Source: a virus. Taken from it: DNA of 64,000 nucleotides. The stretch covers positions 1 to 64,000 of the IMG/VR virus record IMGVR_UViG_3300032309_000911, one strand, 5' to 3'. Shown in pieces: positions 1 through 64,000 of the stretch; the stretch's first letter is position 1; each line of letters starts with the position of its first letter. The translations under genes and the position numbers were made by a program. The notes beneath the pieces are model-generated. The model had not been told where the DNA came from. It did no database searches and was given only the letters and a program-made list of their open reading frames with translations.

Positions 1-1
1 A

Positions 2-358
2 AAATACGACAGTCAAGGTTTAAGACAGTTATTAAAAGCTGCTTTTGATCCTAAAATTATTTGGGATTTACCAGAAGGAACACCTCCTTACATAGCTAAC
101 GAGGCACCAGCTGGAACAGATCACACATCTTTATTAGATGAATCAAGAAAACTTTACCTTTTTATTAAAGGCGGAAGTAATATACCAAAAGTAAAAAAAG
201 AAACTCTTTATATACAAATGTTGGAAGCATTACATAAAGATGATGCTTTAGCATTAATTGCTATAAAAGAAAAAAATCTAAATCTAGTTTATAAAGGCCT
301 TACAGAAAACTGTGTAAAAGAAGCTTTTAACTGGAATGATGATTTTATGAGAAACTAA
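2..358 (+). CDS. conserved T4-like (cyanophage-type) hypothetical protein, 5'-truncated by the window edge
   Basis: Manual translation of frame 2: KYDSQGLRQLLKAAFDPKIIWDLPEGTPPY...ETLYIQMLEALHKDDA...NWNDDFMRN*. The LPEGxPPY and LExLH motifs are typical of a hypothetical family in aquatic T4-like phages. Confidence 0.7.
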   Translation, partial: KYDSQGLRQLLKAAFDPKIIWDLPEGTPPYIANEAPAGTDHTSLLDESRKLYLFIKGGSNIPKVKKETLYIQMLEALHKDDALALIAIKEKNLNLVYKGLTENCVKEAFNWNDDFMRN

Positions 359-360
359 GC

Positions 361-395
361 ACTAAAGAGTGTTGTAAAAATGCAACACTCTTAGT
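361..395 (+). promoter_or_regulatory. inverted repeat containing the 18-bp palindromic box TGTTGTAAAAATGCAACA (terminator and/or operator)
   Basis: GAGTGTTG...CAACACTC stem directly after the stop at 358; a near-identical box occurs at 25880-25897. Confidence 0.55.
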
Positions 396-445
396 AACCT
401 ATTGATATTAAAAACAAATATCTTTTCCATACACAAAAATAAAGC

Positions 446-474
446 TTGTAATTAACATATTTACATGTTATATT
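446..474 (+). promoter_or_regulatory. sigma70-type early promoter
   Basis: TTGTAA (446-451), 17-nt spacer, TGn-TATATT (469-474), upstream of the ORF at 508. Confidence 0.55.
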
Positions 475-507
475 ATACCTATATTAACAACTATATAATG
501 AAACACT

Positions 508-897
508 ATGAAATATATAACCAATATAGATAACTTTGAGGATTATTTAATTGATGATTCTAATGAATATAATGAAATGAATGATTACTTAGATAATAAA
601 AAATTTACATTTGATAATATTGTAAAATTATATAAAAAACATTTTATTTCTAAAATGTATAAAGATTTAGACTTTTCATATGCTATTATAAGAAATTTTG
701 AAAGAGCTTATATATCGAATCAAGAAATATTAGATAGAAATATTTTTATTTTAAAAAGTAAAATTTTACATAATCTTTCTAATAAAGAAATAGCAGATAG
801 ATATAGTATATGTTCTACGACTGTTTCTAGTTTATATAAAAAAATGTTAAAAGACCTTAAAAACATTATACAAAAAACATATTTACAAAAACAATAG
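508..897 (+). CDS. protein with a C-terminal sigma70 region-4-like helix-turn-helix
   Basis: DRNIFILK...LSNKEIADRYSICSTTVSSLYKKMLKDLK matches the sigma r4 HTH pattern (S/TxxEIA...SxxTV). Confidence 0.55.
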   Translation: MKYITNIDNFEDYLIDDSNEYNEMNDYLDNKKFTFDNIVKLYKKHFISKMYKDLDFSYAIIRNFERAYISNQEILDRNIFILKSKILHNLSNKEIADRYSICSTTVSSLYKKMLKDLKNIIQKTYLQKQ

Positions 898-910
898 AAA
901 GATAAATATT

Positions 911-1249
911 ATGAAGAAGTTTTTGATTTACATTACTATACTAGGTTTGCTAGTGTATGGCCTTTTAACCCTTTTTATGAAATCGGTTAAGGCTAGTGAA
1001 TATAATACGGCTGTTGTAGGCCACGTGATAACACAAAAGGTATCTGGCCAACCAGTTGATGCTTCTAAATTGATGGAACAAGAATTGGCACGAGTAGCAC
1101 ATTTGTTCGCTATTGATAGTATTAATATATTGCAGAAGTATTTACCTGCTATATTAGATAAAGCGGCCGCTGAATTAAGACTTGAAGCAGATAAATCATA
1201 TAAATGCAGTTTACTAAAGGATACAAAGATACAAGACGATTGTAAGTAA
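911..1249 (+). CDS. hypothetical protein with N-terminal signal/TM segment
   Basis: 112 aa ORF, hydrophobic N-terminus, co-oriented in the operon. Confidence 0.6.
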   Translation: MKKFLIYITILGLLVYGLLTLFMKSVKASEYNTAVVGHVITQKVSGQPVDASKLMEQELARVAHLFAIDSINILQKYLPAILDKAAAELRLEADKSYKCSLLKDTKIQDDCK

Positions 1250-1252
1250 TGT

Positions 1253-1666
1253 ATGATAAAGGTAACTAAAAAGAAAGTTTTAACGATTAAAAAGAAACTT
1301 ATGCCATTGTTATCTTCAAAAGAAAAATATTCTACCACATATAAAGACATCAAAAAATATTTTAAAATACTCAATGAGGGACTATTTAACAATAAATTAT
1401 CACCTTTTAACGATATAGAAATTAAAGAATTAAAAAGACAAAAATGTATGGGTCAAGTTATTATAGTTGATTATGAGAGAAAAGGTACAAGAACTTTAAA
1501 ATTGGAAATGGATACAAAATACGATAATAAAAAAGATTTCTTGGAGACGTTAGCCCATGAAATGGTGCACCTTTATCAGTTTACACAGTTAAACGATAAT
1601 GGTAACCACAACAAACTATTTTATAGTTTTAGACCTAATCTAAAATATGTTGGTTTAAAATTATAA
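1253..1666 (+). CDS. SprT-like zinc metalloprotease
   Basis: TLAHEMVHLYQ (HExxH) followed by a downstream HNKLF; LNEGLFNNKL N-terminal motif. Confidence 0.75.
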   Translation: MIKVTKKKVLTIKKKLMPLLSSKEKYSTTYKDIKKYFKILNEGLFNNKLSPFNDIEIKELKRQKCMGQVIIVDYERKGTRTLKLEMDTKYDNKKDFLETLAHEMVHLYQFTQLNDNGNHNKLFYSFRPNLKYVGLKL

Positions 1667-1684
1667 ACAACCGAAGGATATATA

Positions 1685-2014
1685 ATGACACAAGTGATAA
1701 CAAAAAAGTTCAAAGATGAATACCTTAAATCATCTATTAAAAATTCTATTAAAGCAATAGAAGATTTTACCGAAAATCGGAGACGAGGAGATCAAATCGT
1801 TTATTATGAGGGTAATTTCCAAGAAGATGTTTTAAATAATTTTTCTAATAAAGAATCAGAAGAAATATTTAATAATATGAAAAAATACTTAAACGATTAT
1901 AGATTAATTTTTTTACAAAAGAAAATTAAAATTAATGACGTTAATACACAAGTTAGTGAATTAAACGAACCAAAACATTACTTTTCTTATATTGTAAGTA
2001 AAAGAGTATTTTAA
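1685..2014 (+). CDS. hypothetical protein
   Basis: 109 aa ORF preceded by an AAGGA RBS. Confidence 0.6.
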   Translation: MTQVITKKFKDEYLKSSIKNSIKAIEDFTENRRRGDQIVYYEGNFQEDVLNNFSNKESEEIFNNMKKYLNDYRLIFLQKKIKINDVNTQVSELNEPKHYFSYIVSKRVF

Positions 2015-2026
2015 TTATATTCATAT

Positions 2027-2728
2027 ATGAAACCTAGACCTTGGTATTGGCACGTTAAATATAAGTGGCCACGAAAAATTAAATATCATATTAGACAATT
2101 AATGTCTATTATTGGTATTACTTTAATAGGATTTGGTATAGGTACGTTTTATCCTAACTTTATATCTCAACACAATGTTGAGGAAAAGGCAATAGACAAA
2201 ACTATAAAATGGGCCAAAGAAATTGGTTTCATGGAACCTAGAATAGAAACTTATAGTGATGAAATTTTTATCAAAACTATGCAAAAATGTATTGCTTATT
2301 TAAATTTAGAACTTCATAAAAATGAACAAATACCTGACGAACTTATTATCGCTCAGGCCATAATTGAAAGTAATGCTGGATTAAGTAGATTTGCACGTGA
2401 AGGAAACAATTTATTTGGAATAAGAGTATGGAATAAAGACGCAGGAATTTTACCACAAGGATATAACGATACATTATCTTGGAGAGTTAAATCATATAAT
2501 AGTAAATGTGCTTCTGTCCGAGATTACATTAAAATTTTAAATACAAAACAGGCATATTCTGAATTTAGGAAAATACGTGATAAACAGAATAGACTATGGG
2601 GGAAACCTGATGGTATAGAATTGGCACGTGGACTTGATAGTTGGAGTACTACAAAAGATTATGAACAACAAGTTATAAATATAATTAAGAAATTGAGACA
2701 AGATGGAAAGATCGTAATTAAAAGATGA
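2027..2728 (+). CDS. membrane-anchored glucosaminidase (GH73/Bax-like peptidoglycan hydrolase)
   Basis: AQAIIESNAGLSRFAREGNNLFGIR catalytic motif, YxxFR and WSTTKDY motifs, N-terminal TM helix. Confidence 0.8.
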   Translation: MKPRPWYWHVKYKWPRKIKYHIRQLMSIIGITLIGFGIGTFYPNFISQHNVEEKAIDKTIKWAKEIGFMEPRIETYSDEIFIKTMQKCIAYLNLELHKNEQIPDELIIAQAIIESNAGLSRFAREGNNLFGIRVWNKDAGILPQGYNDTLSWRVKSYNSKCASVRDYIKILNTKQAYSEFRKIRDKQNRLWGKPDGIELARGLDSWSTTKDYEQQVINIIKKLRQDGKIVIKR

Positions 2729-2865
2729 CAAAAGAAAGACCAAAAATATACGAGAGAAATCCTGATACAGGTGTAATACGTTGGCGATATGTTGATGAAT
2801 CACATGATAAGTTTGGATGGCCTAATTACGGCAGATTATTAAAAACAAAAAAGGAGAAAAAATGA
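2725..2865 (+). CDS. small hypothetical protein (46 aa, not in the ORF track)
   Basis: MTKERPKIYERNPDTGVIRWRYVDESHDKFGWPNYGRLLKTKKEKK*, with ATGA overlaps to both neighbours. Confidence 0.65.
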   Translation: MTKERPKIYERNPDTGVIRWRYVDESHDKFGWPNYGRLLKTKKEKK

Positions 2866-3137
2866 ACGAAGTACTATTTTTTGGTGGCGCAGCTCTTGTA
2901 ATAGGTTTAAGTTATTTTATGGGGTTTAAAAATGGGATTGATAAAAACTTAAAAGAACAAGTAAGGCAATTTTTACATGATATGACCGTATCTCAAATGG
3001 CACACACACATTTTATGCAAAAAGCAGCAAATGAAACAAAACTATTGTTAAAAAATTTAGGTATTAAAAACCCAAAAAATATAAAAGCACCTAAATTAAT
3101 GACATTGGAACAATTTGATTCTGAAAACAAAAAATAA
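2862..3137 (+). CDS. hypothetical protein with N-terminal TM
   Basis: AAGGAG RBS; hydrophobic N-terminus. Confidence 0.6.
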   Translation: MNEVLFFGGAALVIGLSYFMGFKNGIDKNLKEQVRQFLHDMTVSQMAHTHFMQKAANETKLLLKNLGIKNPKNIKAPKLMTLEQFDSENKK

Positions 3138-3141
3138 TTAA

Positions 3142-4206
3142 ATGATATTAACCACACTATTATTCTTATCAGGTATTGCAGTATCTATTGTAGGTGCTTA
3201 TTATTCAATATTAGGATTAGCATCTTTATTTGCCGGCGCATATTGGGCAGTGGTAACAATGGGTATTACACTAGAAGCTGCAAAACTGGTAACAGTATCT
3301 TGGTTATATCGTAACTGGAATTTAAAAGAACTACCTAATTCAATAAGAATGTACTTGACATCTGCTGTTTTAATGCTTATGTTCATTACATCAATAGGCA
3401 TATTTGGGTTTTTATCTAAAGCACATTTAGATACAGCAGCACCAAATACTGGTAATAGATTATTAGTTAAGAATATTGAAAAACAAATAGAATCAGAAAA
3501 AAAAACAGTTGACGGTGCTCAAAAAATTGTAGATCAATTAGATAAAGCATTAGATAAGGTCATAGAGAAAGACGCTGACAAAGGTTTAGTAGAAAGACAA
3601 AAACAACAGAACGAGAGAAATAAAGCCAATAATATTATTGCCAATTCATCTAAAAAGATTACAGAATTATCAAATCAAAAACTTAAATACGACAAAGAGC
3701 AGTTATCTATAGACAAGGAAGTGGGGCCATTTAAATATGTTGCCGAAATTTTATTTGGTGATAGTGATAATGGTAATTTAGATAGAGCTGTTAGATTTAT
3801 TATTATATGTTTAATTATGGTATTTGACCCTTTAGCTGTATTAATGTTAGTTGCTTTTAATTCTTCTCTTAAAAATAAAGAATTAAATAATAAACAAACT
3901 TATAAAAACGAATATAGAATTACTTATCCCGAAGATTTAAAAACTAATGATTATACAAATAATTCTACTTCAACTGAATTAAAAACAAACAAATCTTCAA
4001 TTAAAGATATAATTTTAAAACAAATATTAGAAAAAATTAATGATAAAAATAAATCACAAAAAGAAAGAGATAGAGATTATCAAAAATTTGTACAAGAAAT
4101 AGGTGCTAAAGAACTTGAAGGATTAAGTCCAGATGAAATAAAAATAAAACTAGATCAAATTTATGATTGGAATGAAAAGAAAGGAAAAGATGAAAAAAAT
4201 AGTTAG
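3142..4206 (+). CDS. multi-pass membrane protein with coiled coil, common in T4-like aquatic phages
   Basis: Three N-terminal TM helices (AYYSILGL, LEAAKLV, ITSIGIFGFLSKAH), a coiled coil, then EVGPFKY and VFDPLAVLML motifs. Confidence 0.7.
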   Translation: MILTTLLFLSGIAVSIVGAYYSILGLASLFAGAYWAVVTMGITLEAAKLVTVSWLYRNWNLKELPNSIRMYLTSAVLMLMFITSIGIFGFLSKAHLDTAAPNTGNRLLVKNIEKQIESEKKTVDGAQKIVDQLDKALDKVIEKDADKGLVERQKQQNERNKANNIIANSSKKITELSNQKLKYDKEQLSIDKEVGPFKYVAEILFGDSDNGNLDRAVRFIIICLIMVFDPLAVLMLVAFNSSLKNKELNNKQTYKNEYRITYPEDLKTNDYTNNSTSTELKTNKSSIKDIILKQILEKINDKNKSQKERDRDYQKFVQEIGAKELEGLSPDEIKIKLDQIYDWNEKKGKDEKNS

Positions 4207-4327
4207 TATATTGTTATTATTAATTATTGTTGCTTGCACAACCACAAACACAACAACACAATCAGAACCTAAAACTGATTTTAATAAAATTATCAATGGT
4301 TTAAAAGCAATAGTAATACCAAATTAA
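4190..4327 (+). CDS. small putative lipoprotein (45 aa, not in the ORF track)
   Basis: MKKIVSILLLLIIVAC-TTTNTTTQSEP...: signal peptide with a lipobox Cys; AAGGA RBS. Confidence 0.6.
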   Translation: MKKIVSILLLLIIVACTTTNTTTQSEPKTDFNKIINGLKAIVIPN

Positions 4328-4329
4328 TG

Positions 4330-4358
4330 TTGACAAGAAATAAATTAAATGATATAAT
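4330..4358 (+). promoter_or_regulatory. consensus sigma70 promoter
   Basis: TTGACA (4330-4335), 17 nt, TGa-TATAAT (4353-4358). Confidence 0.8.
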
Positions 4359-4366
4359 GAAAGTAT

Positions 4367-4516
4367 ATGAAGTTGAATCTTACAAATAAATTACAACAAA
4401 GACTTATAGATAACGCATTTAAAGCTTGTGAAAAAGCAGAATCTAAATGGGCAAAAAACTTTTGGTTTACCGTTTGGAAAAAATTGTGTCAAAGATATAA
4501 AAAAGGTATACATTAA
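4367..4516 (+). CDS. small hypothetical protein (49 aa, not in the ORF track)
   Basis: MKLNLTNKLQQRLIDNAFKACEKAESKWAKNFWFTVWKKLCQRYKKGIH*; TAATG coupling to the next gene. Confidence 0.6.
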   Translation: MKLNLTNKLQQRLIDNAFKACEKAESKWAKNFWFTVWKKLCQRYKKGIH

Positions 4517-5085
4517 TGAATATATTTTATTTAGATAAAGATCCTATAAAAGCGGCAGAAATGTCTTGTGATAAACACGTATGTAAAATGATTATAGAAT
4601 CGGCACAAATGCTATCAACAGCACATAGAGTATTAGATGGCCAAGAATTTACAGATAAAACGGCAAATGGCCGTAATATAAAAAGATGGCGACATCCAGA
4701 TAAAGACTTAGATAAAATTTTATATAAAGCCAGTCATATCAAACATCCAAGTACACAATGGGTAATGTATAATTTACATAATTATATATGGTTGTATAGA
4801 CACATGATGGCATTGCACTCACAATTTAAATTGAGATATAATAAATCAGAAGATCACATGACTATACAAAAACTAGGTAAGATATTAAAAGATGCTCCCA
4901 GAAGATTGCCAGTAAGAGATCAAAAAGAACCTACACCAGCAATGCCAGATGAATGTAAAGTACCAGGAGATTCAGTAGCTAGTTATAGAAAATACTATAT
5001 AATGAAGAAAAAAGATTTTGCTACTTGGAAATATCCAGCAGTAATGCCAAACTGGTACAAAAAAGGTATTGAAAATGCCTTCTAA
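4516..5085 (+). CDS. pyrimidine-dimer DNA glycosylase (DenV/Pyr_excise)-like protein
   Basis: MNIFYLDKDPIKAA...DKHVCKMIIESAQMLSTAH, HPSTQW and PAMPDECK...V.SYRKYY family motifs. Confidence 0.7.
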   Translation: MNIFYLDKDPIKAAEMSCDKHVCKMIIESAQMLSTAHRVLDGQEFTDKTANGRNIKRWRHPDKDLDKILYKASHIKHPSTQWVMYNLHNYIWLYRHMMALHSQFKLRYNKSEDHMTIQKLGKILKDAPRRLPVRDQKEPTPAMPDECKVPGDSVASYRKYYIMKKKDFATWKYPAVMPNWYKKGIENAF

Positions 5086-5329
5086 AGATGATAAAGAATT
5101 AAAAGAAGTTTATAATATAGTATTTCAAGAAGTTGCTCGTTTAATATTGGTTGAAAAAAAACAAACACAAATAGTTGCCGCAACACTATTAGCACAAGCA
5201 TTAAGGCTGTATAAATCATCTTTAAATGATTCTGATTTTTTAAGAATGTTAAAATCAATACCAGAATCGGCAGAGAATATTAGACCTTATGATGAATTAG
5301 AATCTAACAATAAACAAACCATAAATTAA
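5069..5329 (+). CDS. hypothetical protein
   Basis: Overlapping co-oriented ORF. Confidence 0.55.
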   Translation: MKMPSKDDKELKEVYNIVFQEVARLILVEKKQTQIVAATLLAQALRLYKSSLNDSDFLRMLKSIPESAENIRPYDELESNNKQTIN

Positions 5330-5535
5330 TGAAAATTACTAGAAAAAGAACCTTTGTTAAAGCTTTAATATATAGAATATGGATATTTACTATAACATAT
5401 TTATTGTTAATAATTACAGGACAATCATGGCATGATGCTATAATACCTACTATAGGTTTTAATTTTTTATTAACATTTACCTATTATAGTTATGATAGAT
5501 TATGGCAAAAAATAAAATGGGGAATAGAAAAATGA
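5329..5535 (+). CDS. DUF2061-like small membrane protein
   Basis: RTFVKALIYRI...YYSYDRLWQKIKWG signature with two TM helices. Confidence 0.7.
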   Translation: MKITRKRTFVKALIYRIWIFTITYLLLIITGQSWHDAIIPTIGFNFLLTFTYYSYDRLWQKIKWGIEK

Positions 5536-5939
5536 AAAAAATATTTTTTATATTTTTAATTTTTACATTCTTCATAAATTCTTCATATTCTAATACGTCA
5601 ACCACAACTATGACTGTAAGCGTTAGAGTTGTTGAAAATTATGAAAAAAATAAAATTATTAATGCTAACTATTTAATAAATGAAAATAAAATTACTATAC
5701 CTAATGATAAACCTTTAGTAGTATCTTTTGAAAAAGACAATACGAAAGTAACGCATATAATTCGAGAAATTGATTATAATTGTTGTTATTGTACACAAAA
5801 ATACATTGATGGTACTTATATTGATGAAGAAAGAAATTCTTATTTATTTGATAAAAGAACAAACAAATTAGCCGTAAATTATTCAAACCAAAATACAGGC
5901 AAAGTTATTTTTTGTCCTAAAATAAATATAAAAAAATAA
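5532..5939 (+). CDS. hypothetical secreted protein
   Basis: Likely start MKKIFFIFLIF at 5532 (ATGA overlap); signal peptide-like N-terminus. Confidence 0.5.
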   Translation: MKKIFFIFLIFTFFINSSYSNTSTTTMTVSVRVVENYEKNKIINANYLINENKITIPNDKPLVVSFEKDNTKVTHIIREIDYNCCYCTQKYIDGTYIDEERNSYLFDKRTNKLAVNYSNQNTGKVIFCPKINIKK

Positions 5940-5940
5940 T

Positions 5941-6246
5941 ATGCCAATATACAGTTTTGAAAATATTAAAACAGGAGAAGAATATACTGAACATTTATCA
6001 ATTTCAGAACTAGAAACTTATTTAAAAAAAAATAAAAATGTTAGACAAATATTTACGTCCCTAAATATTGTAGGTGGTGTATCGGGTTTAACTCATAAAA
6101 CAGATAGTGGTTGGCAAGACAATTTACAAAGAATAGCAGAAGCTCACCCAGGATCACCATTAGCTGAAAGATATAAAAAGAAATCTATTAAAGAAGTTAA
6201 AACAAAAGAAGTAATAAATAAACATAGGAAAAGAAAAAAATGGTAG
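5941..6246 (+). CDS. FmdB-like small regulatory/hypothetical protein of T4-like phages
   Basis: MPIYSFENIKTGE N-terminus; KTDSGWQDNLQRI..AHPGS motif. Confidence 0.6.
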   Translation: MPIYSFENIKTGEEYTEHLSISELETYLKKNKNVRQIFTSLNIVGGVSGLTHKTDSGWQDNLQRIAEAHPGSPLAERYKKKSIKEVKTKEVINKHRKRKKW

Positions 6247-6635
6247 ATAATAATATTCCAGATTACATGCGTGGTTTTGATCTTGATGAAGATTTTGGTT
6301 TTACACCAGTATCAAATAAACCCACAACAGAAACACCTTCTATTGATCCTAAAGTTATAGAAACTAATAACGTAGAATTATCTAAAATTAAATCTGATGT
6401 ATCTACTATTAAGTCTATGATAAATGAAATAATGGAAATTGTAAATGAAAAAGATTCCGTTTCTAAAGAAGTTGCAGATGCCACTACAGTACAGAGATTT
6501 AAAGATATCGAAAAAGTTATACTACCTTTTTTATACAATCTTAGTAAAAGTGATGAACCATATATACATTGGCCTAATAGAGGTCCAATTATTAAAGCTC
6601 AAATAGAAAAAATAATAAAATTAACAAGAGGATAA
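6240..6635 (+). CDS. conserved phage hypothetical protein
   Basis: DFGFT...ILPFLYNLSK...YIHWPNR motif. Confidence 0.6.
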   Translation: MVDNNIPDYMRGFDLDEDFGFTPVSNKPTTETPSIDPKVIETNNVELSKIKSDVSTIKSMINEIMEIVNEKDSVSKEVADATTVQRFKDIEKVILPFLYNLSKSDEPYIHWPNRGPIIKAQIEKIIKLTRG

Positions 6636-6636
6636 T

Positions 6637-7098
6637 ATGAATTTAACAGAAAACGTATCATTAAAAGAATTAACTAAAAGTGAATCAGCAACAAGATTTG
6701 GCATTTCAAATGAACCAACTGAAGAAGCTTTAGAAAATTTACAAAAATTGGCAACACATATACTTCAACCAGTTAGAGATAATTTTGGTAAACCTTTAAT
6801 TATAACTTCAGGTTATAGATCGCCAGAGCTTTGTGTAAAGATAGGAAGTACAACAACCAGCCAACACACTAAAGGTCAAGCTGCAGACTTTGAAATTGGT
6901 GGTATTGCTAATAAAGATTTAAGCGATTGGATTCATCAAAACCTTGATTATGATCAATTAATATTAGAATTTTGGAAACCAGAAGATCCTAATAGCGGTT
7001 GGGTACACTGTTCTTATAAAGGTGAAGGATTGAATAGAAAACAATATCTAAGAGCCATAACAGAAAACGGTAAGACTAAGTACGAACCTATGATATAG
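6637..7098 (+). CDS. peptidase M15A family (putative endolysin)
   Basis: ITSGYRS...SQHTKGQAADF...WVHCS zinc-ligand motifs. Confidence 0.85.
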   Translation: MNLTENVSLKELTKSESATRFGISNEPTEEALENLQKLATHILQPVRDNFGKPLIITSGYRSPELCVKIGSTTTSQHTKGQAADFEIGGIANKDLSDWIHQNLDYDQLILEFWKPEDPNSGWVHCSYKGEGLNRKQYLRAITENGKTKYEPMI

Positions 7099-7100
7099 GC

Positions 7101-7129
7101 TTGACAAACCACCTATATTATGATATATT
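7101..7129 (+). promoter_or_regulatory. sigma70 promoter
   Basis: TTGACA (7101-7106), 17 nt, TGa-TATATT (7124-7129). Confidence 0.7.
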
Positions 7130-7137
7130 ATTAGAAT

Positions 7138-7818
7138 ATGCCTAAAGAATTTAAATTTGTTAAAGTTGATCCTAAAGTTTTACCCGATACCAAAGGTAAA
7201 AATATAGATGGTATAAGATTTTACGAAATTGATGGTAAATCATATCCATCAGTAACTTCCGTATTATCATTACTTAAAAAAGATTCATTACAAGAATGGA
7301 GAAATAAAGTTGGCGAATCTGTTGCCAATTGGGAAATGGGTAGAGCTGCTAGACGTGGTAAAGCAATGCACACATTAGTTGAACAATATTTACAAAATTT
7401 AACACCATCAATCAGAGATGTATTACCATTAGGTTTATTTAAACTTATAAGACCTTATGTAGATCAAATTGATAATATAAAAATGTTAGAAACTATTATG
7501 TACAGTAAAAAGTTAACACTTGCTGGACAGGTGGACTGTATTGCTGAATATAATGGTAAATTATCTGTAATAGATTTCAAGTCGGCTAATAAAGAAAGAG
7601 AAGAAGGTTGGATAGAAAATTACTTCTTACAAACTACAGCCTATGCCATGATGTATGAAGAATTATATGGCGAAAAAATAGATCAATTAGTAGTTATATT
7701 GGCCTGTGAAGATGGTATAGCTCAGTGCTTTATTAAAAATAAAGCAGACTATGAAAAGAAACTTATAGAATCAGTACAAAACTTTTACACACATTTTAAT
7801 AATAAACAAAAATCCTAG
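7138..7818 (+). CDS. Cas4-like PD-(D/E)xK exonuclease (T4-like phage exonuclease)
   Basis: YPSVTSVL, RGKAMH, AGQVDCIAEYNGKLSVIDFKS and YFLQTTAYA motifs. Confidence 0.85.
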   Translation: MPKEFKFVKVDPKVLPDTKGKNIDGIRFYEIDGKSYPSVTSVLSLLKKDSLQEWRNKVGESVANWEMGRAARRGKAMHTLVEQYLQNLTPSIRDVLPLGLFKLIRPYVDQIDNIKMLETIMYSKKLTLAGQVDCIAEYNGKLSVIDFKSANKEREEGWIENYFLQTTAYAMMYEELYGEKIDQLVVILACEDGIAQCFIKNKADYEKKLIESVQNFYTHFNNKQKS

Positions 7819-7959
7819 TAGTAAATTATTTTAATAAATTTTTGCAAAATAGAATAATTTTTTAAAATTTAAAAAAAAAATCTTATTTTTAACTTATTTT
7901 TCTATTTAACTTGACTTTCACAGAAAATTATACTATATATTATTATAAAGGAGAAAAAA

Positions 7960-8871
7960 ATGAATATAATTAAAACAATAGTCCTGATTTGGACATTTTT
8001 TATAACTACAGTGGCATACTCTAATGAATTTTTAGTAACTACTGATTGGTTAGAAAAAAATTTAAACAACCCTAAACTTCGTATTGTTGAAGTAAGTACA
8101 GATACTGGTGTTTATGAAAGAGGTCATATACAAGGTGCTGTAAATATAAAATGGCACACAGACTTAGTTGATCCTATAAAAAGAGATATTGCTAGTAAAG
8201 AAAATTTACAAAAAACATTACAAGCACTAGGTATTAACAACGATAGTACTATCGTTATTTATGGAGATAACAATAACTGGTTTGCTGCTTGGGGTGCTTG
8301 GGTATTTGATGTATATGGAATAAAAAATGTTAAGTTACTAGATGGTGGTAGAAAAAAATGGGAATCAGAAAAAAGACCATTGACGCCAGTTGCTACATCA
8401 GTTAAAACAGGTAACATTTTGTTGTCAAATGCTAATAATACTTTAAGAGCAAGACTAACAGATGTTGTAGAAGTTGCCAATAAAAAATCTAATACGATTT
8501 TAGTTGACATTAGATCACCTGATGAATATAGTGGTAAAATTTTTGCACCACCAGGAGTTCAAGAGTTAGCAATTAGAGCTGGTCATATTCCAGGTGCGGT
8601 CAATGTTCCTTGGGCATCAGCAGTTGCACCAGATGGAACTTTTAAGTCTAAAGAAGAACTTAAAAAAATATATGGTGATGTAGGTGTTGATGAAAAGAAA
8701 ACTATTATCACATATTGCAGAATAGGCGAAAGATCAAGTCATACTTGGTTTGCACTTAAAAAAATATTAGGTTATGAAGTGAGAAACTATGATGGTTCTT
8801 GGACAGAATATGGTAATTCAGTAGGCAATCCAGTAGCCAATCCAGCAGGTACAGTTTGGGGTGGCAAATAA
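7960..8871 (+). CDS. two-domain thiosulfate sulfurtransferase (rhodanese, SseA/CysA-like) with signal peptide
   Basis: GHIQGA, LDGG, GHIPGA, active-site YCRIGERSS, C-terminal YDGSWTEY; AAGGAG RBS; N-terminal signal ending AYS. Confidence 0.9.
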   Translation: MNIIKTIVLIWTFFITTVAYSNEFLVTTDWLEKNLNNPKLRIVEVSTDTGVYERGHIQGAVNIKWHTDLVDPIKRDIASKENLQKTLQALGINNDSTIVIYGDNNNWFAAWGAWVFDVYGIKNVKLLDGGRKKWESEKRPLTPVATSVKTGNILLSNANNTLRARLTDVVEVANKKSNTILVDIRSPDEYSGKIFAPPGVQELAIRAGHIPGAVNVPWASAVAPDGTFKSKEELKKIYGDVGVDEKKTIITYCRIGERSSHTWFALKKILGYEVRNYDGSWTEYGNSVGNPVANPAGTVWGGK

Positions 8872-8876
8872 CATTG

Positions 8877-8905
8877 ATGAGGTATGCAAAAATAACATAC
8901 CTCAT
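8877..8905 (+). terminator. stem-loop after the rhodanese gene
   Basis: ATGAGGTATG-N9-CATACCTCAT perfect 10-bp stem. Confidence 0.55.
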
Positions 8906-8932
8906 ATGTTAAAATTACATATAAATAATATT

Positions 8933-9127
8933 ATGATAGAAAGATTAAAAGATTTAATAGCTAAAAATCACGCTGATAAACAGGTGCAAAAAAAGAATGA
9001 TATTCTATTGAAGAATAGAAAAGAAGTTGAAATTAATGGTAATGGTACTTCTGGTTACACAATAAAAGAAGGCGAACATAAAGGCACCGTACTAGGCCAC
9101 ATTACTAGAAGTCCCAAAGTAATATAA
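8933..9127 (+). CDS. small hypothetical protein
   Basis: Likely start MIERLKDL at 8933, just after TATAAATA (8920-8927). Confidence 0.55.
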   Translation: MIERLKDLIAKNHADKQVQKKNDILLKNRKEVEINGNGTSGYTIKEGEHKGTVLGHITRSPKVI

Positions 9128-9131
9128 CTGG

Positions 9132-9159
9132 TTGACAAATACTCCATTTTGTGTATAAT
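9132..9159 (+). promoter_or_regulatory. sigma70 promoter
   Basis: TTGACA (9132-9137), 16 nt, TATAAT (9154-9159). Confidence 0.7.
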
Positions 9160-9188
9160 ATAATTATTAACTAAACAAGGAGTAAATA

Positions 9189-9368
9189 ATGTTTACTACA
9201 AGAAATCTAATTATCGCTGCTGCTGTTGTGGTAGTTTTAGTATTAGGTTATATTGCATTTAAACCTTCTAAAAAGGTTGATGTAACGCCTACTAAACCAG
9301 CTGCAACACAACAAGTTGCCCCAGCAAAACCTGCTGAGCCAGCTAAAAAAGACGAAAAGAAGAAGTAG
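9189..9368 (+). CDS. small membrane-anchored Pro/Ala/Lys-rich protein (59 aa, not in the ORF track)
   Basis: AAGGAG RBS; MFTTRNLIIAAAVVVVLVLGYIAFKPSKKVDVTPTKPAATQQVAPAKPAEPAKKDEKKK*. Confidence 0.75.
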   Translation: MFTTRNLIIAAAVVVVLVLGYIAFKPSKKVDVTPTKPAATQQVAPAKPAEPAKKDEKKK

Positions 9369-9378
9369 TTAATTAAAA

Positions 9379-9404
9379 ATCTGGAGGGGTTAAACCCTCC
9401 AGAT
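9379..9404 (+). terminator. GC-rich hairpin terminator
   Basis: ATCTGGAGGG-GTTAAA-CCCTCCAGAT. Confidence 0.7.
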
Positions 9405-9405
9405 G

Positions 9406-9413
9406 TATAAATA
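9406..9413 (+). promoter_or_regulatory. T4-type late promoter
   Basis: TATAAATA upstream of the ORF at 9449. Confidence 0.6.
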
Positions 9414-9448
9414 GAAATGCTATTAACACACACACAAAGGAGAAAAAA

Positions 9449-9787
9449 ATGGCAACAACATCAAAAAACGGATATGAAATCCGATCAGACCTATTAGGTC
9501 TAGCAAAACAAATCGTTGATTTTAATTTTCAAGCTCAAGTAACTAGTTTTGAATATAAAATTAAAAAAGACGGCGACCAAGTAGTGCAAGAGTTTAAAGT
9601 ACCAACACTTCAAGCAACAGACATTATTAATATTGCAAAACAATTTAATGATTTTGTTACAAATGGTGATGTAATGAAACAAGCACAAGAAAATCTAGAA
9701 AAAGTACAAGAGTTGGTAAAACCTTATGCTGAAGCATATCAAAATACAGTAAAAGCATTTTACCCAAATTTAAAGAACGGTAAGTAA
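9449..9787 (+). CDS. conserved phage hypothetical protein
   Basis: AAGGAG RBS; KNGYEIRSDLLGLAK...DIINIAKQFNDFV motif. Confidence 0.7.
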   Translation: MATTSKNGYEIRSDLLGLAKQIVDFNFQAQVTSFEYKIKKDGDQVVQEFKVPTLQATDIINIAKQFNDFVTNGDVMKQAQENLEKVQELVKPYAEAYQNTVKAFYPNLKNGK

Positions 9788-9958
9788 TATGTTTCCATAT
9801 AACCCTTGCGAAAACAAATGGTTATCTGATAGTAAAAAAGGTGGTCAAGTTGATAAGAAACCTGGCCATCTTTTACCAGGTCAATCTTTTATAAATTATT
9901 TGAAAGATAAACTTAAAAAAAAACACTACCTATTATTTAAAAAGAACTAAATATAATT

Positions 9959-10156
9959 ATGATAAAAACAATTATTGTTACTACTATATTAATACTATTA
10001 GCATTAGCAATTATAGGTGTTATACGTTCCGATAATACACAATTTACATTGTTAAAAGCATCACCAGAAATTGATCGTAAAGAAAAGATAGCATTTAAGT
10101 TTATGTTAATGATGATAATACTTTTTGTATTATTGTTCATCACTTCTTGGTTCTAA
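9959..10156 (+). CDS. small two-TM membrane protein
   Basis: Two hydrophobic segments. Confidence 0.5.
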   Translation: MIKTIIVTTILILLALAIIGVIRSDNTQFTLLKASPEIDRKEKIAFKFMLMMIILFVLLFITSWF

Positions 10157-10165
10157 AGAATTTAC

Positions 10166-10194
10166 TTGACATTCTTTATAATATATGATATAAT
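10166..10194 (+). promoter_or_regulatory. consensus sigma70 promoter
   Basis: TTGACA (10166-10171), 17 nt, TGa-TATAAT (10189-10194). Confidence 0.8.
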
Positions 10195-10200
10195 TATATA

Positions 10201-10413
10201 ATGAACTCAAAAGAATTTTCTTTAAAGATAGAACAGTTAGTAAAAGAAAAAAAAGGCATTTCTCACATGGATGCTGTAATTTTATATTGTGAAGAAAACG
10301 ATATAGATCCTTCTACAGTTGCATCTTTATTAACAAAAGCATTAAAAGATAAAATAACAGTAGAAGCTCAAAATTTAAATTATATTCCTAAAACTGGACA
10401 GTTGCCAGTGTAA
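10201..10413 (+). CDS. gp33: late promoter transcription coactivator gp33
   Basis: FSLKIEQLV...MDAVILYCEENDID...LKDKITVEAQNLN; position upstream of gp59 and gp32 as in T4. Confidence 0.85.
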   Translation: MNSKEFSLKIEQLVKEKKGISHMDAVILYCEENDIDPSTVASLLTKALKDKITVEAQNLNYIPKTGQLPV

Positions 10414-10415
10414 TC

Positions 10416-11024
10416 ATGGTCAATGGATTTGATGTATATAAAATATATCTTGCAGTTAAATTACACTTTACAACGGATAGTTATGATTACCATAAATATG
10501 AAGGAAAGGTTAATTGTAAACTAGAAACTTTTACCAAGAACAATGCTAGATATTTTTTTCATAAACTTGGAACCAAATATAATAAAGATGATATATTATG
10601 CTTTTTTGTCGCTAATTTTTTATCTGATAGTAACAAGTGGATAGGAGACCTTACAAGAAATGATGGACAAGATGTGTACCTTGATTGGAAAAAACGTAAT
10701 GAAGCCTTTGATTACCATTTTAGAAGTGATTGCTTATATATTATCAATGACTTTACTAATAAGCACCTTTCTTTTGATGATGGTTTTAACTCTTTTGGTG
10801 GGCAGCATCCTAGATTTTTTCAGTTGGTTTTATCAAAAAATATATCCTACGAAAGTGCAATAGTCTTTAATGAGATTTTAGGATTTAGTAAACGTTGGGA
10901 TAAAGAAATTACTGAAAAGGTGGTTTGGCCTATTCATTCAAAAAGAATAAAGAAATATACACCTTTTGTTAAATATAATCTTACGACAGTAAAATTGATA
11001 CTGAAAGAAATATTTGTAAAATGA
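10416..11024 (+). CDS. gp59: helicase loader gp59
   Basis: VYKIYLAVKLHFT..YDYHKYEGK...YFFHKL; synteny 33-59-32. Confidence 0.85.
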   Translation: MVNGFDVYKIYLAVKLHFTTDSYDYHKYEGKVNCKLETFTKNNARYFFHKLGTKYNKDDILCFFVANFLSDSNKWIGDLTRNDGQDVYLDWKKRNEAFDYHFRSDCLYIINDFTNKHLSFDDGFNSFGGQHPRFFQLVLSKNISYESAIVFNEILGFSKRWDKEITEKVVWPIHSKRIKKYTPFVKYNLTTVKLILKEIFVK

Positions 11025-11248
11025 ATAAAATAAAATGGACAGGAGCATCACTTAATATTACAGCTTCTATAATACAGGCCACAGCTATCGTTTCATTACA
11101 ATGGATTGCATGGATATTTTTAATATTATCTGTAATTATATGGGGTTATGTTGCTTATAAAGAAAAAGATTTTGCAAGATTAACACAACAAACAGTTTTT
11201 ATAGTAATTGCAAGTATAGCATTATATAATTGGTTAAAACATGTCTAA
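11021..11248 (+). CDS. small 3-TM membrane protein
   Basis: IKW...IIWGYVA...KD pattern, similar to the protein at 25399-25626. Confidence 0.6.
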   Translation: MNKIKWTGASLNITASIIQATAIVSLQWIAWIFLILSVIIWGYVAYKEKDFARLTQQTVFIVIASIALYNWLKHV

Positions 11249-12077
11249 TATATTTTTAATAGGTAATGGTGAAAGTAGAAAAGGTTTTAATTTAGACACA
11301 TTAAAAACTTACGGCAAAGTTTATGGTTGCAATGCTCTTTACAGAGAATATAAACCAGATGTACTAATATCAGTTGATCATGGTATAATGCACGAGATAT
11401 ATCATAGTGGTTACTGTTATGATAATGAAACTTGGTTTAGAGATTGGACTAGATGTCCAGATTTTATGTATGAGAGTTTAGTTTATGCTGGCCTTTCTAA
11501 AATAGATATAGATGAAATAAATAAATGGCATGTTAAAAATGAAAATGCAAAAACAGATGAAAAAGAATTTGTTATGCACGGTGCCAATTTATCAGGTCTT
11601 GTAACAATATTAAATAAAGATAAATCTAAATTTCAAAAAAATATAAATTCAAATCAATTGTGTATTAGTTGGGTTAAAGAAAATGATAAGGCTCATAATA
11701 TAAATGATGTAATGCCTGGAAATAGAGATTTAGGATGGGCGGCTGGTCCTACTTCTGGTTACATTGCAGTTAAAAATGAAAAACCTAAAAATGTTTATTT
11801 AATAGGACACGATTTAGTAAGTAATAATAACCTTGTAAATAATCTTTATAAAGGAACAAAACACTATGTTATACCTGAACATCAAGAAACACCAGCAATT
11901 AATTGGATAGTACAATGGAAAGATTTGTTTATTACAAATCCTGATATATCATTCTATAAAGTAAATAAAGAAGTAGATGGTGTTGATAAAGTTAATCAAA
12001 GAATTAATGAATGGCATACTGTAAAAAATTTGAAGTATATTGATTATAGTCAGCTTGACAAAATACTTAAATCGTGA
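11241..12077 (+). CDS. conserved phage protein with GNGxSR / YGCNA motifs (MptE/MAF-flag10/glycosyltransferase-like Rossmann fold)
   Basis: IGNGESRKGF, YGCNALYRE, WAAGP and VYLIGHD motifs; function inferred only. Confidence 0.55.
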   Translation: MSNIFLIGNGESRKGFNLDTLKTYGKVYGCNALYREYKPDVLISVDHGIMHEIYHSGYCYDNETWFRDWTRCPDFMYESLVYAGLSKIDIDEINKWHVKNENAKTDEKEFVMHGANLSGLVTILNKDKSKFQKNINSNQLCISWVKENDKAHNINDVMPGNRDLGWAAGPTSGYIAVKNEKPKNVYLIGHDLVSNNNLVNNLYKGTKHYVIPEHQETPAINWIVQWKDLFITNPDISFYKVNKEVDGVDKVNQRINEWHTVKNLKYIDYSQLDKILKS

Positions 12078-12083
12078 TATATT
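12055..12083 (+). promoter_or_regulatory. sigma70 promoter
   Basis: TTGACA (12055-12060), 17 nt, TGa-TATATT (12078-12083). Confidence 0.65.
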
Positions 12084-12089
12084 GAAAAT

Positions 12090-12221
12090 ATGTATATTAG
12101 AATATTAGATTATTTAATTGGTACATTGACCAATTTAAGAAAAAAAGCAAGAACGCCTAATCTTAAAGGTAGTATGACGGTTAAGGAATGGGCATCTAAG
12201 AACAAAAAGTCATATAAATAA
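12090..12221 (+). CDS. small hypothetical protein (43 aa, not in the ORF track)
   Basis: MYIRILDYLIGTLTNLRKKARTPNLKGSMTVKEWASKNKKSYK*, directly after a promoter. Confidence 0.45.
   Translation: MYIRILDYLIGTLTNLRKKARTPNLKGSMTVKEWASKNKKSYK
12213..12220 (+). promoter_or_regulatory. T4-type late promoter upstream of gene 32
   Basis: TATAAATA. Confidence 0.55.
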
Positions 12222-12272
12222 TAATGATAGCGATTATACAGCTAACACAAATACAAACATACGGAGAATACA

Positions 12273-13169
12273 ATGGACTTTAATACATTAAAAACAAGCC
12301 ACTCTAACTTTGATAAACTTACCAAAGCATTAGAAGCTAACCTCAATCCTGAGGATATTAATAAAACATCAAAAGACAAATATACAGACGATAGAATATG
12401 GAAACCAGAACTAGATAAAACTGGTAGTGGTTATGCCGTTATTCGTTTCTTACCTGCTTCTGAAAAAGAAGAAATGCCATGGGTAAGAGTTTGGTCTCAT
12501 GCCTTTCAAGATAAAGGTGGTTGGTATATTGAAAACTCATTAACAACTTTAAATCAAAAAGATCCTGTTAGTGAAGAAAATACTAGACTATGGAATTCAG
12601 GTGTTGAATCTGATAAAGAGATAGCAAGAAAAAGAAAAAGAAAATTATCTTACTACTCTAATATATTGGTTGTTAGTGATCCTGCTCATCCAGAAAATGA
12701 AGGTAAAACATTTATATTCAAATATGGTAAAAAAATATTTGATAAGATTACCGAAGCAATGCAACCAGCATTTGAAGATGAACAGCCAATTAATCCATTT
12801 GATTTTTGGAAAGGTGCAAACTTTAAACTGAAAATCAGAAAAGTTGATGGTTATTGGAACTATGACAAATCTGAATTTGAGCCTGTTAAGGCAGTTGCTG
12901 ATAATGATGAGAAGATTAAAGCAATCTGGTCTAAACAGTACCCTCTAATGCCTTTCTTGGCCCCTAGTAATTTTAAGACCTATGATGAACTCAAAGAGAA
13001 ACTGAATAGGGTAATTACGGGAACTAGAAGTGCTGCAACTATTGAAAGCGCCGAACTCCCTCCGGTTAAATCCAATGGTTCAGTAAAAAGTAATGGTAAA
13101 ACTACTCAATCTGCTGTTGATGATGACGATACGTTATCTTACTTTAGTAAATTGGCAGATGACGAGTAA
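12273..13169 (+). CDS. gp32: single-stranded DNA-binding protein gp32
   Basis: DDRIWKP..DKTGSGYAVIRFLP, WYIENSLTT, KRKLSYYSNI, FKYGKKIFDKI, acidic tail DDDDTLSYFSKLADDE. Confidence 0.95.
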   Translation: MDFNTLKTSHSNFDKLTKALEANLNPEDINKTSKDKYTDDRIWKPELDKTGSGYAVIRFLPASEKEEMPWVRVWSHAFQDKGGWYIENSLTTLNQKDPVSEENTRLWNSGVESDKEIARKRKRKLSYYSNILVVSDPAHPENEGKTFIFKYGKKIFDKITEAMQPAFEDEQPINPFDFWKGANFKLKIRKVDGYWNYDKSEFEPVKAVADNDEKIKAIWSKQYPLMPFLAPSNFKTYDELKEKLNRVITGTRSAATIESAELPPVKSNGSVKSNGKTTQSAVDDDDTLSYFSKLADDE

Positions 13170-13192
13170 AATCTCTCTCTACTAATACTTTG

Positions 13193-13216
13193 ATGGTGGC
13201 CAGAAATGGCCACCAT
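13193..13216. terminator. bidirectional terminator between convergent gene blocks
   Basis: ATGGTGGCCA-GAAA-TGGCCACCAT, a 10-bp stem with GNRA loop. Confidence 0.8.
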
Positions 13217-14707
13217 TTAAACCGATACTGATGGTGCGTTTAAATTAATAAATGTACGATCAAAATTAGAAACTTCCATATTCATCACTGTAGGACTAGA
13301 TTGATTGACGTTTGATACTGTATTGTTAGGTGCAATTAAAGTGTTATTATTAGATGTTGGTTGTTTCATATAATCTTTACTACCATTAATTAAAGATTCT
13401 TGTAATTTATTTCTTTCCATTAATGGAATAATATTTTTTGATGGAGTGGTTGTTGTATCAGGAGAATACATATCTGTAAAATTTTGTTTTTCAATTTTAG
13501 GTATAGTATCTTTAGATTTATTATAATCATATAATTTTTTAGCACCAAAACCTAAAGCACCAACACCTGCTATACCAGCAATAGCACCTAATATTCCTGG
13601 ACTTGCTAATGCACCTAAACCACCAATCGCCGAACCAGCACCTCTAGCAACACCTGCAGCTGCACTACCCACACCACCTCTGCCACCAAATCCTAATAAA
13701 TTACCAATAGAACCACCAATACTTTTCATACCATTACCTAAAAATTTCATTCCACTAGTAAATAAATTAAGTACTTTGTTTAAACCTGTAAATTTATTTG
13801 TTATACTTAATATTTCCTGACCCATACCTTTAAAGTATCTAAACATTTCTACAGGCTGCATTAAACCCTGTTTCATTGTACTAAAAACAGAACCAATAGT
13901 TTCTCCTATTGGGCCAGTTGTTTGCATTTTATTTTCAGGTGTAACACCCATTGCAGATTTTCTTTTTTCTAAACCAGATTCAAGTTTAGATAATCTTACT
14001 CTATTTTTAGCTAACTGTTCACCTTGTTGAGGTGATAATTCACCTCTTCTAAGTGCTTTTTCTTCTTCAATTATTTTCTTTTTATATTCATTAATTTGTT
14101 TTTCTTTTAATAATAGTTTTTCTTTTTCTAATTTTTCATCTTTAAATGATTTGATTTGTAATTTACCAGTTTCTCTATTAATAAAAGTTAATATGCCTTG
14201 TTGTCTTAATATTTCTTGTTGTTTAAGAGATTCAACAATTTTTTCTTTTAAAATTTCTTTTTCTTGGTTGCGTTGTTCTTTTCTATCATTAGTAATTCTT
14301 ATTAACTTATCAAGATTTACTGATAATTCTTTACTAAAATTTTTAAGATTTATACCAAATCTTTGTTGTAAAGTTTCAATCATATCTAAAGCTCTAGATT
14401 GATCATCTTCTTTAGAAGATTTTAATAATTCACCTATTTTAAATAATTCACTTTCAATTGAAGGAACAATTGCTTTAGTGCTTGATACTATTGTTGTTTG
14501 AACTTTATCTACGATTGTTTGAGTAATACTTCTAATGGCCTTTGTAAGAGTTTCAGACCCTATTGTACCACCAGATTGTTCGGCATATTCTTTAACTGAT
14601 CTTAATAGACCTGCTTTTTTCAATAAATCGCCTCTACCCATACCTACTTCTTCAGGCCTTTTACCTATTGCCAAATAATCTGAATCGTCTATAAAATCTT
14701 TAGCCAT
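13217..14707 (-). CDS. putative tape-measure / baseplate hub (gp29-like) protein
   Basis: Long coiled coil followed by a Gly/Ala-rich hydrophobic segment; downstream of gp26/gp51 as in T4-like phages. Confidence 0.5.
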   Translation of the reverse strand: MAKDFIDDSDYLAIGKRPEEVGMGRGDLLKKAGLLRSVKEYAEQSGGTIGSETLTKAIRSITQTIVDKVQTTIVSSTKAIVPSIESELFKIGELLKSSKEDDQSRALDMIETLQQRFGINLKNFSKELSVNLDKLIRITNDRKEQRNQEKEILKEKIVESLKQQEILRQQGILTFINRETGKLQIKSFKDEKLEKEKLLLKEKQINEYKKKIIEEEKALRRGELSPQQGEQLAKNRVRLSKLESGLEKRKSAMGVTPENKMQTTGPIGETIGSVFSTMKQGLMQPVEMFRYFKGMGQEILSITNKFTGLNKVLNLFTSGMKFLGNGMKSIGGSIGNLLGFGGRGGVGSAAAGVARGAGSAIGGLGALASPGILGAIAGIAGVGALGFGAKKLYDYNKSKDTIPKIEKQNFTDMYSPDTTTTPSKNIIPLMERNKLQESLINGSKDYMKQPTSNNNTLIAPNNTVSNVNQSSPTVMNMEVSNFDRTFINLNAPSVSV

Positions 14708-14714
14708 CTAGTTG

Positions 14715-15011
14715 TTAACCTATTTGTTCTTCTTTTTTAGCTTCTAGTTTTTTAGTTTCAATTTTTTCTTGTGTTCTACCGTAAGCAGATATACCTAATA
14801 CGGCACCCATGCAAATATGAAAGAATCCAGCACCTTGCAACGTTAATGGATTCCATTGTGTAAACACAATTTGTTTTAAATATGTTGCTTGTGCTAAATT
14901 CCATAGAATTGGAAATATTACAAAATCAAATGCACATACAGCAAGATATAACCAACCCATTGCTGGACGCCATTTAGTATTAAAACTTGTTTCTTTATTT
15001 TCTAAACTCAT
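14715..15011 (-). CDS. holin-like membrane protein (GTA 3TM holin-like WRP motif)
   Basis: KWRPAMGWLYLAVCAFDF...GAVLGISAYGRTQEK. Confidence 0.6.
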   Translation of the reverse strand: MSLENKETSFNTKWRPAMGWLYLAVCAFDFVIFPILWNLAQATYLKQIVFTQWNPLTLQGAGFFHICMGAVLGISAYGRTQEKIETKKLEAKKEEQIG

Positions 15012-15190
15012 TGACTCTCCCTTTGTCTTTTTTCGTTTTCTTCTTTAATATAGGCCACCAATAGTGATACGTAAATATCACGCTCCCATGGTAACATATT
15101 TTCAATCTCAGTTAATGAATATTTATGATGATTCATTAATGCAAAGTTAGTTTCGAAGTAGGCCTCTAGGCTGCTGTGGGCGAGGCCAAT
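15008..15190 (-). CDS. gp51: baseplate hub assembly catalyst gp51-like reading frame (not in the ORF track; first ATG at 15136, conserved part extends upstream and is probably reached by -1 frameshift from gp26)
   Basis: IGLAHSSLEAYFETNFALMNHHKYSLTEIENMLPWERDIYVSLLVAYIKEENEKRQRESQ*; NFALMxHHKYSLTEIENMxPWERxIY is the aquatic T4-like gp51 signature. Confidence 0.8.
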   Translation of the reverse strand: MGLAHSSLEAYFETNFALMNHHKYSLTEIENMLPWERDIYVSLLVAYIKEENEKRQRESQ

Positions 15191-15903
15191 TCGAAAAAAT
15201 CTGCAATTCCAGTTAATGTTACTTTACTTTTAACACCTGTTTTAGGATTAGTTATTTCAACTTCATGTTTAAGTCTAGGCATTGTATCAAAAAATGATCT
15301 AATCTTAACAAAGGCTTCTTGTGGTAAAGATTCTACAAATTCTCTTAATTCTTCTTTAGTTGTATCTTTTGCTGGATATATTTTATCACCTTCAAAAATA
15401 TGATCTATACAATCTATTAGTATATTAAATATACTTTCTATTTGTACATTGTTTATATTCTTGCCCACTTCATAATTTTTCAGCGTAGGATATCTTAATA
15501 CTAAACCTAAATTCTTTTTAGGATCTATTATTATTTTATTTGTATGATCATCATCAACCTGAACTTCAACTTTAGTTAAATCAACTTCTGTTTCAACATA
15601 AGTAACACCATCATCAGGACATATTGTCCTAAATTTTGCTATTTCTGATACAGATTTTGCTCTTACATTTAAAAATATATATTCTAAATCAAATATAGGC
15701 AAAGAATCTACATTTAAAGAATTGAAAGTACAAGCATTTACTATATCTTTTAAAGCATTAATCATTTGCTGATTATCACCTGTTTCTAAAGCAATAAACA
15801 ACACCTTTTCTTCTTTTACTAGAAATGGTCTGTACTTGATTTTTTTATTTTCTGATGGTAACGTCAATTCATACGTAGGCACATCAATCTTTGGTAACGC
15901 CAT
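15166..15903 (-). CDS. gp26: baseplate hub subunit gp26
   Basis: MALPKIDVPTYELTLPS..KIKYRPFLVKEEK, FDLEYIFLNVRAKSVSE, FFDTMPRL and GIADFF motifs. Confidence 0.9.
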   Translation of the reverse strand: MALPKIDVPTYELTLPSENKKIKYRPFLVKEEKVLFIALETGDNQQMINALKDIVNACTFNSLNVDSLPIFDLEYIFLNVRAKSVSEIAKFRTICPDDGVTYVETEVDLTKVEVQVDDDHTNKIIIDPKKNLGLVLRYPTLKNYEVGKNINNVQIESIFNILIDCIDHIFEGDKIYPAKDTTKEELREFVESLPQEAFVKIRSFFDTMPRLKHEVEITNPKTGVKSKVTLTGIADFFELASPTAA

Positions 15904-15920
15904 AATTAACTCCTTTTATA

Positions 15921-16910
15921 TTATAAATTAAGTGGTGGTAAATTACCGAATGGAGGGAATACTCTACCACCTGTAATACCCCCAATTGGAATACGTCTTT
16001 TTAATCCTTCTAATACATCTATACCAGCACGTCTTAATTCTGGTGGTAATTTATTTAGAAGGCCTCCAAAAGCACCATATCCACTTTTAACTGTAACATC
16101 TCTAAATGCAGGCGATCCAACTTCTATATTGCCTGCCTTATCTAAGAAATAGTTAACCCAATATCTAAATGTAAATGTTACATTAAATGTTTGAACAGCA
16201 TTAGCTTCGTAATTATATTCAACAGGCCCTATAATTTTAGGGAATACATCATATAATTGAACGGCATAAGTTATATCATCTCTTTCATTACGACTAGCAA
16301 ATTGACCTAATTGGTAAATATTTACATCTGATACGTAATTATCGTAAAAATTATAATTATTAGATTGATTGCTATATACAGCTGATTGCCATAATTCAAA
16401 ATACGATCTTTCTCTTAAAAATTTATCTGTATAAAATGTTGCTTGAATATCAGCAGATTTATGATCAAAAGCAATTTTATATGCTGGCCCATGATGTCTA
16501 ATTTCTTTTGTTTGTATATCTCTATCAGGCATAGCAATAGCAGAACAAAATGCTTGAACTCTCCTTTGATTTGCTTTTTGAACTGCCTGCATATCACCAG
16601 CAGATTTGAATGTAGTTAGTTGTTCGTAGTTATCGCCTGATATACCTTGTTGTGTTGGGTCATCTAATCCTGTTAAACCAGCACCACCACTTTTTGGTAA
16701 ATTAAACTCAACATAAAATCTTGCCTTACGAGCAAAACCTTCCGCTTCATTAACATATGATTGAAAGCGGCCAATAGTAGTTTCAGGATTTCCACCTGGT
16801 TTTTGTCTAAAGCGTGGATCATTTTCCACATTATCAAGTGAACGATCACGTGGTAATCCTAATCTTATATCAAAACCACCAATACGAACACCACCTCTTA
16901 AAATTGCCAT
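15921..16910 (-). CDS. tail-tube-fold baseplate protein (gp54-like tail tube initiator)
   Basis: GFARKARFYVEF, FCSAIAMP, VQLYDVFP and FNVTFTFRYW gp19/gp54-type motifs; synteny. Confidence 0.65.
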   Translation of the reverse strand: MAILRGGVRIGGFDIRLGLPRDRSLDNVENDPRFRQKPGGNPETTIGRFQSYVNEAEGFARKARFYVEFNLPKSGGAGLTGLDDPTQQGISGDNYEQLTTFKSAGDMQAVQKANQRRVQAFCSAIAMPDRDIQTKEIRHHGPAYKIAFDHKSADIQATFYTDKFLRERSYFELWQSAVYSNQSNNYNFYDNYVSDVNIYQLGQFASRNERDDITYAVQLYDVFPKIIGPVEYNYEANAVQTFNVTFTFRYWVNYFLDKAGNIEVGSPAFRDVTVKSGYGAFGGLLNKLPPELRRAGIDVLEGLKRRIPIGGITGGRVFPPFGNLPPLNL

Positions 16911-17464
16911 TAGATCATACTCCTTGATGAACTATATACACGAGTATCAGTTGCACCTTGAAATTGTTGTACAGGTAAATAACATGCAATAGCGGCCTGT
17001 GTTAAATCTATTTTTAAAAATCTTGATCTAACATGTTTATACAAATATTTTTTAATAGTTGGTTTAACTAATGGTATAGATTTAACTCTACGCCAACTAA
17101 CATCTAATCTTGTAGTTGAATCTAATTTATTGTTTGTAGCCCAACGTTGCATATTTTCTAATAACCTTAATCTTAGTACAGGTGGTAAATAGTGAAAATT
17201 TAATCCACTAAACCCTCCTGGTATTACTTCTAAAGGCAATACTAATGGAAAAGTATCATAAAAAGGCAAAGTTTTTTTATATTTTGGATCATAAAAAAAT
17301 AAATTCAATAAACCAATATTTGGTCTTGCTGTTAATTTGCCTTGACTCATCAGTTTGTTAGCAGTTATTCTATCTGCTACAGAAGATATAGCTTCTTTAT
17401 ACCATGTTGCTGATTTTGTTGTATCTCCTTGTTTTTTAACAAGGTTGTCTAATATATTTGCCAT
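16910..17464 (-). CDS. gp2: DNA end protector protein gp2
   Basis: FFYDPKYKKTLPFYDTFPLVLP, GLNFHYLPP and IKKYLYKHVRS motifs. Confidence 0.9.
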   Translation of the reverse strand: MANILDNLVKKQGDTTKSATWYKEAISSVADRITANKLMSQGKLTARPNIGLLNLFFYDPKYKKTLPFYDTFPLVLPLEVIPGGFSGLNFHYLPPVLRLRLLENMQRWATNNKLDSTTRLDVSWRRVKSIPLVKPTIKKYLYKHVRSRFLKIDLTQAAIACYLPVQQFQGATDTRVYSSSRSMI

Positions 17465-17478
17465 TTACTATATTTATG

Positions 17479-17913
17479 TTAGTTATAGACACCTATATCT
17501 TTTTCAGTGAATATTTTAAACTCCAAACCTTGTCCTTCGCAATATGTTTTGGCTGCAGTCCATTTAGCTTGATTTTTAAGATATTCTAATTGTTCACGTA
17601 CAAAGTATTTGGTTTGTTTTTTAGGTGCTTTTGGTGGGAAACATTGTTTATATGGTTTAATTTCTACCATATATTTTTTACCATTTTTTAACTTAAAAAT
17701 GAAATCTGGAAAGTATCTATGAATACGATAATCAATAGGTGATCTATATGTAATAGGCATTTCTTCACTTGCCCAAAATTCTACATGATCATTTTTATCC
17801 AAATAAACCATCATGCGTCTCTCTAATAGTGAACGATATACTATTCTATTAGGATCACCAACGTATTTTTTAGGGTGTATTGGTTTATATATTCCTTTAT
17901 AACTCTTTGTCAT
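17479..17913 (-). CDS. gp4: head completion nuclease gp4
   Basis: YKGIYKPIHPKKYVGDP..IVYRSLLE, WASEE, HRYFPDF, VEIKP, NQAKW. Confidence 0.92.
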   Translation of the reverse strand: MTKSYKGIYKPIHPKKYVGDPNRIVYRSLLERRMMVYLDKNDHVEFWASEEMPITYRSPIDYRIHRYFPDFIFKLKNGKKYMVEIKPYKQCFPPKAPKKQTKYFVREQLEYLKNQAKWTAAKTYCEGQGLEFKIFTEKDIGVYN

Positions 17914-17919
17914 ATCACA

Positions 17920-17927
17920 TATAAATA
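17920..17927 (+). promoter_or_regulatory. T4-type late promoter for the gp48 operon
   Basis: TATAAATA about 25 nt before the ATG at 17952. Confidence 0.65.
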
Positions 17928-17951
17928 TTACTATTAATCATAAAGGTATTT

Positions 17952-19121
17952 ATGGGCTTAGGAAAAGTCGCTAATATAGTACAAAACAATTTAGGTAATC
18001 TTACAGGTGGTGGTTTAGTAGGTGTTGTAGGTGGTATTGTTGGTGCTGTATTAGATAAAGGTAAAAATAGCGTACAGACAAATGCGGCTGCGGCTAAAAT
18101 ATTAAACAAATCTCCATTAGAATTAAACGACACAAGTCCTACTTCTCACATGAAACAAAATCCATACGAATATGGCACAGTATGGTATCCTGAAAATGTA
18201 CAAAATTTAGGAACAGGCCATTACATGTTGTTTGATATCATTGTAAACGACAAAACTACATATCAAAATACAAAATTTAATAATACTAAAATTAATCCTA
18301 ATAAAAATGGTGTCATCAATAATTTTGGTTATGATACATCAGATCAAGCAGGTTCGCAAAAAGGATTTTCAAGTAGAGTTGCAAAATTAAAAACAGGCGA
18401 AAGTAGAATTACACAATTATCTTCAGGCATAAACAAATTTGGTAAACATACACATAATTTTGTAACAGATACAGTCGTACTTTATACACCACCAGGATTA
18501 AAAACAAGTTATAAAGTAGATCACGAAGGTGCAGAAACAGGTATGTTAGGTAATTTAGCGGGTTTTATAGGTGGTGGAGTTCTTACTTCAACAGGAGAAT
18601 TAGCAGGTAGATTAAAAGAAACAGGCTTACAATTTGCTACTGAAGTAGCAGCTATGGGTTTAGCCATAATACCGGGTGGTGGTGATTTAAAAGCAGTATT
18701 GCAAAAAAATACAGGCAGAGCATTTAATAATAATTTAGAAATGACTTTCAGAGGTGTGCCTATGAGAGAATTTACATTTACCTTCGAATTTGCACCTAAA
18801 AATAAAAGAGAATTGAAAAGCGCACAACAAATAATTAATTTATTTAAATTTCACATGCACCCAGAATTAGGTTGGGGAAATGATTTTATAGTACCATCAG
18901 AATTTCAAATGACTTACATGTATATGGAAAACCAAAACTCATATATTCCTAAGATTAGCCGTTGTGTGTTAAAAAGTTTAGATTTACAACATGGCGATGA
19001 AGGAGTGTTTAGTACGTTTGTAGCAGATGAATTTGGTGCTGCCCCTATCTATACTAAAATGACATTAACTTTTGCTGAAACAGAGATAATGACCAAAAAA
19101 ACAATAGCAGACGGAATGTAA
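17952..19121 (+). CDS. gp48: baseplate tail tube cap gp48
   Basis: NNNLEMTFRGVPMREFTFTFEFAPKNKRE...IINLFKFHMHP...PSEF...MTLTFAETEIMTK; divergent from gp4. Confidence 0.85.
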   Translation: MGLGKVANIVQNNLGNLTGGGLVGVVGGIVGAVLDKGKNSVQTNAAAAKILNKSPLELNDTSPTSHMKQNPYEYGTVWYPENVQNLGTGHYMLFDIIVNDKTTYQNTKFNNTKINPNKNGVINNFGYDTSDQAGSQKGFSSRVAKLKTGESRITQLSSGINKFGKHTHNFVTDTVVLYTPPGLKTSYKVDHEGAETGMLGNLAGFIGGGVLTSTGELAGRLKETGLQFATEVAAMGLAIIPGGGDLKAVLQKNTGRAFNNNLEMTFRGVPMREFTFTFEFAPKNKRELKSAQQIINLFKFHMHPELGWGNDFIVPSEFQMTYMYMENQNSYIPKISRCVLKSLDLQHGDEGVFSTFVADEFGAAPIYTKMTLTFAETEIMTKKTIADGM

Positions 19122-19122
19122 A

Positions 19123-19656
19123 ATGTATTTTTCTTATTTTCCAAAAGGCCTATACGATTTAAAAGGTGATGGCAATACAAAATTAGTTACCGATTTAATG
19201 CGTAGAATCAAAGTTAGATCAAAAATTTTAAATCAAGCAAGTTTATATGATTTGTATGACGTGCCTGAAGGAGAAACACCTGAAATGACTGCATATAAAC
19301 ATTTTGGTAGTACTTCACTTCATTGGGTTATATTGTTAACAAATGACATAACAGATAGATATTATGGGTGGCCTTTAACAACAAATGAATTTGAAAACTA
19401 TTTAACAGAAAAATATACAAATCCAGACGGCATACATCATTATGAAATTCAACAATCAAGTGGCAAAACAACAAGTGAAGGCCCAAGTGATTATTCATAT
19501 TTAATAGAAGTTAACAGTGATACGCCAAATGCTGTATCAGTATCTAATAGAGAATATGAACAGAGAATACAGGATCAAAAAAGACAAATCAAATTATTAA
19601 ATACAACATATTTACCTGCTTTTTTAGAAGAATTTGAAAACTTAATGGCAAAATAA
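19123..19656 (+). CDS. gp53: baseplate wedge protein gp53
   Basis: MYFSYFP, GETPE..AYKHFG..LHWVILLTNDI, WPL, IHHYE, EYE...KRQIKLL. Confidence 0.9.
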   Translation: MYFSYFPKGLYDLKGDGNTKLVTDLMRRIKVRSKILNQASLYDLYDVPEGETPEMTAYKHFGSTSLHWVILLTNDITDRYYGWPLTTNEFENYLTEKYTNPDGIHHYEIQQSSGKTTSEGPSDYSYLIEVNSDTPNAVSVSNREYEQRIQDQKRQIKLLNTTYLPAFLEEFENLMAK

Positions 19657-19657
19657 A

Positions 19658-21154
19658 ATGAACATATATGATACACTTGACGTTGGTGAAATAAACAGAC
19701 CCGGCGATTATAAATTATCCGACATCAATTTAATATCTTATCAAAGCGAAGATAGAAGTTCAGAACCATTTAAAGTAAGTATTGAAACACTTGTTGTAGA
19801 TATGAACATCTATGAAAGCATACACAATAAAACTTTATCTGGCAACCTATTAATCGTTGATAGTCAGAACGTAGTAGGTACATTACCTCTTACAGGCCAC
19901 GAAAGATTGGAATTCAAATTCTTTACGCCTTCATTATCTAAAGGTTACGATTTTAGTGTTGCAAATGGCAATCCAATGTATGTTTACAAAATAAGCAAAA
20001 GACAACAGGTAAATCCTAGAGCACAAATGTATCTATTGCATTTTTGCAGTAAAGAAATGTTACAAAACGAATTAGTTGTTGTATCTAATGCACAAACCGA
20101 TACTTACGCCAATATGGTTGCCAATATCACCAGAAATCCTGATTTTTTAAATTCAGCAAAGAACATTTATATTGAACCATCAATTGGTTTACATAAACAC
20201 ATATTTACACGAATAAGACCTTTTGATGCCATTGATACATTGGCACTTCAAACAAGAAGTGAAAAATATTACAATTCAGGTTATTACTTTTATGAAACAG
20301 GAGATGGTTTTAATTTCCGTTCGTTAGAAAGTATGTTAGCCGTAGAGGCCAATACAGCCAGACCTGCATTGGCCACTTTTAGACCTAAACCTGCCAATAT
20401 AAGAGACGGCGGTAATAAAGATATTAAAAACGAAATGCAGATTGCCATGAAATACACAATCACAGATCAATTTGACACATTAAAGAATTTAAGAAATGGT
20501 GTATTTGCATCTAAACTTATTACACATGATCAATTAAATAAAACCATAGAAGAAACAGTTTTTGATTATAATGTAGAATACGAAAACTTTATACACACCG
20601 AAAATGGGCCAGATGGTACAAAAACAGACAACACAAGTATATTACCATTACACAAAAGAGAAGGCGCATTTTTATCAGACTTTCCAGAACCCACATTATA
20701 TCTATGGCCGCAAACATCACAAACACATTATACAAATAACACGCCAATAGAGATTGCACCACAGAAAGAGATATTACAAAGGCGCCTATCGCAAAGACTG
20801 GCCTTTACATCATTTAAATTAGAACTTACTGTGCCAGGATTTACAGGTTTACAGGCAGGTGATCTTATTACTTTTGAAATGCCTTCTTATCAACCAGTAG
20901 GCGAGGCCGAGGCATTAGACAGAGATCCATACGTATCAGGAAGATATCTGGTTACTTCTATACGCCACCAATTAAATCGTAGAATGAATAAACACATAAT
21001 GGTCTTAGAGTGTATGAAAGACAGCGTCCGAAGACCTTATCCTGAAGAAAACGTAGATACATTTATAGGTAAAGAAAAAGAACGTAGAGGCGTAATAGAT
21101 ATATACGAACTAGACAGAATTTATACAAATTCTTTAGATGGTATTTTTAGTTAG
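19658..21154 (+). CDS. baseplate hub protein (gp27/gpD-like)
   Basis: IYESI...LSGNL..VDS, YFYETGDGFNFRSLE, VPG...AGD, SGRYLVTSIRH; lies between gp53 and gp5. Confidence 0.7.
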   Translation: MNIYDTLDVGEINRPGDYKLSDINLISYQSEDRSSEPFKVSIETLVVDMNIYESIHNKTLSGNLLIVDSQNVVGTLPLTGHERLEFKFFTPSLSKGYDFSVANGNPMYVYKISKRQQVNPRAQMYLLHFCSKEMLQNELVVVSNAQTDTYANMVANITRNPDFLNSAKNIYIEPSIGLHKHIFTRIRPFDAIDTLALQTRSEKYYNSGYYFYETGDGFNFRSLESMLAVEANTARPALATFRPKPANIRDGGNKDIKNEMQIAMKYTITDQFDTLKNLRNGVFASKLITHDQLNKTIEETVFDYNVEYENFIHTENGPDGTKTDNTSILPLHKREGAFLSDFPEPTLYLWPQTSQTHYTNNTPIEIAPQKEILQRRLSQRLAFTSFKLELTVPGFTGLQAGDLITFEMPSYQPVGEAEALDRDPYVSGRYLVTSIRHQLNRRMNKHIMVLECMKDSVRRPYPEENVDTFIGKEKERRGVIDIYELDRIYTNSLDGIFS

Positions 21155-21409
21155 GCTGAAAGAATCTCAGAGTCCGACCGCTCCGAGACCGAAATTTTTT
21201 AGGGCTATGTAGAAAGGCCATATCAATGGCCACCTTACATAAGACGAGAGAATGGCCCACTAAATATTAAAGATAACTTATGAAACAAGTGAGTATAATA
21301 TGCAAATGAATATAGAAACCATAAGAATATGCAATATTATATCTCCGATAGGTTATGTAAGATATTATATTAAGATTATATTCTAATGGTATCAGAGGAG
21401 GCCAAAGAG

Positions 21410-21547
21410 ATGAGTAAAGTAATTGAATGGTTAATGAACCTGAAAGATAAAGTCGTGCTAGCGCACTCCTTGTCTAATTGTATATGGGTTTATTACGGTG
21501 CCATTGCGTTTTGTGTGTTTTATATGGTGGCCAGATGGCCTGCGTAG
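21410..21547 (+). CDS. small putative membrane protein (45 aa, not in the ORF track)
   Basis: Strong GAGGAGG RBS at about 21395-21401; MSKVIEWLMNLKDKVVLAHSLSNCIWVYYGAIAFCVFYMVARWPA*. Confidence 0.45.
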   Translation: MSKVIEWLMNLKDKVVLAHSLSNCIWVYYGAIAFCVFYMVARWPA

Positions 21548-21616
21548 AAACGGAGAAATAGGTAAAAATGACGTGTGTTGAAGTGTTATTATCAGGCGAG
21601 CTAACGAAAGGCCATT

Positions 21617-22693
21617 ATGTATAACGAAAACTTTATGGGACTAGGAGGGTTTTACTGGTTCTCTGGCGTTGTAGAGGATAGACAAGATCCTCTGAAAGCA
21701 GGCCGTGTTCGTGTAAGAATAGTTGGCCAGCATACAACAGACAAGTTAATATTACCTACGGCCGATTTACCATGGGCCTTAGTGATGTTGCCAGTAACGG
21801 CCAGCGGCGTAAGTGGTATAGGAAATTCGGCGACCGGACTACTCGAAGGGAGTTGGGTGTTTGGGTATTTTCGTGATGGGTTGAGATGCCAAGAGCCAGT
21901 TATATTAGGTAGTTTACCAGGTAGGCCAACCGAGCCCTGTGAACCTTCTAAGGGTTTTAATGACCCAAGAGGTTTATTACCCAAATATGTAAATGAGCCT
22001 GATGTCAATCGTCTGGCCGTACATGATCCTTTAAAACCACATCCTAGTCTGGCCATCAGAGAACAGGCCAGAACGTTAGGTGTACCAACGGCGGACTTCA
22101 ATCCTTATACAGCAGCGGACGGATCGGTTATATCAGCATCGGACGGAACTACATGGAGTCAACCTGAGTTGCCTTATGCGGCCGTTTATCCATACAATCA
22201 TGTATATGAAAGTGAATCTGGCCATATCATAGAGTTTGATGATACAAAGGACAACGAGAGAATACACCTTCGCCACATGTCCGGTACAGGTACAGAGATT
22301 CACCCCAATGGCGACCAGACCACCATTACCAAGAATATAACAACAATCAACAATGGCCAGTCTAACCATTATATCACAGGCGACTCTAATACCACTATAG
22401 ATGGCCACCATAAGTTATTCATTAACAAATCAGGCGAGACCAATAACCACTACGATATACACATTGGGCCAAATGCCTCTATTAATATAATTGTAGAAAC
22501 AGGTGATATAAACCTTGTAACTGGCCAAGGCAAAGTAAATGTAAATGCAGGCGGCGATTACAATCTAAAGGTTGGCGGTAATATGACAGTTACAGTAGCA
22601 GGTGAGTTTAATCAAAGAGTAGATGGTGGTTCTATATTAAACACATCAGGCACTGTGGTCATCACAGGTGAGACAATTGATCTTAACCCATAA
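21617..22693 (+). CDS. gp5: baseplate central spike gp5 (OB-fold plus beta-helix, no lysozyme domain)
   Basis: WFSGVVEDRQDPLKAGRVRVRI.G.H...LPWA, GSWVFGYFRDG, YPYNHVYESESGHIIEFDDT, C-terminal IDLN. Confidence 0.9.
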   Translation: MYNENFMGLGGFYWFSGVVEDRQDPLKAGRVRVRIVGQHTTDKLILPTADLPWALVMLPVTASGVSGIGNSATGLLEGSWVFGYFRDGLRCQEPVILGSLPGRPTEPCEPSKGFNDPRGLLPKYVNEPDVNRLAVHDPLKPHPSLAIREQARTLGVPTADFNPYTAADGSVISASDGTTWSQPELPYAAVYPYNHVYESESGHIIEFDDTKDNERIHLRHMSGTGTEIHPNGDQTTITKNITTINNGQSNHYITGDSNTTIDGHHKLFINKSGETNNHYDIHIGPNASINIIVETGDINLVTGQGKVNVNAGGDYNLKVGGNMTVTVAGEFNQRVDGGSILNTSGTVVITGETIDLNP

Positions 22694-22912
22694 TGACGGC
22701 CAGCAGTAGCTGGAGCAAAAGTCTAATCTATAAAGACTCATAATGGTATACTACAACTAAGACAGGCCTTTATTCTAAAGCAGGCCTCTATGATATTCCT
22801 ATAGGAAACCTCGGAGGTTCCAGGATCTGTTAAAATGTTGATAGTATCTTTAGTGGCGGAAAATTTCCTGGTATATTTTACGTGTTCCAGGTTTATATCT
22901 AAATAGTAGTAT

Positions 22913-23245
22913 ATGGCAGATATCATTACATTAACGGACAAGGCAAAAGACTATCTTATTGGTATTATGGCCAAATCAGGTAAAAGATATGTATTTCTAC
23001 AAGCCAAAGGTGGTGGTTGTGCAGGTTTTAAATATGATTGGTCTTATCCAGATGAGGTAGATTTAGACAGTAAAGATACATATATTCATTTAGATGAAGG
23101 ATATTCTTTGGTGATTGATCGTTACAGTGCATTTAAATTAATAGGCATGAACATTGATTATGTTGAAAGTATATCTGGTTCTAGTTTAGAAATTAATAAT
23201 CCAAATGCTACATCTACTTGTGGATGTGGTGAGTCTTTTTCTTAG
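22913..23245 (+). CDS. iscA: HesB/IscA/ErpA-type Fe-S cluster carrier
   Basis: ITLTDKA, KGGGCAGFKY, C-terminal NPNATSTCGCGESFS. Confidence 0.9.
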   Translation: MADIITLTDKAKDYLIGIMAKSGKRYVFLQAKGGGCAGFKYDWSYPDEVDLDSKDTYIHLDEGYSLVIDRYSAFKLIGMNIDYVESISGSSLEINNPNATSTCGCGESFS

Positions 23246-23811
23246 GGATTGTTTGGCGACATAGGCACGTCAAAGATAAAAGCAATACGTTCTGCTGGCC
23301 CTATATTTTCAGCCATGTGGTTTTTCTTATTATCAAACCAAAAGAAAGTTCCTGGTTCTACTACAATTACCTCTTTTGTATTATCGTCATCGCCATCGTC
23401 CCAAACTGTGTAGCGATATATACCTTTAATTGCTAAATGATAACGATCTTTTGTATAATAGTATTTACCTTGATCAATATGTTTACCTGTAATTTCGCCT
23501 GGCGGTGTATTTAAAAATGCACAACGACCTACTCTTAACGATTTTGAGGCTATCCATTGTTGAATGGCTGTGTGTCTAGTTGTTGCCTCTGTTGGTACAC
23601 AAATTTCTGTATCACCTATAAATTCATCAGGTTTAGAAACACCACCCATAACTAATTGAAGTACGCCTGATTTAACAATCTTAGTATGAGGATCTTGACG
23701 ATCAACACCTTTCATACGGCCTACATTACCCCAATCTTCAGGATATTGTTCCAACTGTTCACGTATTTTAGATACGTCTATATTCTTTTCAATAATACGT
23801 ATGTTCTTCAT
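23242..23811 (-). CDS. aspartyl/asparaginyl beta-hydroxylase-like Fe(II)/2OG oxygenase
   Basis: KHIDQG (HxD), RYHLAI, WFDNKKNHMAEN and ERIAFIFD motifs. Confidence 0.75.
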   Translation of the reverse strand: MKNIRIIEKNIDVSKIREQLEQYPEDWGNVGRMKGVDRQDPHTKIVKSGVLQLVMGGVSKPDEFIGDTEICVPTEATTRHTAIQQWIASKSLRVGRCAFLNTPPGEITGKHIDQGKYYYTKDRYHLAIKGIYRYTVWDDGDDDNTKEVIVVEPGTFFWFDNKKNHMAENIGPAERIAFIFDVPMSPNNP

Positions 23812-23977
23812 TTACGAAGTATATCTTTAAAGATTAATACCCAAAGACCAATTACAGAAATCACGGCCACTAAGAATAATGTACTTAATATTAATTCTAA
23901 CATATTACCTCATTGAATAATAAGATGATGCTATCACCACAACAAGCACTATCATTATAATATAAAAAGTTGACATA

Positions 23978-24409
23978 CTAATTACACCATGATTGTTTAG
24001 CTTCGCCATAGTATTCTCTAGCGTAACCATTTTTAATTAATAATGATCTTAGACTTTGACCATCTAAGATAACATCACCTAATACACGACCACCAAATTT
24101 ATCCCAATTAGCAATTGCAACTTCTATCTTTTTAGCAGATGCAACGGACTTTTTTGTAAATTCTGTAGCGGCAAGACCTTTTGTATTTTCAGATTCACAT
24201 TTAGCACGGAATCCTTTTTCTGGTGTATCAACACCATAGACACGAATCAGTAATTCTTTTTTAAGTGGATCTGGTAAAAACTTTGCTTCAAAACCTACAG
24301 TATCACCATCTAATACTCTTGTTACTTTGTAGTCATACTTTTTCATTTCTACGTCCTTCGCCAGCGCTAAAGTAGGTAGAAACATTAATAGAAATAATAT
24401 TATTCTCAT
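23978..24409 (-). CDS. thermonuclease (SNase-like) with signal peptide
   Basis: RVLDGDT, IRVYGVDTPE, DKFGGRVLGDV; likely start MRIILF. Confidence 0.85.
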   Translation of the reverse strand: MRIILFLLMFLPTLALAKDVEMKKYDYKVTRVLDGDTVGFEAKFLPDPLKKELLIRVYGVDTPEKGFRAKCESENTKGLAATEFTKKSVASAKKIEVAIANWDKFGGRVLGDVILDGQSLRSLLIKNGYAREYYGEAKQSWCN

Positions 24410-24416
24410 AGTATAT

Positions 24417-24445
24417 AATATACAATATTTATTCAAAAATGTCAA
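24417..24445 (-). promoter_or_regulatory. sigma70 promoter for the nuclease operon
   Basis: Minus strand TTGACA (24445-24440), 17 nt, TATATT (24422-24417); back-to-back with TATAAATA at 24455-24462 (+). Confidence 0.65.
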
Positions 24446-24489
24446 GCGTTTTTTTATAAATACTAATGCCTAATAACAAAGGAGTTTAT

Positions 24490-24663
24490 ATGGCTAGAAA
24501 AAAAATCAAGACTCCTGAAGATATCATTAACGATATTAAAGAAAAACAATCTGAAATTGACGATTTATTGTACAACTTAGAAGATACTATAAGTGTTTCC
24601 TCTGATGAGGATATTTCCGACTTTGATGAGGAAGAGGAAATAGACGAAACAGACGAAGAATAA
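24490..24663 (+). CDS. small acidic protein
   Basis: AAGGAG RBS before MARKKIK; D/E-rich C-terminus. Confidence 0.6.
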   Translation: MARKKIKTPEDIINDIKEKQSEIDDLLYNLEDTISVSSDEDISDFDEEEEIDETDEE

Positions 24664-24680
24664 CAACAATCTATATTTCA

Positions 24681-24702
24681 GGTGCCTAGGTAACTAGGCA
24701 CC
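24681..24702 (+). terminator. hairpin terminator
   Basis: GGTGCCTAG-GTAA-CTAGGCACC followed by CTTT. Confidence 0.65.
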
Positions 24703-24882
24703 CTTTGACACAACAAAGGATTTAAATGACCAACAAATACATAGGTTTAATAATAATTGGCATTATTTTTATTGGTTTAAGTTATCTATATTTTTCTATC
24801 CTTTGTCAAAGCAGACGTTATATTAAAAAAGTTAAAAAATTAAAAAAATTAAAGATACTTTCTCAAAGATTAAGGAGAAAAC

Positions 24883-25119
24883 GTGGCTGGTAGAAAACCT
24901 AAATTAAAAACACTTAAAAGAAAAGCACCAAAGATACCAGATTTTACATGTCCTGATATAGATCACATTATTAGTTACATTGAAGATAGTGATAAACTAG
25001 GTCGTGGTCAGTTAGCTTATTTTAAAAGACGTATGGAAAAATTAAGAAACTCTAATGATAAGTTACGAGATAGTGGTATCTATTGGTATGAAGAAATAAA
25101 AAAGTTATTAGATAAATAA
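24883..25119 (+). CDS. hypothetical protein
   Basis: AAGGAG RBS, GTG start; TCPDID...MEKLRNSNDKLR..G..W motif. Confidence 0.6.
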   Translation: MAGRKPKLKTLKRKAPKIPDFTCPDIDHIISYIEDSDKLGRGQLAYFKRRMEKLRNSNDKLRDSGIYWYEEIKKLLDK

Positions 25120-25398
25120 TAATATGTACACGCACAGACAAAACGAACCTGAATACAATGCAGGTAACTTACAAGAATATGATTACGAATTGGAATGGAT
25201 TGAGTGTTTATGTAACAACACTTATAACTGTAATCATTTGGTTACAGCATTTACATATCCTTGGTTAAATTTAAATCATCAACCTCTTTACACCAATCAG
25301 TAATTTCTTCTTTTAACATTACGTTAGAAAATCCTTTATACTTAACAAGATAACATTTTCCCCAAGAGCCTTCATAATTGATATCAATAATTTCTGGT

Positions 25399-25626
25399 CT
25401 ATCCATTTAAATAATATATAATAAGTCCTATAGCAGTAACAATAGCGAATATGAGATTGGTAACAACTAAAGACATTTCTTTCCACATAATACTTACAAT
25501 CAACCAAACAATAGCACCAAGTCCTAATATCATTGGGCCGGCAGGATAATAACCAAGAGAGTTAACTAAACTACCAACTATTAATATTCCTGTAGCAACC
25601 CATTTTAAAATTTGATCTGATTTCAT
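25399..25626 (-). CDS. small 3-TM membrane protein
   Basis: Likely start MKSDQILKW at 25626 (TAATG coupling); similar to the protein at 11021-11248. Confidence 0.65.
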   Translation of the reverse strand: MKSDQILKWVATGILIVGSLVNSLGYYPAGPMILGLGAIVWLIVSIMWKEMSLVVTNLIFAIVTAIGLIIYYLNG

Positions 25627-25760
25627 TAAATACAACCAATTATACAGTTAGATGTGCCATAAGCAACCATATATTTTGCTCCGATATAAAATAAAGCATA
25701 ACTTCCTAATACAATAGAAGCAACAAGTAACAATGATTTAACATCTTCTTTAGTAAACAT
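25626..25760 (-). CDS. small membrane protein (44 aa, not in the ORF track)
   Basis: AAGGA RBS; MFTKEDVKSLLLVASIVLGSYALFYIGAKYMVAYGTSNCIIGCI*. Confidence 0.6.
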   Translation of the reverse strand: MFTKEDVKSLLLVASIVLGSYALFYIGAKYMVAYGTSNCIIGCI

Positions 25761-25794
25761 TATATTTTAGTCCTTTTTTGTTGTTAATACATAT

Positions 25795-25897
25795 AATATA
25801 CACTGTATTTTTACTTAAAACAAGCGAAAAATGCAATTTTTTAAAAATAAAAGGCAATTAAATCAGTAACTTAATCAAATGTTGCAAAAATACAACA
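25795..25897 (-). promoter_or_regulatory. early promoter with upstream palindromic box
   Basis: Minus strand: TGTTGTATTTTTGCAACA (25897-25880), 54 nt, GC-TTGTTT, 17 nt, TATATT; same architecture as 370-474. Confidence 0.55.
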
Positions 25898-25908
25898 AAA
25901 AAATTGAT

Positions 25909-25916
25909 TATAAATA
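25909..25916 (+). promoter_or_regulatory. T4-type late promoter
   Basis: TATAAATA heading the PAAR/fibre operon. Confidence 0.6.
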
Positions 25917-26006
25917 GTAAATATATGATTGATTTTGATAAAATTGATGATTTGTCATTTATGATTGATGATAATGATTCTAAAAAACTAAAAAAGGTGA
26001 AAAAAA

Positions 26007-26156
26007 ATGGCAAAAAAATTTGCAAACAACGCAAACTCATTAAAAAACGCAGGCAAACCAAAAAGAACTAGTATTGGTCGTGGATTTCATAGTAAATCTA
26101 TGATGAATAAACATAAAAGAAGAAGTTTTAAAGCTTACAGAGGCCAAGGAAGATAA
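26007..26156 (+). CDS. small basic protein with C-terminal YRGQG motif (conserved in aquatic T4-like phages; not in the ORF track)
   Basis: MAKKFANNANSLKNAGKPKRTSIGRGFHSKSMMNKHKRRSFKAYRGQGR*. Confidence 0.7.
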   Translation: MAKKFANNANSLKNAGKPKRTSIGRGFHSKSMMNKHKRRSFKAYRGQGR

Positions 26157-26165
26157 AAAAAATAA

Positions 26166-26456
26166 ATGCCAGCAATTTGTAGAGTAAATTTAGATAGACA
26201 TATAGGTCATGCTTGTTTAAAAATGCCCTATCATCAAACTCCTTACAAAACTGGTTCTGAAAATGTTTTTATAAATGGAGAAAAAGCAGTTAGAATTGGA
26301 GATACTTGTGCTTGTACAGATCCTGCTATTGAAGGAAGTATAACAGTGTTTATAAATGGCATAGGCGTACATAGAAAAGAAGATGCAACAGGTGGACACG
26401 GCTGTTGGGTTCCAAATAAAGCGGCCACAGGTTCAGAAAACGTATTTGCGGGATAA
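26166..26456 (+). CDS. PAAR-repeat spike tip protein (gp5.4-like)
   Basis: MPAICR...GSENVFINGEKAVRIGD...GSITVFING...GSENVFAG with His/Cys metal ligands. Confidence 0.85.
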   Translation: MPAICRVNLDRHIGHACLKMPYHQTPYKTGSENVFINGEKAVRIGDTCACTDPAIEGSITVFINGIGVHRKEDATGGHGCWVPNKAATGSENVFAG

Positions 26457-26457
26457 T

Positions 26458-26634
26458 ATGGCAGAATTAGACGCATCAGGTTTAACCTTTACAAGTCAAC
26501 CAACAAAAGCAGAAACAGAACGTTTTGAATATGCTGCTTTTGGATATTTTGATAAAAATCCGGGTATAGTTGGTAACAATTATAAAAGTTATATTGGCAT
26601 TTATTATAATGATGAAGGAGATAAAACAGATTAA
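26458..26634 (+). CDS. small hypothetical virion protein
   Basis: Likely start MAELDASG at 26458; coupled to the next gene. Confidence 0.55.
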
Positions 26635-28076
26635 TGACTATAACTTATAGAAATGTAAAAGGAGAAGCTTTAACCTATGATGAAATGGATGAAAATATCC
26701 GTGATTTGTATGAAGATACAACTATTGATAGGGTTTTAGGAAATGGAAATACAACAACAAAAAATTTAAATGTAGGTTCTTTAAATGCTACTACTATTAC
26801 ACTTAATGGATCTCCTTTAGCCGGACTAGGTTATACGGGATCAAAAGGAGATTCAGGATATACAGGATCACAAGGCCCAGCAGGAGGTTATACCGGCTCA
26901 CAAGGTTACACAGGTTCGCTTGGTTATACAGGTTCTAAAGGCGACACAGGTTACACAGGATCTAAAGGCGATATAGGCTATACAGGTTCTAAAGGTGATT
27001 TAGGCTATACAGGCAGTTTAGGATATACAGGTTCTAAAGGCGATACAGGTTACTCAGGATCAAAAGGTGATTTAGGTTATTCGGGATCAATTGGATATAC
27101 AGGATCTCAAGGTTCAATAGGTTACACAGGTTCACAAGGAGTAACAGGTTATACAGGTTCACAAGGTTCAATAGGTTATACAGGAAGTTTAGGTTATACA
27201 GGTTCACAAGGAGTAACAGGTTATACAGGTTCACAAGGTTCAATAGGTTATACAGGTTCTACCGGTGCTGGATACACAGGTTCACAAGGAGTAACAGGTT
27301 ATACAGGTTCACAAGGTTCAATAGGTTATACAGGTAGTCAGGCCACATTAACTGCCGGAACTTATATTGTTCGTGGAAAAATAAACGGTGTTGTAACTGC
27401 AAATAACGGAGTTGATATCGTATTACCCTTTATTGATGATATTGATCCAAACAATTGGTGGGATCCAACAGCAAAAAAATTTACTCCAACCGTAGCGGGT
27501 TATTATGTTGTAACTTTTGTTGTATGGTGGGATGCTGCTTCTATTACCAACAATCAAAATAATATTCAAATTAGAAAAAATAATAATACTGTTACCATTT
27601 CTCAAACCAATCTTCACAGTGCAACAGGATATTCTCAAATTGCAACTGATTTAGTTTACATGAATGGTAGTAGTGATTATTTGGATTTTACTGTATATAC
27701 AGCAAATACAACGAGTCAAACAATTAATTCTTCTGGTAATGGAACATATTTTGAAGCTGCTTTACATTCTTATGGATTACAAGGTTATACAGGTTCACAA
27801 GGTAATATTGGTTATACTGGTTCAGCATCCACTGTTATAGGTTATACAGGCAGTTCAGGTTATACAGGTTCAAAAGGCGATATTGGATATACAGGAAGTC
27901 AAGGTATAACAGGATATACAGGGTCAAATTTTAACGGATATTTAACAACAAATTGGTCTGTTAGAGAATCTTCTGGCACATTAATATTTTCATATTCAGG
28001 AGCAGATAAGATGAAAATTGATTCTAGTGGTAATTTAACTGTGATAGGAAACGTAACAGGTTATGGAACAATCTAA
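26634..28076 (+). CDS. tail fibre protein with G-Y-T-G-S collagen-like repeats and a C1q/TNF-like insert
   Basis: N-terminal [19 protein letters not shown], many GYTGSxG repeats, FTPTVAGYY...DYLDF domain. Confidence 0.75.
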
Positions 28077-29077
28077 TGACGTTACAATCATCAGGCAGTA
28101 TTTCATTAAGTGATATAAATGTTGAATTAAGAAATTCATCAACTCAAATAATTTCTTTAAATGATAGTAGTGTCAGAACACTATTAAATGTTCCGTCTGG
28201 TACTATTTCTTTAAGTGATGCTTATGGCAAATCTAATAGAGTACAAATAAATTATATTATATCTTCAAACTCACAACAACTATCATTAAATCCTACAACT
28301 TTTACAAATTACATAGCTGGAAAAAGCGATATAACAATTACAGTAAATTCAGGAGTTTATGTTTGGTCTGATTCAACTTCTGTCGCTGGATTAATTATTA
28401 CTGATGGTTTAGTTTCAGGAGATACTTTAAAATTAGTAAATAACGGATATATTATTGGAAAAGGTGGCAAAGGAGGAAATGGAATTAATGCTCCAAATAC
28501 TACGTCAGCTGGAAATGGAGGCCCTGCTCTTTCAATATTTAATAATATAACTATTGATAATCTTTCTTATATTGCAGGAGGTGGTGGTGGAGGAGGTGGC
28601 AATAATAGTGCGCTTTCAGATTCTTCTGTTAGAGGAGGAGGCGGAGGTGGAGCCGGCGGTGGAGATGGAGGAAATGGAGCTAACTCTGGAGGTTTTTTAA
28701 ATGGCATAGGAGGATCAGGCGGTTCAGTAGGAAATTCAGGAGCAAACGGAGGTAATTCAGGAATTGCAGGAGGCGGAGGAGGAAGAATTTTACCAGGCAA
28801 TGGTGGAGGGGGTGGAGCTGGTGGAGGAGCAGGAGGAGGTGGAGGAAGAAATTTCAATGGATTTTCAGGCGGGTCTTCAAACAATTCTGGTCAAAATGCT
28901 ACAGGTGGAGAAGCTGTCTATGGTAATGCCGCAGGTGGAGGTGGTTGGGGAGCATCAGGTGGATATACTAATGTAGGATGGTTACAATCTGGAGGAACAG
29001 GAGGTAAAGCAATAAATTTAAATGGATATTCAGTAACATATATAACTACAGGTAATGTATGGGGTGCAGTATCATAA
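28076..29077 (+). CDS. glycine-rich receptor-binding adhesin (T-even gp38-like)
   Basis: SSGSISLSDINVEL N-terminus, LVNNGYIIGKGG, poly-Gly motifs, GGGWGASGG, GKAINLNG...GNVWGAVS C-terminus. Confidence 0.7.
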   Translation: MTLQSSGSISLSDINVELRNSSTQIISLNDSSVRTLLNVPSGTISLSDAYGKSNRVQINYIISSNSQQLSLNPTTFTNYIAGKSDITITVNSGVYVWSDSTSVAGLIITDGLVSGDTLKLVNNGYIIGKGGKGGNGINAPNTTSAGNGGPALSIFNNITIDNLSYIAGGGGGGGGNNSALSDSSVRGGGGGGAGGGDGGNGANSGGFLNGIGGSGGSVGNSGANGGNSGIAGGGGGRILPGNGGGGGAGGGAGGGGGRNFNGFSGGSSNNSGQNATGGEAVYGNAAGGGGWGASGGYTNVGWLQSGGTGGKAINLNGYSVTYITTGNVWGAVS

Positions 29078-29089
29078 GGAAAGGAAAAT

Positions 29090-29302
29090 ATGAAAAAATA
29101 TAATGTATTTAATCAATTAACAGGAAAACCAGAAGAGGCTTCAACTTATGAAGAAGCTTTAATTTTGCAAAAGAAAATAAAAGATGAGTATTATACTTCA
29201 ATTGAAGGTTTATTTACTATAACAGTTTTAGTTAAAAATGAAGATGAGACGTGGACACAAAGTGTTTCAGATAATCAAGGAAATCCTTTAATCAATCCAT
29301 AA
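29090..29302 (+). CDS. small hypothetical protein (fibre-associated)
   Basis: AAGGA RBS; follows the adhesin gene. Confidence 0.55.
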   Translation: MKKYNVFNQLTGKPEEASTYEEALILQKKIKDEYYTSIEGLFTITVLVKNEDETWTQSVSDNQGNPLINP

Positions 29303-29307
29303 TATCT

Positions 29308-29315
29308 TATAAATA
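29308..29315 (+). promoter_or_regulatory. T4-type late promoter
   Basis: TATAAATA before gp25. Confidence 0.65.
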
Positions 29316-29324
29316 TTAATACTT

Positions 29325-29750
29325 ATGCCAAATTACGATGCCTCTAGCACAAACAACAGTAAACGTGCTAATGTAAAATACAAAGATTTAGACTTGGATT
29401 TTGGCCGTAATGTAGTAACTAGTGATGTAAATAAATTAACAGATGTTGAAGCTGTTAAAAGAAGTGTTAGAAATTTGATTAATACTTCTCATTTTGAAAG
29501 GCCTTTTCATCCTGAAATAGGTTCTAGTGTTAGAGCTATGTTATTTGAATTAATGACACCTCTTACAGCATTAAACCTACAAAGAAAAGTACAAGAGGTT
29601 TTGGTAAATTTTGAACCTAGAATTAAATTAGTTCAAATTGCAGCAAGACCAAACTATGATAATAATGCTTATGATTTGACAATTTATTTTTATGTAATTG
29701 GTTCGAATGAATTGGTAACAGTACAAACATTTTTAGAAAGACTAAGATAA
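29325..29750 (+). CDS. gp25: baseplate wedge subunit gp25
   Basis: YKDLDLDF, AVKRSVRNLI.T...ERPFHPEIGS, FEPRI. Confidence 0.92.
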   Translation: MPNYDASSTNNSKRANVKYKDLDLDFGRNVVTSDVNKLTDVEAVKRSVRNLINTSHFERPFHPEIGSSVRAMLFELMTPLTALNLQRKVQEVLVNFEPRIKLVQIAARPNYDNNAYDLTIYFYVIGSNELVTVQTFLERLR

Positions 29751-29751
29751 G

Positions 29752-31608
29752 ATGGCAAGTAATAAATTAGAAGTATCAGATTTTGATTTTGATAATATAA
29801 AAAGCAATTTAAGAACATTTTTACAAAGTCAATCAGAATTTTCAGATTATAATTTTGAAGGATCTGGTTTTGCCGTTCTTTTAGACACATTAGCCTATAA
29901 CACACATTATCTAGGATTCAACGCTAATATGTTAGCAAACGAAATGTATTTAGATAGTGCTGATATAAGAAAAAATATTGTATCTTTAGCAAAAATGTTA
30001 AATTATACTCCATCTTCTGTCAGAGCTCCTGTAGCAAATTTAAATATCACTGTCAATGATGCAACAGGGTCAACTTTAACATTATCCAAAGGAACAATAT
30101 TTACAACTTCTGTTTTAGGAACAACTTATCAATATATAACAAATCAAGATTATACCATTTCTCCTGTAAATGATGTTTACAATTTTTCAAGTGTAAATGT
30201 TTATGAAGGAACATTGGTAACCTATAGATATACAGTAGATAAAAATGATCCTGATCAAAAATTTGTAATCAATAGTTTAAATGCTGACACAACGACACTA
30301 AAAGTTTCTATACAAAACAGTTCTACAGATACAACTACAAATGTCTATTCATTAGCCGGTGGTTTTAATGGAGTAACAAGTACATCTAATGTTTATTTTT
30401 TACAAGAAGGAGAAGAAGGAAAATTTGAAATTTATTTTGGTGATGGTGTTATAGGTTCTTCTTTATCTGATGGTAATATCATAATATTAGAATATATTGT
30501 TACAAACAGAGATCAATCAAATGGTGCATCTTCTTTTACATTGTCAACTACGATTGGTGGATTTTCGGACATATCTATAGTTACAAATTCAGCATCACAA
30601 GGTGGAACAACGGCAGAATCTAAAGAGTCAATTCGTTTCAATGCACCTTTAAATTATGCAGCTCAAAACAGAGCTGTAACAACAACTGACTATGAAACGA
30701 TTGTCAAATCAATTTATCCAAATGCTTTATCTGTAAGTGCTTGGGGCGGAGAAAATGATGAGACGCCTGTTTATGGTGTTGTAAAAATTGCTATAAAAGC
30801 AAAAAGCGGTTCTACACTTACAAATACAACAAAAGCAAGTATAGTTACAGCATTAAAACCTTACAATGTTGCTTCTGTAAGGCCTGTTATTGTAGATCCT
30901 GAAAAAACTTCTATTTTAATTACAAGTAATGTAAAATATGATTCAAGATTAACAACAAAAACTTCTGACACTTTAAAATCGGACGTTATTAATACTTTAA
31001 CAAATTATAACACAGATACATTACAAAAATTTGATGGCATATTCAGATATTCCAAAGTTGTAGGTTTAATAGACAATACTGATACTAGTATAGTATCAAA
31101 CATAACTACTATTAAAATACGAAAAAATTTTACTCCAACTTTAAATTCTTCTACAAGATATGATATCTATTTTAGAAACTCTTTATACAATCCTGTATCT
31201 GGTTATAATGCTTCTCAAGGAGGAATTTTAGAATCAAGTGGTTTTAAAATTAATGGTGATACAACAAACGTTTATTACTTAGATGATGATGGCGTTGGAA
31301 ATATAAGAAGATATAGATTATTGAATGGTGTTAGAACATATGCTAATAATACTCAAGGAACAATTAATTATTCTACAGGCCAAATTACATTAACATCTTT
31401 AAATATAACTAATGTAGAAAATATTAGAAATCAAACATCAACTGCAATTGAATTAACTGTTAAACCAAATTCTAATGATATAGTTCCTGTAAGAGATCAA
31501 ATCGTAGAAATTGATATACAAAATTCTTATATTACAGTTCAATCAGATGCTTTTGTTGGAGGTTCGGCAGAAGCAGGAGTAGGTTACACAACAACAACTA
31601 GCTATTAA
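29752..31608 (+). CDS. gp6: baseplate wedge subunit gp6
   Basis: DFDFDNIKSNL..FL, FSDYNFEGSG...LLDTLAYNTHY, YFGDGVIG, AQNRAVTTTDY, AWGGE. Confidence 0.93.
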   Translation: MASNKLEVSDFDFDNIKSNLRTFLQSQSEFSDYNFEGSGFAVLLDTLAYNTHYLGFNANMLANEMYLDSADIRKNIVSLAKMLNYTPSSVRAPVANLNITVNDATGSTLTLSKGTIFTTSVLGTTYQYITNQDYTISPVNDVYNFSSVNVYEGTLVTYRYTVDKNDPDQKFVINSLNADTTTLKVSIQNSSTDTTTNVYSLAGGFNGVTSTSNVYFLQEGEEGKFEIYFGDGVIGSSLSDGNIIILEYIVTNRDQSNGASSFTLSTTIGGFSDISIVTNSASQGGTTAESKESIRFNAPLNYAAQNRAVTTTDYETIVKSIYPNALSVSAWGGENDETPVYGVVKIAIKAKSGSTLTNTTKASIVTALKPYNVASVRPVIVDPEKTSILITSNVKYDSRLTTKTSDTLKSDVINTLTNYNTDTLQKFDGIFRYSKVVGLIDNTDTSIVSNITTIKIRKNFTPTLNSSTRYDIYFRNSLYNPVSGYNASQGGILESSGFKINGDTTNVYYLDDDGVGNIRRYRLLNGVRTYANNTQGTINYSTGQITLTSLNITNVENIRNQTSTAIELTVKPNSNDIVPVRDQIVEIDIQNSYITVQSDAFVGGSAEAGVGYTTTTSY

Positions 31609-31610
31609 TT

Positions 31611-34124
31611 ATGGCTAATTTTAAAAATAAAATATCCAATTTACTTACTTCACAAGTACCTGATTTTGTACTTGAAGATCATCTTAAATTTGTAGAATTT
31701 TTAAAAACATATTATACATTTATGGAAGCTGCCGAATTGGTGGTTACAAGTGTACAAACAACTGATGGTATAAGACTAGAAACTGAAACTGATCAAGAAA
31801 ATAATTTATTATTAGATGGTTCTCGTGTTGAATCTGAAAAAACTATTTTAGATGCTGGCGATAAAATAATTTTAGAAAGTTCTTCTTATGGTAAATTTAT
31901 TAAAGGAGAAATAGTTACAGGACAAACATCAAAAGCAACATCAACCATACTTGCTGAAGATTTAGATAATAATAAATTGTTTGTTGTTGCACAAGACAAA
32001 TTTATTAAAGGAGAAACAATATTAGGTTCTTCTTCTAATGCAAGTGCTGTAATTAATAATTATAGACCAAATCCTGTAAACAATATACAAGAATTATTAA
32101 ATTTTAGAGATCCTGATAAAGCAATATCAAACTTTTTAATTAATTTTAGAAATGAATTTTTAGCAACATTACCTGAAAATTTAAATAATAATATTAATAA
32201 AAGGAATTTAATTAAAAATATAAAATCTTTATATCAATCTAAAGGTACTAAAATAGGTAATGAATTATTTTTTAGATTATTATTTAACGAAGCTTCAGAA
32301 ACAATTTATCCTAGAGAACAAATATTAAGAGTATCTGATGGTAAATTTACAGTTAATAAAATATTAAGATCGTTAGAGTTAGAAGGAGAAACATTAAATT
32401 TAATAGGAAGAACTATAACTGGTAAAACTTCCGGTGCAACCGCAGTAGTAGAAAACGTAAGTAAATTTCTAATAGGATCTAATACTGTTTCTGAATTTAT
32501 CTTAAACGAAGATAGTATTCAAGGAACATTTTTGATTGGAGAACAAATCAATGGAACAGTAAACGACACAGACGATATTTTAATTAAAGCAACAATTACA
32601 GGAATTCCTATTTCACATACAATAACAAATTCAGGAGTTTTGCACGAAGAATCTGAAAATGTATCTATTGTAGGAGGAGGTGAAGGGGCTATAGTACAAA
32701 CTAAGTCTATAGGTTCAGGTAGTATTTCTGAAATTATAATTGATAATCCTGGTTTGGGTTACTCAATAGGCGATGAATTAACTTTTGATAATACAAATAC
32801 AAACGGATCGGGTGCGGCCGGATTTATTTCAATAGTTAATGGTGGTATTATTTTAGAAGATGGTTCAAACGACAGAATCACTTTAGAAGAAGCGACAACA
32901 CAAGAAGATACTTATTCAGGAAATAAATTTGTACAAGAATTTGGTACAGGTATAGGAGATATAACAGATGTTTATCTGTATAATGGTGGTAGTGGATATA
33001 CAAAATTACCCACAATAACTATTTCATCAACAGGTAATAATGCAGTTTTAAAAGCTTACACTACGACTATTGGTAATGTATTAGATTTGAAAATATTAGA
33101 ATATGGTAAAGGTTATGAAAATTCTCCAACACCTCCTACTTTAAATTTATATAAAAATTTAATATTAACAAACATTTCAGGAATTTTCATAGAAGGAGAA
33201 ACAGTAACTACTAGTACTTCGGTTACAGCAGTTGTTGTTAATTATAATCAAGATACAGGATTATTAGTATTAAAAAATAGTTCAGGAACTATAACACAAA
33301 ATTTAACAATATCTGGAGGTTCATCAGGAGCTACAGGTACAATTGCAAGATCAAATTCAGCCACAGCATCTTTGAATATTGGTTCAATTGCTAATACCGA
33401 AGGAGTTTATATAAATGAAGATGGATTTGTTTCTGAAAATACTATAAGAATACAAGACTCTTTATATTATCAAGATTTTTCTTATGTTATAAAAGTTGGC
33501 CGTTCTATAACAGAATGGAGAGATACTTTCAAAAAAACAATGCACACATCAGGTTTTTATCTTACAGGTCAAGTTAATATTAATTCAAGACTAAATGTTA
33601 AAGTTAGATTTCCTATAATAGGTGCTGTATCTTTACAATCAGAAGAGCCGTTATTCAGTATTCTTAATACTTTATTTTCTACAATATTTGGTAGAAGATT
33701 AGGTACTATAGATGATGGTACAACTTTAAGAGCAAATTCTCAATTAGGTATTAAAGCAGATTTAAACACATCTACTATATCTCCTTTCTCAAATACTACT
33801 AGAGATATTACTTTAAAAAGAGCTCCTATAGGCATTTCTGTAGAATCTAGAGTAAGAGGTATTATTAATGGAACTAAAGTTAATAACGGTTTTGTTTATG
33901 CTGGCCCCAGATATGGAACTATTAATAGAGAAATTTTTAAAACTTTTGCTTTATCCGGAACAAATTATTCTATTGCAGAATTAAGTAATAATGTTACATT
34001 TGGAACTAAAACATCATTGGACGGTAATGATAATACTCTTTTATTTTCTTCGAGTAATTTAGGCAGAGGTATTAAAACCAAGTTAACTATGCCTTCCGAA
34101 ATCACTACGATAACCATACCATAA
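31611..34124 (+). CDS. gp7: baseplate wedge initiator gp7-like protein
   Basis: QVPDFV..DH.KFVEFLKTYY, LIKNIKSLYQSKGT...FFRLLFNE, IQDSLYYQDFSYVIK; between gp6 and gp8. Confidence 0.75.
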   Translation: MANFKNKISNLLTSQVPDFVLEDHLKFVEFLKTYYTFMEAAELVVTSVQTTDGIRLETETDQENNLLLDGSRVESEKTILDAGDKIILESSSYGKFIKGEIVTGQTSKATSTILAEDLDNNKLFVVAQDKFIKGETILGSSSNASAVINNYRPNPVNNIQELLNFRDPDKAISNFLINFRNEFLATLPENLNNNINKRNLIKNIKSLYQSKGTKIGNELFFRLLFNEASETIYPREQILRVSDGKFTVNKILRSLELEGETLNLIGRTITGKTSGATAVVENVSKFLIGSNTVSEFILNEDSIQGTFLIGEQINGTVNDTDDILIKATITGIPISHTITNSGVLHEESENVSIVGGGEGAIVQTKSIGSGSISEIIIDNPGLGYSIGDELTFDNTNTNGSGAAGFISIVNGGIILEDGSNDRITLEEATTQEDTYSGNKFVQEFGTGIGDITDVYLYNGGSGYTKLPTITISSTGNNAVLKAYTTTIGNVLDLKILEYGKGYENSPTPPTLNLYKNLILTNISGIFIEGETVTTSTSVTAVVVNYNQDTGLLVLKNSSGTITQNLTISGGSSGATGTIARSNSATASLNIGSIANTEGVYINEDGFVSENTIRIQDSLYYQDFSYVIKVGRSITEWRDTFKKTMHTSGFYLTGQVNINSRLNVKVRFPIIGAVSLQSEEPLFSILNTLFSTIFGRRLGTIDDGTTLRANSQLGIKADLNTSTISPFSNTTRDITLKRAPIGISVESRVRGIINGTKVNNGFVYAGPRYGTINREIFKTFALSGTNYSIAELSNNVTFGTKTSLDGNDNTLLFSSSNLGRGIKTKLTMPSEITTITIP

Positions 34125-34129
34125 ATGAG

Positions 34130-34166
34130 TATAAATAATAATAAGTTTGAAAAACTTGTATAAATA
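34130..34166 (+). promoter_or_regulatory. tandem T4-type late promoters
   Basis: TATAAATA at 34130-34137 and 34159-34166. Confidence 0.6.
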
Positions 34167-34184
34167 TAACTAAAGAAATTAAAT

Positions 34185-35654
34185 ATGCCAGCAATTATAA
34201 CAAATAAATTTAGAATACACAATAGTGAACAATTTGCAGAATCTTTTTCTGAACCAGCGTCTAATCTTTATTATCTAGGAATAGGTAGACCTCAACCATT
34301 TGCAACACAAACAAGAGGTGATCTAAGAACAGATAATCAAGGAACAGATAGTGCATCTATAACTCCAGCAGATAGTATATCGGAAGAATTTTATACATAT
34401 GATGATTTGCTTGCTGTAAAAAAAATTACAGCATCAGACGTATCTTATGTAATACCTAGAAGAAACTGGACAACAGGAACAACTTACGACATCTATAGAA
34501 ACGATTACGGCAATAGAATTACAGGAACAACAACAACTCAAACTTCAAATAGTGGTGCAACAACTTTATTTGATGCTACTTTTTATGTTTTAACAGCAGA
34601 TAGAAATGTTTATAAATGTTTAAACAATAATAACAATTCTGCTTCAACAACAGAACCAACAGGAACTTCTATTAATATTATAACAACAGCTGATGGTTAT
34701 AAGTGGAAATATATGTACACTTTGACAGCTTCACAACAAGCAAATTTTTTATCAACAGATTTTATGGCTGTAGCAACAAATGCTACAGTATCATCCGCTG
34801 CTGTAGATGGCGCTATCAACATTGTAAAAATTAAATCTGCTGGTTCAGGTGGAACAAACGGAACATATACAAGTATTCCAATTCGTGGAGATGGTTCTTC
34901 AGGAACAGTTACAGTTGTGGTTTCGGGTGGAGCAGTAACATCAGTTACTGTTACAAATATAGGAACAGGTTATACTATTGCTTATATTCGTAATGCAGAT
35001 ATAGTTTCTGCTGGTGCTACAGGTTTATCAGGTGCTGAATTAGATTGTATTGTAGAACACAAAGGCGGACACGGTTTTGATGCTGTAAAAGAATTGGGTG
35101 GATTTTTTGTAATGTTAAACGTAAATTTAGAAGGAACGGAATCTTCAAATACTGGAGATTTCACTTCTGAAAACGATTTTAGAAGAATAGTATTAATAAG
35201 AGATCCATATTCTAGTGGAACAGCTGCTAGCGCTACAACATTAAGAGCAACAAAAGCAGTTAGATTTGCTTCATCACCAACTCCAGGAACTTTTCAAGTA
35301 GATGAAAAAATATCTCAAGCGACAACAGGTGCTGTAGGAAAAGTTGTTGAGTGGGACGCTACTAATAGAATATTACATTACATACAAACTAGATTCAATG
35401 ATGAGGGTCTTGATAGTAATGGTAATTTAACAGCGTTTAGCGGAGCAAACGTTATTACAGGAGCAACTTCAAGTGCTACAGGAACTCCAAGTTCAGTTGC
35501 AAGTGAAACTGCCGACCAAATTACGTTTACTAATGGTTATAAAGGATCAGAGTTGGACAGACATAAAGGTGATGTGTTATATATTGAAAATAGAGCACCA
35601 ATAACAAGAGCATCCGACCAAACTGAGAATATTAAATTAGTAATTGAGTTTTAG
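34185..35654 (+). CDS. gp8: baseplate wedge subunit gp8
   Basis: MPAIITNKFRIHN, VIPRRNWTTG, VYKCLNN, DGYKWKYMY, GDVLYIENRAPITRASDQTENIKLVIEF. Confidence 0.9.
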   Translation: MPAIITNKFRIHNSEQFAESFSEPASNLYYLGIGRPQPFATQTRGDLRTDNQGTDSASITPADSISEEFYTYDDLLAVKKITASDVSYVIPRRNWTTGTTYDIYRNDYGNRITGTTTTQTSNSGATTLFDATFYVLTADRNVYKCLNNNNNSASTTEPTGTSINIITTADGYKWKYMYTLTASQQANFLSTDFMAVATNATVSSAAVDGAINIVKIKSAGSGGTNGTYTSIPIRGDGSSGTVTVVVSGGAVTSVTVTNIGTGYTIAYIRNADIVSAGATGLSGAELDCIVEHKGGHGFDAVKELGGFFVMLNVNLEGTESSNTGDFTSENDFRRIVLIRDPYSSGTAASATTLRATKAVRFASSPTPGTFQVDEKISQATTGAVGKVVEWDATNRILHYIQTRFNDEGLDSNGNLTAFSGANVITGATSSATGTPSSVASETADQITFTNGYKGSELDRHKGDVLYIENRAPITRASDQTENIKLVIEF

Positions 35655-35662
35655 GGAGAAAT

Positions 35663-38600
35663 ATGCCAAGTCCAACAGACTTTAACCTTTCGCCTTATTT
35701 TGATGATTATAATGAGTCGAAAAAATTTCATAGAATATTGTATAGACCTTCTTTTGCTGTACAAGCTAGAGAATTAACACAATCTCAATCAATTCTTCAA
35801 AATCAAATTGAAAGAGTATCCGATCACCTTTTTGAAAAAGGAACAATGGTTATTCCTGGTGAAATTGGATTTGATCTGAATTATTATGCTGTTAAATTAA
35901 CATCTAAAACATATTCTTCAATATCAGATTATATTGGTAAACAATTAACAGGTGTTACATCAGGCGTTATAGGTATTTGTGTTAATGCTGTTGCTAATGA
36001 TGGAACAGATCCTGATACTTTATATGTAAAATACAATAAAACAGGAACAAATAATACTTCTGTTGCATTTTCTAACGGAGAAACAATTAATGCTACGGCA
36101 ATCGGTAGCGTTACTGTTTTAGCATCAGCTGTTGTAAATTCTACAGCAACAGGTTCAGCAGCCAATATTGCAGAAGGTGTTTATTACATTAACGGTTTTC
36201 ATGTATCTGTAACAGAACAAACTTTAATTTTAGACAAATATACAAACACACCTAGTTACAGAGTAGGTTTAACTATTACTGAAAGTTTTATAACACCAAA
36301 TGATGATGTCTCTTTAGTTGATAATGCTCAAGGTTCTTCAAATGCAAATGCACCAGGAGCTCATAGATTCAAAATAGATTTAACATTAGCTAAAAGAACA
36401 TTAACATCAACTGATGATTCTAATTTTGTAGAATTATTAAGATTATCAAATGGTATTAGATTAAATCAAGTTACTAGAACTAATTATGCTGTATTAGAAG
36501 ATAATATGGCGAGAAGAACGTATGATGAATCAGGAGACTACACTGTTAGAGATTTTGATTTAGATATTAGAGAACATATTGTTGATGGTAATAATAGAGG
36601 TATATACACTTTAGCACAAGGTGGAAATCCAGCAAAATTAGCGATAGGTGTTGGTCCAGGTAAAGCTTATGTTAAAGGATATGAAATAGAAACTATTGGA
36701 ACAACTTTTATAGATTCTGATAAAGCAAGAGATTACGATTCCGAAAATAATTTTAATACAAGATTTGATGTAGAAAATTATGTTAATGTAACTAACGTAT
36801 ATGGAACTCCTGATATAGGATTTGTATCTAGCGATGTTGAGGCATTTAAAAATGTAAATTTATATGATACGGCAACATCTTCAAGAGGTACTGAACAATC
36901 TACAACAGGTGTAACTGTACCACAAATAGGTAGAGCTAAATCAAAAGGATTTGAATTAAATAGTGGTACGGCAAGTTCTAATATATTTGCTAGCTCTTCT
37001 TTAACAAACGCTGTTTATAAACATTATCTATTTGATATAGAAATGTTTACTCATTTAAATATTAAAACAGCAGTAGATTTTACCGATGGAGAAAAAGTAA
37101 CAGGAGGAACTTCAGGTGCTTATGGATATGTTCAATCTTTAGATTCAACAAAATCTTCAGCAGTAACAAGTATTTCTGTTGCAAATCCTGGAGTTGTAAC
37201 TTTAAGTTCACATTCTTTTAAAGAAGGACAACAAATTACTTTAACTGGTGGTTCTTTTAGTATTGACTCTGTTGCATATTCTAGCGGTACAGTATTTACT
37301 GTAAAAAATCCAACAACAAACACTTTTCAATTATATAATTCTGCCGGAACATCTACAGTAAACGTAACTGCTTATAGTTCAGCTCCAACAGCTGCACATG
37401 GAGTTGTTGTACTTAATAATGTAACAGGAATTTTTGTTGCTGGTGAAACAATAACAGGAAACACTTCTTCATTAACAGCTGTTATTCAAGATAATAGATA
37501 TGGATTTAATGGTGTACAAACTTTTGATTTTACTTCAGTAAAACAAATTGGTATGTCCGGTTCTCCAACATATACTTCTGATGTTTCTACAGATTCAACT
37601 TATGGTGATAATTATACACTGTTTGGTTCATTGTCAGTAGCAAATAGTGGAACAACAGTTACAGGATTTGGTACACTATTTAGTGCTGAATTAAGAGTTG
37701 GAGATAGTATAACATTTACTACTGATGCGGGAAGTTCTATAACTAGAATAATTGAATCTATTTCTTCCAATACAAGTTTACAATTATTAACTGCTGTTGG
37801 TGGTTCAGATGTATCTACAAAAACAATTGCAGTTAGAAAACGAGGAAAATTACAAGGTTCAAATAAAAATATTTCAATATTTGAATTGCCTTATAGTGTT
37901 ATAAAAACATTAAAAACTACAGCTAATGGTGGAATTACAGATACAAATTTTAAAGTAAGACGACACTTTACAACAACATTATCTTCAGGAAGTGCAACAA
38001 TAACTGCTGGAACAAATGAAATATTTTCAAGTTTAACTGAAAAAGATTTCTCTGTTTCTATAATGAGTATTGGTTCAGCAACAGCAGGTGCAGTAGGAGA
38101 TGTTTTAAGTCTTTCAGGAAATAACCATAATGGTAGTGCTATATTTACATTAGGTGGTTCTCCTACAGGAAAAACTTTAACTTTAAATTTTGGAACAAAT
38201 TATTCTAATGCTAAAATTAAAATATTAGCAACAGTTAATCGTTCAGTTGCAGGTTCCAAAACAAAAACACTTAATGCAAATTCTACAAAACAAGTATCTA
38301 GTCAATCAGAAATAGAATCTGGTATTATTAGTTTAGGAAAAGCAGATATTTACGTTATTAATAATATTTACATGTCAGCAAATTTTTCAACTAATGCTAC
38401 AACTTCAGATACAAATGTTACTGCTAGATTTATTTTAGATAACGGACAAAGAGATAATTTTTACGACATAGGTAGAATTAAATTAAAAACAGGAGCTATA
38501 ACTCCAACTGGCCGTTTATTAATAGATTTCGATTACTATTCTCATGGTTCAGGAGATTATTTTGACGTAGATTCTTATTCAGGTTCTTCTGATTATGAAA

Positions 38601-41600
38601 ATATAACTGAATATACTTCTGATACTACAGGCAAAACATATAAATTGAGAGATTGTTTAGATTTTAGACCGAGAGTTGATGACGCATCAACAATAACAAG
38701 TTCAGGACAAGATAGACAATATAGCGGAACAGGAGCTTCAACTATAGATATAGTTCAATTTGGTTCTGATGTTAGTACCGATTTAGAATATTATTTGCCA
38801 AGAATAGATAAAGTATTTTTAGATAAAGATGGAAATTTAAAAATAGTAAAAGGTTCTAGTTCTTTAAATCCTCAAGTACCTAAAGGTCTTGAAAATGCTA
38901 TGCACCTTTACACTATATTTTTAAATGCTTATACTTTAAGTACTTCAGATTTAAAAATCAAAAAAATAGATAATAAACGATATACTATGAGAGATATTGG
39001 TGCTTTAGAAAAAAGAATTTCTAATGTTGAATATTACACACAATTATCTTTATTGGAAGCAAATGCTCAATCATTACAAATACAAGATGCTGAAGGATTT
39101 GACAGATTCAAAAATGGATTTATTGTAGATAATTTTACAGGTCATGGTATAGGAGATGTAGGAAATTTAGATTACAAATGTTCTATGGATATGGCAGGTG
39201 GATATGTAAGGCCTATGTTTAATTCTGAATCGGTACAATTAACAGAAGCTACTAACGAAGGAAATACTACAGTTACAAACACTAACAGATCATCAGCTAA
39301 TTATCAAAAAACAGGAGATTTAATTACTCTACCTTATACAGAAACAACTTTAATAAATCAACCTTATGCTAGCAAATATATTAATGTAAATCCTTTTAAC
39401 GTATTTACATGGGCAGGTTCTGTTACACTTGATCCTCCAGGAGATGAATGGAAAGAAACTAACAGAGCGCCTGATTTAATAATAAATGAACAAGGCGGTT
39501 TCGATACTATGGTTTCTAATCTAGGAAATCCTAATTTAGAAAGTGTTGAAATTGATACTGTATGGAATGAATGGCAAGATTTCTGGCAAGGAACTCCTTC
39601 AGAATCTACAGAACAAACTAATTCATATATAGGAAGAGTTGGAGGAACAACTGTTAGATTTGGTGATTTTACAACTACTACAGCACAACAAATTTCTCAA
39701 ACAAGAACAGGTATCAGATCAGCTATAGTTCCTCAAGTTGTAAGAACATCTTTAGGAGATAAAATAGTTAATATTGCATTTATACCTTTTATTAGAAGTA
39801 GAACTATCAATTTTACAGCTACTAGATTAAAACCAAATACAAGATTGTATCCTTTCTTTGATAATATTTCTATTACGCCTTATGTTACGCCTACAGGTGG
39901 TTCATTAGGTGGAAATTTAGTAACGGATTCTAATGGTGCAGTATCAGGAACTTTTATCATACCTGATGCAACTGTAAATTCTAATCCTAGATGGAGAACA
40001 GGTCAAAGATTATTCAGATTAACAAGTTCATCTACAAATTCTTCTTCAGATGTTGAAACTTCAGCTGAAGCAGATTATATAGCTAAAGGTTCTTTAGAAA
40101 CAGTACAAAACACAATTGTGTCAACGAGAGAACCTCAATTAGTTAGACAAACTGTTAGCGATACTAGAAATATTACTAGAACATCTACAAGAACAACAAC
40201 AGAAGTTATACAATGGATTGATCCAATAGCTCAAACTTTCTTAGTTGATGATACAGGTGGTGTATTTGTAACATCTATTGAAACATATTTTCAATCAAAA
40301 GATTCTAATATTCCAGTTACATTACAAATTAGAGAAGTTATAAATGGAACTCCATCAAGAACAATTGTTCCTTTTGGTGAGGTTGTATTAAATCCTAGTC
40401 AAGTAAGTATTAGTGATGATGCTACGGTTTCTACTAAATTTAGTTTTCCTTCTCCTGTTTACTTACAAGAAAAAACTGAATATGCTTTTTGTCTATTAAG
40501 TAATTGTAATAACTATAATGCTTTTGTTGCAAGATTAGGAGATACACAAATAGGATCAGATAGAACAATATCTCAAAACCCTTATGCAGGTGTTTTATTT
40601 AAATCTCAAAACGGTTCTACTTGGACACCAGAACAGATGGAAGATATTAAATTTAAAATTAATAGAGCTGAATTTGAAAATGCAACTGGTACTGTTACTT
40701 TAGTAAATGATATTTTACCTACAAGAACACTGCCTACTAATTCTTTAAGAACAACAAATAGTTCAGGTGTAATTAGAGTATTCCATAAAAATCACGGTAT
40801 GCACGGCACATCAAACAATGTTACTATTGCAGGAGTTGCTGCTGGCACTTATAATGGTATCACTCACACACAAATTAATGGAACATACACAAGTATTTCT
40901 AATGTAACTTTAGACAGTTATGATATTACAACGGTTGGAACTGCAACTGCTACAGGAGATATTGGCGGTTCAACAGTTACAGTTACTCAAAATAGATTAT
41001 TTGATGTTGCTTGTTTAAATTTATCAACATTAACAGTTCCAGGAACAACTATAAATTATACTATGAGAACAACTACTGGTAAATCAATACATGGTACAGA
41101 AACAGAATTCAATTTAGCTGCTGCTTCTGACTTTATAAATGTAAATACAGGAGACAACATTTACTTTACATCTCCTCAATTAGTTGCAAGTTCTATAAAT
41201 GAAACAAATGAAATGGCAGGAAATAAATCTTTGTTTGTTAATCTAACTTTAACTACATCTAACACTAAACTTTCTCCTGTGTTAGATACTAAACGTATTA
41301 GTATGGTTGCTGTGCAAAATAGATTAAATAATCCAACATCAGGAAATACACCAAATTATATTTCAGACACAGCTTCAACAGGAACATCATCAGCTGCCGT
41401 TTATTTAACACGATCTGTAGTTTTAGAAAATGCTTCTACATCATTAGACGTTAGACTAACTCAAAATGTTAGATCAAGTTCTTCTGTTAAAGTTTATTAC
41501 AGAACAACAAGTGCTTCTGAAGTTAGAAATATAAATGATTTATCTTGGGTTCCATTTAATATAGATGGTGGTGAAGATATTTCTGTAACGCCTTCGGAAG

Positions 41601-41746
41601 ATGATTTTACGTTTAAAGAATACAAATATTCAGTAACAGGAATTAAAGAATTTACAGCATTTCAAATTAAAATAGTTATGAAAGGGTCGATTTCTTCTTA
41701 TCCTCCAATTATAAGAGATTTAAGAGGAATCGCTTTAGCGGCTTAA
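35663..41746 (+). CDS. large VrlC-like (DUF4815-type) virion structural protein
   Basis: NLSPYFDDY...FHRILYRPSFAVQARELTQSQSILQNQI, APGAHRFKI, RRTYDESGDY, RFKNGFIVDNF, DPIAQTF, IIRDLRGIALA. Confidence 0.8.
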   Translation: MPSPTDFNLSPYFDDYNESKKFHRILYRPSFAVQARELTQSQSILQNQIERVSDHLFEKGTMVIPGEIGFDLNYYAVKLTSKTYSSISDYIGKQLTGVTSGVIGICVNAVANDGTDPDTLYVKYNKTGTNNTSVAFSNGETINATAIGSVTVLASAVVNSTATGSAANIAEGVYYINGFHVSVTEQTLILDKYTNTPSYRVGLTITESFITPNDDVSLVDNAQGSSNANAPGAHRFKIDLTLAKRTLTSTDDSNFVELLRLSNGIRLNQVTRTNYAVLEDNMARRTYDESGDYTVRDFDLDIREHIVDGNNRGIYTLAQGGNPAKLAIGVGPGKAYVKGYEIETIGTTFIDSDKARDYDSENNFNTRFDVENYVNVTNVYGTPDIGFVSSDVEAFKNVNLYDTATSSRGTEQSTTGVTVPQIGRAKSKGFELNSGTASSNIFASSSLTNAVYKHYLFDIEMFTHLNIKTAVDFTDGEKVTGGTSGAYGYVQSLDSTKSSAVTSISVANPGVVTLSSHSFKEGQQITLTGGSFSIDSVAYSSGTVFTVKNPTTNTFQLYNSAGTSTVNVTAYSSAPTAAHGVVVLNNVTGIFVAGETITGNTSSLTAVIQDNRYGFNGVQTFDFTSVKQIGMSGSPTYTSDVSTDSTYGDNYTLFGSLSVANSGTTVTGFGTLFSAELRVGDSITFTTDAGSSITRIIESISSNTSLQLLTAVGGSDVSTKTIAVRKRGKLQGSNKNISIFELPYSVIKTLKTTANGGITDTNFKVRRHFTTTLSSGSATITAGTNEIFSSLTEKDFSVSIMSIGSATAGAVGDVLSLSGNNHNGSAIFTLGGSPTGKTLTLNFGTNYSNAKIKILATVNRSVAGSKTKTLNANSTKQVSSQSEIESGIISLGKADIYVINNIYMSANFSTNATTSDTNVTARFILDNGQRDNFYDIGRIKLKTGAITPTGRLLIDFDYYSHGSGDYFDVDSYSGSSDYENITEYTSDTTGKTYKLRDCLDFRPRVDDASTITSSGQDRQYSGTGASTIDIVQFGSDVSTDLEYYLPRIDKVFLDKDGNLKIVKGSSSLNPQVPKGLENAMHLYTIFLNAYTLSTSDLKIKKIDNKRYTMRDIGALEKRISNVEYYTQLSLLEANAQSLQIQDAEGFDRFKNGFIVDNFTGHGIGDVGNLDYKCSMDMAGGYVRPMFNSESVQLTEATNEGNTTVTNTNRSSANYQKTGDLITLPYTETTLINQPYASKYINVNPFNVFTWAGSVTLDPPGDEWKETNRAPDLIINEQGGFDTMVSNLGNPNLESVEIDTVWNEWQDFWQGTPSESTEQTNSYIGRVGGTTVRFGDFTTTTAQQISQTRTGIRSAIVPQVVRTSLGDKIVNIAFIPFIRSRTINFTATRLKPNTRLYPFFDNISITPYVTPTGGSLGGNLVTDSNGAVSGTFIIPDATVNSNPRWRTGQRLFRLTSSSTNSSSDVETSAEADYIAKGSLETVQNTIVSTREPQLVRQTVSDTRNITRTSTRTTTEVIQWIDPIAQTFLVDDTGGVFVTSIETYFQSKDSNIPVTLQIREVINGTPSRTIVPFGEVVLNPSQVSISDDATVSTKFSFPSPVYLQEKTEYAFCLLSNCNNYNAFVARLGDTQIGSDRTISQNPYAGVLFKSQNGSTWTPEQMEDIKFKINRAEFENATGTVTLVNDILPTRTLPTNSLRTTNSSGVIRVFHKNHGMHGTSNNVTIAGVAAGTYNGITHTQINGTYTSISNVTLDSYDITTVGTATATGDIGGSTVTVTQNRLFDVACLNLSTLTVPGTTINYTMRTTTGKSIHGTETEFNLAAASDFINVNTGDNIYFTSPQLVASSINETNEMAGNKSLFVNLTLTTSNTKLSPVLDTKRISMVAVQNRLNNPTSGNTPNYISDTASTGTSSAAVYLTRSVVLENASTSLDVRLTQNVRSSSSVKVYYRTTSASEVRNINDLSWVPFNIDGGEDISVTPSEDDFTFKEYKYSVTGIKEFTAFQIKIVMKGSISSYPPIIRDLRGIALAA

Positions 41747-41747
41747 T

Positions 41748-41966
41748 ATGAAATTAAAAGTTCAAGGTTATGATTCTTTGGTTAGAGACACAAATTCTAA
41801 CGCTATTATTAATACAAATAGAAAAGAATACGAATTGTATATGAATAGAATAAAAGCTCGTGAAAAACAAAGTGATGAAATAAGAACTGCGGTTAAAGAA
41901 ATAAATACTTTAAAAACAGAATTACAAGATATTAAAAATTTATTAAAAGAGGTTTTAAAAAAATAA
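41748..41966 (+). CDS. small conserved coiled-coil protein
   Basis: KVQGYDSLVRDTNSNAIIN motif, typical downstream of VrlC-like genes. Confidence 0.7.
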   Translation: MKLKVQGYDSLVRDTNSNAIINTNRKEYELYMNRIKAREKQSDEIRTAVKEINTLKTELQDIKNLLKEVLKK

Positions 41967-41969
41967 CAA

Positions 41970-43331
41970 ATGGCTTATACTATAATAAACACCACTGATA
42001 CACTAGAACAGATGCGAGTTAAGTTAAATAACTTGACTACTAATGATTTTGGTGATCCTTCAATTTTAGCTGGTGCAGGTATTACATCAACATCTATTAC
42101 AGGTGCTGTCGTAGAATTAGCTAATGTTGCATATTCTCAAGCTGGTTTTCGTATTGAAGATTCTACTTCTTCTTTTCAACAAATTGGTGCTGGTCAAACT
42201 TTAAGAGTTTTAGGAACATCAAATCAAATTAATGCTGTTGTAAGTGCTACAGATACTTTAACAATAAGTTTACCTAGTAACGTAACTATACCTAATAATT
42301 TAACAGCTAATGGTACATTGCACACATTGGGTACAATAGAAATTAGTGGAAATAATATTAGATCAACAGATTCTACAACTGTTAGAATTAATGATTCTTT
42401 AAATGTAAACGGTAGTATTTCAGCAACTTCTGTATCATCAACAGGCGCTGTTTCTGGTACAACTATAACAGGAACAGGTGCGGTTTCTGGTACAACTATT
42501 ACAGGTTCTTCAACAATACAAGGTACAGATTTAGTATTAACTTCAGGTGGAATAACTTTTGAAGGAGCAACCGATAACACATTTGAAACTACACTAGCGA
42601 TTACAGATCCAACGCAAGACAGAACAATTACAGTACCAAATATAACAGGTACTATTGTTACAACAGGAGATACAGGTACAGTTACTAGTACAATGATTGC
42701 TGATGGTACAATTGTAAATGCGGATATTGCTGATGGAACAATTAGAGGTGCCAAATTAAATGTATCTTCAGATAGTGTAACTTTTGCTAACGTAACTGCT
42801 ACTAATTTTACAGGAACAGCTTCAATAGCAACAACAGTTACTTTAAATGCGAATAATACGAATAATGAAACGGTTTATTTAACATTTTCAGATACCGCTA
42901 CAGGTAATCAAACTTTAGAAACGGATACAAGTTTATCTTATAATCCTTCAACAAATATATTATCTACAACAGCTACTCAAGCACAATATGCCGATTTAGC
43001 TGAGATTTATGATACAGATAAAAATTATGATATAGGTACAGTAGTTATGGTTGGCGGAAATAAAGAAGTTACAGAATGTTTTGTAGGTAAAAGAGCACTA
43101 GGTGTCATATCAGATAGACCTGCTTTTTTAATGAACTCTAAAGCAAAAGGTCAACCAGTTGCATTAAAAGGACGTGTTAAAGTAAAAGTTACAGGCGATG
43201 TTAAAAAAGGCGATGAATTAGTTGCAGGTAATGGTGGTTTTGCCACAACAATAAGTGAAGAATTTACAAAAGTATTTGCAATTGCTTTGGAAGATAATGA
43301 TAAAGGACTTATCGAGGCAATTATACTATAA
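41970..43331 (+). CDS. tail fibre/structural protein with a C-terminal autocleaving chaperone-like domain
   Basis: DTLEQMRVKLN N-terminus, Thr/Ser-rich shaft, AQYADLAEIY...GTVVMVGG...VALKGRVKVKV.G.VKKGDELV. Confidence 0.7.
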   Translation: MAYTIINTTDTLEQMRVKLNNLTTNDFGDPSILAGAGITSTSITGAVVELANVAYSQAGFRIEDSTSSFQQIGAGQTLRVLGTSNQINAVVSATDTLTISLPSNVTIPNNLTANGTLHTLGTIEISGNNIRSTDSTTVRINDSLNVNGSISATSVSSTGAVSGTTITGTGAVSGTTITGSSTIQGTDLVLTSGGITFEGATDNTFETTLAITDPTQDRTITVPNITGTIVTTGDTGTVTSTMIADGTIVNADIADGTIRGAKLNVSSDSVTFANVTATNFTGTASIATTVTLNANNTNNETVYLTFSDTATGNQTLETDTSLSYNPSTNILSTTATQAQYADLAEIYDTDKNYDIGTVVMVGGNKEVTECFVGKRALGVISDRPAFLMNSKAKGQPVALKGRVKVKVTGDVKKGDELVAGNGGFATTISEEFTKVFAIALEDNDKGLIEAIIL

Positions 43332-43336
43332 TCCTG

Positions 43337-43354
43337 CTGTAATAAATATTACAG
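43337..43354 (+). promoter_or_regulatory. late-promoter-like AATAAATA embedded in a perfect hairpin in front of the radical SAM cassette
   Basis: CTGTAATA-AA-TATTACAG, ending 1 nt before the ATG at 43356. Confidence 0.45.
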
Positions 43355-43355
43355 T

Positions 43356-43802
43356 ATGATTGATGCTTTAAATGATGAATTAATATCTTTCACAAGATAC
43401 GAAAATAATCAAATAATCTATATAGACAAAAACGGCAAAGATTACAAAGTTAAAGATGAAATAACTTATGGTAATTGGATTAAAAATTATAAAAATATTC
43501 CACATATAAAAGTTGAAGGATTAGAAGATAATAATTATCATCTTCAATTATTAAAACAATACAATTTGAATTTTAAAATGAAAAATGTGCACCTTTTTTA
43601 TAATCAGTTTGGCGGGTTTTCTTTTCCTGAACATTCAGATGATATAGATGTATTATTGTGTGTTATTAAAGGTGGTAAAAAAGTATATACGGATAATTAT
43701 CCTGTTTTGGTGAAAGAAGGACAAGCAATATCTATACCTAAAGGTGTCAAACATAGAGTTGAAAGTTTACCGTTTACTTGGGCATTAAGTATAGGATATT
43801 AA
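43356..43802 (+). CDS. cupin/JmjC-like Fe(II) oxygenase
   Basis: FPEHSDDIDVLL (HxD) ... IPKGVKHRVES (distal His). Confidence 0.7.
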   Translation: MIDALNDELISFTRYENNQIIYIDKNGKDYKVKDEITYGNWIKNYKNIPHIKVEGLEDNNYHLQLLKQYNLNFKMKNVHLFYNQFGGFSFPEHSDDIDVLLCVIKGGKKVYTDNYPVLVKEGQAISIPKGVKHRVESLPFTWALSIGY

Positions 43803-43818
43803 GTATAGGATATAAAGA

Positions 43819-44856
43819 ATGAATTGGATGTTTTATATAAAGACAACTGAAACTTGTCAATTAAATTGCAAACATTGTTTCACTAGTGGTATTAATGGTA
43901 AAAAAATTTATTTTGATTATTTTAAAACAATAGATTTTATAAAAAGATTCAGACAATATTTTGATAGTAACGAAGATTCTATTCATTTTGAATTTCATGG
44001 GGGTGAACCTTTTTTAGCACCAGTATCTCACATGCAAAAAGTATATGATGAATGTAAAGATTTATGGAAAAATAGTACTTTTGGTATTACAACAAATTTA
44101 GTATTTAAATTAAAAGAAGAACACTATGAATTTATTAAGGGGCCTTTAAATAATCGTTTAGGTACAAGTTGGGATCCTAAAATAAGATTTGAAAATGATG
44201 CACAATATAATCTGTGGGAAAAAAACGTAAAAGATTTATTAAATAAAGGCGTTACAATAAAATTGTTTATCAGCGTAACTAAAGATACTATTAATATAGA
44301 ACCTATTAAACTATTAAAATGGATAAAACAATTAGGAGTACAAGAAATTTCTTTTGAAAGACTAACAGGTAATGGAAATGCAAAATTGCATCCTGAAATA
44401 TTCCCTGATAACATAGAACAGGATAAATGGTTTTTAAAAATGCACCATCAATCAAAAGAAAATAATTGTAGAAGTTGGTTTGATAATGAAACATTAGAAG
44501 TTATATACAGTAAGTTTGAAACAGGTTTTTTAAAAGGTGGTACTTTCTGTAGAGATTGTGAACAAAAGATTTTTACATTAAATGCTGATGGTACAATATC
44601 AGGTTGTCCAAATGCGGCGCCAGAGTTTCAATTTGGACACATAAATGACGATATTAAAAGTCTTATAAATAGTCCCAAAAGAATAGAAAACATCGCTTGT
44701 GAACGTGCAAGAAATCCTTTATGTTTTTCTTGTGAGGTTTTTGAGTTTTGTGGAGGTGATTGCCACCAACTTGCTTGGCAAGGTGATATATGTGGTGCAC
44801 CAAAAAGTTTAATGAAAGAGTTAAAATTAGGTATAAAATATGGTAACATTAACTAA
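43819..44856 (+). CDS. radical SAM/SPASM-domain enzyme 1
   Basis: TETCQLNCKHCF (CxxxCxxC), FHGGEPFL, C-terminal CRDC...GCP...CFSCEVFEFCGGDC...C. Confidence 0.92.
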   Translation: MNWMFYIKTTETCQLNCKHCFTSGINGKKIYFDYFKTIDFIKRFRQYFDSNEDSIHFEFHGGEPFLAPVSHMQKVYDECKDLWKNSTFGITTNLVFKLKEEHYEFIKGPLNNRLGTSWDPKIRFENDAQYNLWEKNVKDLLNKGVTIKLFISVTKDTINIEPIKLLKWIKQLGVQEISFERLTGNGNAKLHPEIFPDNIEQDKWFLKMHHQSKENNCRSWFDNETLEVIYSKFETGFLKGGTFCRDCEQKIFTLNADGTISGCPNAAPEFQFGHINDDIKSLINSPKRIENIACERARNPLCFSCEVFEFCGGDCHQLAWQGDICGAPKSLMKELKLGIKYGNIN

Positions 44857-45412
44857 TCCAGTTACGCCGCAAAATATAGTAGATAGATTTAAAGATTTGG
44901 TTACAGATGTAGCTAATACAAGTATAATTTGGGGAACAGATAATAAACCATTTTCAGAAATGCCAGATGCTAATTACGCTGGTACAATATCAGGAACTAC
45001 TATTAATGTTACTGGTTCTAATATTGCTATTACAGGAGATTTAATAACAGCTTCTACAATTAAATCTGTATTAGAAACAGAAACAGCTCTATATACAAAT
45101 ATTAGACAACAAAGAGCTATACTAAATGTAACAGGTGGTGGAGGAAATACAGGATCGAGACCGACTCCAGGAATAATTTATGATCAAACAAATGTAGCTA
45201 ATTTATCTGTAGATAATAGAGCATCGTTAGGATCCATTTCTAGTTCAAATGTAGATGCGGGACAAATAATAGACGATTTAAATTTAGAGACATATTTTGG
45301 AAATTTAGCAACGGCTTATGATGCTGTTAGAACTACGGCCGTAACACAACAAATAGATGTATGTCATGCTAGTTGTCATAGTTCATGTCATGGATCAAGA
45401 GGAAGAAGATAA
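44840..45412 (+). CDS. virion-like protein with C-terminal (C-H-x-S)3 tail; putative substrate/precursor of the radical SAM cassette
   Basis: Thr/Ser/Asn-rich, Cys/His-free body ending in VCHASCHSSCHGSRGRR*. Confidence 0.7.
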   Translation: MVTLTNPVTPQNIVDRFKDLVTDVANTSIIWGTDNKPFSEMPDANYAGTISGTTINVTGSNIAITGDLITASTIKSVLETETALYTNIRQQRAILNVTGGGGNTGSRPTPGIIYDQTNVANLSVDNRASLGSISSSNVDAGQIIDDLNLETYFGNLATAYDAVRTTAVTQQIDVCHASCHSSCHGSRGRR

Positions 45413-46104
45413 TGAATATAATTGAAACAATAGTTCCAATATCGATAGATAATTTAAAAAAACATTTTACGGACAAAGAAACATTTTATTTAATTGATTA
45501 TAAAAATAGTGAATTGAAAGGTAAAAAATTATTAACATATTTAAGTAATTTAGACTTACCTTCCGATATCAAAGAGCCTGATTTGGAATTAATAAAAGAA
45601 TATTTGCATAGCATTACTTTAGTTAATATTAATTCATTAGAAAACATTGTTATAGATATTCTTTTAGAATATAAAGGCATTTCTAAAACCAATAAGTATG
45701 AAACATTTATTAAAGAAAATAAAGATATAATTTCTTTATGGTCTGATAAGTTAGACAGTTTAAGTGTATTCAACATGTATATTGTAAATTCTGATGAATT
45801 TAAACAATATGCCAATTCTTTTATAAAAGATGATACTGCAAGTTTAGAAGGTGTTAATTTTGTAAGTTTATTAAAACAAGAAAGATTTTATCTATTCTAC
45901 AATAAACTAAATAGTAATATCAAATTCTATACTCATTATTTTAATGATTATATGTTTAGAGGTAAAAATCTTTATGAATTTTGGGCTACGTCCAAAAATC
46001 CTATGTTTTTATTAACTTGGGGAATAACACAAGGAAAAGGTAAAGATTATATAGAAGCTAAAATTAAAGATAAGGAAATTATAAAAAATGTTGCATTTAT
46101 TTAA
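45412..46104 (+). CDS. hypothetical protein of the radical SAM cassette
   Basis: Likely start MNIIETIVP via TAATG coupling; no recognisable motif. Confidence 0.65.
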   Translation: MNIIETIVPISIDNLKKHFTDKETFYLIDYKNSELKGKKLLTYLSNLDLPSDIKEPDLELIKEYLHSITLVNINSLENIVIDILLEYKGISKTNKYETFIKENKDIISLWSDKLDSLSVFNMYIVNSDEFKQYANSFIKDDTASLEGVNFVSLLKQERFYLFYNKLNSNIKFYTHYFNDYMFRGKNLYEFWATSKNPMFLLTWGITQGKGKDYIEAKIKDKEIIKNVAFI

Positions 46105-47173
46105 TAAAACATATTTAGAATTTGATGATAAAATAGAATTAAATTTTGATCGAGTAATTATTTCAGATGTAAATGGTGTAAATATATTGGATTCTTTAGA
46201 TAAAGTTGTTCAAGGAAAATTATTAAAATATGGTAAAAATTTAGACAATTTTAATTTTGTTAATTTAATAACTGAAATAAATTCTTATGGACAATCATCT
46301 AACAAAAAATTAGTAATATATTGCGATAAGTTAAATTATATTAAATTCGCAACTAAATGGTTAAAAACAATATTGCCAAATTTAGATTTAAATAATTTTT
46401 CAAAATTAATAGAATTAACAATTTATAAAGAAAGAATAATTAGTAATTCTCAAATGCAATCAGTAATACCTGTAAAACAAGATATTTTATGGGAAGGATT
46501 AGGAGATATATCATCTTCATTTAATTCAATAACAGTTTCTAATGAAGATAGACAATCTATAAAAAATTTAAATTTAAAATATTCTTATGAATTTCTTTTA
46601 GCTGATCATTTTAGCGGGTCATCTAATTATACATCTTCACTTACAACAATAGTGCATTTATTTTTGCAAAGATGGTTTAAAGAGTTATTTAAAGATAATA
46701 GAGAAATGGTATTGTTAAATCTTTTAAATAAAAATTTTCAAACAGCATTAAGTTTTACAGAAAGTAATATTGATTTAACTAAATCAAATCCTATAACTGG
46801 AGTTTCTTCTTTACAATTTTATTCTGATGAAAATATTTGGTCTAAAGAAAACTCATGTAAAGTTGAAGGATTAACACAAATACAAATAGATGGTTTACGA
46901 AATTTAGTTAAAAAAATTTACGGTGATGTGGAAGGCATGGAAATAGACAACGCTGTGTTTGGTATGCTTGATTATTTAGAATATGCAGCCAAAACTTCTA
47001 TCACTACAGAAGAATTAAATACTATATTAAATTATGTTGTAACAAATCCATTTGATACTTGTTTAATACCAAAATTTGATTTTCAAAATGTAAACTTTGT
47101 TTTTGTACAACACCTTTTAAATTTAAAGAGAGATAATAACACAGAGGTACTTACAAAGTTTAGATTATTATAG
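46088..47173 (+). CDS. hypothetical protein of the radical SAM cassette
   Basis: 361 aa overlapping ORF; no recognisable motif. Confidence 0.65.
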   Translation: MLHLFNKTYLEFDDKIELNFDRVIISDVNGVNILDSLDKVVQGKLLKYGKNLDNFNFVNLITEINSYGQSSNKKLVIYCDKLNYIKFATKWLKTILPNLDLNNFSKLIELTIYKERIISNSQMQSVIPVKQDILWEGLGDISSSFNSITVSNEDRQSIKNLNLKYSYEFLLADHFSGSSNYTSSLTTIVHLFLQRWFKELFKDNREMVLLNLLNKNFQTALSFTESNIDLTKSNPITGVSSLQFYSDENIWSKENSCKVEGLTQIQIDGLRNLVKKIYGDVEGMEIDNAVFGMLDYLEYAAKTSITTEELNTILNYVVTNPFDTCLIPKFDFQNVNFVFVQHLLNLKRDNNTEVLTKFRLL

Positions 47174-47180
47174 GATTGCA

Positions 47181-48227
47181 ATGCGTGAATTTTTGATTGA
47201 TCCTAAAAGAGATCCTGAACAGGAATATACAATTCATTTATTTGAATTTTGTAATTTAAGTTGTGCTTTCTGTTGGCAAAATCATCAAGATAAAATAGGC
47301 ATAGACACGGTTCTTGATAAATTAGAACCTATTGAAAGATTTGTTAGTAAAGAATATAAAAATAAGATTACTCTTAATTTGATGGGTGGCGAAGTATTTG
47401 CGCCTAGTATTTATACTAAACAATTAAATGAAGCCTATAAACAATTATCTTTAGGCATTCAAAAAATTGCAGACAAATATAACAAACAATGTTCTTTAAA
47501 TTGGGTGTCAAATTTAGTTACTGATAAGTTAGATTTGATTGAAGATTTATTACAATACTCCAAAGACAATCATATTAAAGCACGTTTAACAACATCATAC
47601 GATCCTCGTGGCCGTTTTAATCCAAAACAATTCGAAGTGTTTAAAAAAAATGTAGATTATTTTAAAGATAGAGTAACGTGTTTTTCTTGTTTATTAACTA
47701 AACCAAATATAGAATATTATTTAACTGAGGGTGATGAATATTTTGATTATCTTTATAACAATGGTAAATATATTTACTTTGATTATTATATGCCTGATGA
47801 ACACGCTAAATTTAATATGCCAAGTGATGAATTACTTTTAAAATTCTTTAAACATTGTGTTGACAAATATCCTAATGTGCATCCTGTAAAAGATTGGATT
47901 TTTAATAAAAAAAATTACGCTTCATGTAGAGTTAGTAAATTGGTATTAGCTGATGGAACTTTATGTATGTGTGGCAACTTGGTACAAGACAAAAAATCAT
48001 TAAGTATGTACAAATCGCCTATTAAACGTATGAACAATAATGAAATTGAAAACAAATTTTTAGAAAAATATAATTGTGCTTCTTGTGAGTTTTTGGATAG
48101 GTGTACATTAGGATGTTTTATGAATCACGATTACAAATATAAGGAGGAGCTGAATGAGTGTGTCTATAAACTTACGCACAGATATATCGAAGATGTACGA
48201 GTACAACGAGGATACATCGCTTATTAA
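47181..48227 (+). CDS. radical SAM enzyme 2 with Cys-rich SPASM-like tail
   Basis: FEFCNLSCAFCW, LMGGE, C-terminal CMC...CASCEFLDRCTLGC...C. Confidence 0.9.
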   Translation: MREFLIDPKRDPEQEYTIHLFEFCNLSCAFCWQNHQDKIGIDTVLDKLEPIERFVSKEYKNKITLNLMGGEVFAPSIYTKQLNEAYKQLSLGIQKIADKYNKQCSLNWVSNLVTDKLDLIEDLLQYSKDNHIKARLTTSYDPRGRFNPKQFEVFKKNVDYFKDRVTCFSCLLTKPNIEYYLTEGDEYFDYLYNNGKYIYFDYYMPDEHAKFNMPSDELLLKFFKHCVDKYPNVHPVKDWIFNKKNYASCRVSKLVLADGTLCMCGNLVQDKKSLSMYKSPIKRMNNNEIENKFLEKYNCASCEFLDRCTLGCFMNHDYKYKEELNECVYKLTHRYIEDVRVQRGYIAY

Positions 48228-48726
48228 TATCAAATTACCTAAAAATATTGATGTTAAATTGGATAATCTTCCTGTAAAACAACCATATATTCCTAGAATA
48301 TGTGGTAGACAAGCTCACATGTTTATTTGGTGGGGAACTAAAGAAACCGACCCGGACATTTATGAACAAACTTTAAAAAATAAAAATGAAGAACAATGGA
48401 TAACTTGTGATGAAATTTGGAAATTAGAAAAAGGTATTTCCTCAATTCATATATATGACACTGAAATTATTGTAGGATGTGTTAAATATTCTGGTGTTTT
48501 GAAAAAAAAAACTATACATGAAAGAAAAAAATTTATTAGACAAATGTGGAATGATATAGTAAGTATGTTTAAAGATAAAAAAATTATTGTTCCTGTAGGT
48601 TCATATTTAGAATATATAAGTTTGTCAATAAATTTAACAAAAATACAACACGAACCTTATCAAAAAAGATTTTTAAATCCATTAGGTTTTAAAAAACAAG
48701 GAAATTATTGGATAAGATGGACCTAA
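48154..48726 (+). CDS. hypothetical protein of the radical SAM cassette
   Basis: Overlapping co-oriented ORF; start uncertain. Confidence 0.6.
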   Translation: MSVSINLRTDISKMYEYNEDTSLINIKLPKNIDVKLDNLPVKQPYIPRICGRQAHMFIWWGTKETDPDIYEQTLKNKNEEQWITCDEIWKLEKGISSIHIYDTEIIVGCVKYSGVLKKKTIHERKKFIRQMWNDIVSMFKDKKIIVPVGSYLEYISLSINLTKIQHEPYQKRFLNPLGFKKQGNYWIRWT

Positions 48727-49808
48727 TAATTAAACCAACAGAATTGTGTAATTTTAAATGTACTTTTTGTTCTAGCACTAAAATAGCGGAACACAAAAAA
48801 GATGTATTATCGCTTGAACAAATATTTACATTTTTAAAAAGATTTCCTCAAACAAGAACAATTATAGTTAATGGAGGCGATCCTTTAATGATGGAACCAG
48901 AATACTATTGGAAAATTATTGAATGGTTGGATAAAAACGATTACGATACATCTATTGCATTAACTACAAATTTATGGCCATTCTATAAAAAACCAGACAA
49001 ATGGGTTAATTTATTTAACAATGAAAGAGTTGGTGTAACTACATCTTTTCAATATGGAGGTGGCCGTCTTAAAGGAGATTTAACAGAATTTACAGAAGAA
49101 GATTTTTGGAAATGTTCAAATGCTATGTTAGAATATTGTGGTTATAGGCCAGATTTTATATCTGTTATTGTTCCTGAAAACGAAAAAGATGCAATTAAAA
49201 ATGTAGAACTTGCAAAACGTATGAGTGAAGATATTGTACCTGATGGAACAATGCACAATTTTACACGTCATAGTAAGACTGGTGTGGAATGTAAATTAAA
49301 TTATGCAATGTCTAGTGGCGATCAAGGTAAACCTTATTTGTTAAGTAAGATATATCAGATATACGTAGAAATATGGAAACGTGGTCTTGCACCTTGGGAA
49401 TTTAATACAAAACAAATGATACAAAGATTAAACAATGATAGAACATCTTGTCCTCAAAATCGCAAATGCGATACTGGAATACGTGCATTAAATCCTAGCG
49501 GAGATTATTATTCTTGTGGTGCTTTTGGTGATGATAAAGACAAAACCATAGATTTTGATAGAGAAATGAAAGGAGAGTTTTTTACTCCTTTACAAGATGA
49601 TTTAAATTTGCTTAGTATGAAGAAATCTTGTTTTACTTGTCCTATGTTTAATATATGTAATGGTTGCAGAAAAACAATTAAGGATTTTAAACATCACGGA
49701 GTTGTAGAAGAACATTGCAAACTTATGAAAACCATAGCACCGGACATAATTAAATCTAATGGACTAAATATTGAAGTAACACCTTATATAGATGAAAGTG
49801 TATTATGA
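48717..49808 (+). CDS. radical SAM/SPASM-domain enzyme 3
   Basis: MDLIIKPTELCNFKCTFCS, VNGGDPL, CPQNRKC...YSC...CFTCPMFNICNGC...C. Confidence 0.92.
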   Translation: MDLIIKPTELCNFKCTFCSSTKIAEHKKDVLSLEQIFTFLKRFPQTRTIIVNGGDPLMMEPEYYWKIIEWLDKNDYDTSIALTTNLWPFYKKPDKWVNLFNNERVGVTTSFQYGGGRLKGDLTEFTEEDFWKCSNAMLEYCGYRPDFISVIVPENEKDAIKNVELAKRMSEDIVPDGTMHNFTRHSKTGVECKLNYAMSSGDQGKPYLLSKIYQIYVEIWKRGLAPWEFNTKQMIQRLNNDRTSCPQNRKCDTGIRALNPSGDYYSCGAFGDDKDKTIDFDREMKGEFFTPLQDDLNLLSMKKSCFTCPMFNICNGCRKTIKDFKHHGVVEEHCKLMKTIAPDIIKSNGLNIEVTPYIDESVL

Positions 49809-50326
49809 TTAATGATTTTTTAACAAAAGGTTTTATTATATTAAATGATAAAGATCCTTTTAAATTTATAGATATCAATGATATACAATGGACTGATGCC
49901 GGTCATGTAGGTTTGCAAGTAGTTATTAAAGAAGAAAAAATACAAAATGAACTATTAACAACTCAAAAATATCTAGGTGAGAAATACGTAAAACAAATAG
50001 ATTCGAATTACAAACTTGCTAATAAAATAGATTTAGTAAATGGCATGGATGAGGCTACTTTGGTTTGGCATAACGATTTAATAGAAGGACCAAATCTTTG
50101 CATTTTAACTTATTTTGATGATATGGATGTTGATATTGGAGGTGCTATTTGTTTTAGAAAAACAGAAACAAAAGAAGATTTAATAAAACATTACCCTAAA
50201 AAAAATGATATTCTTATTATGAATCAAAGTTTAAAATATGAACATATAGTTACACCTCTGAAATTAAAACTTCCTAGACGAGTGGCCAGTTTTAATTATT
50301 ATATAGATGAAAGGTTGACAAAATGA
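49805..50326 (+). CDS. Fe(II)/2-oxoglutarate dioxygenase
   Basis: VWHNDL (HxD), GGAICF, YEHIVTP, RRVASF. Confidence 0.8.
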   Translation: MINDFLTKGFIILNDKDPFKFIDINDIQWTDAGHVGLQVVIKEEKIQNELLTTQKYLGEKYVKQIDSNYKLANKIDLVNGMDEATLVWHNDLIEGPNLCILTYFDDMDVDIGGAICFRKTETKEDLIKHYPKKNDILIMNQSLKYEHIVTPLKLKLPRRVASFNYYIDERLTK

Positions 50327-50901
50327 AAGAAGGATTTAATAATTTGTGGCCTACTATCATATTAAAAGATATTATAAAAGATAAACCATTATTAGATGAT
50401 GTAACAAATTATACATTAACAAAATATGGGTTAGATAATAAGATATCAGCAGATATTAAATATCAAAATCTATTTGATGATAATTATTATAACAAGTTTA
50501 GATACAACATAGTAATACCTTTTTTTGAAAAATATTTGCAAGAAAATGTAGGTATTAGTTTGAAAGATAAAAAATATACTATGAGAGCATGGTTAACGGG
50601 TTATGGTGTTTCTTATTCTATGCCAAAACACAATCATTCAGGTTCTCATTTGAGTGCGGTATTTTATTTACTATCCGAAGATAATCATCTAGGAGGATCT
50701 TTAGTAATAAATGACCCTCGTTTTAATGCAAATAGAGGTTATACGCCTGATTTTAAAAAATGGTTTGAAAAAGAAATGTTTAATCCAAAAACAGGAGATA
50801 TTTTAATATTTCCAAGTTTTACTTATCATAGTGTTGACACTTATTATGGAAAATTAAGATTAGCTATGCCTGTTGATCTAATATTATATAATGATGAATA
50901 A
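50323..50901 (+). CDS. Fe(II)/2OG oxygenase (phage 2OG-FeII_Oxy_5-like)
   Basis: LWPTII, RAW, KHNHSGSHLSAVFY, DPR, ILIFPSFTYHSV, R-L-A-M. Confidence 0.8.
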   Translation: MKEGFNNLWPTIILKDIIKDKPLLDDVTNYTLTKYGLDNKISADIKYQNLFDDNYYNKFRYNIVIPFFEKYLQENVGISLKDKKYTMRAWLTGYGVSYSMPKHNHSGSHLSAVFYLLSEDNHLGGSLVINDPRFNANRGYTPDFKKWFEKEMFNPKTGDILIFPSFTYHSVDTYYGKLRLAMPVDLILYNDE

Positions 50902-51820
50902 TATAACAGTATCTATAAATCCAAGTTATTTTTGTAATTTTAGATGTAATTTTTGTTATCTCGCAACTGAACAATTAGGTGATCAAAAAAAAATATCATT
51001 ATCAATACTAGATAAAAGATTAAAAGAAATTAGTAAAGTTAGAAATATAGAATGGGTTGATCTATATGGTGGAGAAATAGGCGCATTAAAAAAGGATTAT
51101 TTTTATGGATTAAAAGATGTAGTAAGAAAATATTACAAAGATAAAATTAATATAATAACCAATTATTCTATGTTACACGAAGGATTTTTTAAAGACGATT
51201 TTTATTTAAGTGTAAGTTATGATTTCGAAGCAAGAGAAAAATCCGATTTAGTTTATAATAATATGTTTCAGAGTACGGTGCCTATTGCAGTATTAATACT
51301 TGCAAGTCAAAAGGTAATAGAAATGAACGTAGATGATATGATAAACAAATTAAATCTTTGTTCTAGTATAGAAAGCGTGGAAATTAAACCATATTCAATA
51401 AATCAAGCAAATGAACAATATGTTACACATAAAGATTTTGAATTGTTTGTGCAAAAATGGATTGAAAGTCCTGTAATAAAAAAATTTGATTTTATAAATG
51501 AAGGAAAAATAATTCAAAGTTTAAATAAAGAATACAACGCATTTTCAAACAATCATGTTTATATAACTCCTAATGGAAATTTTGCTGTATTAGAATTTGA
51601 TAAAAATGATAAAGAGTATTTTTTAGAATTAAGTTCTATTAAAGAATATATAAAATGGGCAGAACAAGAACCAATAAAAAATATTTCAGATATATGTAGA
51701 AAATGTAAATATTACGGTCATTGTTTAACTGAACATTATCGTTATGTAAAAGATTTAAATAACAGTTGTAATGGATATAAAGGATTATTAGAATATTATG
51801 GAAAAAGAATGGAAAATTAG
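50891..51820 (+). CDS. radical SAM enzyme 4 with short Cys-rich tail
   Basis: NPSYFCNFRCNFCY, LYGGE, C-terminal CRKCKYYGHC...SCNG. Confidence 0.9.
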   Translation: MMNNITVSINPSYFCNFRCNFCYLATEQLGDQKKISLSILDKRLKEISKVRNIEWVDLYGGEIGALKKDYFYGLKDVVRKYYKDKINIITNYSMLHEGFFKDDFYLSVSYDFEAREKSDLVYNNMFQSTVPIAVLILASQKVIEMNVDDMINKLNLCSSIESVEIKPYSINQANEQYVTHKDFELFVQKWIESPVIKKFDFINEGKIIQSLNKEYNAFSNNHVYITPNGNFAVLEFDKNDKEYFLELSSIKEYIKWAEQEPIKNISDICRKCKYYGHCLTEHYRYVKDLNNSCNGYKGLLEYYGKRMEN

Positions 51821-52193
51821 ACAAGCATTATATCACAAATTAAATAGTGATTATACTGACGATCTAAAAAAGATAAAAATAGAAATAAGTAGCGATATTG
51901 TTGAAAATTGTATAAGATATTTTTATAATACCGATATGCCTTTTATATACCCGTCAAAAAGTTATGTGGTGGCCATTTGTTATGCCTATTGGTTATCAAA
52001 AGACTTTGGTGAAGATTTTTATGAATTGTTAAACGATAAAGATTTGTTATATGGAAACGACCCATATTTTAAAACATATGAAGAAGATACTAAAACGTAT
52101 GATGAAATATTAAAAAAGGTTATGCCTCTTGATGAAAATAAAGGTATAGTGCCAGACATAAAGAATTATTATATGGCTGAATTTTTTATATAA
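51798..52193 (+). CDS. hypothetical protein, last gene of the radical SAM cassette
   Basis: YPSKSYVVAICYA...LLYGNDPYF; overlaps enzyme 4. Confidence 0.65.
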   Translation: MEKEWKIRQALYHKLNSDYTDDLKKIKIEISSDIVENCIRYFYNTDMPFIYPSKSYVVAICYAYWLSKDFGEDFYELLNDKDLLYGNDPYFKTYEEDTKTYDEILKKVMPLDENKGIVPDIKNYYMAEFFI

Positions 52194-52196
52194 ATA
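52189..52196 (+). promoter_or_regulatory. T4-type late promoter
   Basis: TATAAATA at the end of the cassette. Confidence 0.6.
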
Positions 52197-52215
52197 ATAA
52201 TGTAACAATATAAAG

Positions 52216-52437
52216 GTGAATGATATGACAATTAATATAAACGGTAAAGAATATGACGAAACTAAGTTTGATGATATATTAAAAAATTACATTATAGCTA
52301 GACAAGAAATACAAAACAGTAGAGTTCGCATGATTATGGAACTTGAAAAAGTTGATGTTCTTACGAACTATTATAATGCTAAAATTAATGAAGAATTAAA
52401 AAAATTAGAAGAACCAAAAGAAGAAATAAAAGAATAA
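52216..52437 (+). CDS. small coiled-coil hypothetical protein
   Basis: ININGKEYDE motif followed by a helical region. Confidence 0.6.
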   Translation: MNDMTININGKEYDETKFDDILKNYIIARQEIQNSRVRMIMELEKVDVLTNYYNAKINEELKKLEEPKEEIKE

Positions 52438-52441
52438 AAAA

Positions 52442-52789
52442 ATGGCAGGTATAGCAAACTTATCAATAGACGCCGGCGCTACATTTACAAGTGATGTATT
52501 AGTACAGAATGATGATGGTACTGCTTTTAATTTAACAGGTTATACAGCTCAAGGTAAAATGTCTCAAGGATATTCTGCCACATATCAAAGAGTATATTTT
52601 GATATTACTATCTATCAAGCTGATGGAATAGTAACAATAGGTTTAGATCCTGCAACAACTGCTCAGTTAGAGGATGGCCGTTGGGTTTATGATGTAGAAA
52701 TAACTAATGTAGCCGATAGTACAGTAACACGTGTTGTTGAAGGTATTATTACAGTTTATCCAGGTGTAGTTTCTACTTACAATCCTTAA
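52442..52789 (+). CDS. conserved virion structural protein (BppU-N-like Ig fold)
   Basis: ANLSIDAGATF...FNLTGYTA...GRWVYDVEI...VTRVVEGIITVYPGV. Confidence 0.7.
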   Translation: MAGIANLSIDAGATFTSDVLVQNDDGTAFNLTGYTAQGKMSQGYSATYQRVYFDITIYQADGIVTIGLDPATTAQLEDGRWVYDVEITNVADSTVTRVVEGIITVYPGVVSTYNP

Positions 52790-54117
52790 TCGAAAAATTT
52801 ATTTGTAGGTATTTTTATTTCTACATTGTTTTTAGAAAAATGATAATCTCCATCTGGGCCATTATCACAAAAAGGTCCTGAAATTAATCTAAAACCTAAA
52901 TCTTCAACATACTTAATTACTTCATCTCTTAAAGGTGCGCCTTTGTTATATTCTACTATTTGTAATTCTAATATTAAATCTTTACAATGTTTTAAAGCTT
53001 CTTTAGATCCTTTTAAAACATCCAATTCAGCACCTTGTACATCTATTTTTATTAAGTCCGGCATAGGCAGATTTCTTGAACTTATAATACTATCTAAAGT
53101 TTTAGTTTTATATAATTTTTTATTACTTTCATTATACAATCTATTAGATTCAGAACTGATTTGTTCGTTTTCTTTATAATAACTATTTCCACCAGGATGA
53201 TAAGTGTTTTTATAAAAATTAACTTCTTTATCTGTTCTATCACTTAGTACACCTATATGGTATTGTAAATTGTTTTCTTTGTATAAAAATTCACATTCTG
53301 ACATTGCTTCAAAAACAACATACTCAGCATTTGGCCATATTGTTTTAGCTTCACTTGTCCAATGTAGTACACAAGCACCTATATCGTAAATTACTTTTGG
53401 TGATATGTTTAAACTTTTCAAATAATCTACGTGTATTTGAGGTAACAATCTTTTAGTTGATAAATCTTTTAATCTATCAGTTATATTAATTTCTTTTTTA
53501 TTTACAGTTGGAGTATTAGGTGTACTTTCCACTTTAAAAATCGTATTACCTATATGTTCACAATGTACTGTTGTATCAGCAAATATTTCAAAACCTTTTG
53601 CTTTAACTTTTCTACAAAAATCAACATCTTCTGATATTGTATTTTTATGATCTATTGCTGAATGATAAACAAAATGAGGATAAGGTATCGATCTAAAAAC
53701 TTCTCCTTTAATTAATACACAACCCATTCCACAAGCTGCTAATTCAACTAATGGAGTATCCTTTATTTTTTCAAATGGTATATTTGAACAACCACCTCTA
53801 TCATTGTGTTCATAAACTTCTAATATATGTTCGTTTTCTTTTCTTTGTATGTAAAGACCTGATATCATGTCTTTATTATGACTTAAAAGTTTTTTAAGTG
53901 TATCTGTTGAAAAAGAAATATCACTATCTACTGAAAACAAATAATCATAATGAGTTGCCCAATGTGCTATTAAATTTCTTATTTGATCTATTTGATAACC
54001 AAAGAAAAATTGTAATTCTGTAGTATAACCATCGGGAATTTCAAGGTCATAAATGGCCTTCATTGTTTTTGTTTCAACGTATTTGTTTGTTGGTATAGCT
54101 ATTAATATTTTTTTCAT
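52786..54117 (-). CDS. GT-A glycosyltransferase fused to an FkbM-family methyltransferase
   Basis: ILIAIP, LFSVDSDI (DxD), GMGCVLI, SEDVDFC; then IYDIGAC, FEA, LIKIDVQGAELDVLKG. Confidence 0.85.
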   Translation of the reverse strand: MKKILIAIPTNKYVETKTMKAIYDLEIPDGYTTELQFFFGYQIDQIRNLIAHWATHYDYLFSVDSDISFSTDTLKKLLSHNKDMISGLYIQRKENEHILEVYEHNDRGGCSNIPFEKIKDTPLVELAACGMGCVLIKGEVFRSIPYPHFVYHSAIDHKNTISEDVDFCRKVKAKGFEIFADTTVHCEHIGNTIFKVESTPNTPTVNKKEINITDRLKDLSTKRLLPQIHVDYLKSLNISPKVIYDIGACVLHWTSEAKTIWPNAEYVVFEAMSECEFLYKENNLQYHIGVLSDRTDKEVNFYKNTYHPGGNSYYKENEQISSESNRLYNESNKKLYKTKTLDSIISSRNLPMPDLIKIDVQGAELDVLKGSKEALKHCKDLILELQIVEYNKGAPLRDEVIKYVEDLGFRLISGPFCDNGPDGDYHFSKNNVEIKIPTNKFFD

Positions 54118-56141
54118 TGATTTAATATCCTGTTTGCGTTTTTAGTTTGTTCTTCAGAGTTTACTTTATAATCATTTAAAGCGTGTGTGTCATTATAGTT
54201 ATAAACAATGTCTTGTACTACTTTAATACTTTCAGGTTGACATTTTTCTATTAGAGAATAGAAAATAGAACCATCGCCTCCTGCTTTATACCATTTTCCA
54301 TTTTCATCTTTAAACATACTTTCATCAATATTTTCTAAAAGATATGCTTTAAATGTTCTTAAATGAGTATAAGGCATGTTCCAATTAAATTTGTATTGTC
54401 TATATTTCTTTTCTTTTTTAATTTGTTCTGGATAAGGTTGAGACACTAAAGGTATATTATCTACCATTGACCAACATGAACCATAACTAAACTCAGTTGT
54501 ACCATCATAAATATTATTATAAAAATGAAATATTTGATTATCGTTTACTAAAGAATCATCACCATCTAAAAACATTACAATATCATCACGTTCACAAAAT
54601 TTGTTTATTGATTCTATTTGATTTCTTACAGCGCCTTTATTTTCTTTATTTCTTATTACTTTAATCTTATCACTTTCATATTTTTTAGCCAACTCATAAG
54701 TATTATCTGTAGAACAATCATCAATAACAACCATTAAATAATTATCATAATCTTGTGTAATAACCGATTCAATACATCTTTCAATATATTTAGAAGCATT
54801 ATAAGTAGGTGAAATTATAACAATCTTTTGTTCTTTATTTCTAGGTAAATAATTTTCTTCATAATTATTAAATCTTCTACCAAATACTTTTTTAACCCTA
54901 GAATTAATATGACTTACTTCTTTATATTCTTCTTTTGAAAGATATGCGCCTAATTTTTTATAGATGTGTTGTTTCCATTGTAATGCAATTGAATCCCAAC
55001 CAACAATACCTTTTATGATATTACAAGAATACATTTTTTGTTGATGTAAGTATCTATTAGCATTGGCCTGTAAAACCATATTTACAAATTTATTTTCTTG
55101 TTCTTTTTTATCAATAAACTTAAAAAGACTATTTGGTTCTATTGCATAATCCATTAAATAGCATGCCTGTTCAACTGCTGTTTCTTCTAAAGCTCCAAAA
55201 CGAGTTGTAATTAAAGGAGTGTTATATGCTAAAGATTCTAAAGTTGAAATACCAAATGTTTCAGGAAAGGCACCAGGAAATAACATAAAGCTGGCTTTTG
55301 CCATTAATTCTGCTATTTCTGATTGTTTAATTATTCCTGTAAATTCGATATCTAACTTTTTATATTTTTCATCAGCAACTAATTGTCTCCATTTTTTTTC
55401 TTGTTCATCTGGTTCAGCATTTTCTCTAAATCTATAATATCCACCAATTACTTTTAATTTGGCTTCAGGTATTTGTTGTTTGATTCTTTCCCACATATTT
55501 TCAACTAGAGGCAACATACCTTTTGTAACAGAGGCATTATAAACATATAAATGAGGATCTTTTTGTCTTATGTCTATTTCATCTTTGTAAAGTACGATAC
55601 CATTACGTGTCATAAACATATGAGATTTAAGTACTTCAAAATTTCTTCTTTTACCATGATCACACGTAGTTACATAAGAAGTATGAAAATCTGAAAGGGT
55701 AAATATTTCATCCATATCTTTATGAACAATCATATCTTCTAATAAATGATCGCCTTTAGCAAAAGTATCGTGCATCCACATTGCTTTAAATTTAGCATTT
55801 TGTTTTATTTTAGAATATCTTTGAGGTTTAAAATTTTCAAATTGATTATATAAGTGTGGTGGTAAAAACGGTATTACTGTTCTCGAAGATATAACTACAT
55901 CAAAACTAAAATCATTTTTATAATCTAATATAGTGTGATCTATATATTGAACATTATCAAATATTCCTTCTTTTGATTCTTTATCTATACAATTATTAAA
56001 TACGGTTACTTTAAAATTTTTTTTAGCTAATTCTTTTGCAAGTAAAATTACGGCTGATTCTGATCCTCCTAAACCTCTTTTGTTTAAGGTATCGCCGTCA
56101 TAAGTCAATCCAATAATGTCAATAATAGCTATAGAAATCAT
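54114..56141 (-). CDS. double glycosyltransferase (GT4-like GT-B plus GT2 GT-A)
   Basis: GLGGSESA, WMHD, FPETFGISTLESLA; then ISPTYNA..YIERCIESV..Q.Y, DDCSTD, FLDGDD. Confidence 0.88.
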   Translation of the reverse strand: MISIAIIDIIGLTYDGDTLNKRGLGGSESAVILLAKELAKKNFKVTVFNNCIDKESKEGIFDNVQYIDHTILDYKNDFSFDVVISSRTVIPFLPPHLYNQFENFKPQRYSKIKQNAKFKAMWMHDTFAKGDHLLEDMIVHKDMDEIFTLSDFHTSYVTTCDHGKRRNFEVLKSHMFMTRNGIVLYKDEIDIRQKDPHLYVYNASVTKGMLPLVENMWERIKQQIPEAKLKVIGGYYRFRENAEPDEQEKKWRQLVADEKYKKLDIEFTGIIKQSEIAELMAKASFMLFPGAFPETFGISTLESLAYNTPLITTRFGALEETAVEQACYLMDYAIEPNSLFKFIDKKEQENKFVNMVLQANANRYLHQQKMYSCNIIKGIVGWDSIALQWKQHIYKKLGAYLSKEEYKEVSHINSRVKKVFGRRFNNYEENYLPRNKEQKIVIISPTYNASKYIERCIESVITQDYDNYLMVVIDDCSTDNTYELAKKYESDKIKVIRNKENKGAVRNQIESINKFCERDDIVMFLDGDDSLVNDNQIFHFYNNIYDGTTEFSYGSCWSMVDNIPLVSQPYPEQIKKEKKYRQYKFNWNMPYTHLRTFKAYLLENIDESMFKDENGKWYKAGGDGSIFYSLIEKCQPESIKVVQDIVYNYNDTHALNDYKVNSEEQTKNANRILNQ

Positions 56142-56162
56142 TTAAATAAAGTTAAAATTATT

Positions 56163-56200
56163 TATAAATATACAGTAACATAATTTAATTAAAATGTCAA
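56163..56200. promoter_or_regulatory. interleaved divergent promoters: late TATAAATA (+) for the fibre gene and sigma70-like (-) for the glycosyltransferases
   Basis: TATAAATA at 56163-56170 (+); TTGACA at 56200-56195, 17 nt, TACTGT (-). Confidence 0.5.
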
Positions 56201-56212
56201 TAAAATAAAAGT

Positions 56213-59200
56213 ATGCCAGTAATAAAAGGTCCTACACAACAAGTAAGAGTAACATTACCATCTAAAGGTGGGCCAGGTTATACAGGTTCACAAGGCCCAA
56301 TAGGTTATACAGGTTCTGCCGGAACAGGTGGTGGTGGAGGAGGATACACAGGCAGTCAAGGTTACACAGGTTCTCAAGGCTACACAGGATCTTTAGGTTA
56401 TACAGGATCTATAGGTTATACAGGTTCTGCTGGTTCAACAGGATTTACCGGTTCAAAAGGAGATACAGGATCATTAGGTTATACAGGATCAGCAGGTGTT
56501 GGTTATACAGGTTCTGCTGGCGTAGGATTCACAGGTTCAAAAGGAGATTCAGGCTCTACAGGATACACAGGATCGGTGGGTGTTGGTTATACAGGTTCTG
56601 CTGGTGTAGGATTTACAGGTTCAGCTGGTGTAGGATTTACAGGTTCAGCTGGCTCAGCTGGTGCTACAGGTTACACAGGTTCAGCTGGTTCAACAGGAGC
56701 TACAGGTTATACTGGTTCAGCCGGCGTTACAGGATTTACCGGTTCTGTTGGTTCAGCAGGCGCTACAGGATTTACAGGATCTGCTGGAGCTGGATTTACC
56801 GGATCAGCTGGCTCTACAGGATTTACCGGTTCAAAAGGTGATATAGGATATACAGGTTCAACAGGAGCTGGTTATACAGGTTCGGCTGGCTCTACAGGAT
56901 TTACCGGTTCAAAAGGTGATACAGGATTTACAGGTTCAACAGGAGCTGGTTATACAGGTTCGGCTGGCGCTACAGGATTTACCGGTTCAAAAGGTGATAC
57001 AGGATTTACCGGTTCAACAGGAGCTGGTTATACAGGTTCAGCAGGTACTAATGGATATACAGGATCAAAAGGAGATTTAGGATTTACAGGATCTGCCGGT
57101 GCTGGATTTACCGGTTCAGCTGGCGCTACAGGATTTACAGGTTCTGCTGGTTCAGATGGTGCTACAGGATTTACAGGTTCAGCAGGAGCTGGTTATACAG
57201 GTTCGGCTGGCGCTACAGGATTTACAGGTTCTGCTGGCTCAGCTGGTGCTACAGGTTACACAGGTTCAAAAGGTGCTGACGGTATAATTGGTGTTGATGG
57301 TTATACTGGTAGTCAAGGTTATACAGGTTCAGCTGGCTCAGCAGGAGCAACAGGTTTTACAGGATCAAAAGGTGATCAAGGCACACAAGGTTTTACAGGA
57401 TCAGCAGGTGTTGGTTATACAGGTTCAGCAGGTATTAATGGATATACAGGATCAAAAGGAGATTTAGGATTTACAGGATCTGCCGGTGCTGATGGAGATA
57501 TTTACCATACAACATCAACTACAAATTTAAATCTTTCTACTTACGCTCTTACTGATACTATTACATTAACAACAGTAGATTTAGGATTAGACTATTCACC
57601 ACAACAAACAATTATAATTGCTTCAACAGCAACTCCTACAAATCATATACATGCTAAAGTTTTAACTTACAATGTAGGTACAGGTGTTTTAACTGCTGAA
57701 GTTACTAATATAGATAACGCCGCTAACAGTTCTTTAAGTTCTTGGGAAATTAATTTAGATGGTGCTGTAGGTATTAGAGGTTATACGGGATCAAAAGGCG
57801 ATGTAGGATATGTTGGTTCAAAAGGTGATATAGGATATACAGGCTCTAAAGGTGATATAGGATATACCGGTTCAAAAGGAGATTTAGGTTATACAGGATC
57901 TTTAGGTTATACCGGATCAGAAGGAAATTTAGACGTAACTACAGCTGCTACTCCTCCTTCAAGTGCTCAATATGGAGATGTTTGGATTGATGAATCAACA
58001 GGCGTACAATATTTTTATTATACAGATGGAGATACTGATCAATGGGTAGAATTTTCAAACGTAGGATTAAAAGGTTATACTGGTTCACAAGGTAATATAG
58101 GATATACAGGTTCTGCTGGAACTATAGGTTACACAGGTTCAGCTGGAATAGGATATACAGGATCGCAAGGTAATATAGGATATACAGGTTCTGCTGGAAC
58201 TATAGGTTATACAGGTTCAGCCGGAATAGGATATACAGGTTCTGCTGGAACTATAGGTTATACAGGTTCTGTTGGTTCACAAGGTTCTTTAGGATATACA
58301 GGTTCAATAGGTGCTCAGGGTAATATTGGTTATACAGGCTCTGTAGGTTCTACAGGTTTTACAGGATCGGCAGGAGCTACAGGTTTTACAGGCTCACTAG
58401 GAAATATTGGATTTACAGGTTCTGCTGGTTCAGCAGGCTCAACAGGTGCTACAGGTTTTACAGGTTCTTTAGGAAATATTGGATATACAGGCTCTGCAGG
58501 AGCTGGTTACACAGGCTCACAAGGTGTTATAGGATATACAGGTTCAGCTGGTGCAGGTGGCAGTGGACCATTTGCCGTTTGTAATACATCAAACATTGTA
58601 TCTACCGGCGCTGGCTTATGTACAGGAACTGGCGGTACTGGTACACATAACTTTTTTGCTGGCGAGTGTGCTGGTGCATGTAATACAACAGGTGAACGTA
58701 ATATTTTTATAGGTAAATATGCTGGCCGTTGTAATAGAGGTGGATACTTAAATACATTTTTAGGAAATGATGCAGGACGTTCTAATACTACAGGATCTCA
58801 AAATACATTTATAGGTTATGGTGCTGGTTGTTGCAATACTACCGGTAGTAATAATTTTTATGTTGGTACATTAGTCGGTCAATATGCTACTACATCAAGT
58901 CATAATATTTTTATAGGAGATCAAGCTGGTAAAGAATTAAGAACTGGCTCTTATAATTTTGTTTTCGGAAGATTTGCTGGGAAAAATTTAAACACTGCAT
59001 GTGATAATATTTTTGTAGGTCGCCGTGCAGGTGAATGTTCTACAGGTTCCGGTAATATATTTTTAGGTTCTCAGGCTGGATGTAGATCTGGAACGACCAG
59101 TGGAAACTTTTTTGCAGGAACTAGTGCAGGTTGGTATAATACTACAGGTTCTAATAATTTAATTCTTGGACAAGCTGCAGGTTGTGTTAACACCGTAGGT

Positions 59201-59995
59201 AGTTATAATACTTTTTTAGGTATGTTTTCTGGATATTGTCCAAGCTTGTCCACTGGTAACACTTCAGGTTCTAATAATATTTTTATAGGTTGTGAATCCA
59301 TTGGAGATGGAGCTAGTTGTTCAAATCAAATTGTTTTAAGAGCAGGATCTAATACACTTAAAGTTAGTTCTACTGGAGTATTTACATTAAATGGCACGAC
59401 AGTTGGTTCAGGTTCAGCCGGTTATGCAGGTTCAAGAGGTTATACTGGTTCACAAGGTGATATCGGTGCATCAGGTTATACAGGGTCTAAAGGTGATCCA
59501 GGTGGTTATACAGGTTCTCAAGGTACTACAGGTTATACAGGTTCTAAAGGAGATGCAGGTGGTTATACAGGTTCTCAAGGTACTACAGGTTATACTGGAA
59601 GTGCGGGAACTGGAGCTTCTGCTAGGTCAACATCTTCTGTTACATCTTCATCATTAACAGATGGAAATTCTGAAAATTTAACAATTACAGGTTTTAAAGG
59701 TTATGCTTTATTAAAAATACAAACATCTGCTGCCGCATGGGTAAGAATTTATACAGATACAACATCACGTAGTAACGATAGTTCAAGATCAGAATTAACA
59801 GATCCATCTCCTGGTTCAGGAGTTATTGCTGAAGTAATAACAACAGGCAATCAAACTATTTTAATATCGCCTGCAGTTTTAGGATTTAATAATGAAAATC
59901 CTATAGTTACAAATATTCCTATAACTGTAAAAAATAAAAGTGGAGGCACTACTGCAATTACAATTACATTGACAATAATACAATTAGAAATTTAA
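56213..59995 (+). CDS. long tail fibre with G-[YF]-T-G-S collagen-like repeats and a Cys-rich beta-roll-like region
   Basis: Dozens of G[YF]TGS repeats, internal globular modules and N-x-F-x-G-x-x-A-G repeats. Confidence 0.8.
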   Translation: MPVIKGPTQQVRVTLPSKGGPGYTGSQGPIGYTGSAGTGGGGGGYTGSQGYTGSQGYTGSLGYTGSIGYTGSAGSTGFTGSKGDTGSLGYTGSAGVGYTGSAGVGFTGSKGDSGSTGYTGSVGVGYTGSAGVGFTGSAGVGFTGSAGSAGATGYTGSAGSTGATGYTGSAGVTGFTGSVGSAGATGFTGSAGAGFTGSAGSTGFTGSKGDIGYTGSTGAGYTGSAGSTGFTGSKGDTGFTGSTGAGYTGSAGATGFTGSKGDTGFTGSTGAGYTGSAGTNGYTGSKGDLGFTGSAGAGFTGSAGATGFTGSAGSDGATGFTGSAGAGYTGSAGATGFTGSAGSAGATGYTGSKGADGIIGVDGYTGSQGYTGSAGSAGATGFTGSKGDQGTQGFTGSAGVGYTGSAGINGYTGSKGDLGFTGSAGADGDIYHTTSTTNLNLSTYALTDTITLTTVDLGLDYSPQQTIIIASTATPTNHIHAKVLTYNVGTGVLTAEVTNIDNAANSSLSSWEINLDGAVGIRGYTGSKGDVGYVGSKGDIGYTGSKGDIGYTGSKGDLGYTGSLGYTGSEGNLDVTTAATPPSSAQYGDVWIDESTGVQYFYYTDGDTDQWVEFSNVGLKGYTGSQGNIGYTGSAGTIGYTGSAGIGYTGSQGNIGYTGSAGTIGYTGSAGIGYTGSAGTIGYTGSVGSQGSLGYTGSIGAQGNIGYTGSVGSTGFTGSAGATGFTGSLGNIGFTGSAGSAGSTGATGFTGSLGNIGYTGSAGAGYTGSQGVIGYTGSAGAGGSGPFAVCNTSNIVSTGAGLCTGTGGTGTHNFFAGECAGACNTTGERNIFIGKYAGRCNRGGYLNTFLGNDAGRSNTTGSQNTFIGYGAGCCNTTGSNNFYVGTLVGQYATTSSHNIFIGDQAGKELRTGSYNFVFGRFAGKNLNTACDNIFVGRRAGECSTGSGNIFLGSQAGCRSGTTSGNFFAGTSAGWYNTTGSNNLILGQAAGCVNTVGSYNTFLGMFSGYCPSLSTGNTSGSNNIFIGCESIGDGASCSNQIVLRAGSNTLKVSSTGVFTLNGTTVGSGSAGYAGSRGYTGSQGDIGASGYTGSKGDPGGYTGSQGTTGYTGSKGDAGGYTGSQGTTGYTGSAGTGASARSTSSVTSSSLTDGNSENLTITGFKGYALLKIQTSAAAWVRIYTDTTSRSNDSSRSELTDPSPGSGVIAEVITTGNQTILISPAVLGFNNENPIVTNIPITVKNKSGGTTAITITLTIIQLEI
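56272..58560 (+). repeat. degenerate tandem coding repeats (GGT TAT ACA GGT TCA-type units)
   Basis: In-frame units encoding G[YF]TGSxGxx. Similar arrays occur at about 26830-27340, 59420-59600 and 61900-63490. Confidence 0.9.
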
Positions 59996-59996
59996 A

Positions 59997-61655
59997 ATGT
60001 CTGATAAAAAAGAATACATTGTTACTGTACGTAATAGGTCAGATATAGATTCTTTTTATGATGATATGGATAGTAATTTTGGCACAGAATTTATTCCTGA
60101 TAGAAAAGTAGAAATTGCACACGTAAGAGAAATTAGCAGAAATACACATTATTATTTAACTGATGAAGAAGCTAGTTTATTGCGAAGTGAACCTAGAGTT
60201 TTATCTGTACAATTATTACCTAAAGAATTGGGTATTGAACCTATACCTCTTTGGTCTCAAACAGGAAATTTTGAAAAAAGTAATTCAATAGACACAAATG
60301 ATAAAAATTGGGGACTGTATAGTGTAACGGCAGGAGAAAAATTAAATAATTGGGGAACAAACGGTTCTTTCACACAAACAAATCAAACAATTTATACAAC
60401 ATCTTCAGGAAAAAATGTTGATGTTATAATAGTCGATTCGCATATAAATGGAAATCATCCTGAGTTTGCTGTAAATGCGGATGGAACAGGAGGAAGTAGA
60501 TTTAATGCTTATAATTGGTTTCAACACAGTGCAGCTTTAGGATTTACAACAACTCAACCATATTCTTATAGTAACGTTGCAGGTAATCATGGCACTCACG
60601 TTGCCGGTACAGCTGTAGGAAATACTCAAGGATGGGCAAGAGATGCAAACATTTATAATATTGAATTTAATTATACAAGTGCTGGACGTCCTAATGGACA
60701 ATGGGATTTATTTTTGTATGATTATTTAAGAGAATTTCATAGAACTAAATCTATTAATAATGTTACAGGAAGAAAAAATCCAACAATTGTAACAAATAGT
60801 TGGGGATATGCTTATGTAGATATTGGTTTACCTATTACAGATGAAGTAACTTATAGAGGTACAACGACATCATTAGCAGGATTGACATCAAATGAAAGAA
60901 AAGTAATTTTAGAAAATAATGGTGTTCCTTCTCCGTTCGGTTCTTTAAAACAAACTCCAGCTAGAGTTGCAGCTCTTGATGCTGATGTTATAGATGCTAT
61001 AGAAGATGGATTAATATTTGTAGGAGCTTCAGGAAATTCTTATTGGAATTGTGCAACTCCTGGTCATGTAGATTATGATAATAACGTATATGTGAGTGCA
61101 ACAGGTTATAACACCATTTTTCATTCAAGAGGCATGTCTCCAGGATGTGCTGGTAATGCAATTTGTGTAGGAAGTGTAGGAACTTTTGTAGCAGAAAATA
61201 AGTCAGATTTTAGTAATTATGGAAGTCGTGTAGATGTCTATGCTCCTGGTAGATTTATAACTTCCTCGGTATATAACTCAACAGCATCTTCCGAATTTGG
61301 AATTACATTAGTTGATGACCCTAGAGATTCAAATTATAAAATAGGTTCAATTTCTGGTACAAGTATGGCCACTCCACAAGTTACAGGTATTTTAGCTTGT
61401 CTTTTGGAAACTTTTCCTTCTTTAACACAAGACGAATGTGTAACATATTTGCAAAATAATTCTACTTTAAATAGAATAACATCTACAGGCGGAAATGCAG
61501 GTGATTATTTGTCATTAGGTGATTCTTCAAATAATAGATATTTGTTTTATAAAAAAGAAAGAGGATTAACAGGATATGTAGCAATAAACACTGTTAAAAA
61601 TAGATCAAGTACAGGAAATGTGTATCCTAGAACAAAAATTAGAAGATACGGTTAA
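59997..61655 (+). CDS. subtilisin-like serine protease (peptidase S8) with N-terminal propeptide
   Basis: Catalytic triad motifs VDVIIVDS, HGTHVAGT and GTSMATPQVTG; oxyanion-hole ASGN; FSNYGSRVDVYAPG. Confidence 0.9.
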   Translation: MSDKKEYIVTVRNRSDIDSFYDDMDSNFGTEFIPDRKVEIAHVREISRNTHYYLTDEEASLLRSEPRVLSVQLLPKELGIEPIPLWSQTGNFEKSNSIDTNDKNWGLYSVTAGEKLNNWGTNGSFTQTNQTIYTTSSGKNVDVIIVDSHINGNHPEFAVNADGTGGSRFNAYNWFQHSAALGFTTTQPYSYSNVAGNHGTHVAGTAVGNTQGWARDANIYNIEFNYTSAGRPNGQWDLFLYDYLREFHRTKSINNVTGRKNPTIVTNSWGYAYVDIGLPITDEVTYRGTTTSLAGLTSNERKVILENNGVPSPFGSLKQTPARVAALDADVIDAIEDGLIFVGASGNSYWNCATPGHVDYDNNVYVSATGYNTIFHSRGMSPGCAGNAICVGSVGTFVAENKSDFSNYGSRVDVYAPGRFITSSVYNSTASSEFGITLVDDPRDSNYKIGSISGTSMATPQVTGILACLLETFPSLTQDECVTYLQNNSTLNRITSTGGNAGDYLSLGDSSNNRYLFYKKERGLTGYVAINTVKNRSSTGNVYPRTKIRRYG

Positions 61656-61741
61656 AAAAAATGAAAATTATAAATAAATGTATTAAATTAAATTTTTTTA
61701 AAAAATATTTTTTAAAAAATCGTTTTTGACAATTTTTTTTG

Positions 61742-61749
61742 TATAAATA
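61742..61749 (+). promoter_or_regulatory. T4-type late promoter
   Basis: TATAAATA (a second copy at 61669-61676) ahead of the ATG at 61790. Confidence 0.6.
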
Positions 61750-61789
61750 ATTATAAATTAACTTAACTAAAAAGGTTAAATAGACAAAT

Positions 61790-64000
61790 ATGCCAACTAT
61801 AAATTTTCCTTCAAGCCCCTCGATTAATCAAACCTATACATTAGGTACTCGTACATGGAAGTGGAATGGAAGTGCTTGGGAGTTAGTACCTCTTACAGCC
61901 GGTTTTACAGGTTCTAAAGGAGATATCGGTTACACAGGTTCAAGAGGAGATACAGGTTATGTTGGTTCTCAAGGAGATTTAGGTTATACTGGTTCACAAG
62001 GTGATATCGGATATACAGGTTCAAAAGGCGACACAGGTTTTGTTGGTTCTAAAGGAGATATCGGTTACACTGGTTCAAAAGGTGATATCGGATATACAGG
62101 TTCAAAAGGCGATCAAGGAATTCAAGGAGATACAGGTTACACTGGTTCTAAAGGAGATATCGGTTACACTGGTTCTAAAGGAGATATCGGTTATACAGGT
62201 TCACAAGGTGATCAAGGTATTCAAGGAGATCAGGGTTACACAGGTTCTAAAGGCGATCAAGGTTATACAGGATCAAAAGGTGATCAAGGTTATACAGGTT
62301 CACAAGGTGATCAAGGTATTCAAGGTTATACAGGATCAAAAGGTGATATCGGTTACACAGGTTCTAAAGGCGATCAAGGTTATACAGGATCAAAAGGTGA
62401 TATCGGTTATACAGGATCAAAAGGCGATCAAGGTTACACAGGTTCAAAAGGTGATATCGGTTACACAGGTTCTGCTGGTACAGACGGTGCCGACGGAGAT
62501 GTTTATCACACTACATCTACAACAACTTTAAATTTATCAACATATGGTCTTGGTGATACTATAACATTAACTACTGTTGATTTAAATTTAGATTATTCAG
62601 CTCAACAAACAATTTTAATTGCATCAACTGCTACACCAACGAATCATTTACATGCTCAAGTATTAACTTACAATCCAGGTACGGGTGTTTTAACTGCTAC
62701 AGTTACAGATATTGCTAATGCTACAAATAGTTCTGAAAGTTCATGGCAAATTAATCTAAACGGTGCTGTAGGTATTCAAGGTTATACAGGATCAAAAGGC
62801 GACACAGGTTTTGTTGGTTCAAAAGGTGATATCGGTTACACAGGATCAAAAGGCGACACAGGTTACACTGGTTCTAAAGGAGATATCGGATACACTGGTT
62901 CTAAAGGAGATATCGGTTATACAGGCTCTAAAGGCGATCAAGGTTATGCTGGTTCACAAGGTATTCAAGGTGATACAGGTTACACAGGTTCACAAGGCGA
63001 TATAGGTTACACAGGTTCACAAGGCGATATCGGATATACAGGTTCACATGGTTACACTGGTTCTAAAGGTGATATAGGTTACACAGGATCAAAAGGTGAT
63101 ACAGGTTACGTAGGTTCAAAAGGTGATATCGGATATACAGGTTCACATGGTTATACTGGTTCTCAAGGTGATATCGGTTACACAGGTTCTAAAGGCGATC
63201 AAGGTTATACAGGATCAAAAGGTGATCAAGGTTATACTGGTTCTCAAGGAGATATTGGTTACACAGGTTCAAAAGGAGATACAGGTTATGTAGGATCAGA
63301 AGGTAATTTAACAATTACAACTTCTGCTACTCCTCCTTCAGGCGCTCAATATGGAGATATTTGGTTAGATCAAAATTCTGGTATTCAATATTTCTGGTAC
63401 AATGATGGAAATTCAGATCAGTGGGTAGAATTTGCTAACCAAGGTATTGTAGGATTTACAGGTTCACAAGGTGCTATAGGTTACACAGGTTCATCAGGTG
63501 GCGGCGGTGGCGGTGGCCCATTTGCTGTATGTAGTACAACAAATATAGTATCTACAGGTACATCTATTACAGCGGGTACAGGTGGAACAGGAGACAAAAA
63601 TAACTTTTTAGTTGGAAATTGCGCTGGTGAATGTATTACAACGGGCGGATATAACGTTGTTCTTGGAAAAGATGCTGGACGATTAAATAATTTTTCTAAT
63701 AACGTATTTATAGGAGGTCGTGGTGGATATAACGCTACAGGCAACTATAGCGTTGCTTTAGGTTATTCGGCTTTATCTGGTGGTAATGGTGCTTGTAGAA
63801 TTGCTATAGGTTATCAAGCAGGTCAAAATTCTGGTCAAAATACTATATCTTTAGGTCGTTGTGCAGGATATTCTGCGGGACAACAAAATATTATGGTGGG
63901 CTCATATACTGGAAGATGTACAACTGGCGAAGGTAACATAATGTTAGGAAGTGTTACTGGTGAATGTAATACTACAGGAAATTTTAATACTTTTATAGGT
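61790..64000 (+). CDS. second long GYTGS-repeat tail fibre, 3'-truncated by the window edge (not in the ORF track)
   Basis: MPTINFPSSPSINQTYTLGTRTWKWNGSAWELV..., then [14 protein letters not shown] repeats and the same internal modules as 56213-59995; reads open to the window end. Confidence 0.85.
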   Translation, partial: MPTINFPSSPSINQTYTLGTRTWKWNGSAWELVPLTAGFTGSKGDIGYTGSRGDTGYVGSQGDLGYTGSQGDIGYTGSKGDTGFVGSKGDIGYTGSKGDIGYTGSKGDQGIQGDTGYTGSKGDIGYTGSKGDIGYTGSQGDQGIQGDQGYTGSKGDQGYTGSKGDQGYTGSQGDQGIQGYTGSKGDIGYTGSKGDQGYTGSKGDIGYTGSKGDQGYTGSKGDIGYTGSAGTDGADGDVYHTTSTTTLNLSTYGLGDTITLTTVDLNLDYSAQQTILIASTATPTNHLHAQVLTYNPGTGVLTATVTDIANATNSSESSWQINLNGAVGIQGYTGSKGDTGFVGSKGDIGYTGSKGDTGYTGSKGDIGYTGSKGDIGYTGSKGDQGYAGSQGIQGDTGYTGSQGDIGYTGSQGDIGYTGSHGYTGSKGDIGYTGSKGDTGYVGSKGDIGYTGSHGYTGSQGDIGYTGSKGDQGYTGSKGDQGYTGSQGDIGYTGSKGDTGYVGSEGNLTITTSATPPSGAQYGDIWLDQNSGIQYFWYNDGNSDQWVEFANQGIVGFTGSQGAIGYTGSSGGGGGGGPFAVCSTTNIVSTGTSITAGTGGTGDKNNFLVGNCAGECITTGGYNVVLGKDAGRLNNFSNNVFIGGRGGYNATGNYSVALGYSALSGGNGACRIAIGYQAGQNSGQNTISLGRCAGYSAGQQNIMVGSYTGRCTTGEGNIMLGSVTGECNTTGNFNTFIG

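Follow-up and report, generated by a model that had tools for sequence, protein, structure and literature searches.

An aquatic T4-like phage carries a cassette of twelve genes that is probably dedicated to the post-translational maturation of a single protein, which would be used together with fibres in host contact. The system is uncharacterised, and no published analysis of it was found in the literature. The cassette occupies positions 43356-52193 of the window, the 64,000-nucleotide stretch of phage DNA that was analyzed. A preliminary description of twelve co-oriented, mostly overlapping genes was confirmed from the listing of open reading frames (ORFs), all of which are on the plus strand, with overlaps of 4 to 74 nt between neighboring ORFs at nine junctions. 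The association of the genes suggests that the cassette modifies a protein, as that description had also proposed. The two checks dedicated to refuting this interpretation, on the family of the enzymes and on retention of the gene encoding the proposed substrate, were both favorable to it.

In the proposed mechanism, four paralogous radical SAM enzymes (rSAM1 to rSAM4) would act on the 16-residue C-terminal core of the product of 44840-45412. They would be joined on this core by Fe(II)/2OG-type oxygenases and by non-enzymatic accessory proteins (A, B, and the 51798 family), which probably present the substrate to the enzymes. By analogy with characterised SPASM maturases, the most likely chemistry would be the formation of Cys-based thioether or related carbon-heteroatom cross-links, possibly with hydroxylation of the core in addition. 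These modifications would turn a flexible tail into a rigid, possibly metal-binding knob on a protein that remains intact, no peptide being released. In phages, the mature protein would form part of the virion, in its baseplate or fibre region; Bdellovibrio-like predators would use it alongside their S74 fibres. The genes, their motifs, their strict co-inheritance, and their surroundings were observed directly; that the tail is what the enzymes modify, which chemistry they perform, and how the product serves host contact are inferred.

The four radical SAM enzymes are encoded by 43819..44856 (rSAM1), 47181..48227 (rSAM2), 48708..49808 (rSAM3), and 50891..51820 (rSAM4). A Cx3Cx2C motif is present in all four, at residues 13, 24, 14 (numbering from 48708), and 15, respectively. 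The SPASM-like tails attributed to the four enzymes were found in full in the first three, which share a seven-Cys pattern consisting of Cx9-16Gx4C, Cx2Cx5Cx2-3C, and one later Cys, and which are predicted to bind two auxiliary SPASM-type Fe-S clusters each. The fourth has a reduced motif, Cx2Cx5C and one Cys. Scores against the Pfam Radical_SAM profile were 22.7, 27.0, 36.4, and 29.4 bits for rSAM1 to rSAM4 (cut-off 29.5), so that rSAM3 alone formally passes. All four matched phrog_1802, 'radical SAM domain-containing protein' (1e-28 to 1e-68; 6.2e-44 for rSAM2). The NCBIfam SPASM profile TIGR04085 gave 34.5, 20.1, and 24.7 bits for rSAM1, rSAM2, and rSAM3 (cut-off 27, passed by rSAM1). The start of rSAM3 may alternatively be the TTG at 48708 or the ATG at 48717; the latter, given in the preliminary description, is probably the true start since the corresponding residue, Met4, is invariant in the alignment. 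The best NCBIfam matches of the enzymes were SPASM maturases of peptides or proteins, namely PapB (5.6e-15), an anaerobic sulfatase maturase, DynA (5.1e-12), DarE, HxsB, and HxsC. Matches to MoaA, QueE, and NrdG were weaker and limited to the N-terminus.

Three products had been described as Fe(II) oxygenases. This assignment is clear for 50323..50901, a 2OG-Fe(II) oxygenase scoring 43.1 bits with PF13759 (2OG-FeII_Oxy_5, cut-off 27) and matching phrog_81; a member of PF13759 is also present in one of the Bdellovibrionota cassettes. The other two fall just under the cut-offs, although each has an HxD motif with a further His downstream. The product of 49805..50326 is 2OG-Fe(II)-oxygenase-like (H89-N-D91; PF13640, 2OG-FeII_Oxy_3, 24.0 versus 27 bits), matches phrog_19592, and has homologues within Bdellovibrionota cassettes. 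The product of 43356..43802 is a cupin-fold protein (H93-S-D95 and H133; Cupin_2, 26.2 bits, cut-off 27.2) and probably also an Fe(II) oxygenase. Its orthologues in Agrobacterium phage Atu_ph07, Ralstonia phage RSF1, and Bdellovibrionota loci mostly adjoin rSAM1 and the 51798-family gene. The presence of oxygen-requiring oxygenases beside oxygen-sensitive radical SAM enzymes is unexplained, and we count it against the proposal, as we do the sub-threshold Pfam scores of three of the four radical SAM enzymes and two of the three oxygenases.

The four remaining genes, previously listed as orphans, indeed have no Pfam or NCBIfam family, and two of their products match PHROGs of unknown function. 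Accessory protein A (45385..46104; phrog_20767, 8.1e-61; 19-sequence alignment) was retained in those phage and Bdellovibrionota cassettes that were examined, where its gene mostly adjoins that of the proposed substrate. The AF2 model of this protein (pLDDT 83.2) had no fold match (best Z of 4.6 over 55 residues with VIA). Accessory protein B (46088..47173; 361 residues), a conserved partner of A and rSAM2, has homologues in IMG/VR and Bdellovibrionota loci; it had no match in Pfam, the PDB, or the Atlas and is unrelated by hhalign to the radical SAM enzymes of the cassette. The product of 51798..52193 (phrog_20737, 6.2e-44) carries a conserved NDPYF..Y..YD.I motif and has 14 invariant columns in its family alignment; in Bdellovibrionota, its gene adjoins those of rSAM1 and the cupin. 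The 190-residue protein encoded by 48154..48726, an ORF overlapping rSAM2 by 74 nt, has no Pfam, NCBIfam, or PHROG family. Homologues of this protein (43-72% identity) occur only in IMG/VR loci of close relatives; the loci of Atu_ph07, RSF1, and Bdellovibrionota yielded none.

The proposed substrate, the product of 44840..45412, comprises 190 residues, a folded carrier of about 174 residues being followed by a 16-residue tail. The Cys/His/Ser repeat noted at one terminus within the cassette belongs to this protein: its C-terminal core, (C-H-x-S)x3-R-x-R-R, is encoded by 45362..45409 on the plus strand, directly before the stop codon. The only Cys residues of the protein are 175, 179, and 183, and its only His residues are 176, 180, and 184. 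The family comprises 840 representatives (E<=0.001). The strict tail ends 141 of the 150 best of these 840 representatives, which share less than 50% pairwise identity, and contains exactly three repeats in 140 of the 141. In an alignment of 35 sequences, invariance is restricted to the three Cys, the three His, and three Arg, and position four of the unit may be S, N, A, or D; the carriers of RSF1 and of the window have diverged beyond recognition by BLAST. The tail is thus the sole invariant part of a diverged family, and its strict association and co-inheritance with the radical SAM enzymes support the maturation reading.

Invariance limited to Cys, His, and Arg, together with the lack of any additional Cys in 106 of the 141 strict-tail carriers, could also be expected if the tail were mainly a ligand set for a metal or Fe-S-type center and some of the radical SAM enzymes of the cassette assembled or inserted a cofactor instead of cross-linking residues. 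We regard such a scaffold as very unlikely because the enzymes are closer to peptide maturases than to cofactor-building radical SAM enzymes, and because four or five paralogous enzymes are not needed for a plain metal site. In addition, Pfam and NCBIfam profiles revealed no metal-delivery, protease, exporter/transporter, or RRE/PqqD family among the cassette genes.

The latter result also bears on the fate of the protein. A C-terminal core accompanied by SPASM maturases and tailoring oxygenases is the layout of many RiPP clusters, and ranthipeptide, darobactin, and dynobactin maturases are among the best matches. The carrier might accordingly be a long leader, from which the modified tail, of 16 residues or slightly more, would be cleaved off, the freed peptide diffusing away and being bioactive or binding metal. 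However, no conserved Gly-Gly-type site is present upstream of the tail in the alignment. The carrier is predicted with confidence to be folded (AF2 pLDDT 88.2, pTM 0.81; low confidence for the tail) and has no known fold, with no Foldseek match in the PDB (E<=0.001) and a top VIA Z of 4.4. In the model, the strand formed by residues 168-175 terminates at the first Cys of the tail, which is therefore carried directly by a strand of the folded domain. The family alignment and the homologue clusters indicate that the carrier tolerates insertions of, or fusions to, fibre-type domains: in five clusters of longer homologues, it is fused to a Gly_rich_2 domain matching phrog_863, 'tail fiber assembly'. 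Such fusions suit a functional protein better than a leader. The released bioactive peptide, one of the options initially considered, thus lost ground and appears quite unlikely. Because the carrier is confidently folded in the model and the cassette has no recognisable protease or exporter, the substrate more plausibly stays an intact protein, as in the maturation system that we propose. No signal peptide is visible in the alignment of the tailed proteins, which leaves export in a diderm predator unexplained by the proposal.

Cassettes with these genes and this tail were also found in Atu_ph07 and RSF1, in 26 IMG/VR loci retrieved with the tailed protein, and in 20 Bdellovibrionota loci, three of which are on contigs of 1.3-2.8 Mb. 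Many cellular hits are contigs of metagenome-assembled genomes (MAGs), which could be mis-binned phage DNA. The cassette is thus a conserved system rather than a one-off. The system presented as phage-encoded is indeed present in phages but is not specific to them, since chromosomal copies exist in predatory Bdellovibrionota. Identity to jumbo-phage proteins is 48-52% for rSAM1, and rSAM4 is 52% identical to its Atu_ph07 orthologue. The most conserved enzyme is rSAM3 (54-64% identity to Atu_ph07, RSF1, and Bdellovibrionota orthologues). The tree resolved five radical SAM orthogroups (98-100% support; 98/96, 100/99, 100/100, and 98/98 for those of rSAM1 to rSAM4), each with phage and Bdellovibrionota members, indicating that the system moves as a unit.

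Retention of the tailed gene was assessed starting from rSAM3, which retrieved 313 relatives in IMG/VR. With rSAM3 as the only query, 62 of the 80 loci obtained contained the gene. In fifteen of the others, the contig stops less than 5.3 kb upstream, and the last three represent a single rearranged lineage, whose only sufficiently long record (G303) harbors two tailed genes just beyond the locus. Among the loci with enough flank, no complete cassette lacked the tailed gene. Conversely, a DNA pattern limited to the tail identified 32 stretches in genome_contigs. Thirty-one contained a tailed ORF, flanked by radical SAM or accessory orthologues wherever the stretch reached far enough.

These data also weigh on the possibility that the enzymes have another substrate, such as the neighboring fibre, nucleotides, or a small molecule, and that the CHxS protein is an accessory factor, for example a sulfur donor, electron carrier, or assembly chaperone. 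Fibres containing an intramolecular chaperone (IMC) or S74 domain are frequent neighbors, the enzymes have the weak N-terminal matches to MoaA, QueE, and NrdG mentioned above, and the annotation of RsoM3USA names one orthologue MoaA. These matches reflect the generic radical SAM core only, fibre genes are absent from many cassettes that do carry the tailed gene, and the extreme conservation of the terminal 16-residue motif is the behavior of a substrate. We consider this alternative highly improbable.

Comparison with known maturases is in keeping with modification of the tailed protein. PapB (NF047865, ranthipeptide/SCIFF-type) is the best full-length match of rSAM1 (residues 9-317 aligned with positions 9-318 of the 330-position profile), at 55 bits for an equivalog cut-off of 340. 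The two share a compact architecture of radical SAM and SPASM domains and a substrate with regularly spaced Cys near the C-terminus. PapB substrates have a Cys-x3-Asp/Glu spacing. The partner residues differ in the cassette, whose precursor is a folded protein of about 190 residues, and no leader-type recognition domain was found in it. QhpD, another SPASM radical SAM enzyme, introduces several Cys thioether cross-links into the small subunit QhpC, which is part of a larger assembly. The match of rSAM2 to the corresponding quinohemoprotein amine dehydrogenase maturation profile (TIGR03906) is marginal (E 0.012; 14 bits versus a cut-off of 453), and the cassette has no dehydrogenase context. 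RiPP-like modification of whole proteins has a precedent in Methanococcus voltae, in which the SPASM enzyme CrpC is described as introducing ranthionine cross-links into CrpA, the Cys-rich protein encoded by the adjacent gene (PMC13692751). According to this description, a single enzyme with its own recognition domain acts on a Cys-rich substrate, in contrast to the multiple paralogous enzymes, three-Cys tail, and separate accessory proteins of the cassette.

The closest analogue is the experimentally established HXS system, in which HxsA, a His-x-Ser repeat protein matured by radical SAM enzymes, is described as blocking phage DNA entry, the modified motif being essential (Li et al., Nat Commun 2026, PMC13128918). 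Both systems combine tandem units with basic flanks, borne by a protein instead of a short peptide, more than one radical SAM enzyme, and small helper proteins. The matured CHxS protein could by analogy be an HxsA-like effector, mediating superinfection exclusion in phages and forming an anti-phage defence island in Bdellovibrionota, where the sporadic distribution (10 of 301 sampled genomes, four of the 10 being seeds of the search) is typical of accessory, mobile systems. We consider this unlikely. The cassette units each start with an invariant Cys, number three, and are located at the extreme C-terminus, whereas HxsA repeats are not described in PMC13128918 as C-terminal with invariant Cys. 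HXS has two radical SAM enzymes, versus four or five in addition to oxygenases in the cassette system, and is described in that paper as mainly gammaproteobacterial, in contrast to the phage and Bdellovibrionota hosts of the cassette. The tailed protein has neither a peptidoglycan-binding domain nor a signal peptide, and PADLOC detected only generic, viperin-level radical SAM similarity (about 30 bits). Membership in the HXS defence system itself was rejected: no NCBIfam match to HxsA or HxsD was found at E<=0.1, and the matches of rSAM1 and rSAM3 to HxsB and HxsC (1.1e-11 and 4.1e-8; 44 and 32.5 bits) were far below the cut-offs (370 and 268).

Instead of a defence island, the surroundings of the cassette are structural, as the preliminary description had noted in placing it between tail-fibre and structural genes. 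On one side are a VrlC-like baseplate gene and 41970..43331 (plus strand); the latter, directly upstream of the cassette, encodes a 453-residue trimeric-fibre-type protein with a C-terminal intramolecular chaperone domain (Peptidase_G2 IMC; PF11962, 2.1e-5, residues 295-391) matching phrog_19602, tail fiber. Fibre, fibre-assembly, and large fibre genes lie downstream, including 52442..52789 (plus strand; 115 residues; phrog_3304, 'L-shaped tail fiber protein assembly', 2.6e-19). Two late-promoter-like motifs had been reported to bracket the block. The T4-type consensus TATAAATA is exact at 52189..52196 (plus strand), just past the cassette and ahead of the gene that follows, but the sequence at 43341 is TAATAAATA. 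Since TATAAATA is not enriched in the window (18 occurrences versus 20.9 expected by chance), these motifs are weak evidence for flanking promoters.

A homologous fibre occupies the same upstream place in related IMG/VR loci. Of the 62 loci that were obtained with rSAM3 and hold the tailed gene, 49 contain an IMC-like ORF, typically about 1.5 kb from that gene, a proportion inflated in the IMG/VR set by the relatedness of the loci. The system lies next to IMC/S74-type fibres in the lineage of the window, in Atu_ph07, in a lineage with the order fibre-CHxS-CHxS-rSAM5, and in six Bdellovibrionota loci; among cellular loci, only 7 of 31 contained such an ORF (8-kb loci), and 3 of 5 when extended. 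Given this genomic company, the mature protein would work with trimeric fibres in the apparatus contacting the host envelope. A pelagimyophage study describes this region as a host recognition cluster and notes radical SAM cassettes there (PMC7029224). In Atu_ph07, most virion proteins detected by mass spectrometry are reported to be encoded in clusters, including 'CDS 170-215' (PMC6102473). The tailed protein of this phage is gp170, which thus starts a virion-protein cluster, a boundary position that is not in itself a detection. The fibre neighbors, the Gly_rich_2 fusions, and the Atu_ph07 cluster together suggest that the protein serves contact with the host or prey and lend indirect support to the initial suggestion of a virion component. 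In RSF1, the annotation gives a virion label to the product of a neighboring gene and none to the tailed protein.

The block at 43356-52193 consists of 12 open reading frames (ORFs), all located on the + strand, nine of which overlap the next one by 4 to 74 nt, in agreement with the preliminary description of twelve co-oriented, mostly overlapping genes. Four ORFs encode putative radical SAM enzymes of 309 to 366 residues, designated rSAM1 (43819-44856), rSAM2 (47181-48227), rSAM3 (48708-49808), and rSAM4 (50891-51820). Within their first 31 residues, all four harbor the Cx3Cx2C motif of the SAM-cleaving [4Fe-4S] cluster (at residues 13, 24, 14, and 15, respectively), and all four matched phrog_1802, 'radical SAM domain-containing protein' (7.5e-28 to 1.3e-68). 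The Pfam profile Radical_SAM (PF04055, gathering score of 29.5 bits) gave 36.4 bits for rSAM3, 29.4 for rSAM4, 27.0 for rSAM2, and 22.7 for rSAM1. SPASM domains were defined by the seven-cysteine pattern for two auxiliary clusters, Cx9-16Gx4C...Cx2Cx5Cx2-3C...C, which was complete in rSAM1, rSAM2, and rSAM3. Against TIGR04085 (SPASM, cut-off of 27 bits), these three proteins scored 34.5, 20.1, and 24.7 bits, respectively. The SPASM-like tails initially attributed to all four CxxxCxxC enzymes were therefore retained for three of them, rSAM4 displaying a reduced version limited to Cx2Cx5C and one additional cysteine. Translation of rSAM3 could start at TTG 48708 or at ATG 48717; the shorter form is likely to be the gene since the methionine encoded at 48717 is invariant among 12 orthologues.

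Three ORFs had been assigned to Fe(II) oxygenases. The product of 50323 is clearly a 2OG-Fe(II) oxygenase (PF13759, 43.1 bits for a cut-off of 27). The products of 49805 (24.0 bits for a cut-off of 27) and 43356 (Cupin_2, 26.2 for 27.2 bits) fell just under the cut-offs, although they harbor the expected HxD...H motifs (H89-x-D91 in the former; H93-x-D95 and H133 in the latter). Four ORFs, 45385 (accessory protein A, 45385-46104), 46088 (accessory protein B, 46088-47173), 48154, and 51798, had been considered as orphans, and indeed matched no family in Pfam or NCBIfam.

The remaining protein, encoded by 44840-45412, had been reported to end in a Cys/His/Ser repeat. This was confirmed, since the stop codon directly follows (C-H-x-S)x3-R-G-R-R, and all cysteines (175, 179, 183) and all histidines (176, 180, 184) of this 190-residue protein, hereafter the tailed protein, are located in its final 16 residues. 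A search with the tailed protein retrieved 797 protein clusters at E ≤ 0.001, none of which was named. The profile of the family, compared to 1.84 billion representatives, gave 840 matches at E ≤ 0.001 and 589 at E ≤ 1e-10 (representatives counted at 50% clustering). The strict end C-H-x-x-C-H-x-x-C-H-x-x-R-x-R-R was found in 141 of the best 150 of the 840 representatives, with exactly three units in 140 of the 141; the other nine displayed one-residue variants or truncations. In a 35-sequence alignment of proteins from phages and bacteria (A2, picked for spread from well over 150 sequences; alignments A1, A3, A4, and A5, comprising 19, 16, 12, and 12 sequences, were composed likewise), the only invariant columns were three Cys, three His, and three Arg. 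The fourth position of the unit was mostly Ser, and also Asn, Ala, or Asp. Two variants of the protein were observed. A 257-residue subgroup (10001-10771 in loci L022 to L027) contains an insertion of ~70 residues in the loop following the first helix and strand, at the site where a Gly_rich_2 domain is inserted in the longer homologue P0125. In a Dysosmobacter (Firmicutes) contig (L046, 3907-4266), three consecutive CHxSCHxS-type blocks separated by 'VV' precede the final RxRR, forming an expanded core in an ORF truncated by the contig edge.

A tblastn search with rSAM1 against phages identified 15 records belonging to 12 jumbo phages (40-52% identity over at least 96% of the query), namely Agrobacterium Atu_ph07, Sinorhizobium Phosso, Pseudomonas pPa_SNUABM_DT01, Ralstonia RSF1, RSL2, three FLC4 phages, and RsoM3USA, and Burkholderia FLC6, FLC8, and SURPRISE13. 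In jumbo-phage papers, these genes are listed without comment as 'cupin, Fe-S oxidoreductase, radical SAM, 2OG oxygenase'. The neighborhoods of Atu_ph07 and RSF1 are syntenic with the window for the cupin, rSAM1, the tailed protein, accessory protein A, rSAM2, rSAM3, and rSAM4, the RSF1 locus additionally containing a 2OG oxygenase gene after the radical SAM genes and a fifth type of radical SAM enzyme (rSAM5). In both phages, the tailed protein ends in C-H-S-S-C-H-x-S-C-H-x-S-R-x-R-R; BLAST with the protein of the window failed to detect the RSF1 homologue, whose tail is nevertheless identical. Likewise, tblastn with the tailed protein gave no match in phages, despite the homologues encoded by Atu_ph07 and RSF1, because the divergence of the body, and the shortness and low complexity of the tail, put these homologues beyond the reach of such a search. 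Nor did the entire block match any sequence of the phage collection by megablast. In IMG/VR, 26 loci were retrieved with the tailed protein, and the gene order of the window was conserved wherever the contig was sufficiently long.

A general absence of the tailed protein from homologous cassettes would argue against its modification by these enzymes. The association was also examined starting from rSAM3, whose orthologues in phages and predatory bacteria align with a mean column identity of 64%. Searching IMG/VR with this alignment identified 313 relatives, and the best 80 of the 313 loci were analyzed. A strict tailed ORF was present in 62 of the 80 loci, always upstream from rSAM3 and on the same strand. 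Fifteen of the 18 remaining loci had less than 5.3 kb of contig upstream, and the two that were inspected start within or just after the gene of accessory protein B. The last three belong to a single rearranged lineage, and the only record of this lineage of sufficient length (G303) contains two tandem tailed genes just beyond the locus, between an IMC-type fiber end (C-terminal intramolecular chaperone) and a fifth-type radical SAM gene. Thus, no complete cassette devoid of the tailed gene was found among the best 80 rSAM3 loci.

A maximum-likelihood tree was constructed with 45 radical SAM ORFs from nine loci and the window, the truncated ORF081 of RSF1, the B12-type enzyme of Pseudobdellovibrio locus L064, and all other loci being left out. 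The ORFs formed five orthogroups with 98-100% support, each comprising phage and Bdellovibrionota members. Five long branches of unsure placement (L038_166, L126_14502, L126_15505, L126_17778, and L147_302) were all in or near the rSAM5 group. The mixed composition of each orthogroup indicates that the paralogues split before the system spread and that, as judged from these sequences, the system travels as a unit. Gene adjacency suggests three sub-modules comprising (i) the tailed gene, the genes of accessory proteins A and B, and rSAM2, (ii) rSAM1, the gene of the 51798 family (phrog_20737), and the cupin gene, and (iii) rSAM3 and rSAM4 with the 2OG oxygenase genes. Record G303 also contains, beside rSAM1 to rSAM4, four tandem and strongly diverged fifth-type paralogues on one strand (L126, 14502-18797), and thus encodes at least nine radical SAM enzymes in ~22 kb if the fifth-type gene located just beyond (L147) is included.

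The cassette had been described as phage-encoded. This holds for the phages, but cellular copies of the system also exist. A degenerate nucleotide pattern encoding the tail, applied to one genome per prokaryotic species, retrieved 32 stretches, and 31 of these contain an ORF ending in the tail; the exception, from Microbacterium, lacked such an ORF and was considered as a chance match. Wherever the stretch extends far enough, the tailed ORFs are flanked by orthologues of the radical SAM enzymes and accessory proteins of the window. Twenty of the 31 loci are labeled as Bdellovibrionota (Bdellovibrio, Pseudobdellovibrio, Bacteriovoracaceae, and Halobacteriovoraceae). The others include three contigs of one Rhodobacteraceae bin, whose names indicate different coverages, Vicingus, Flavobacteriaceae, Dysosmobacter, and two further bins. 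The loci of three marine metagenome-assembled genomes resemble the phage lineage of the window and are probably phage DNA. The same explanation, prophages or mis-binned phage contigs, was considered for the Bdellovibrionota copies. It is disfavored by the size of the contigs carrying three of them (1.29, 2.45, and 2.84 Mb) and by their cellular flanks, although old prophage remnants would still be compatible with these data. Among 20 flanking ORFs, Pfam identified serine dehydratase, helicase-exonuclease, RCC1 repeats, matrixin-like peptidases, a transposase, Peptidase_S74 fibers, and a B12-binding radical SAM protein, and no capsid, terminase, or tail family. Extended regions from four Bdellovibrionota genomes contain the entire set of genes, organized differently and in both directions. 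An rSAM3 orthologue was detected at E ≤ 1e-60 in 10 of 301 sampled Bdellovibrionota genomes, four of the ten being the search seeds, indicating that the system is an accessory trait in this phylum. The Pseudobdellovibrio locus L064 (8153-9880 and 18597-19640) encodes an extra 575-residue protein with weak matches, under the cut-off, to B12-binding and radical SAM domains, next to an S74 fiber with a type IV pilin-like N-terminal methylation motif.

AlphaFold2 modeling of the tailed protein, based on the 35-row alignment, was confident, with a pLDDT of 88.2 and a pTM of 0.81. The model comprises three long helices on a long β-hairpin and two further strands, the strand 168-175 ending at the first cysteine; the tail itself was predicted with low confidence. 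No related fold was found among solved structures, Foldseek retrieving nothing from the PDB at E ≤ 0.001 and VIA-align giving a best Z score of 4.4, and the matches in BFVD were limited to uncharacterized homologues, including the Atu_ph07 protein. Accessory protein A (model pLDDT of 83.2) had no match by Foldseek against the PDB or by VIA-align (best Z score of 4.6, below the level of a shared fold), and accessory protein B had no usable match in the ESM Atlas. Sequence and profile searches of the PDB with accessory proteins A and B, the 51798 family, the tailed family, and rSAM1 returned nothing meaningful. The accessory proteins had been envisaged as degenerate radical SAM folds, an idea abandoned because hhalign revealed no relationship between accessory protein B and rSAM3 or between A and B. 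Prediction of a complex between accessory protein A and the tailed protein gave a score of 0.00, which speaks neither for nor against an interaction.

The preliminary description had evoked a RiPP-like system. A carrier followed by an invariant C-terminal core, which might correspond to the recognition part and the modified core of a RiPP precursor, is apparent in the sequences of the tailed family. Release of a peptide is less consistent with the data: the tail is joined without a linker to the predicted folded domain, the 35-sequence alignment reveals no conserved cleavage motif ahead of it, and no protease, transporter, or exporter family was recognized in any of the 12 proteins with Pfam, NCBIfam, or PHROGs. 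These features argue that the product would remain a protein. A PqqD-like RiPP recognition element was not matched in Pfam or NCBIfam; the structural check, covering the model of accessory protein A, gave no clear fold match.

The closest analogue in logic is the bacterial defense system HXS. As described for this system (PMC13128918), HxsB and HxsC, with HxsD, mature the HxsA protein, which contains five His-x-Ser repeats; a +8 Da change was mapped on an SHRSS motif, and the periplasmic product stops phage DNA entry. The cassette does not belong to this system. HxsA and HxsD had no NCBIfam match at E ≤ 0.1 among the products of 44840, 45385, 46088, 48154, and 51798, for which only an unrelated CfaB match was obtained. 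The HxsB and HxsC scores, 44.2 bits for rSAM1 (N-terminal 116 residues only) and 32.5 bits for rSAM3, are approximately one tenth of the equivalog cut-offs of 370 and 267.9. Moreover, in contrast to HXS, the motif of the cassette contains invariant cysteines, is C-terminal, and nearly always comprises three units, the enzymes are more numerous and include oxygenases, and the context is structural. The best full-length match of rSAM1 was to the PapB-type ranthipeptide maturases (NF047865), at 55.4 bits for an equivalog cut-off of 340. The anaerobic sulfatase maturase profile TIGR03942 (cut-off of 349) gave 46.5 bits for rSAM1 and 39.3 for rSAM3, and PADLOC detected only generic viperin-type radical SAM similarity. 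For the CrpC/CrpA pair, thioether formation by a SPASM enzyme on an entire protein has been described (PMC13692751), which sets a precedent. Full-text searches of the literature, outside subscription journals and supplements, revealed no analysis of the tailed protein, its motif, or the Bdellovibrionota connection; a comparative review of jumbo phages does not mention radical SAM, SPASM, or RiPP. Radical SAM/SPASM-dependent protein maturation is a known process; the predicted substrate motif and the accessory families would be new, and the host range is unusual.

The cassette recurrently neighbors fiber genes. In the window, it is located between genes encoding a VrlC-like baseplate protein and a 453-residue fiber with an IMC (41970-43331) on one side and a protein of a fiber-assembly family and large fibers on the other. 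The same order is found in Atu_ph07 (baseplate wedge, giant structural protein, small genes, IMC fiber gp176, cupin, rSAM1, tailed protein), and in RSF1, baseplate and virion genes precede the cassette. Another lineage, comprising the three Rhodobacteraceae-bin contigs and record G303, displays an IMC-ended fiber gene and, within 0-2 nt downstream, two tandem tailed genes and a radical SAM gene; the fiber is ~2000 residues long in the Rhodobacteraceae-bin contigs. Because of relatedness, these four cases are partly non-independent. Six Bdellovibrionota loci (L034, L049, L059, L063, L064, and L065) contain short S74 fibers inside or beside the cassette, one of which carries a pilin-type N-terminal methylation motif. 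Such fibers are the MAT adhesins used by Bdellovibrio bacteriovorus on its prey (PMC10769870); that article mentions neither the CHxS system nor the word 'radical'. Furthermore, five clusters of longer tailed homologues (374-461 residues) contain a Gly_rich_2 domain matching phrog_863 ('tail fiber assembly'), located ahead of the carrier or inserted into it, the tail being unchanged. Most virion proteins of Atu_ph07 detected by mass spectrometry are encoded in 'CDS 31-76, CDS 170-215 and CDS 284-329', as stated in PMC6102473; the tailed protein of this phage is gp170, and the numbering agrees at gp181, which provides an indirect lead to a virion location. An IMC- or S74-type fiber was seen in only 7 of the 31 short cellular loci, and the RSF1 annotation does not mark the tailed protein as structural. 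From these genomic contexts, we infer that the tailed protein may be linked to host contact via fibers.

In the mechanism considered most likely, the tailed protein would be the substrate, and its (CHxS)3 core would receive a different covalent modification from each radical SAM/SPASM enzyme. By analogy with known maturases, the three cysteines might form thioether-type cross-links, which is a guess from precedent, and the oxygenases might add oxygen-dependent tailoring. Since the enzymes seem too short to contain an added recognition domain, accessory proteins A and B and the 51798-family protein could act as substrate-presenting or scaffolding subunits. The mature protein would then be assembled with the fibers. 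Beyond this scheme, we consider as a tentative and rather doubtful possibility that several unrelated lineages of tailed phages and invasive bacterial predators have in common a mobile 'warhead' module. Four or five radical SAM enzymes, with oxygenases, would forge its small (Cys-His-x-Ser)3-ended protein into a structure that is cross-linked and binds metal, and this protein, mounted with trimeric fibers, would be needed for recognizing the Gram-negative envelope or breaching it. In that case, it would be, to our knowledge, the first virion protein matured by radical SAM enzymes, and viral and bacterial predators would share a molecular tool.

Maturation by radical SAM/SPASM enzymes is known for peptides and a few proteins; for structural modules of phages, we encountered no such case in the literature. 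The system is large (~ten conserved genes, including four or five paralogous radical SAM genes) and widespread (840 family representatives and 313 IMG/VR contigs), its 16-residue motif being nearly unchanged in T4-like aquatic phages, phiKZ-like and Rak2-like jumbo phages, and Bdellovibrionota chromosomes. It would offer new enzymology on an unusually well-defined predicted substrate, three or four accessory families without a recognized fold, and a way to test whether phage adsorption and bacterial predation are connected. These questions are directly accessible to experiments since carriers are cultured and, in principle, genetically tractable (Atu_ph07, RSF1, RSL2, and the Burkholderia phages FLC6 and S13).

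The window covers the initial 64 kb of a virus record of 86.5 kb (~30% G+C), and its tail and baseplate genes match T4-type families. As judged from one tail protein, Pelagibacter phage Mosig is the closest cultured relative (37% identity), HTVC008M and the Methylophilales Melnitz phages coming next. The giant VrlC-like baseplate protein (2027 residues, 35663-41746, phrog_358) and the pelagimyophage relatives place the cassette within the host recognition cluster of Zaragoza-Solas et al. (PMC7029224), who noted 'radical SAM cassettes' in this cluster and two freshwater genomes without radical SAM genes. If the probable source sample and another run of its study are set aside, the DNA sequencing runs that best matched 43356-52193 were labeled as freshwater metagenomes, from three studies (share of words of 0.34-0.43), and one was labeled as marine (0.24); no RNA run matching the stretch was listed. 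The phage is therefore referred to as aquatic rather than marine. The freshwater label of these DNA runs contrasts with the nearest cultured relatives, which are marine SAR11 and OM43 phages.

The block had also been considered to be bracketed by late-promoter-like motifs. An exact TATAAATA is present at 52189, but position 43341 reads TAATAAATA, and the window does not contain more copies of the octamer than expected by chance (18 observed for 20.9 expected, a count no higher than in shuffled sequences). Fifteen of the 18 copies of TATAAATA are on the + strand, several of them just upstream from + strand structural genes (17920, 29308, 34130, 34159, 56163, 61742, and others). Directly after the cassette, two large genes on the - strand (52786-56141) lie between fiber genes and encode, according to domain matches, a 443-residue protein with an FkbM methyltransferase domain and a 675-residue fusion of GT1-type and GT2 glycosyltransferases. 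These genes fit the glycosyltransferase-rich host recognition cluster described for pelagimyophages.
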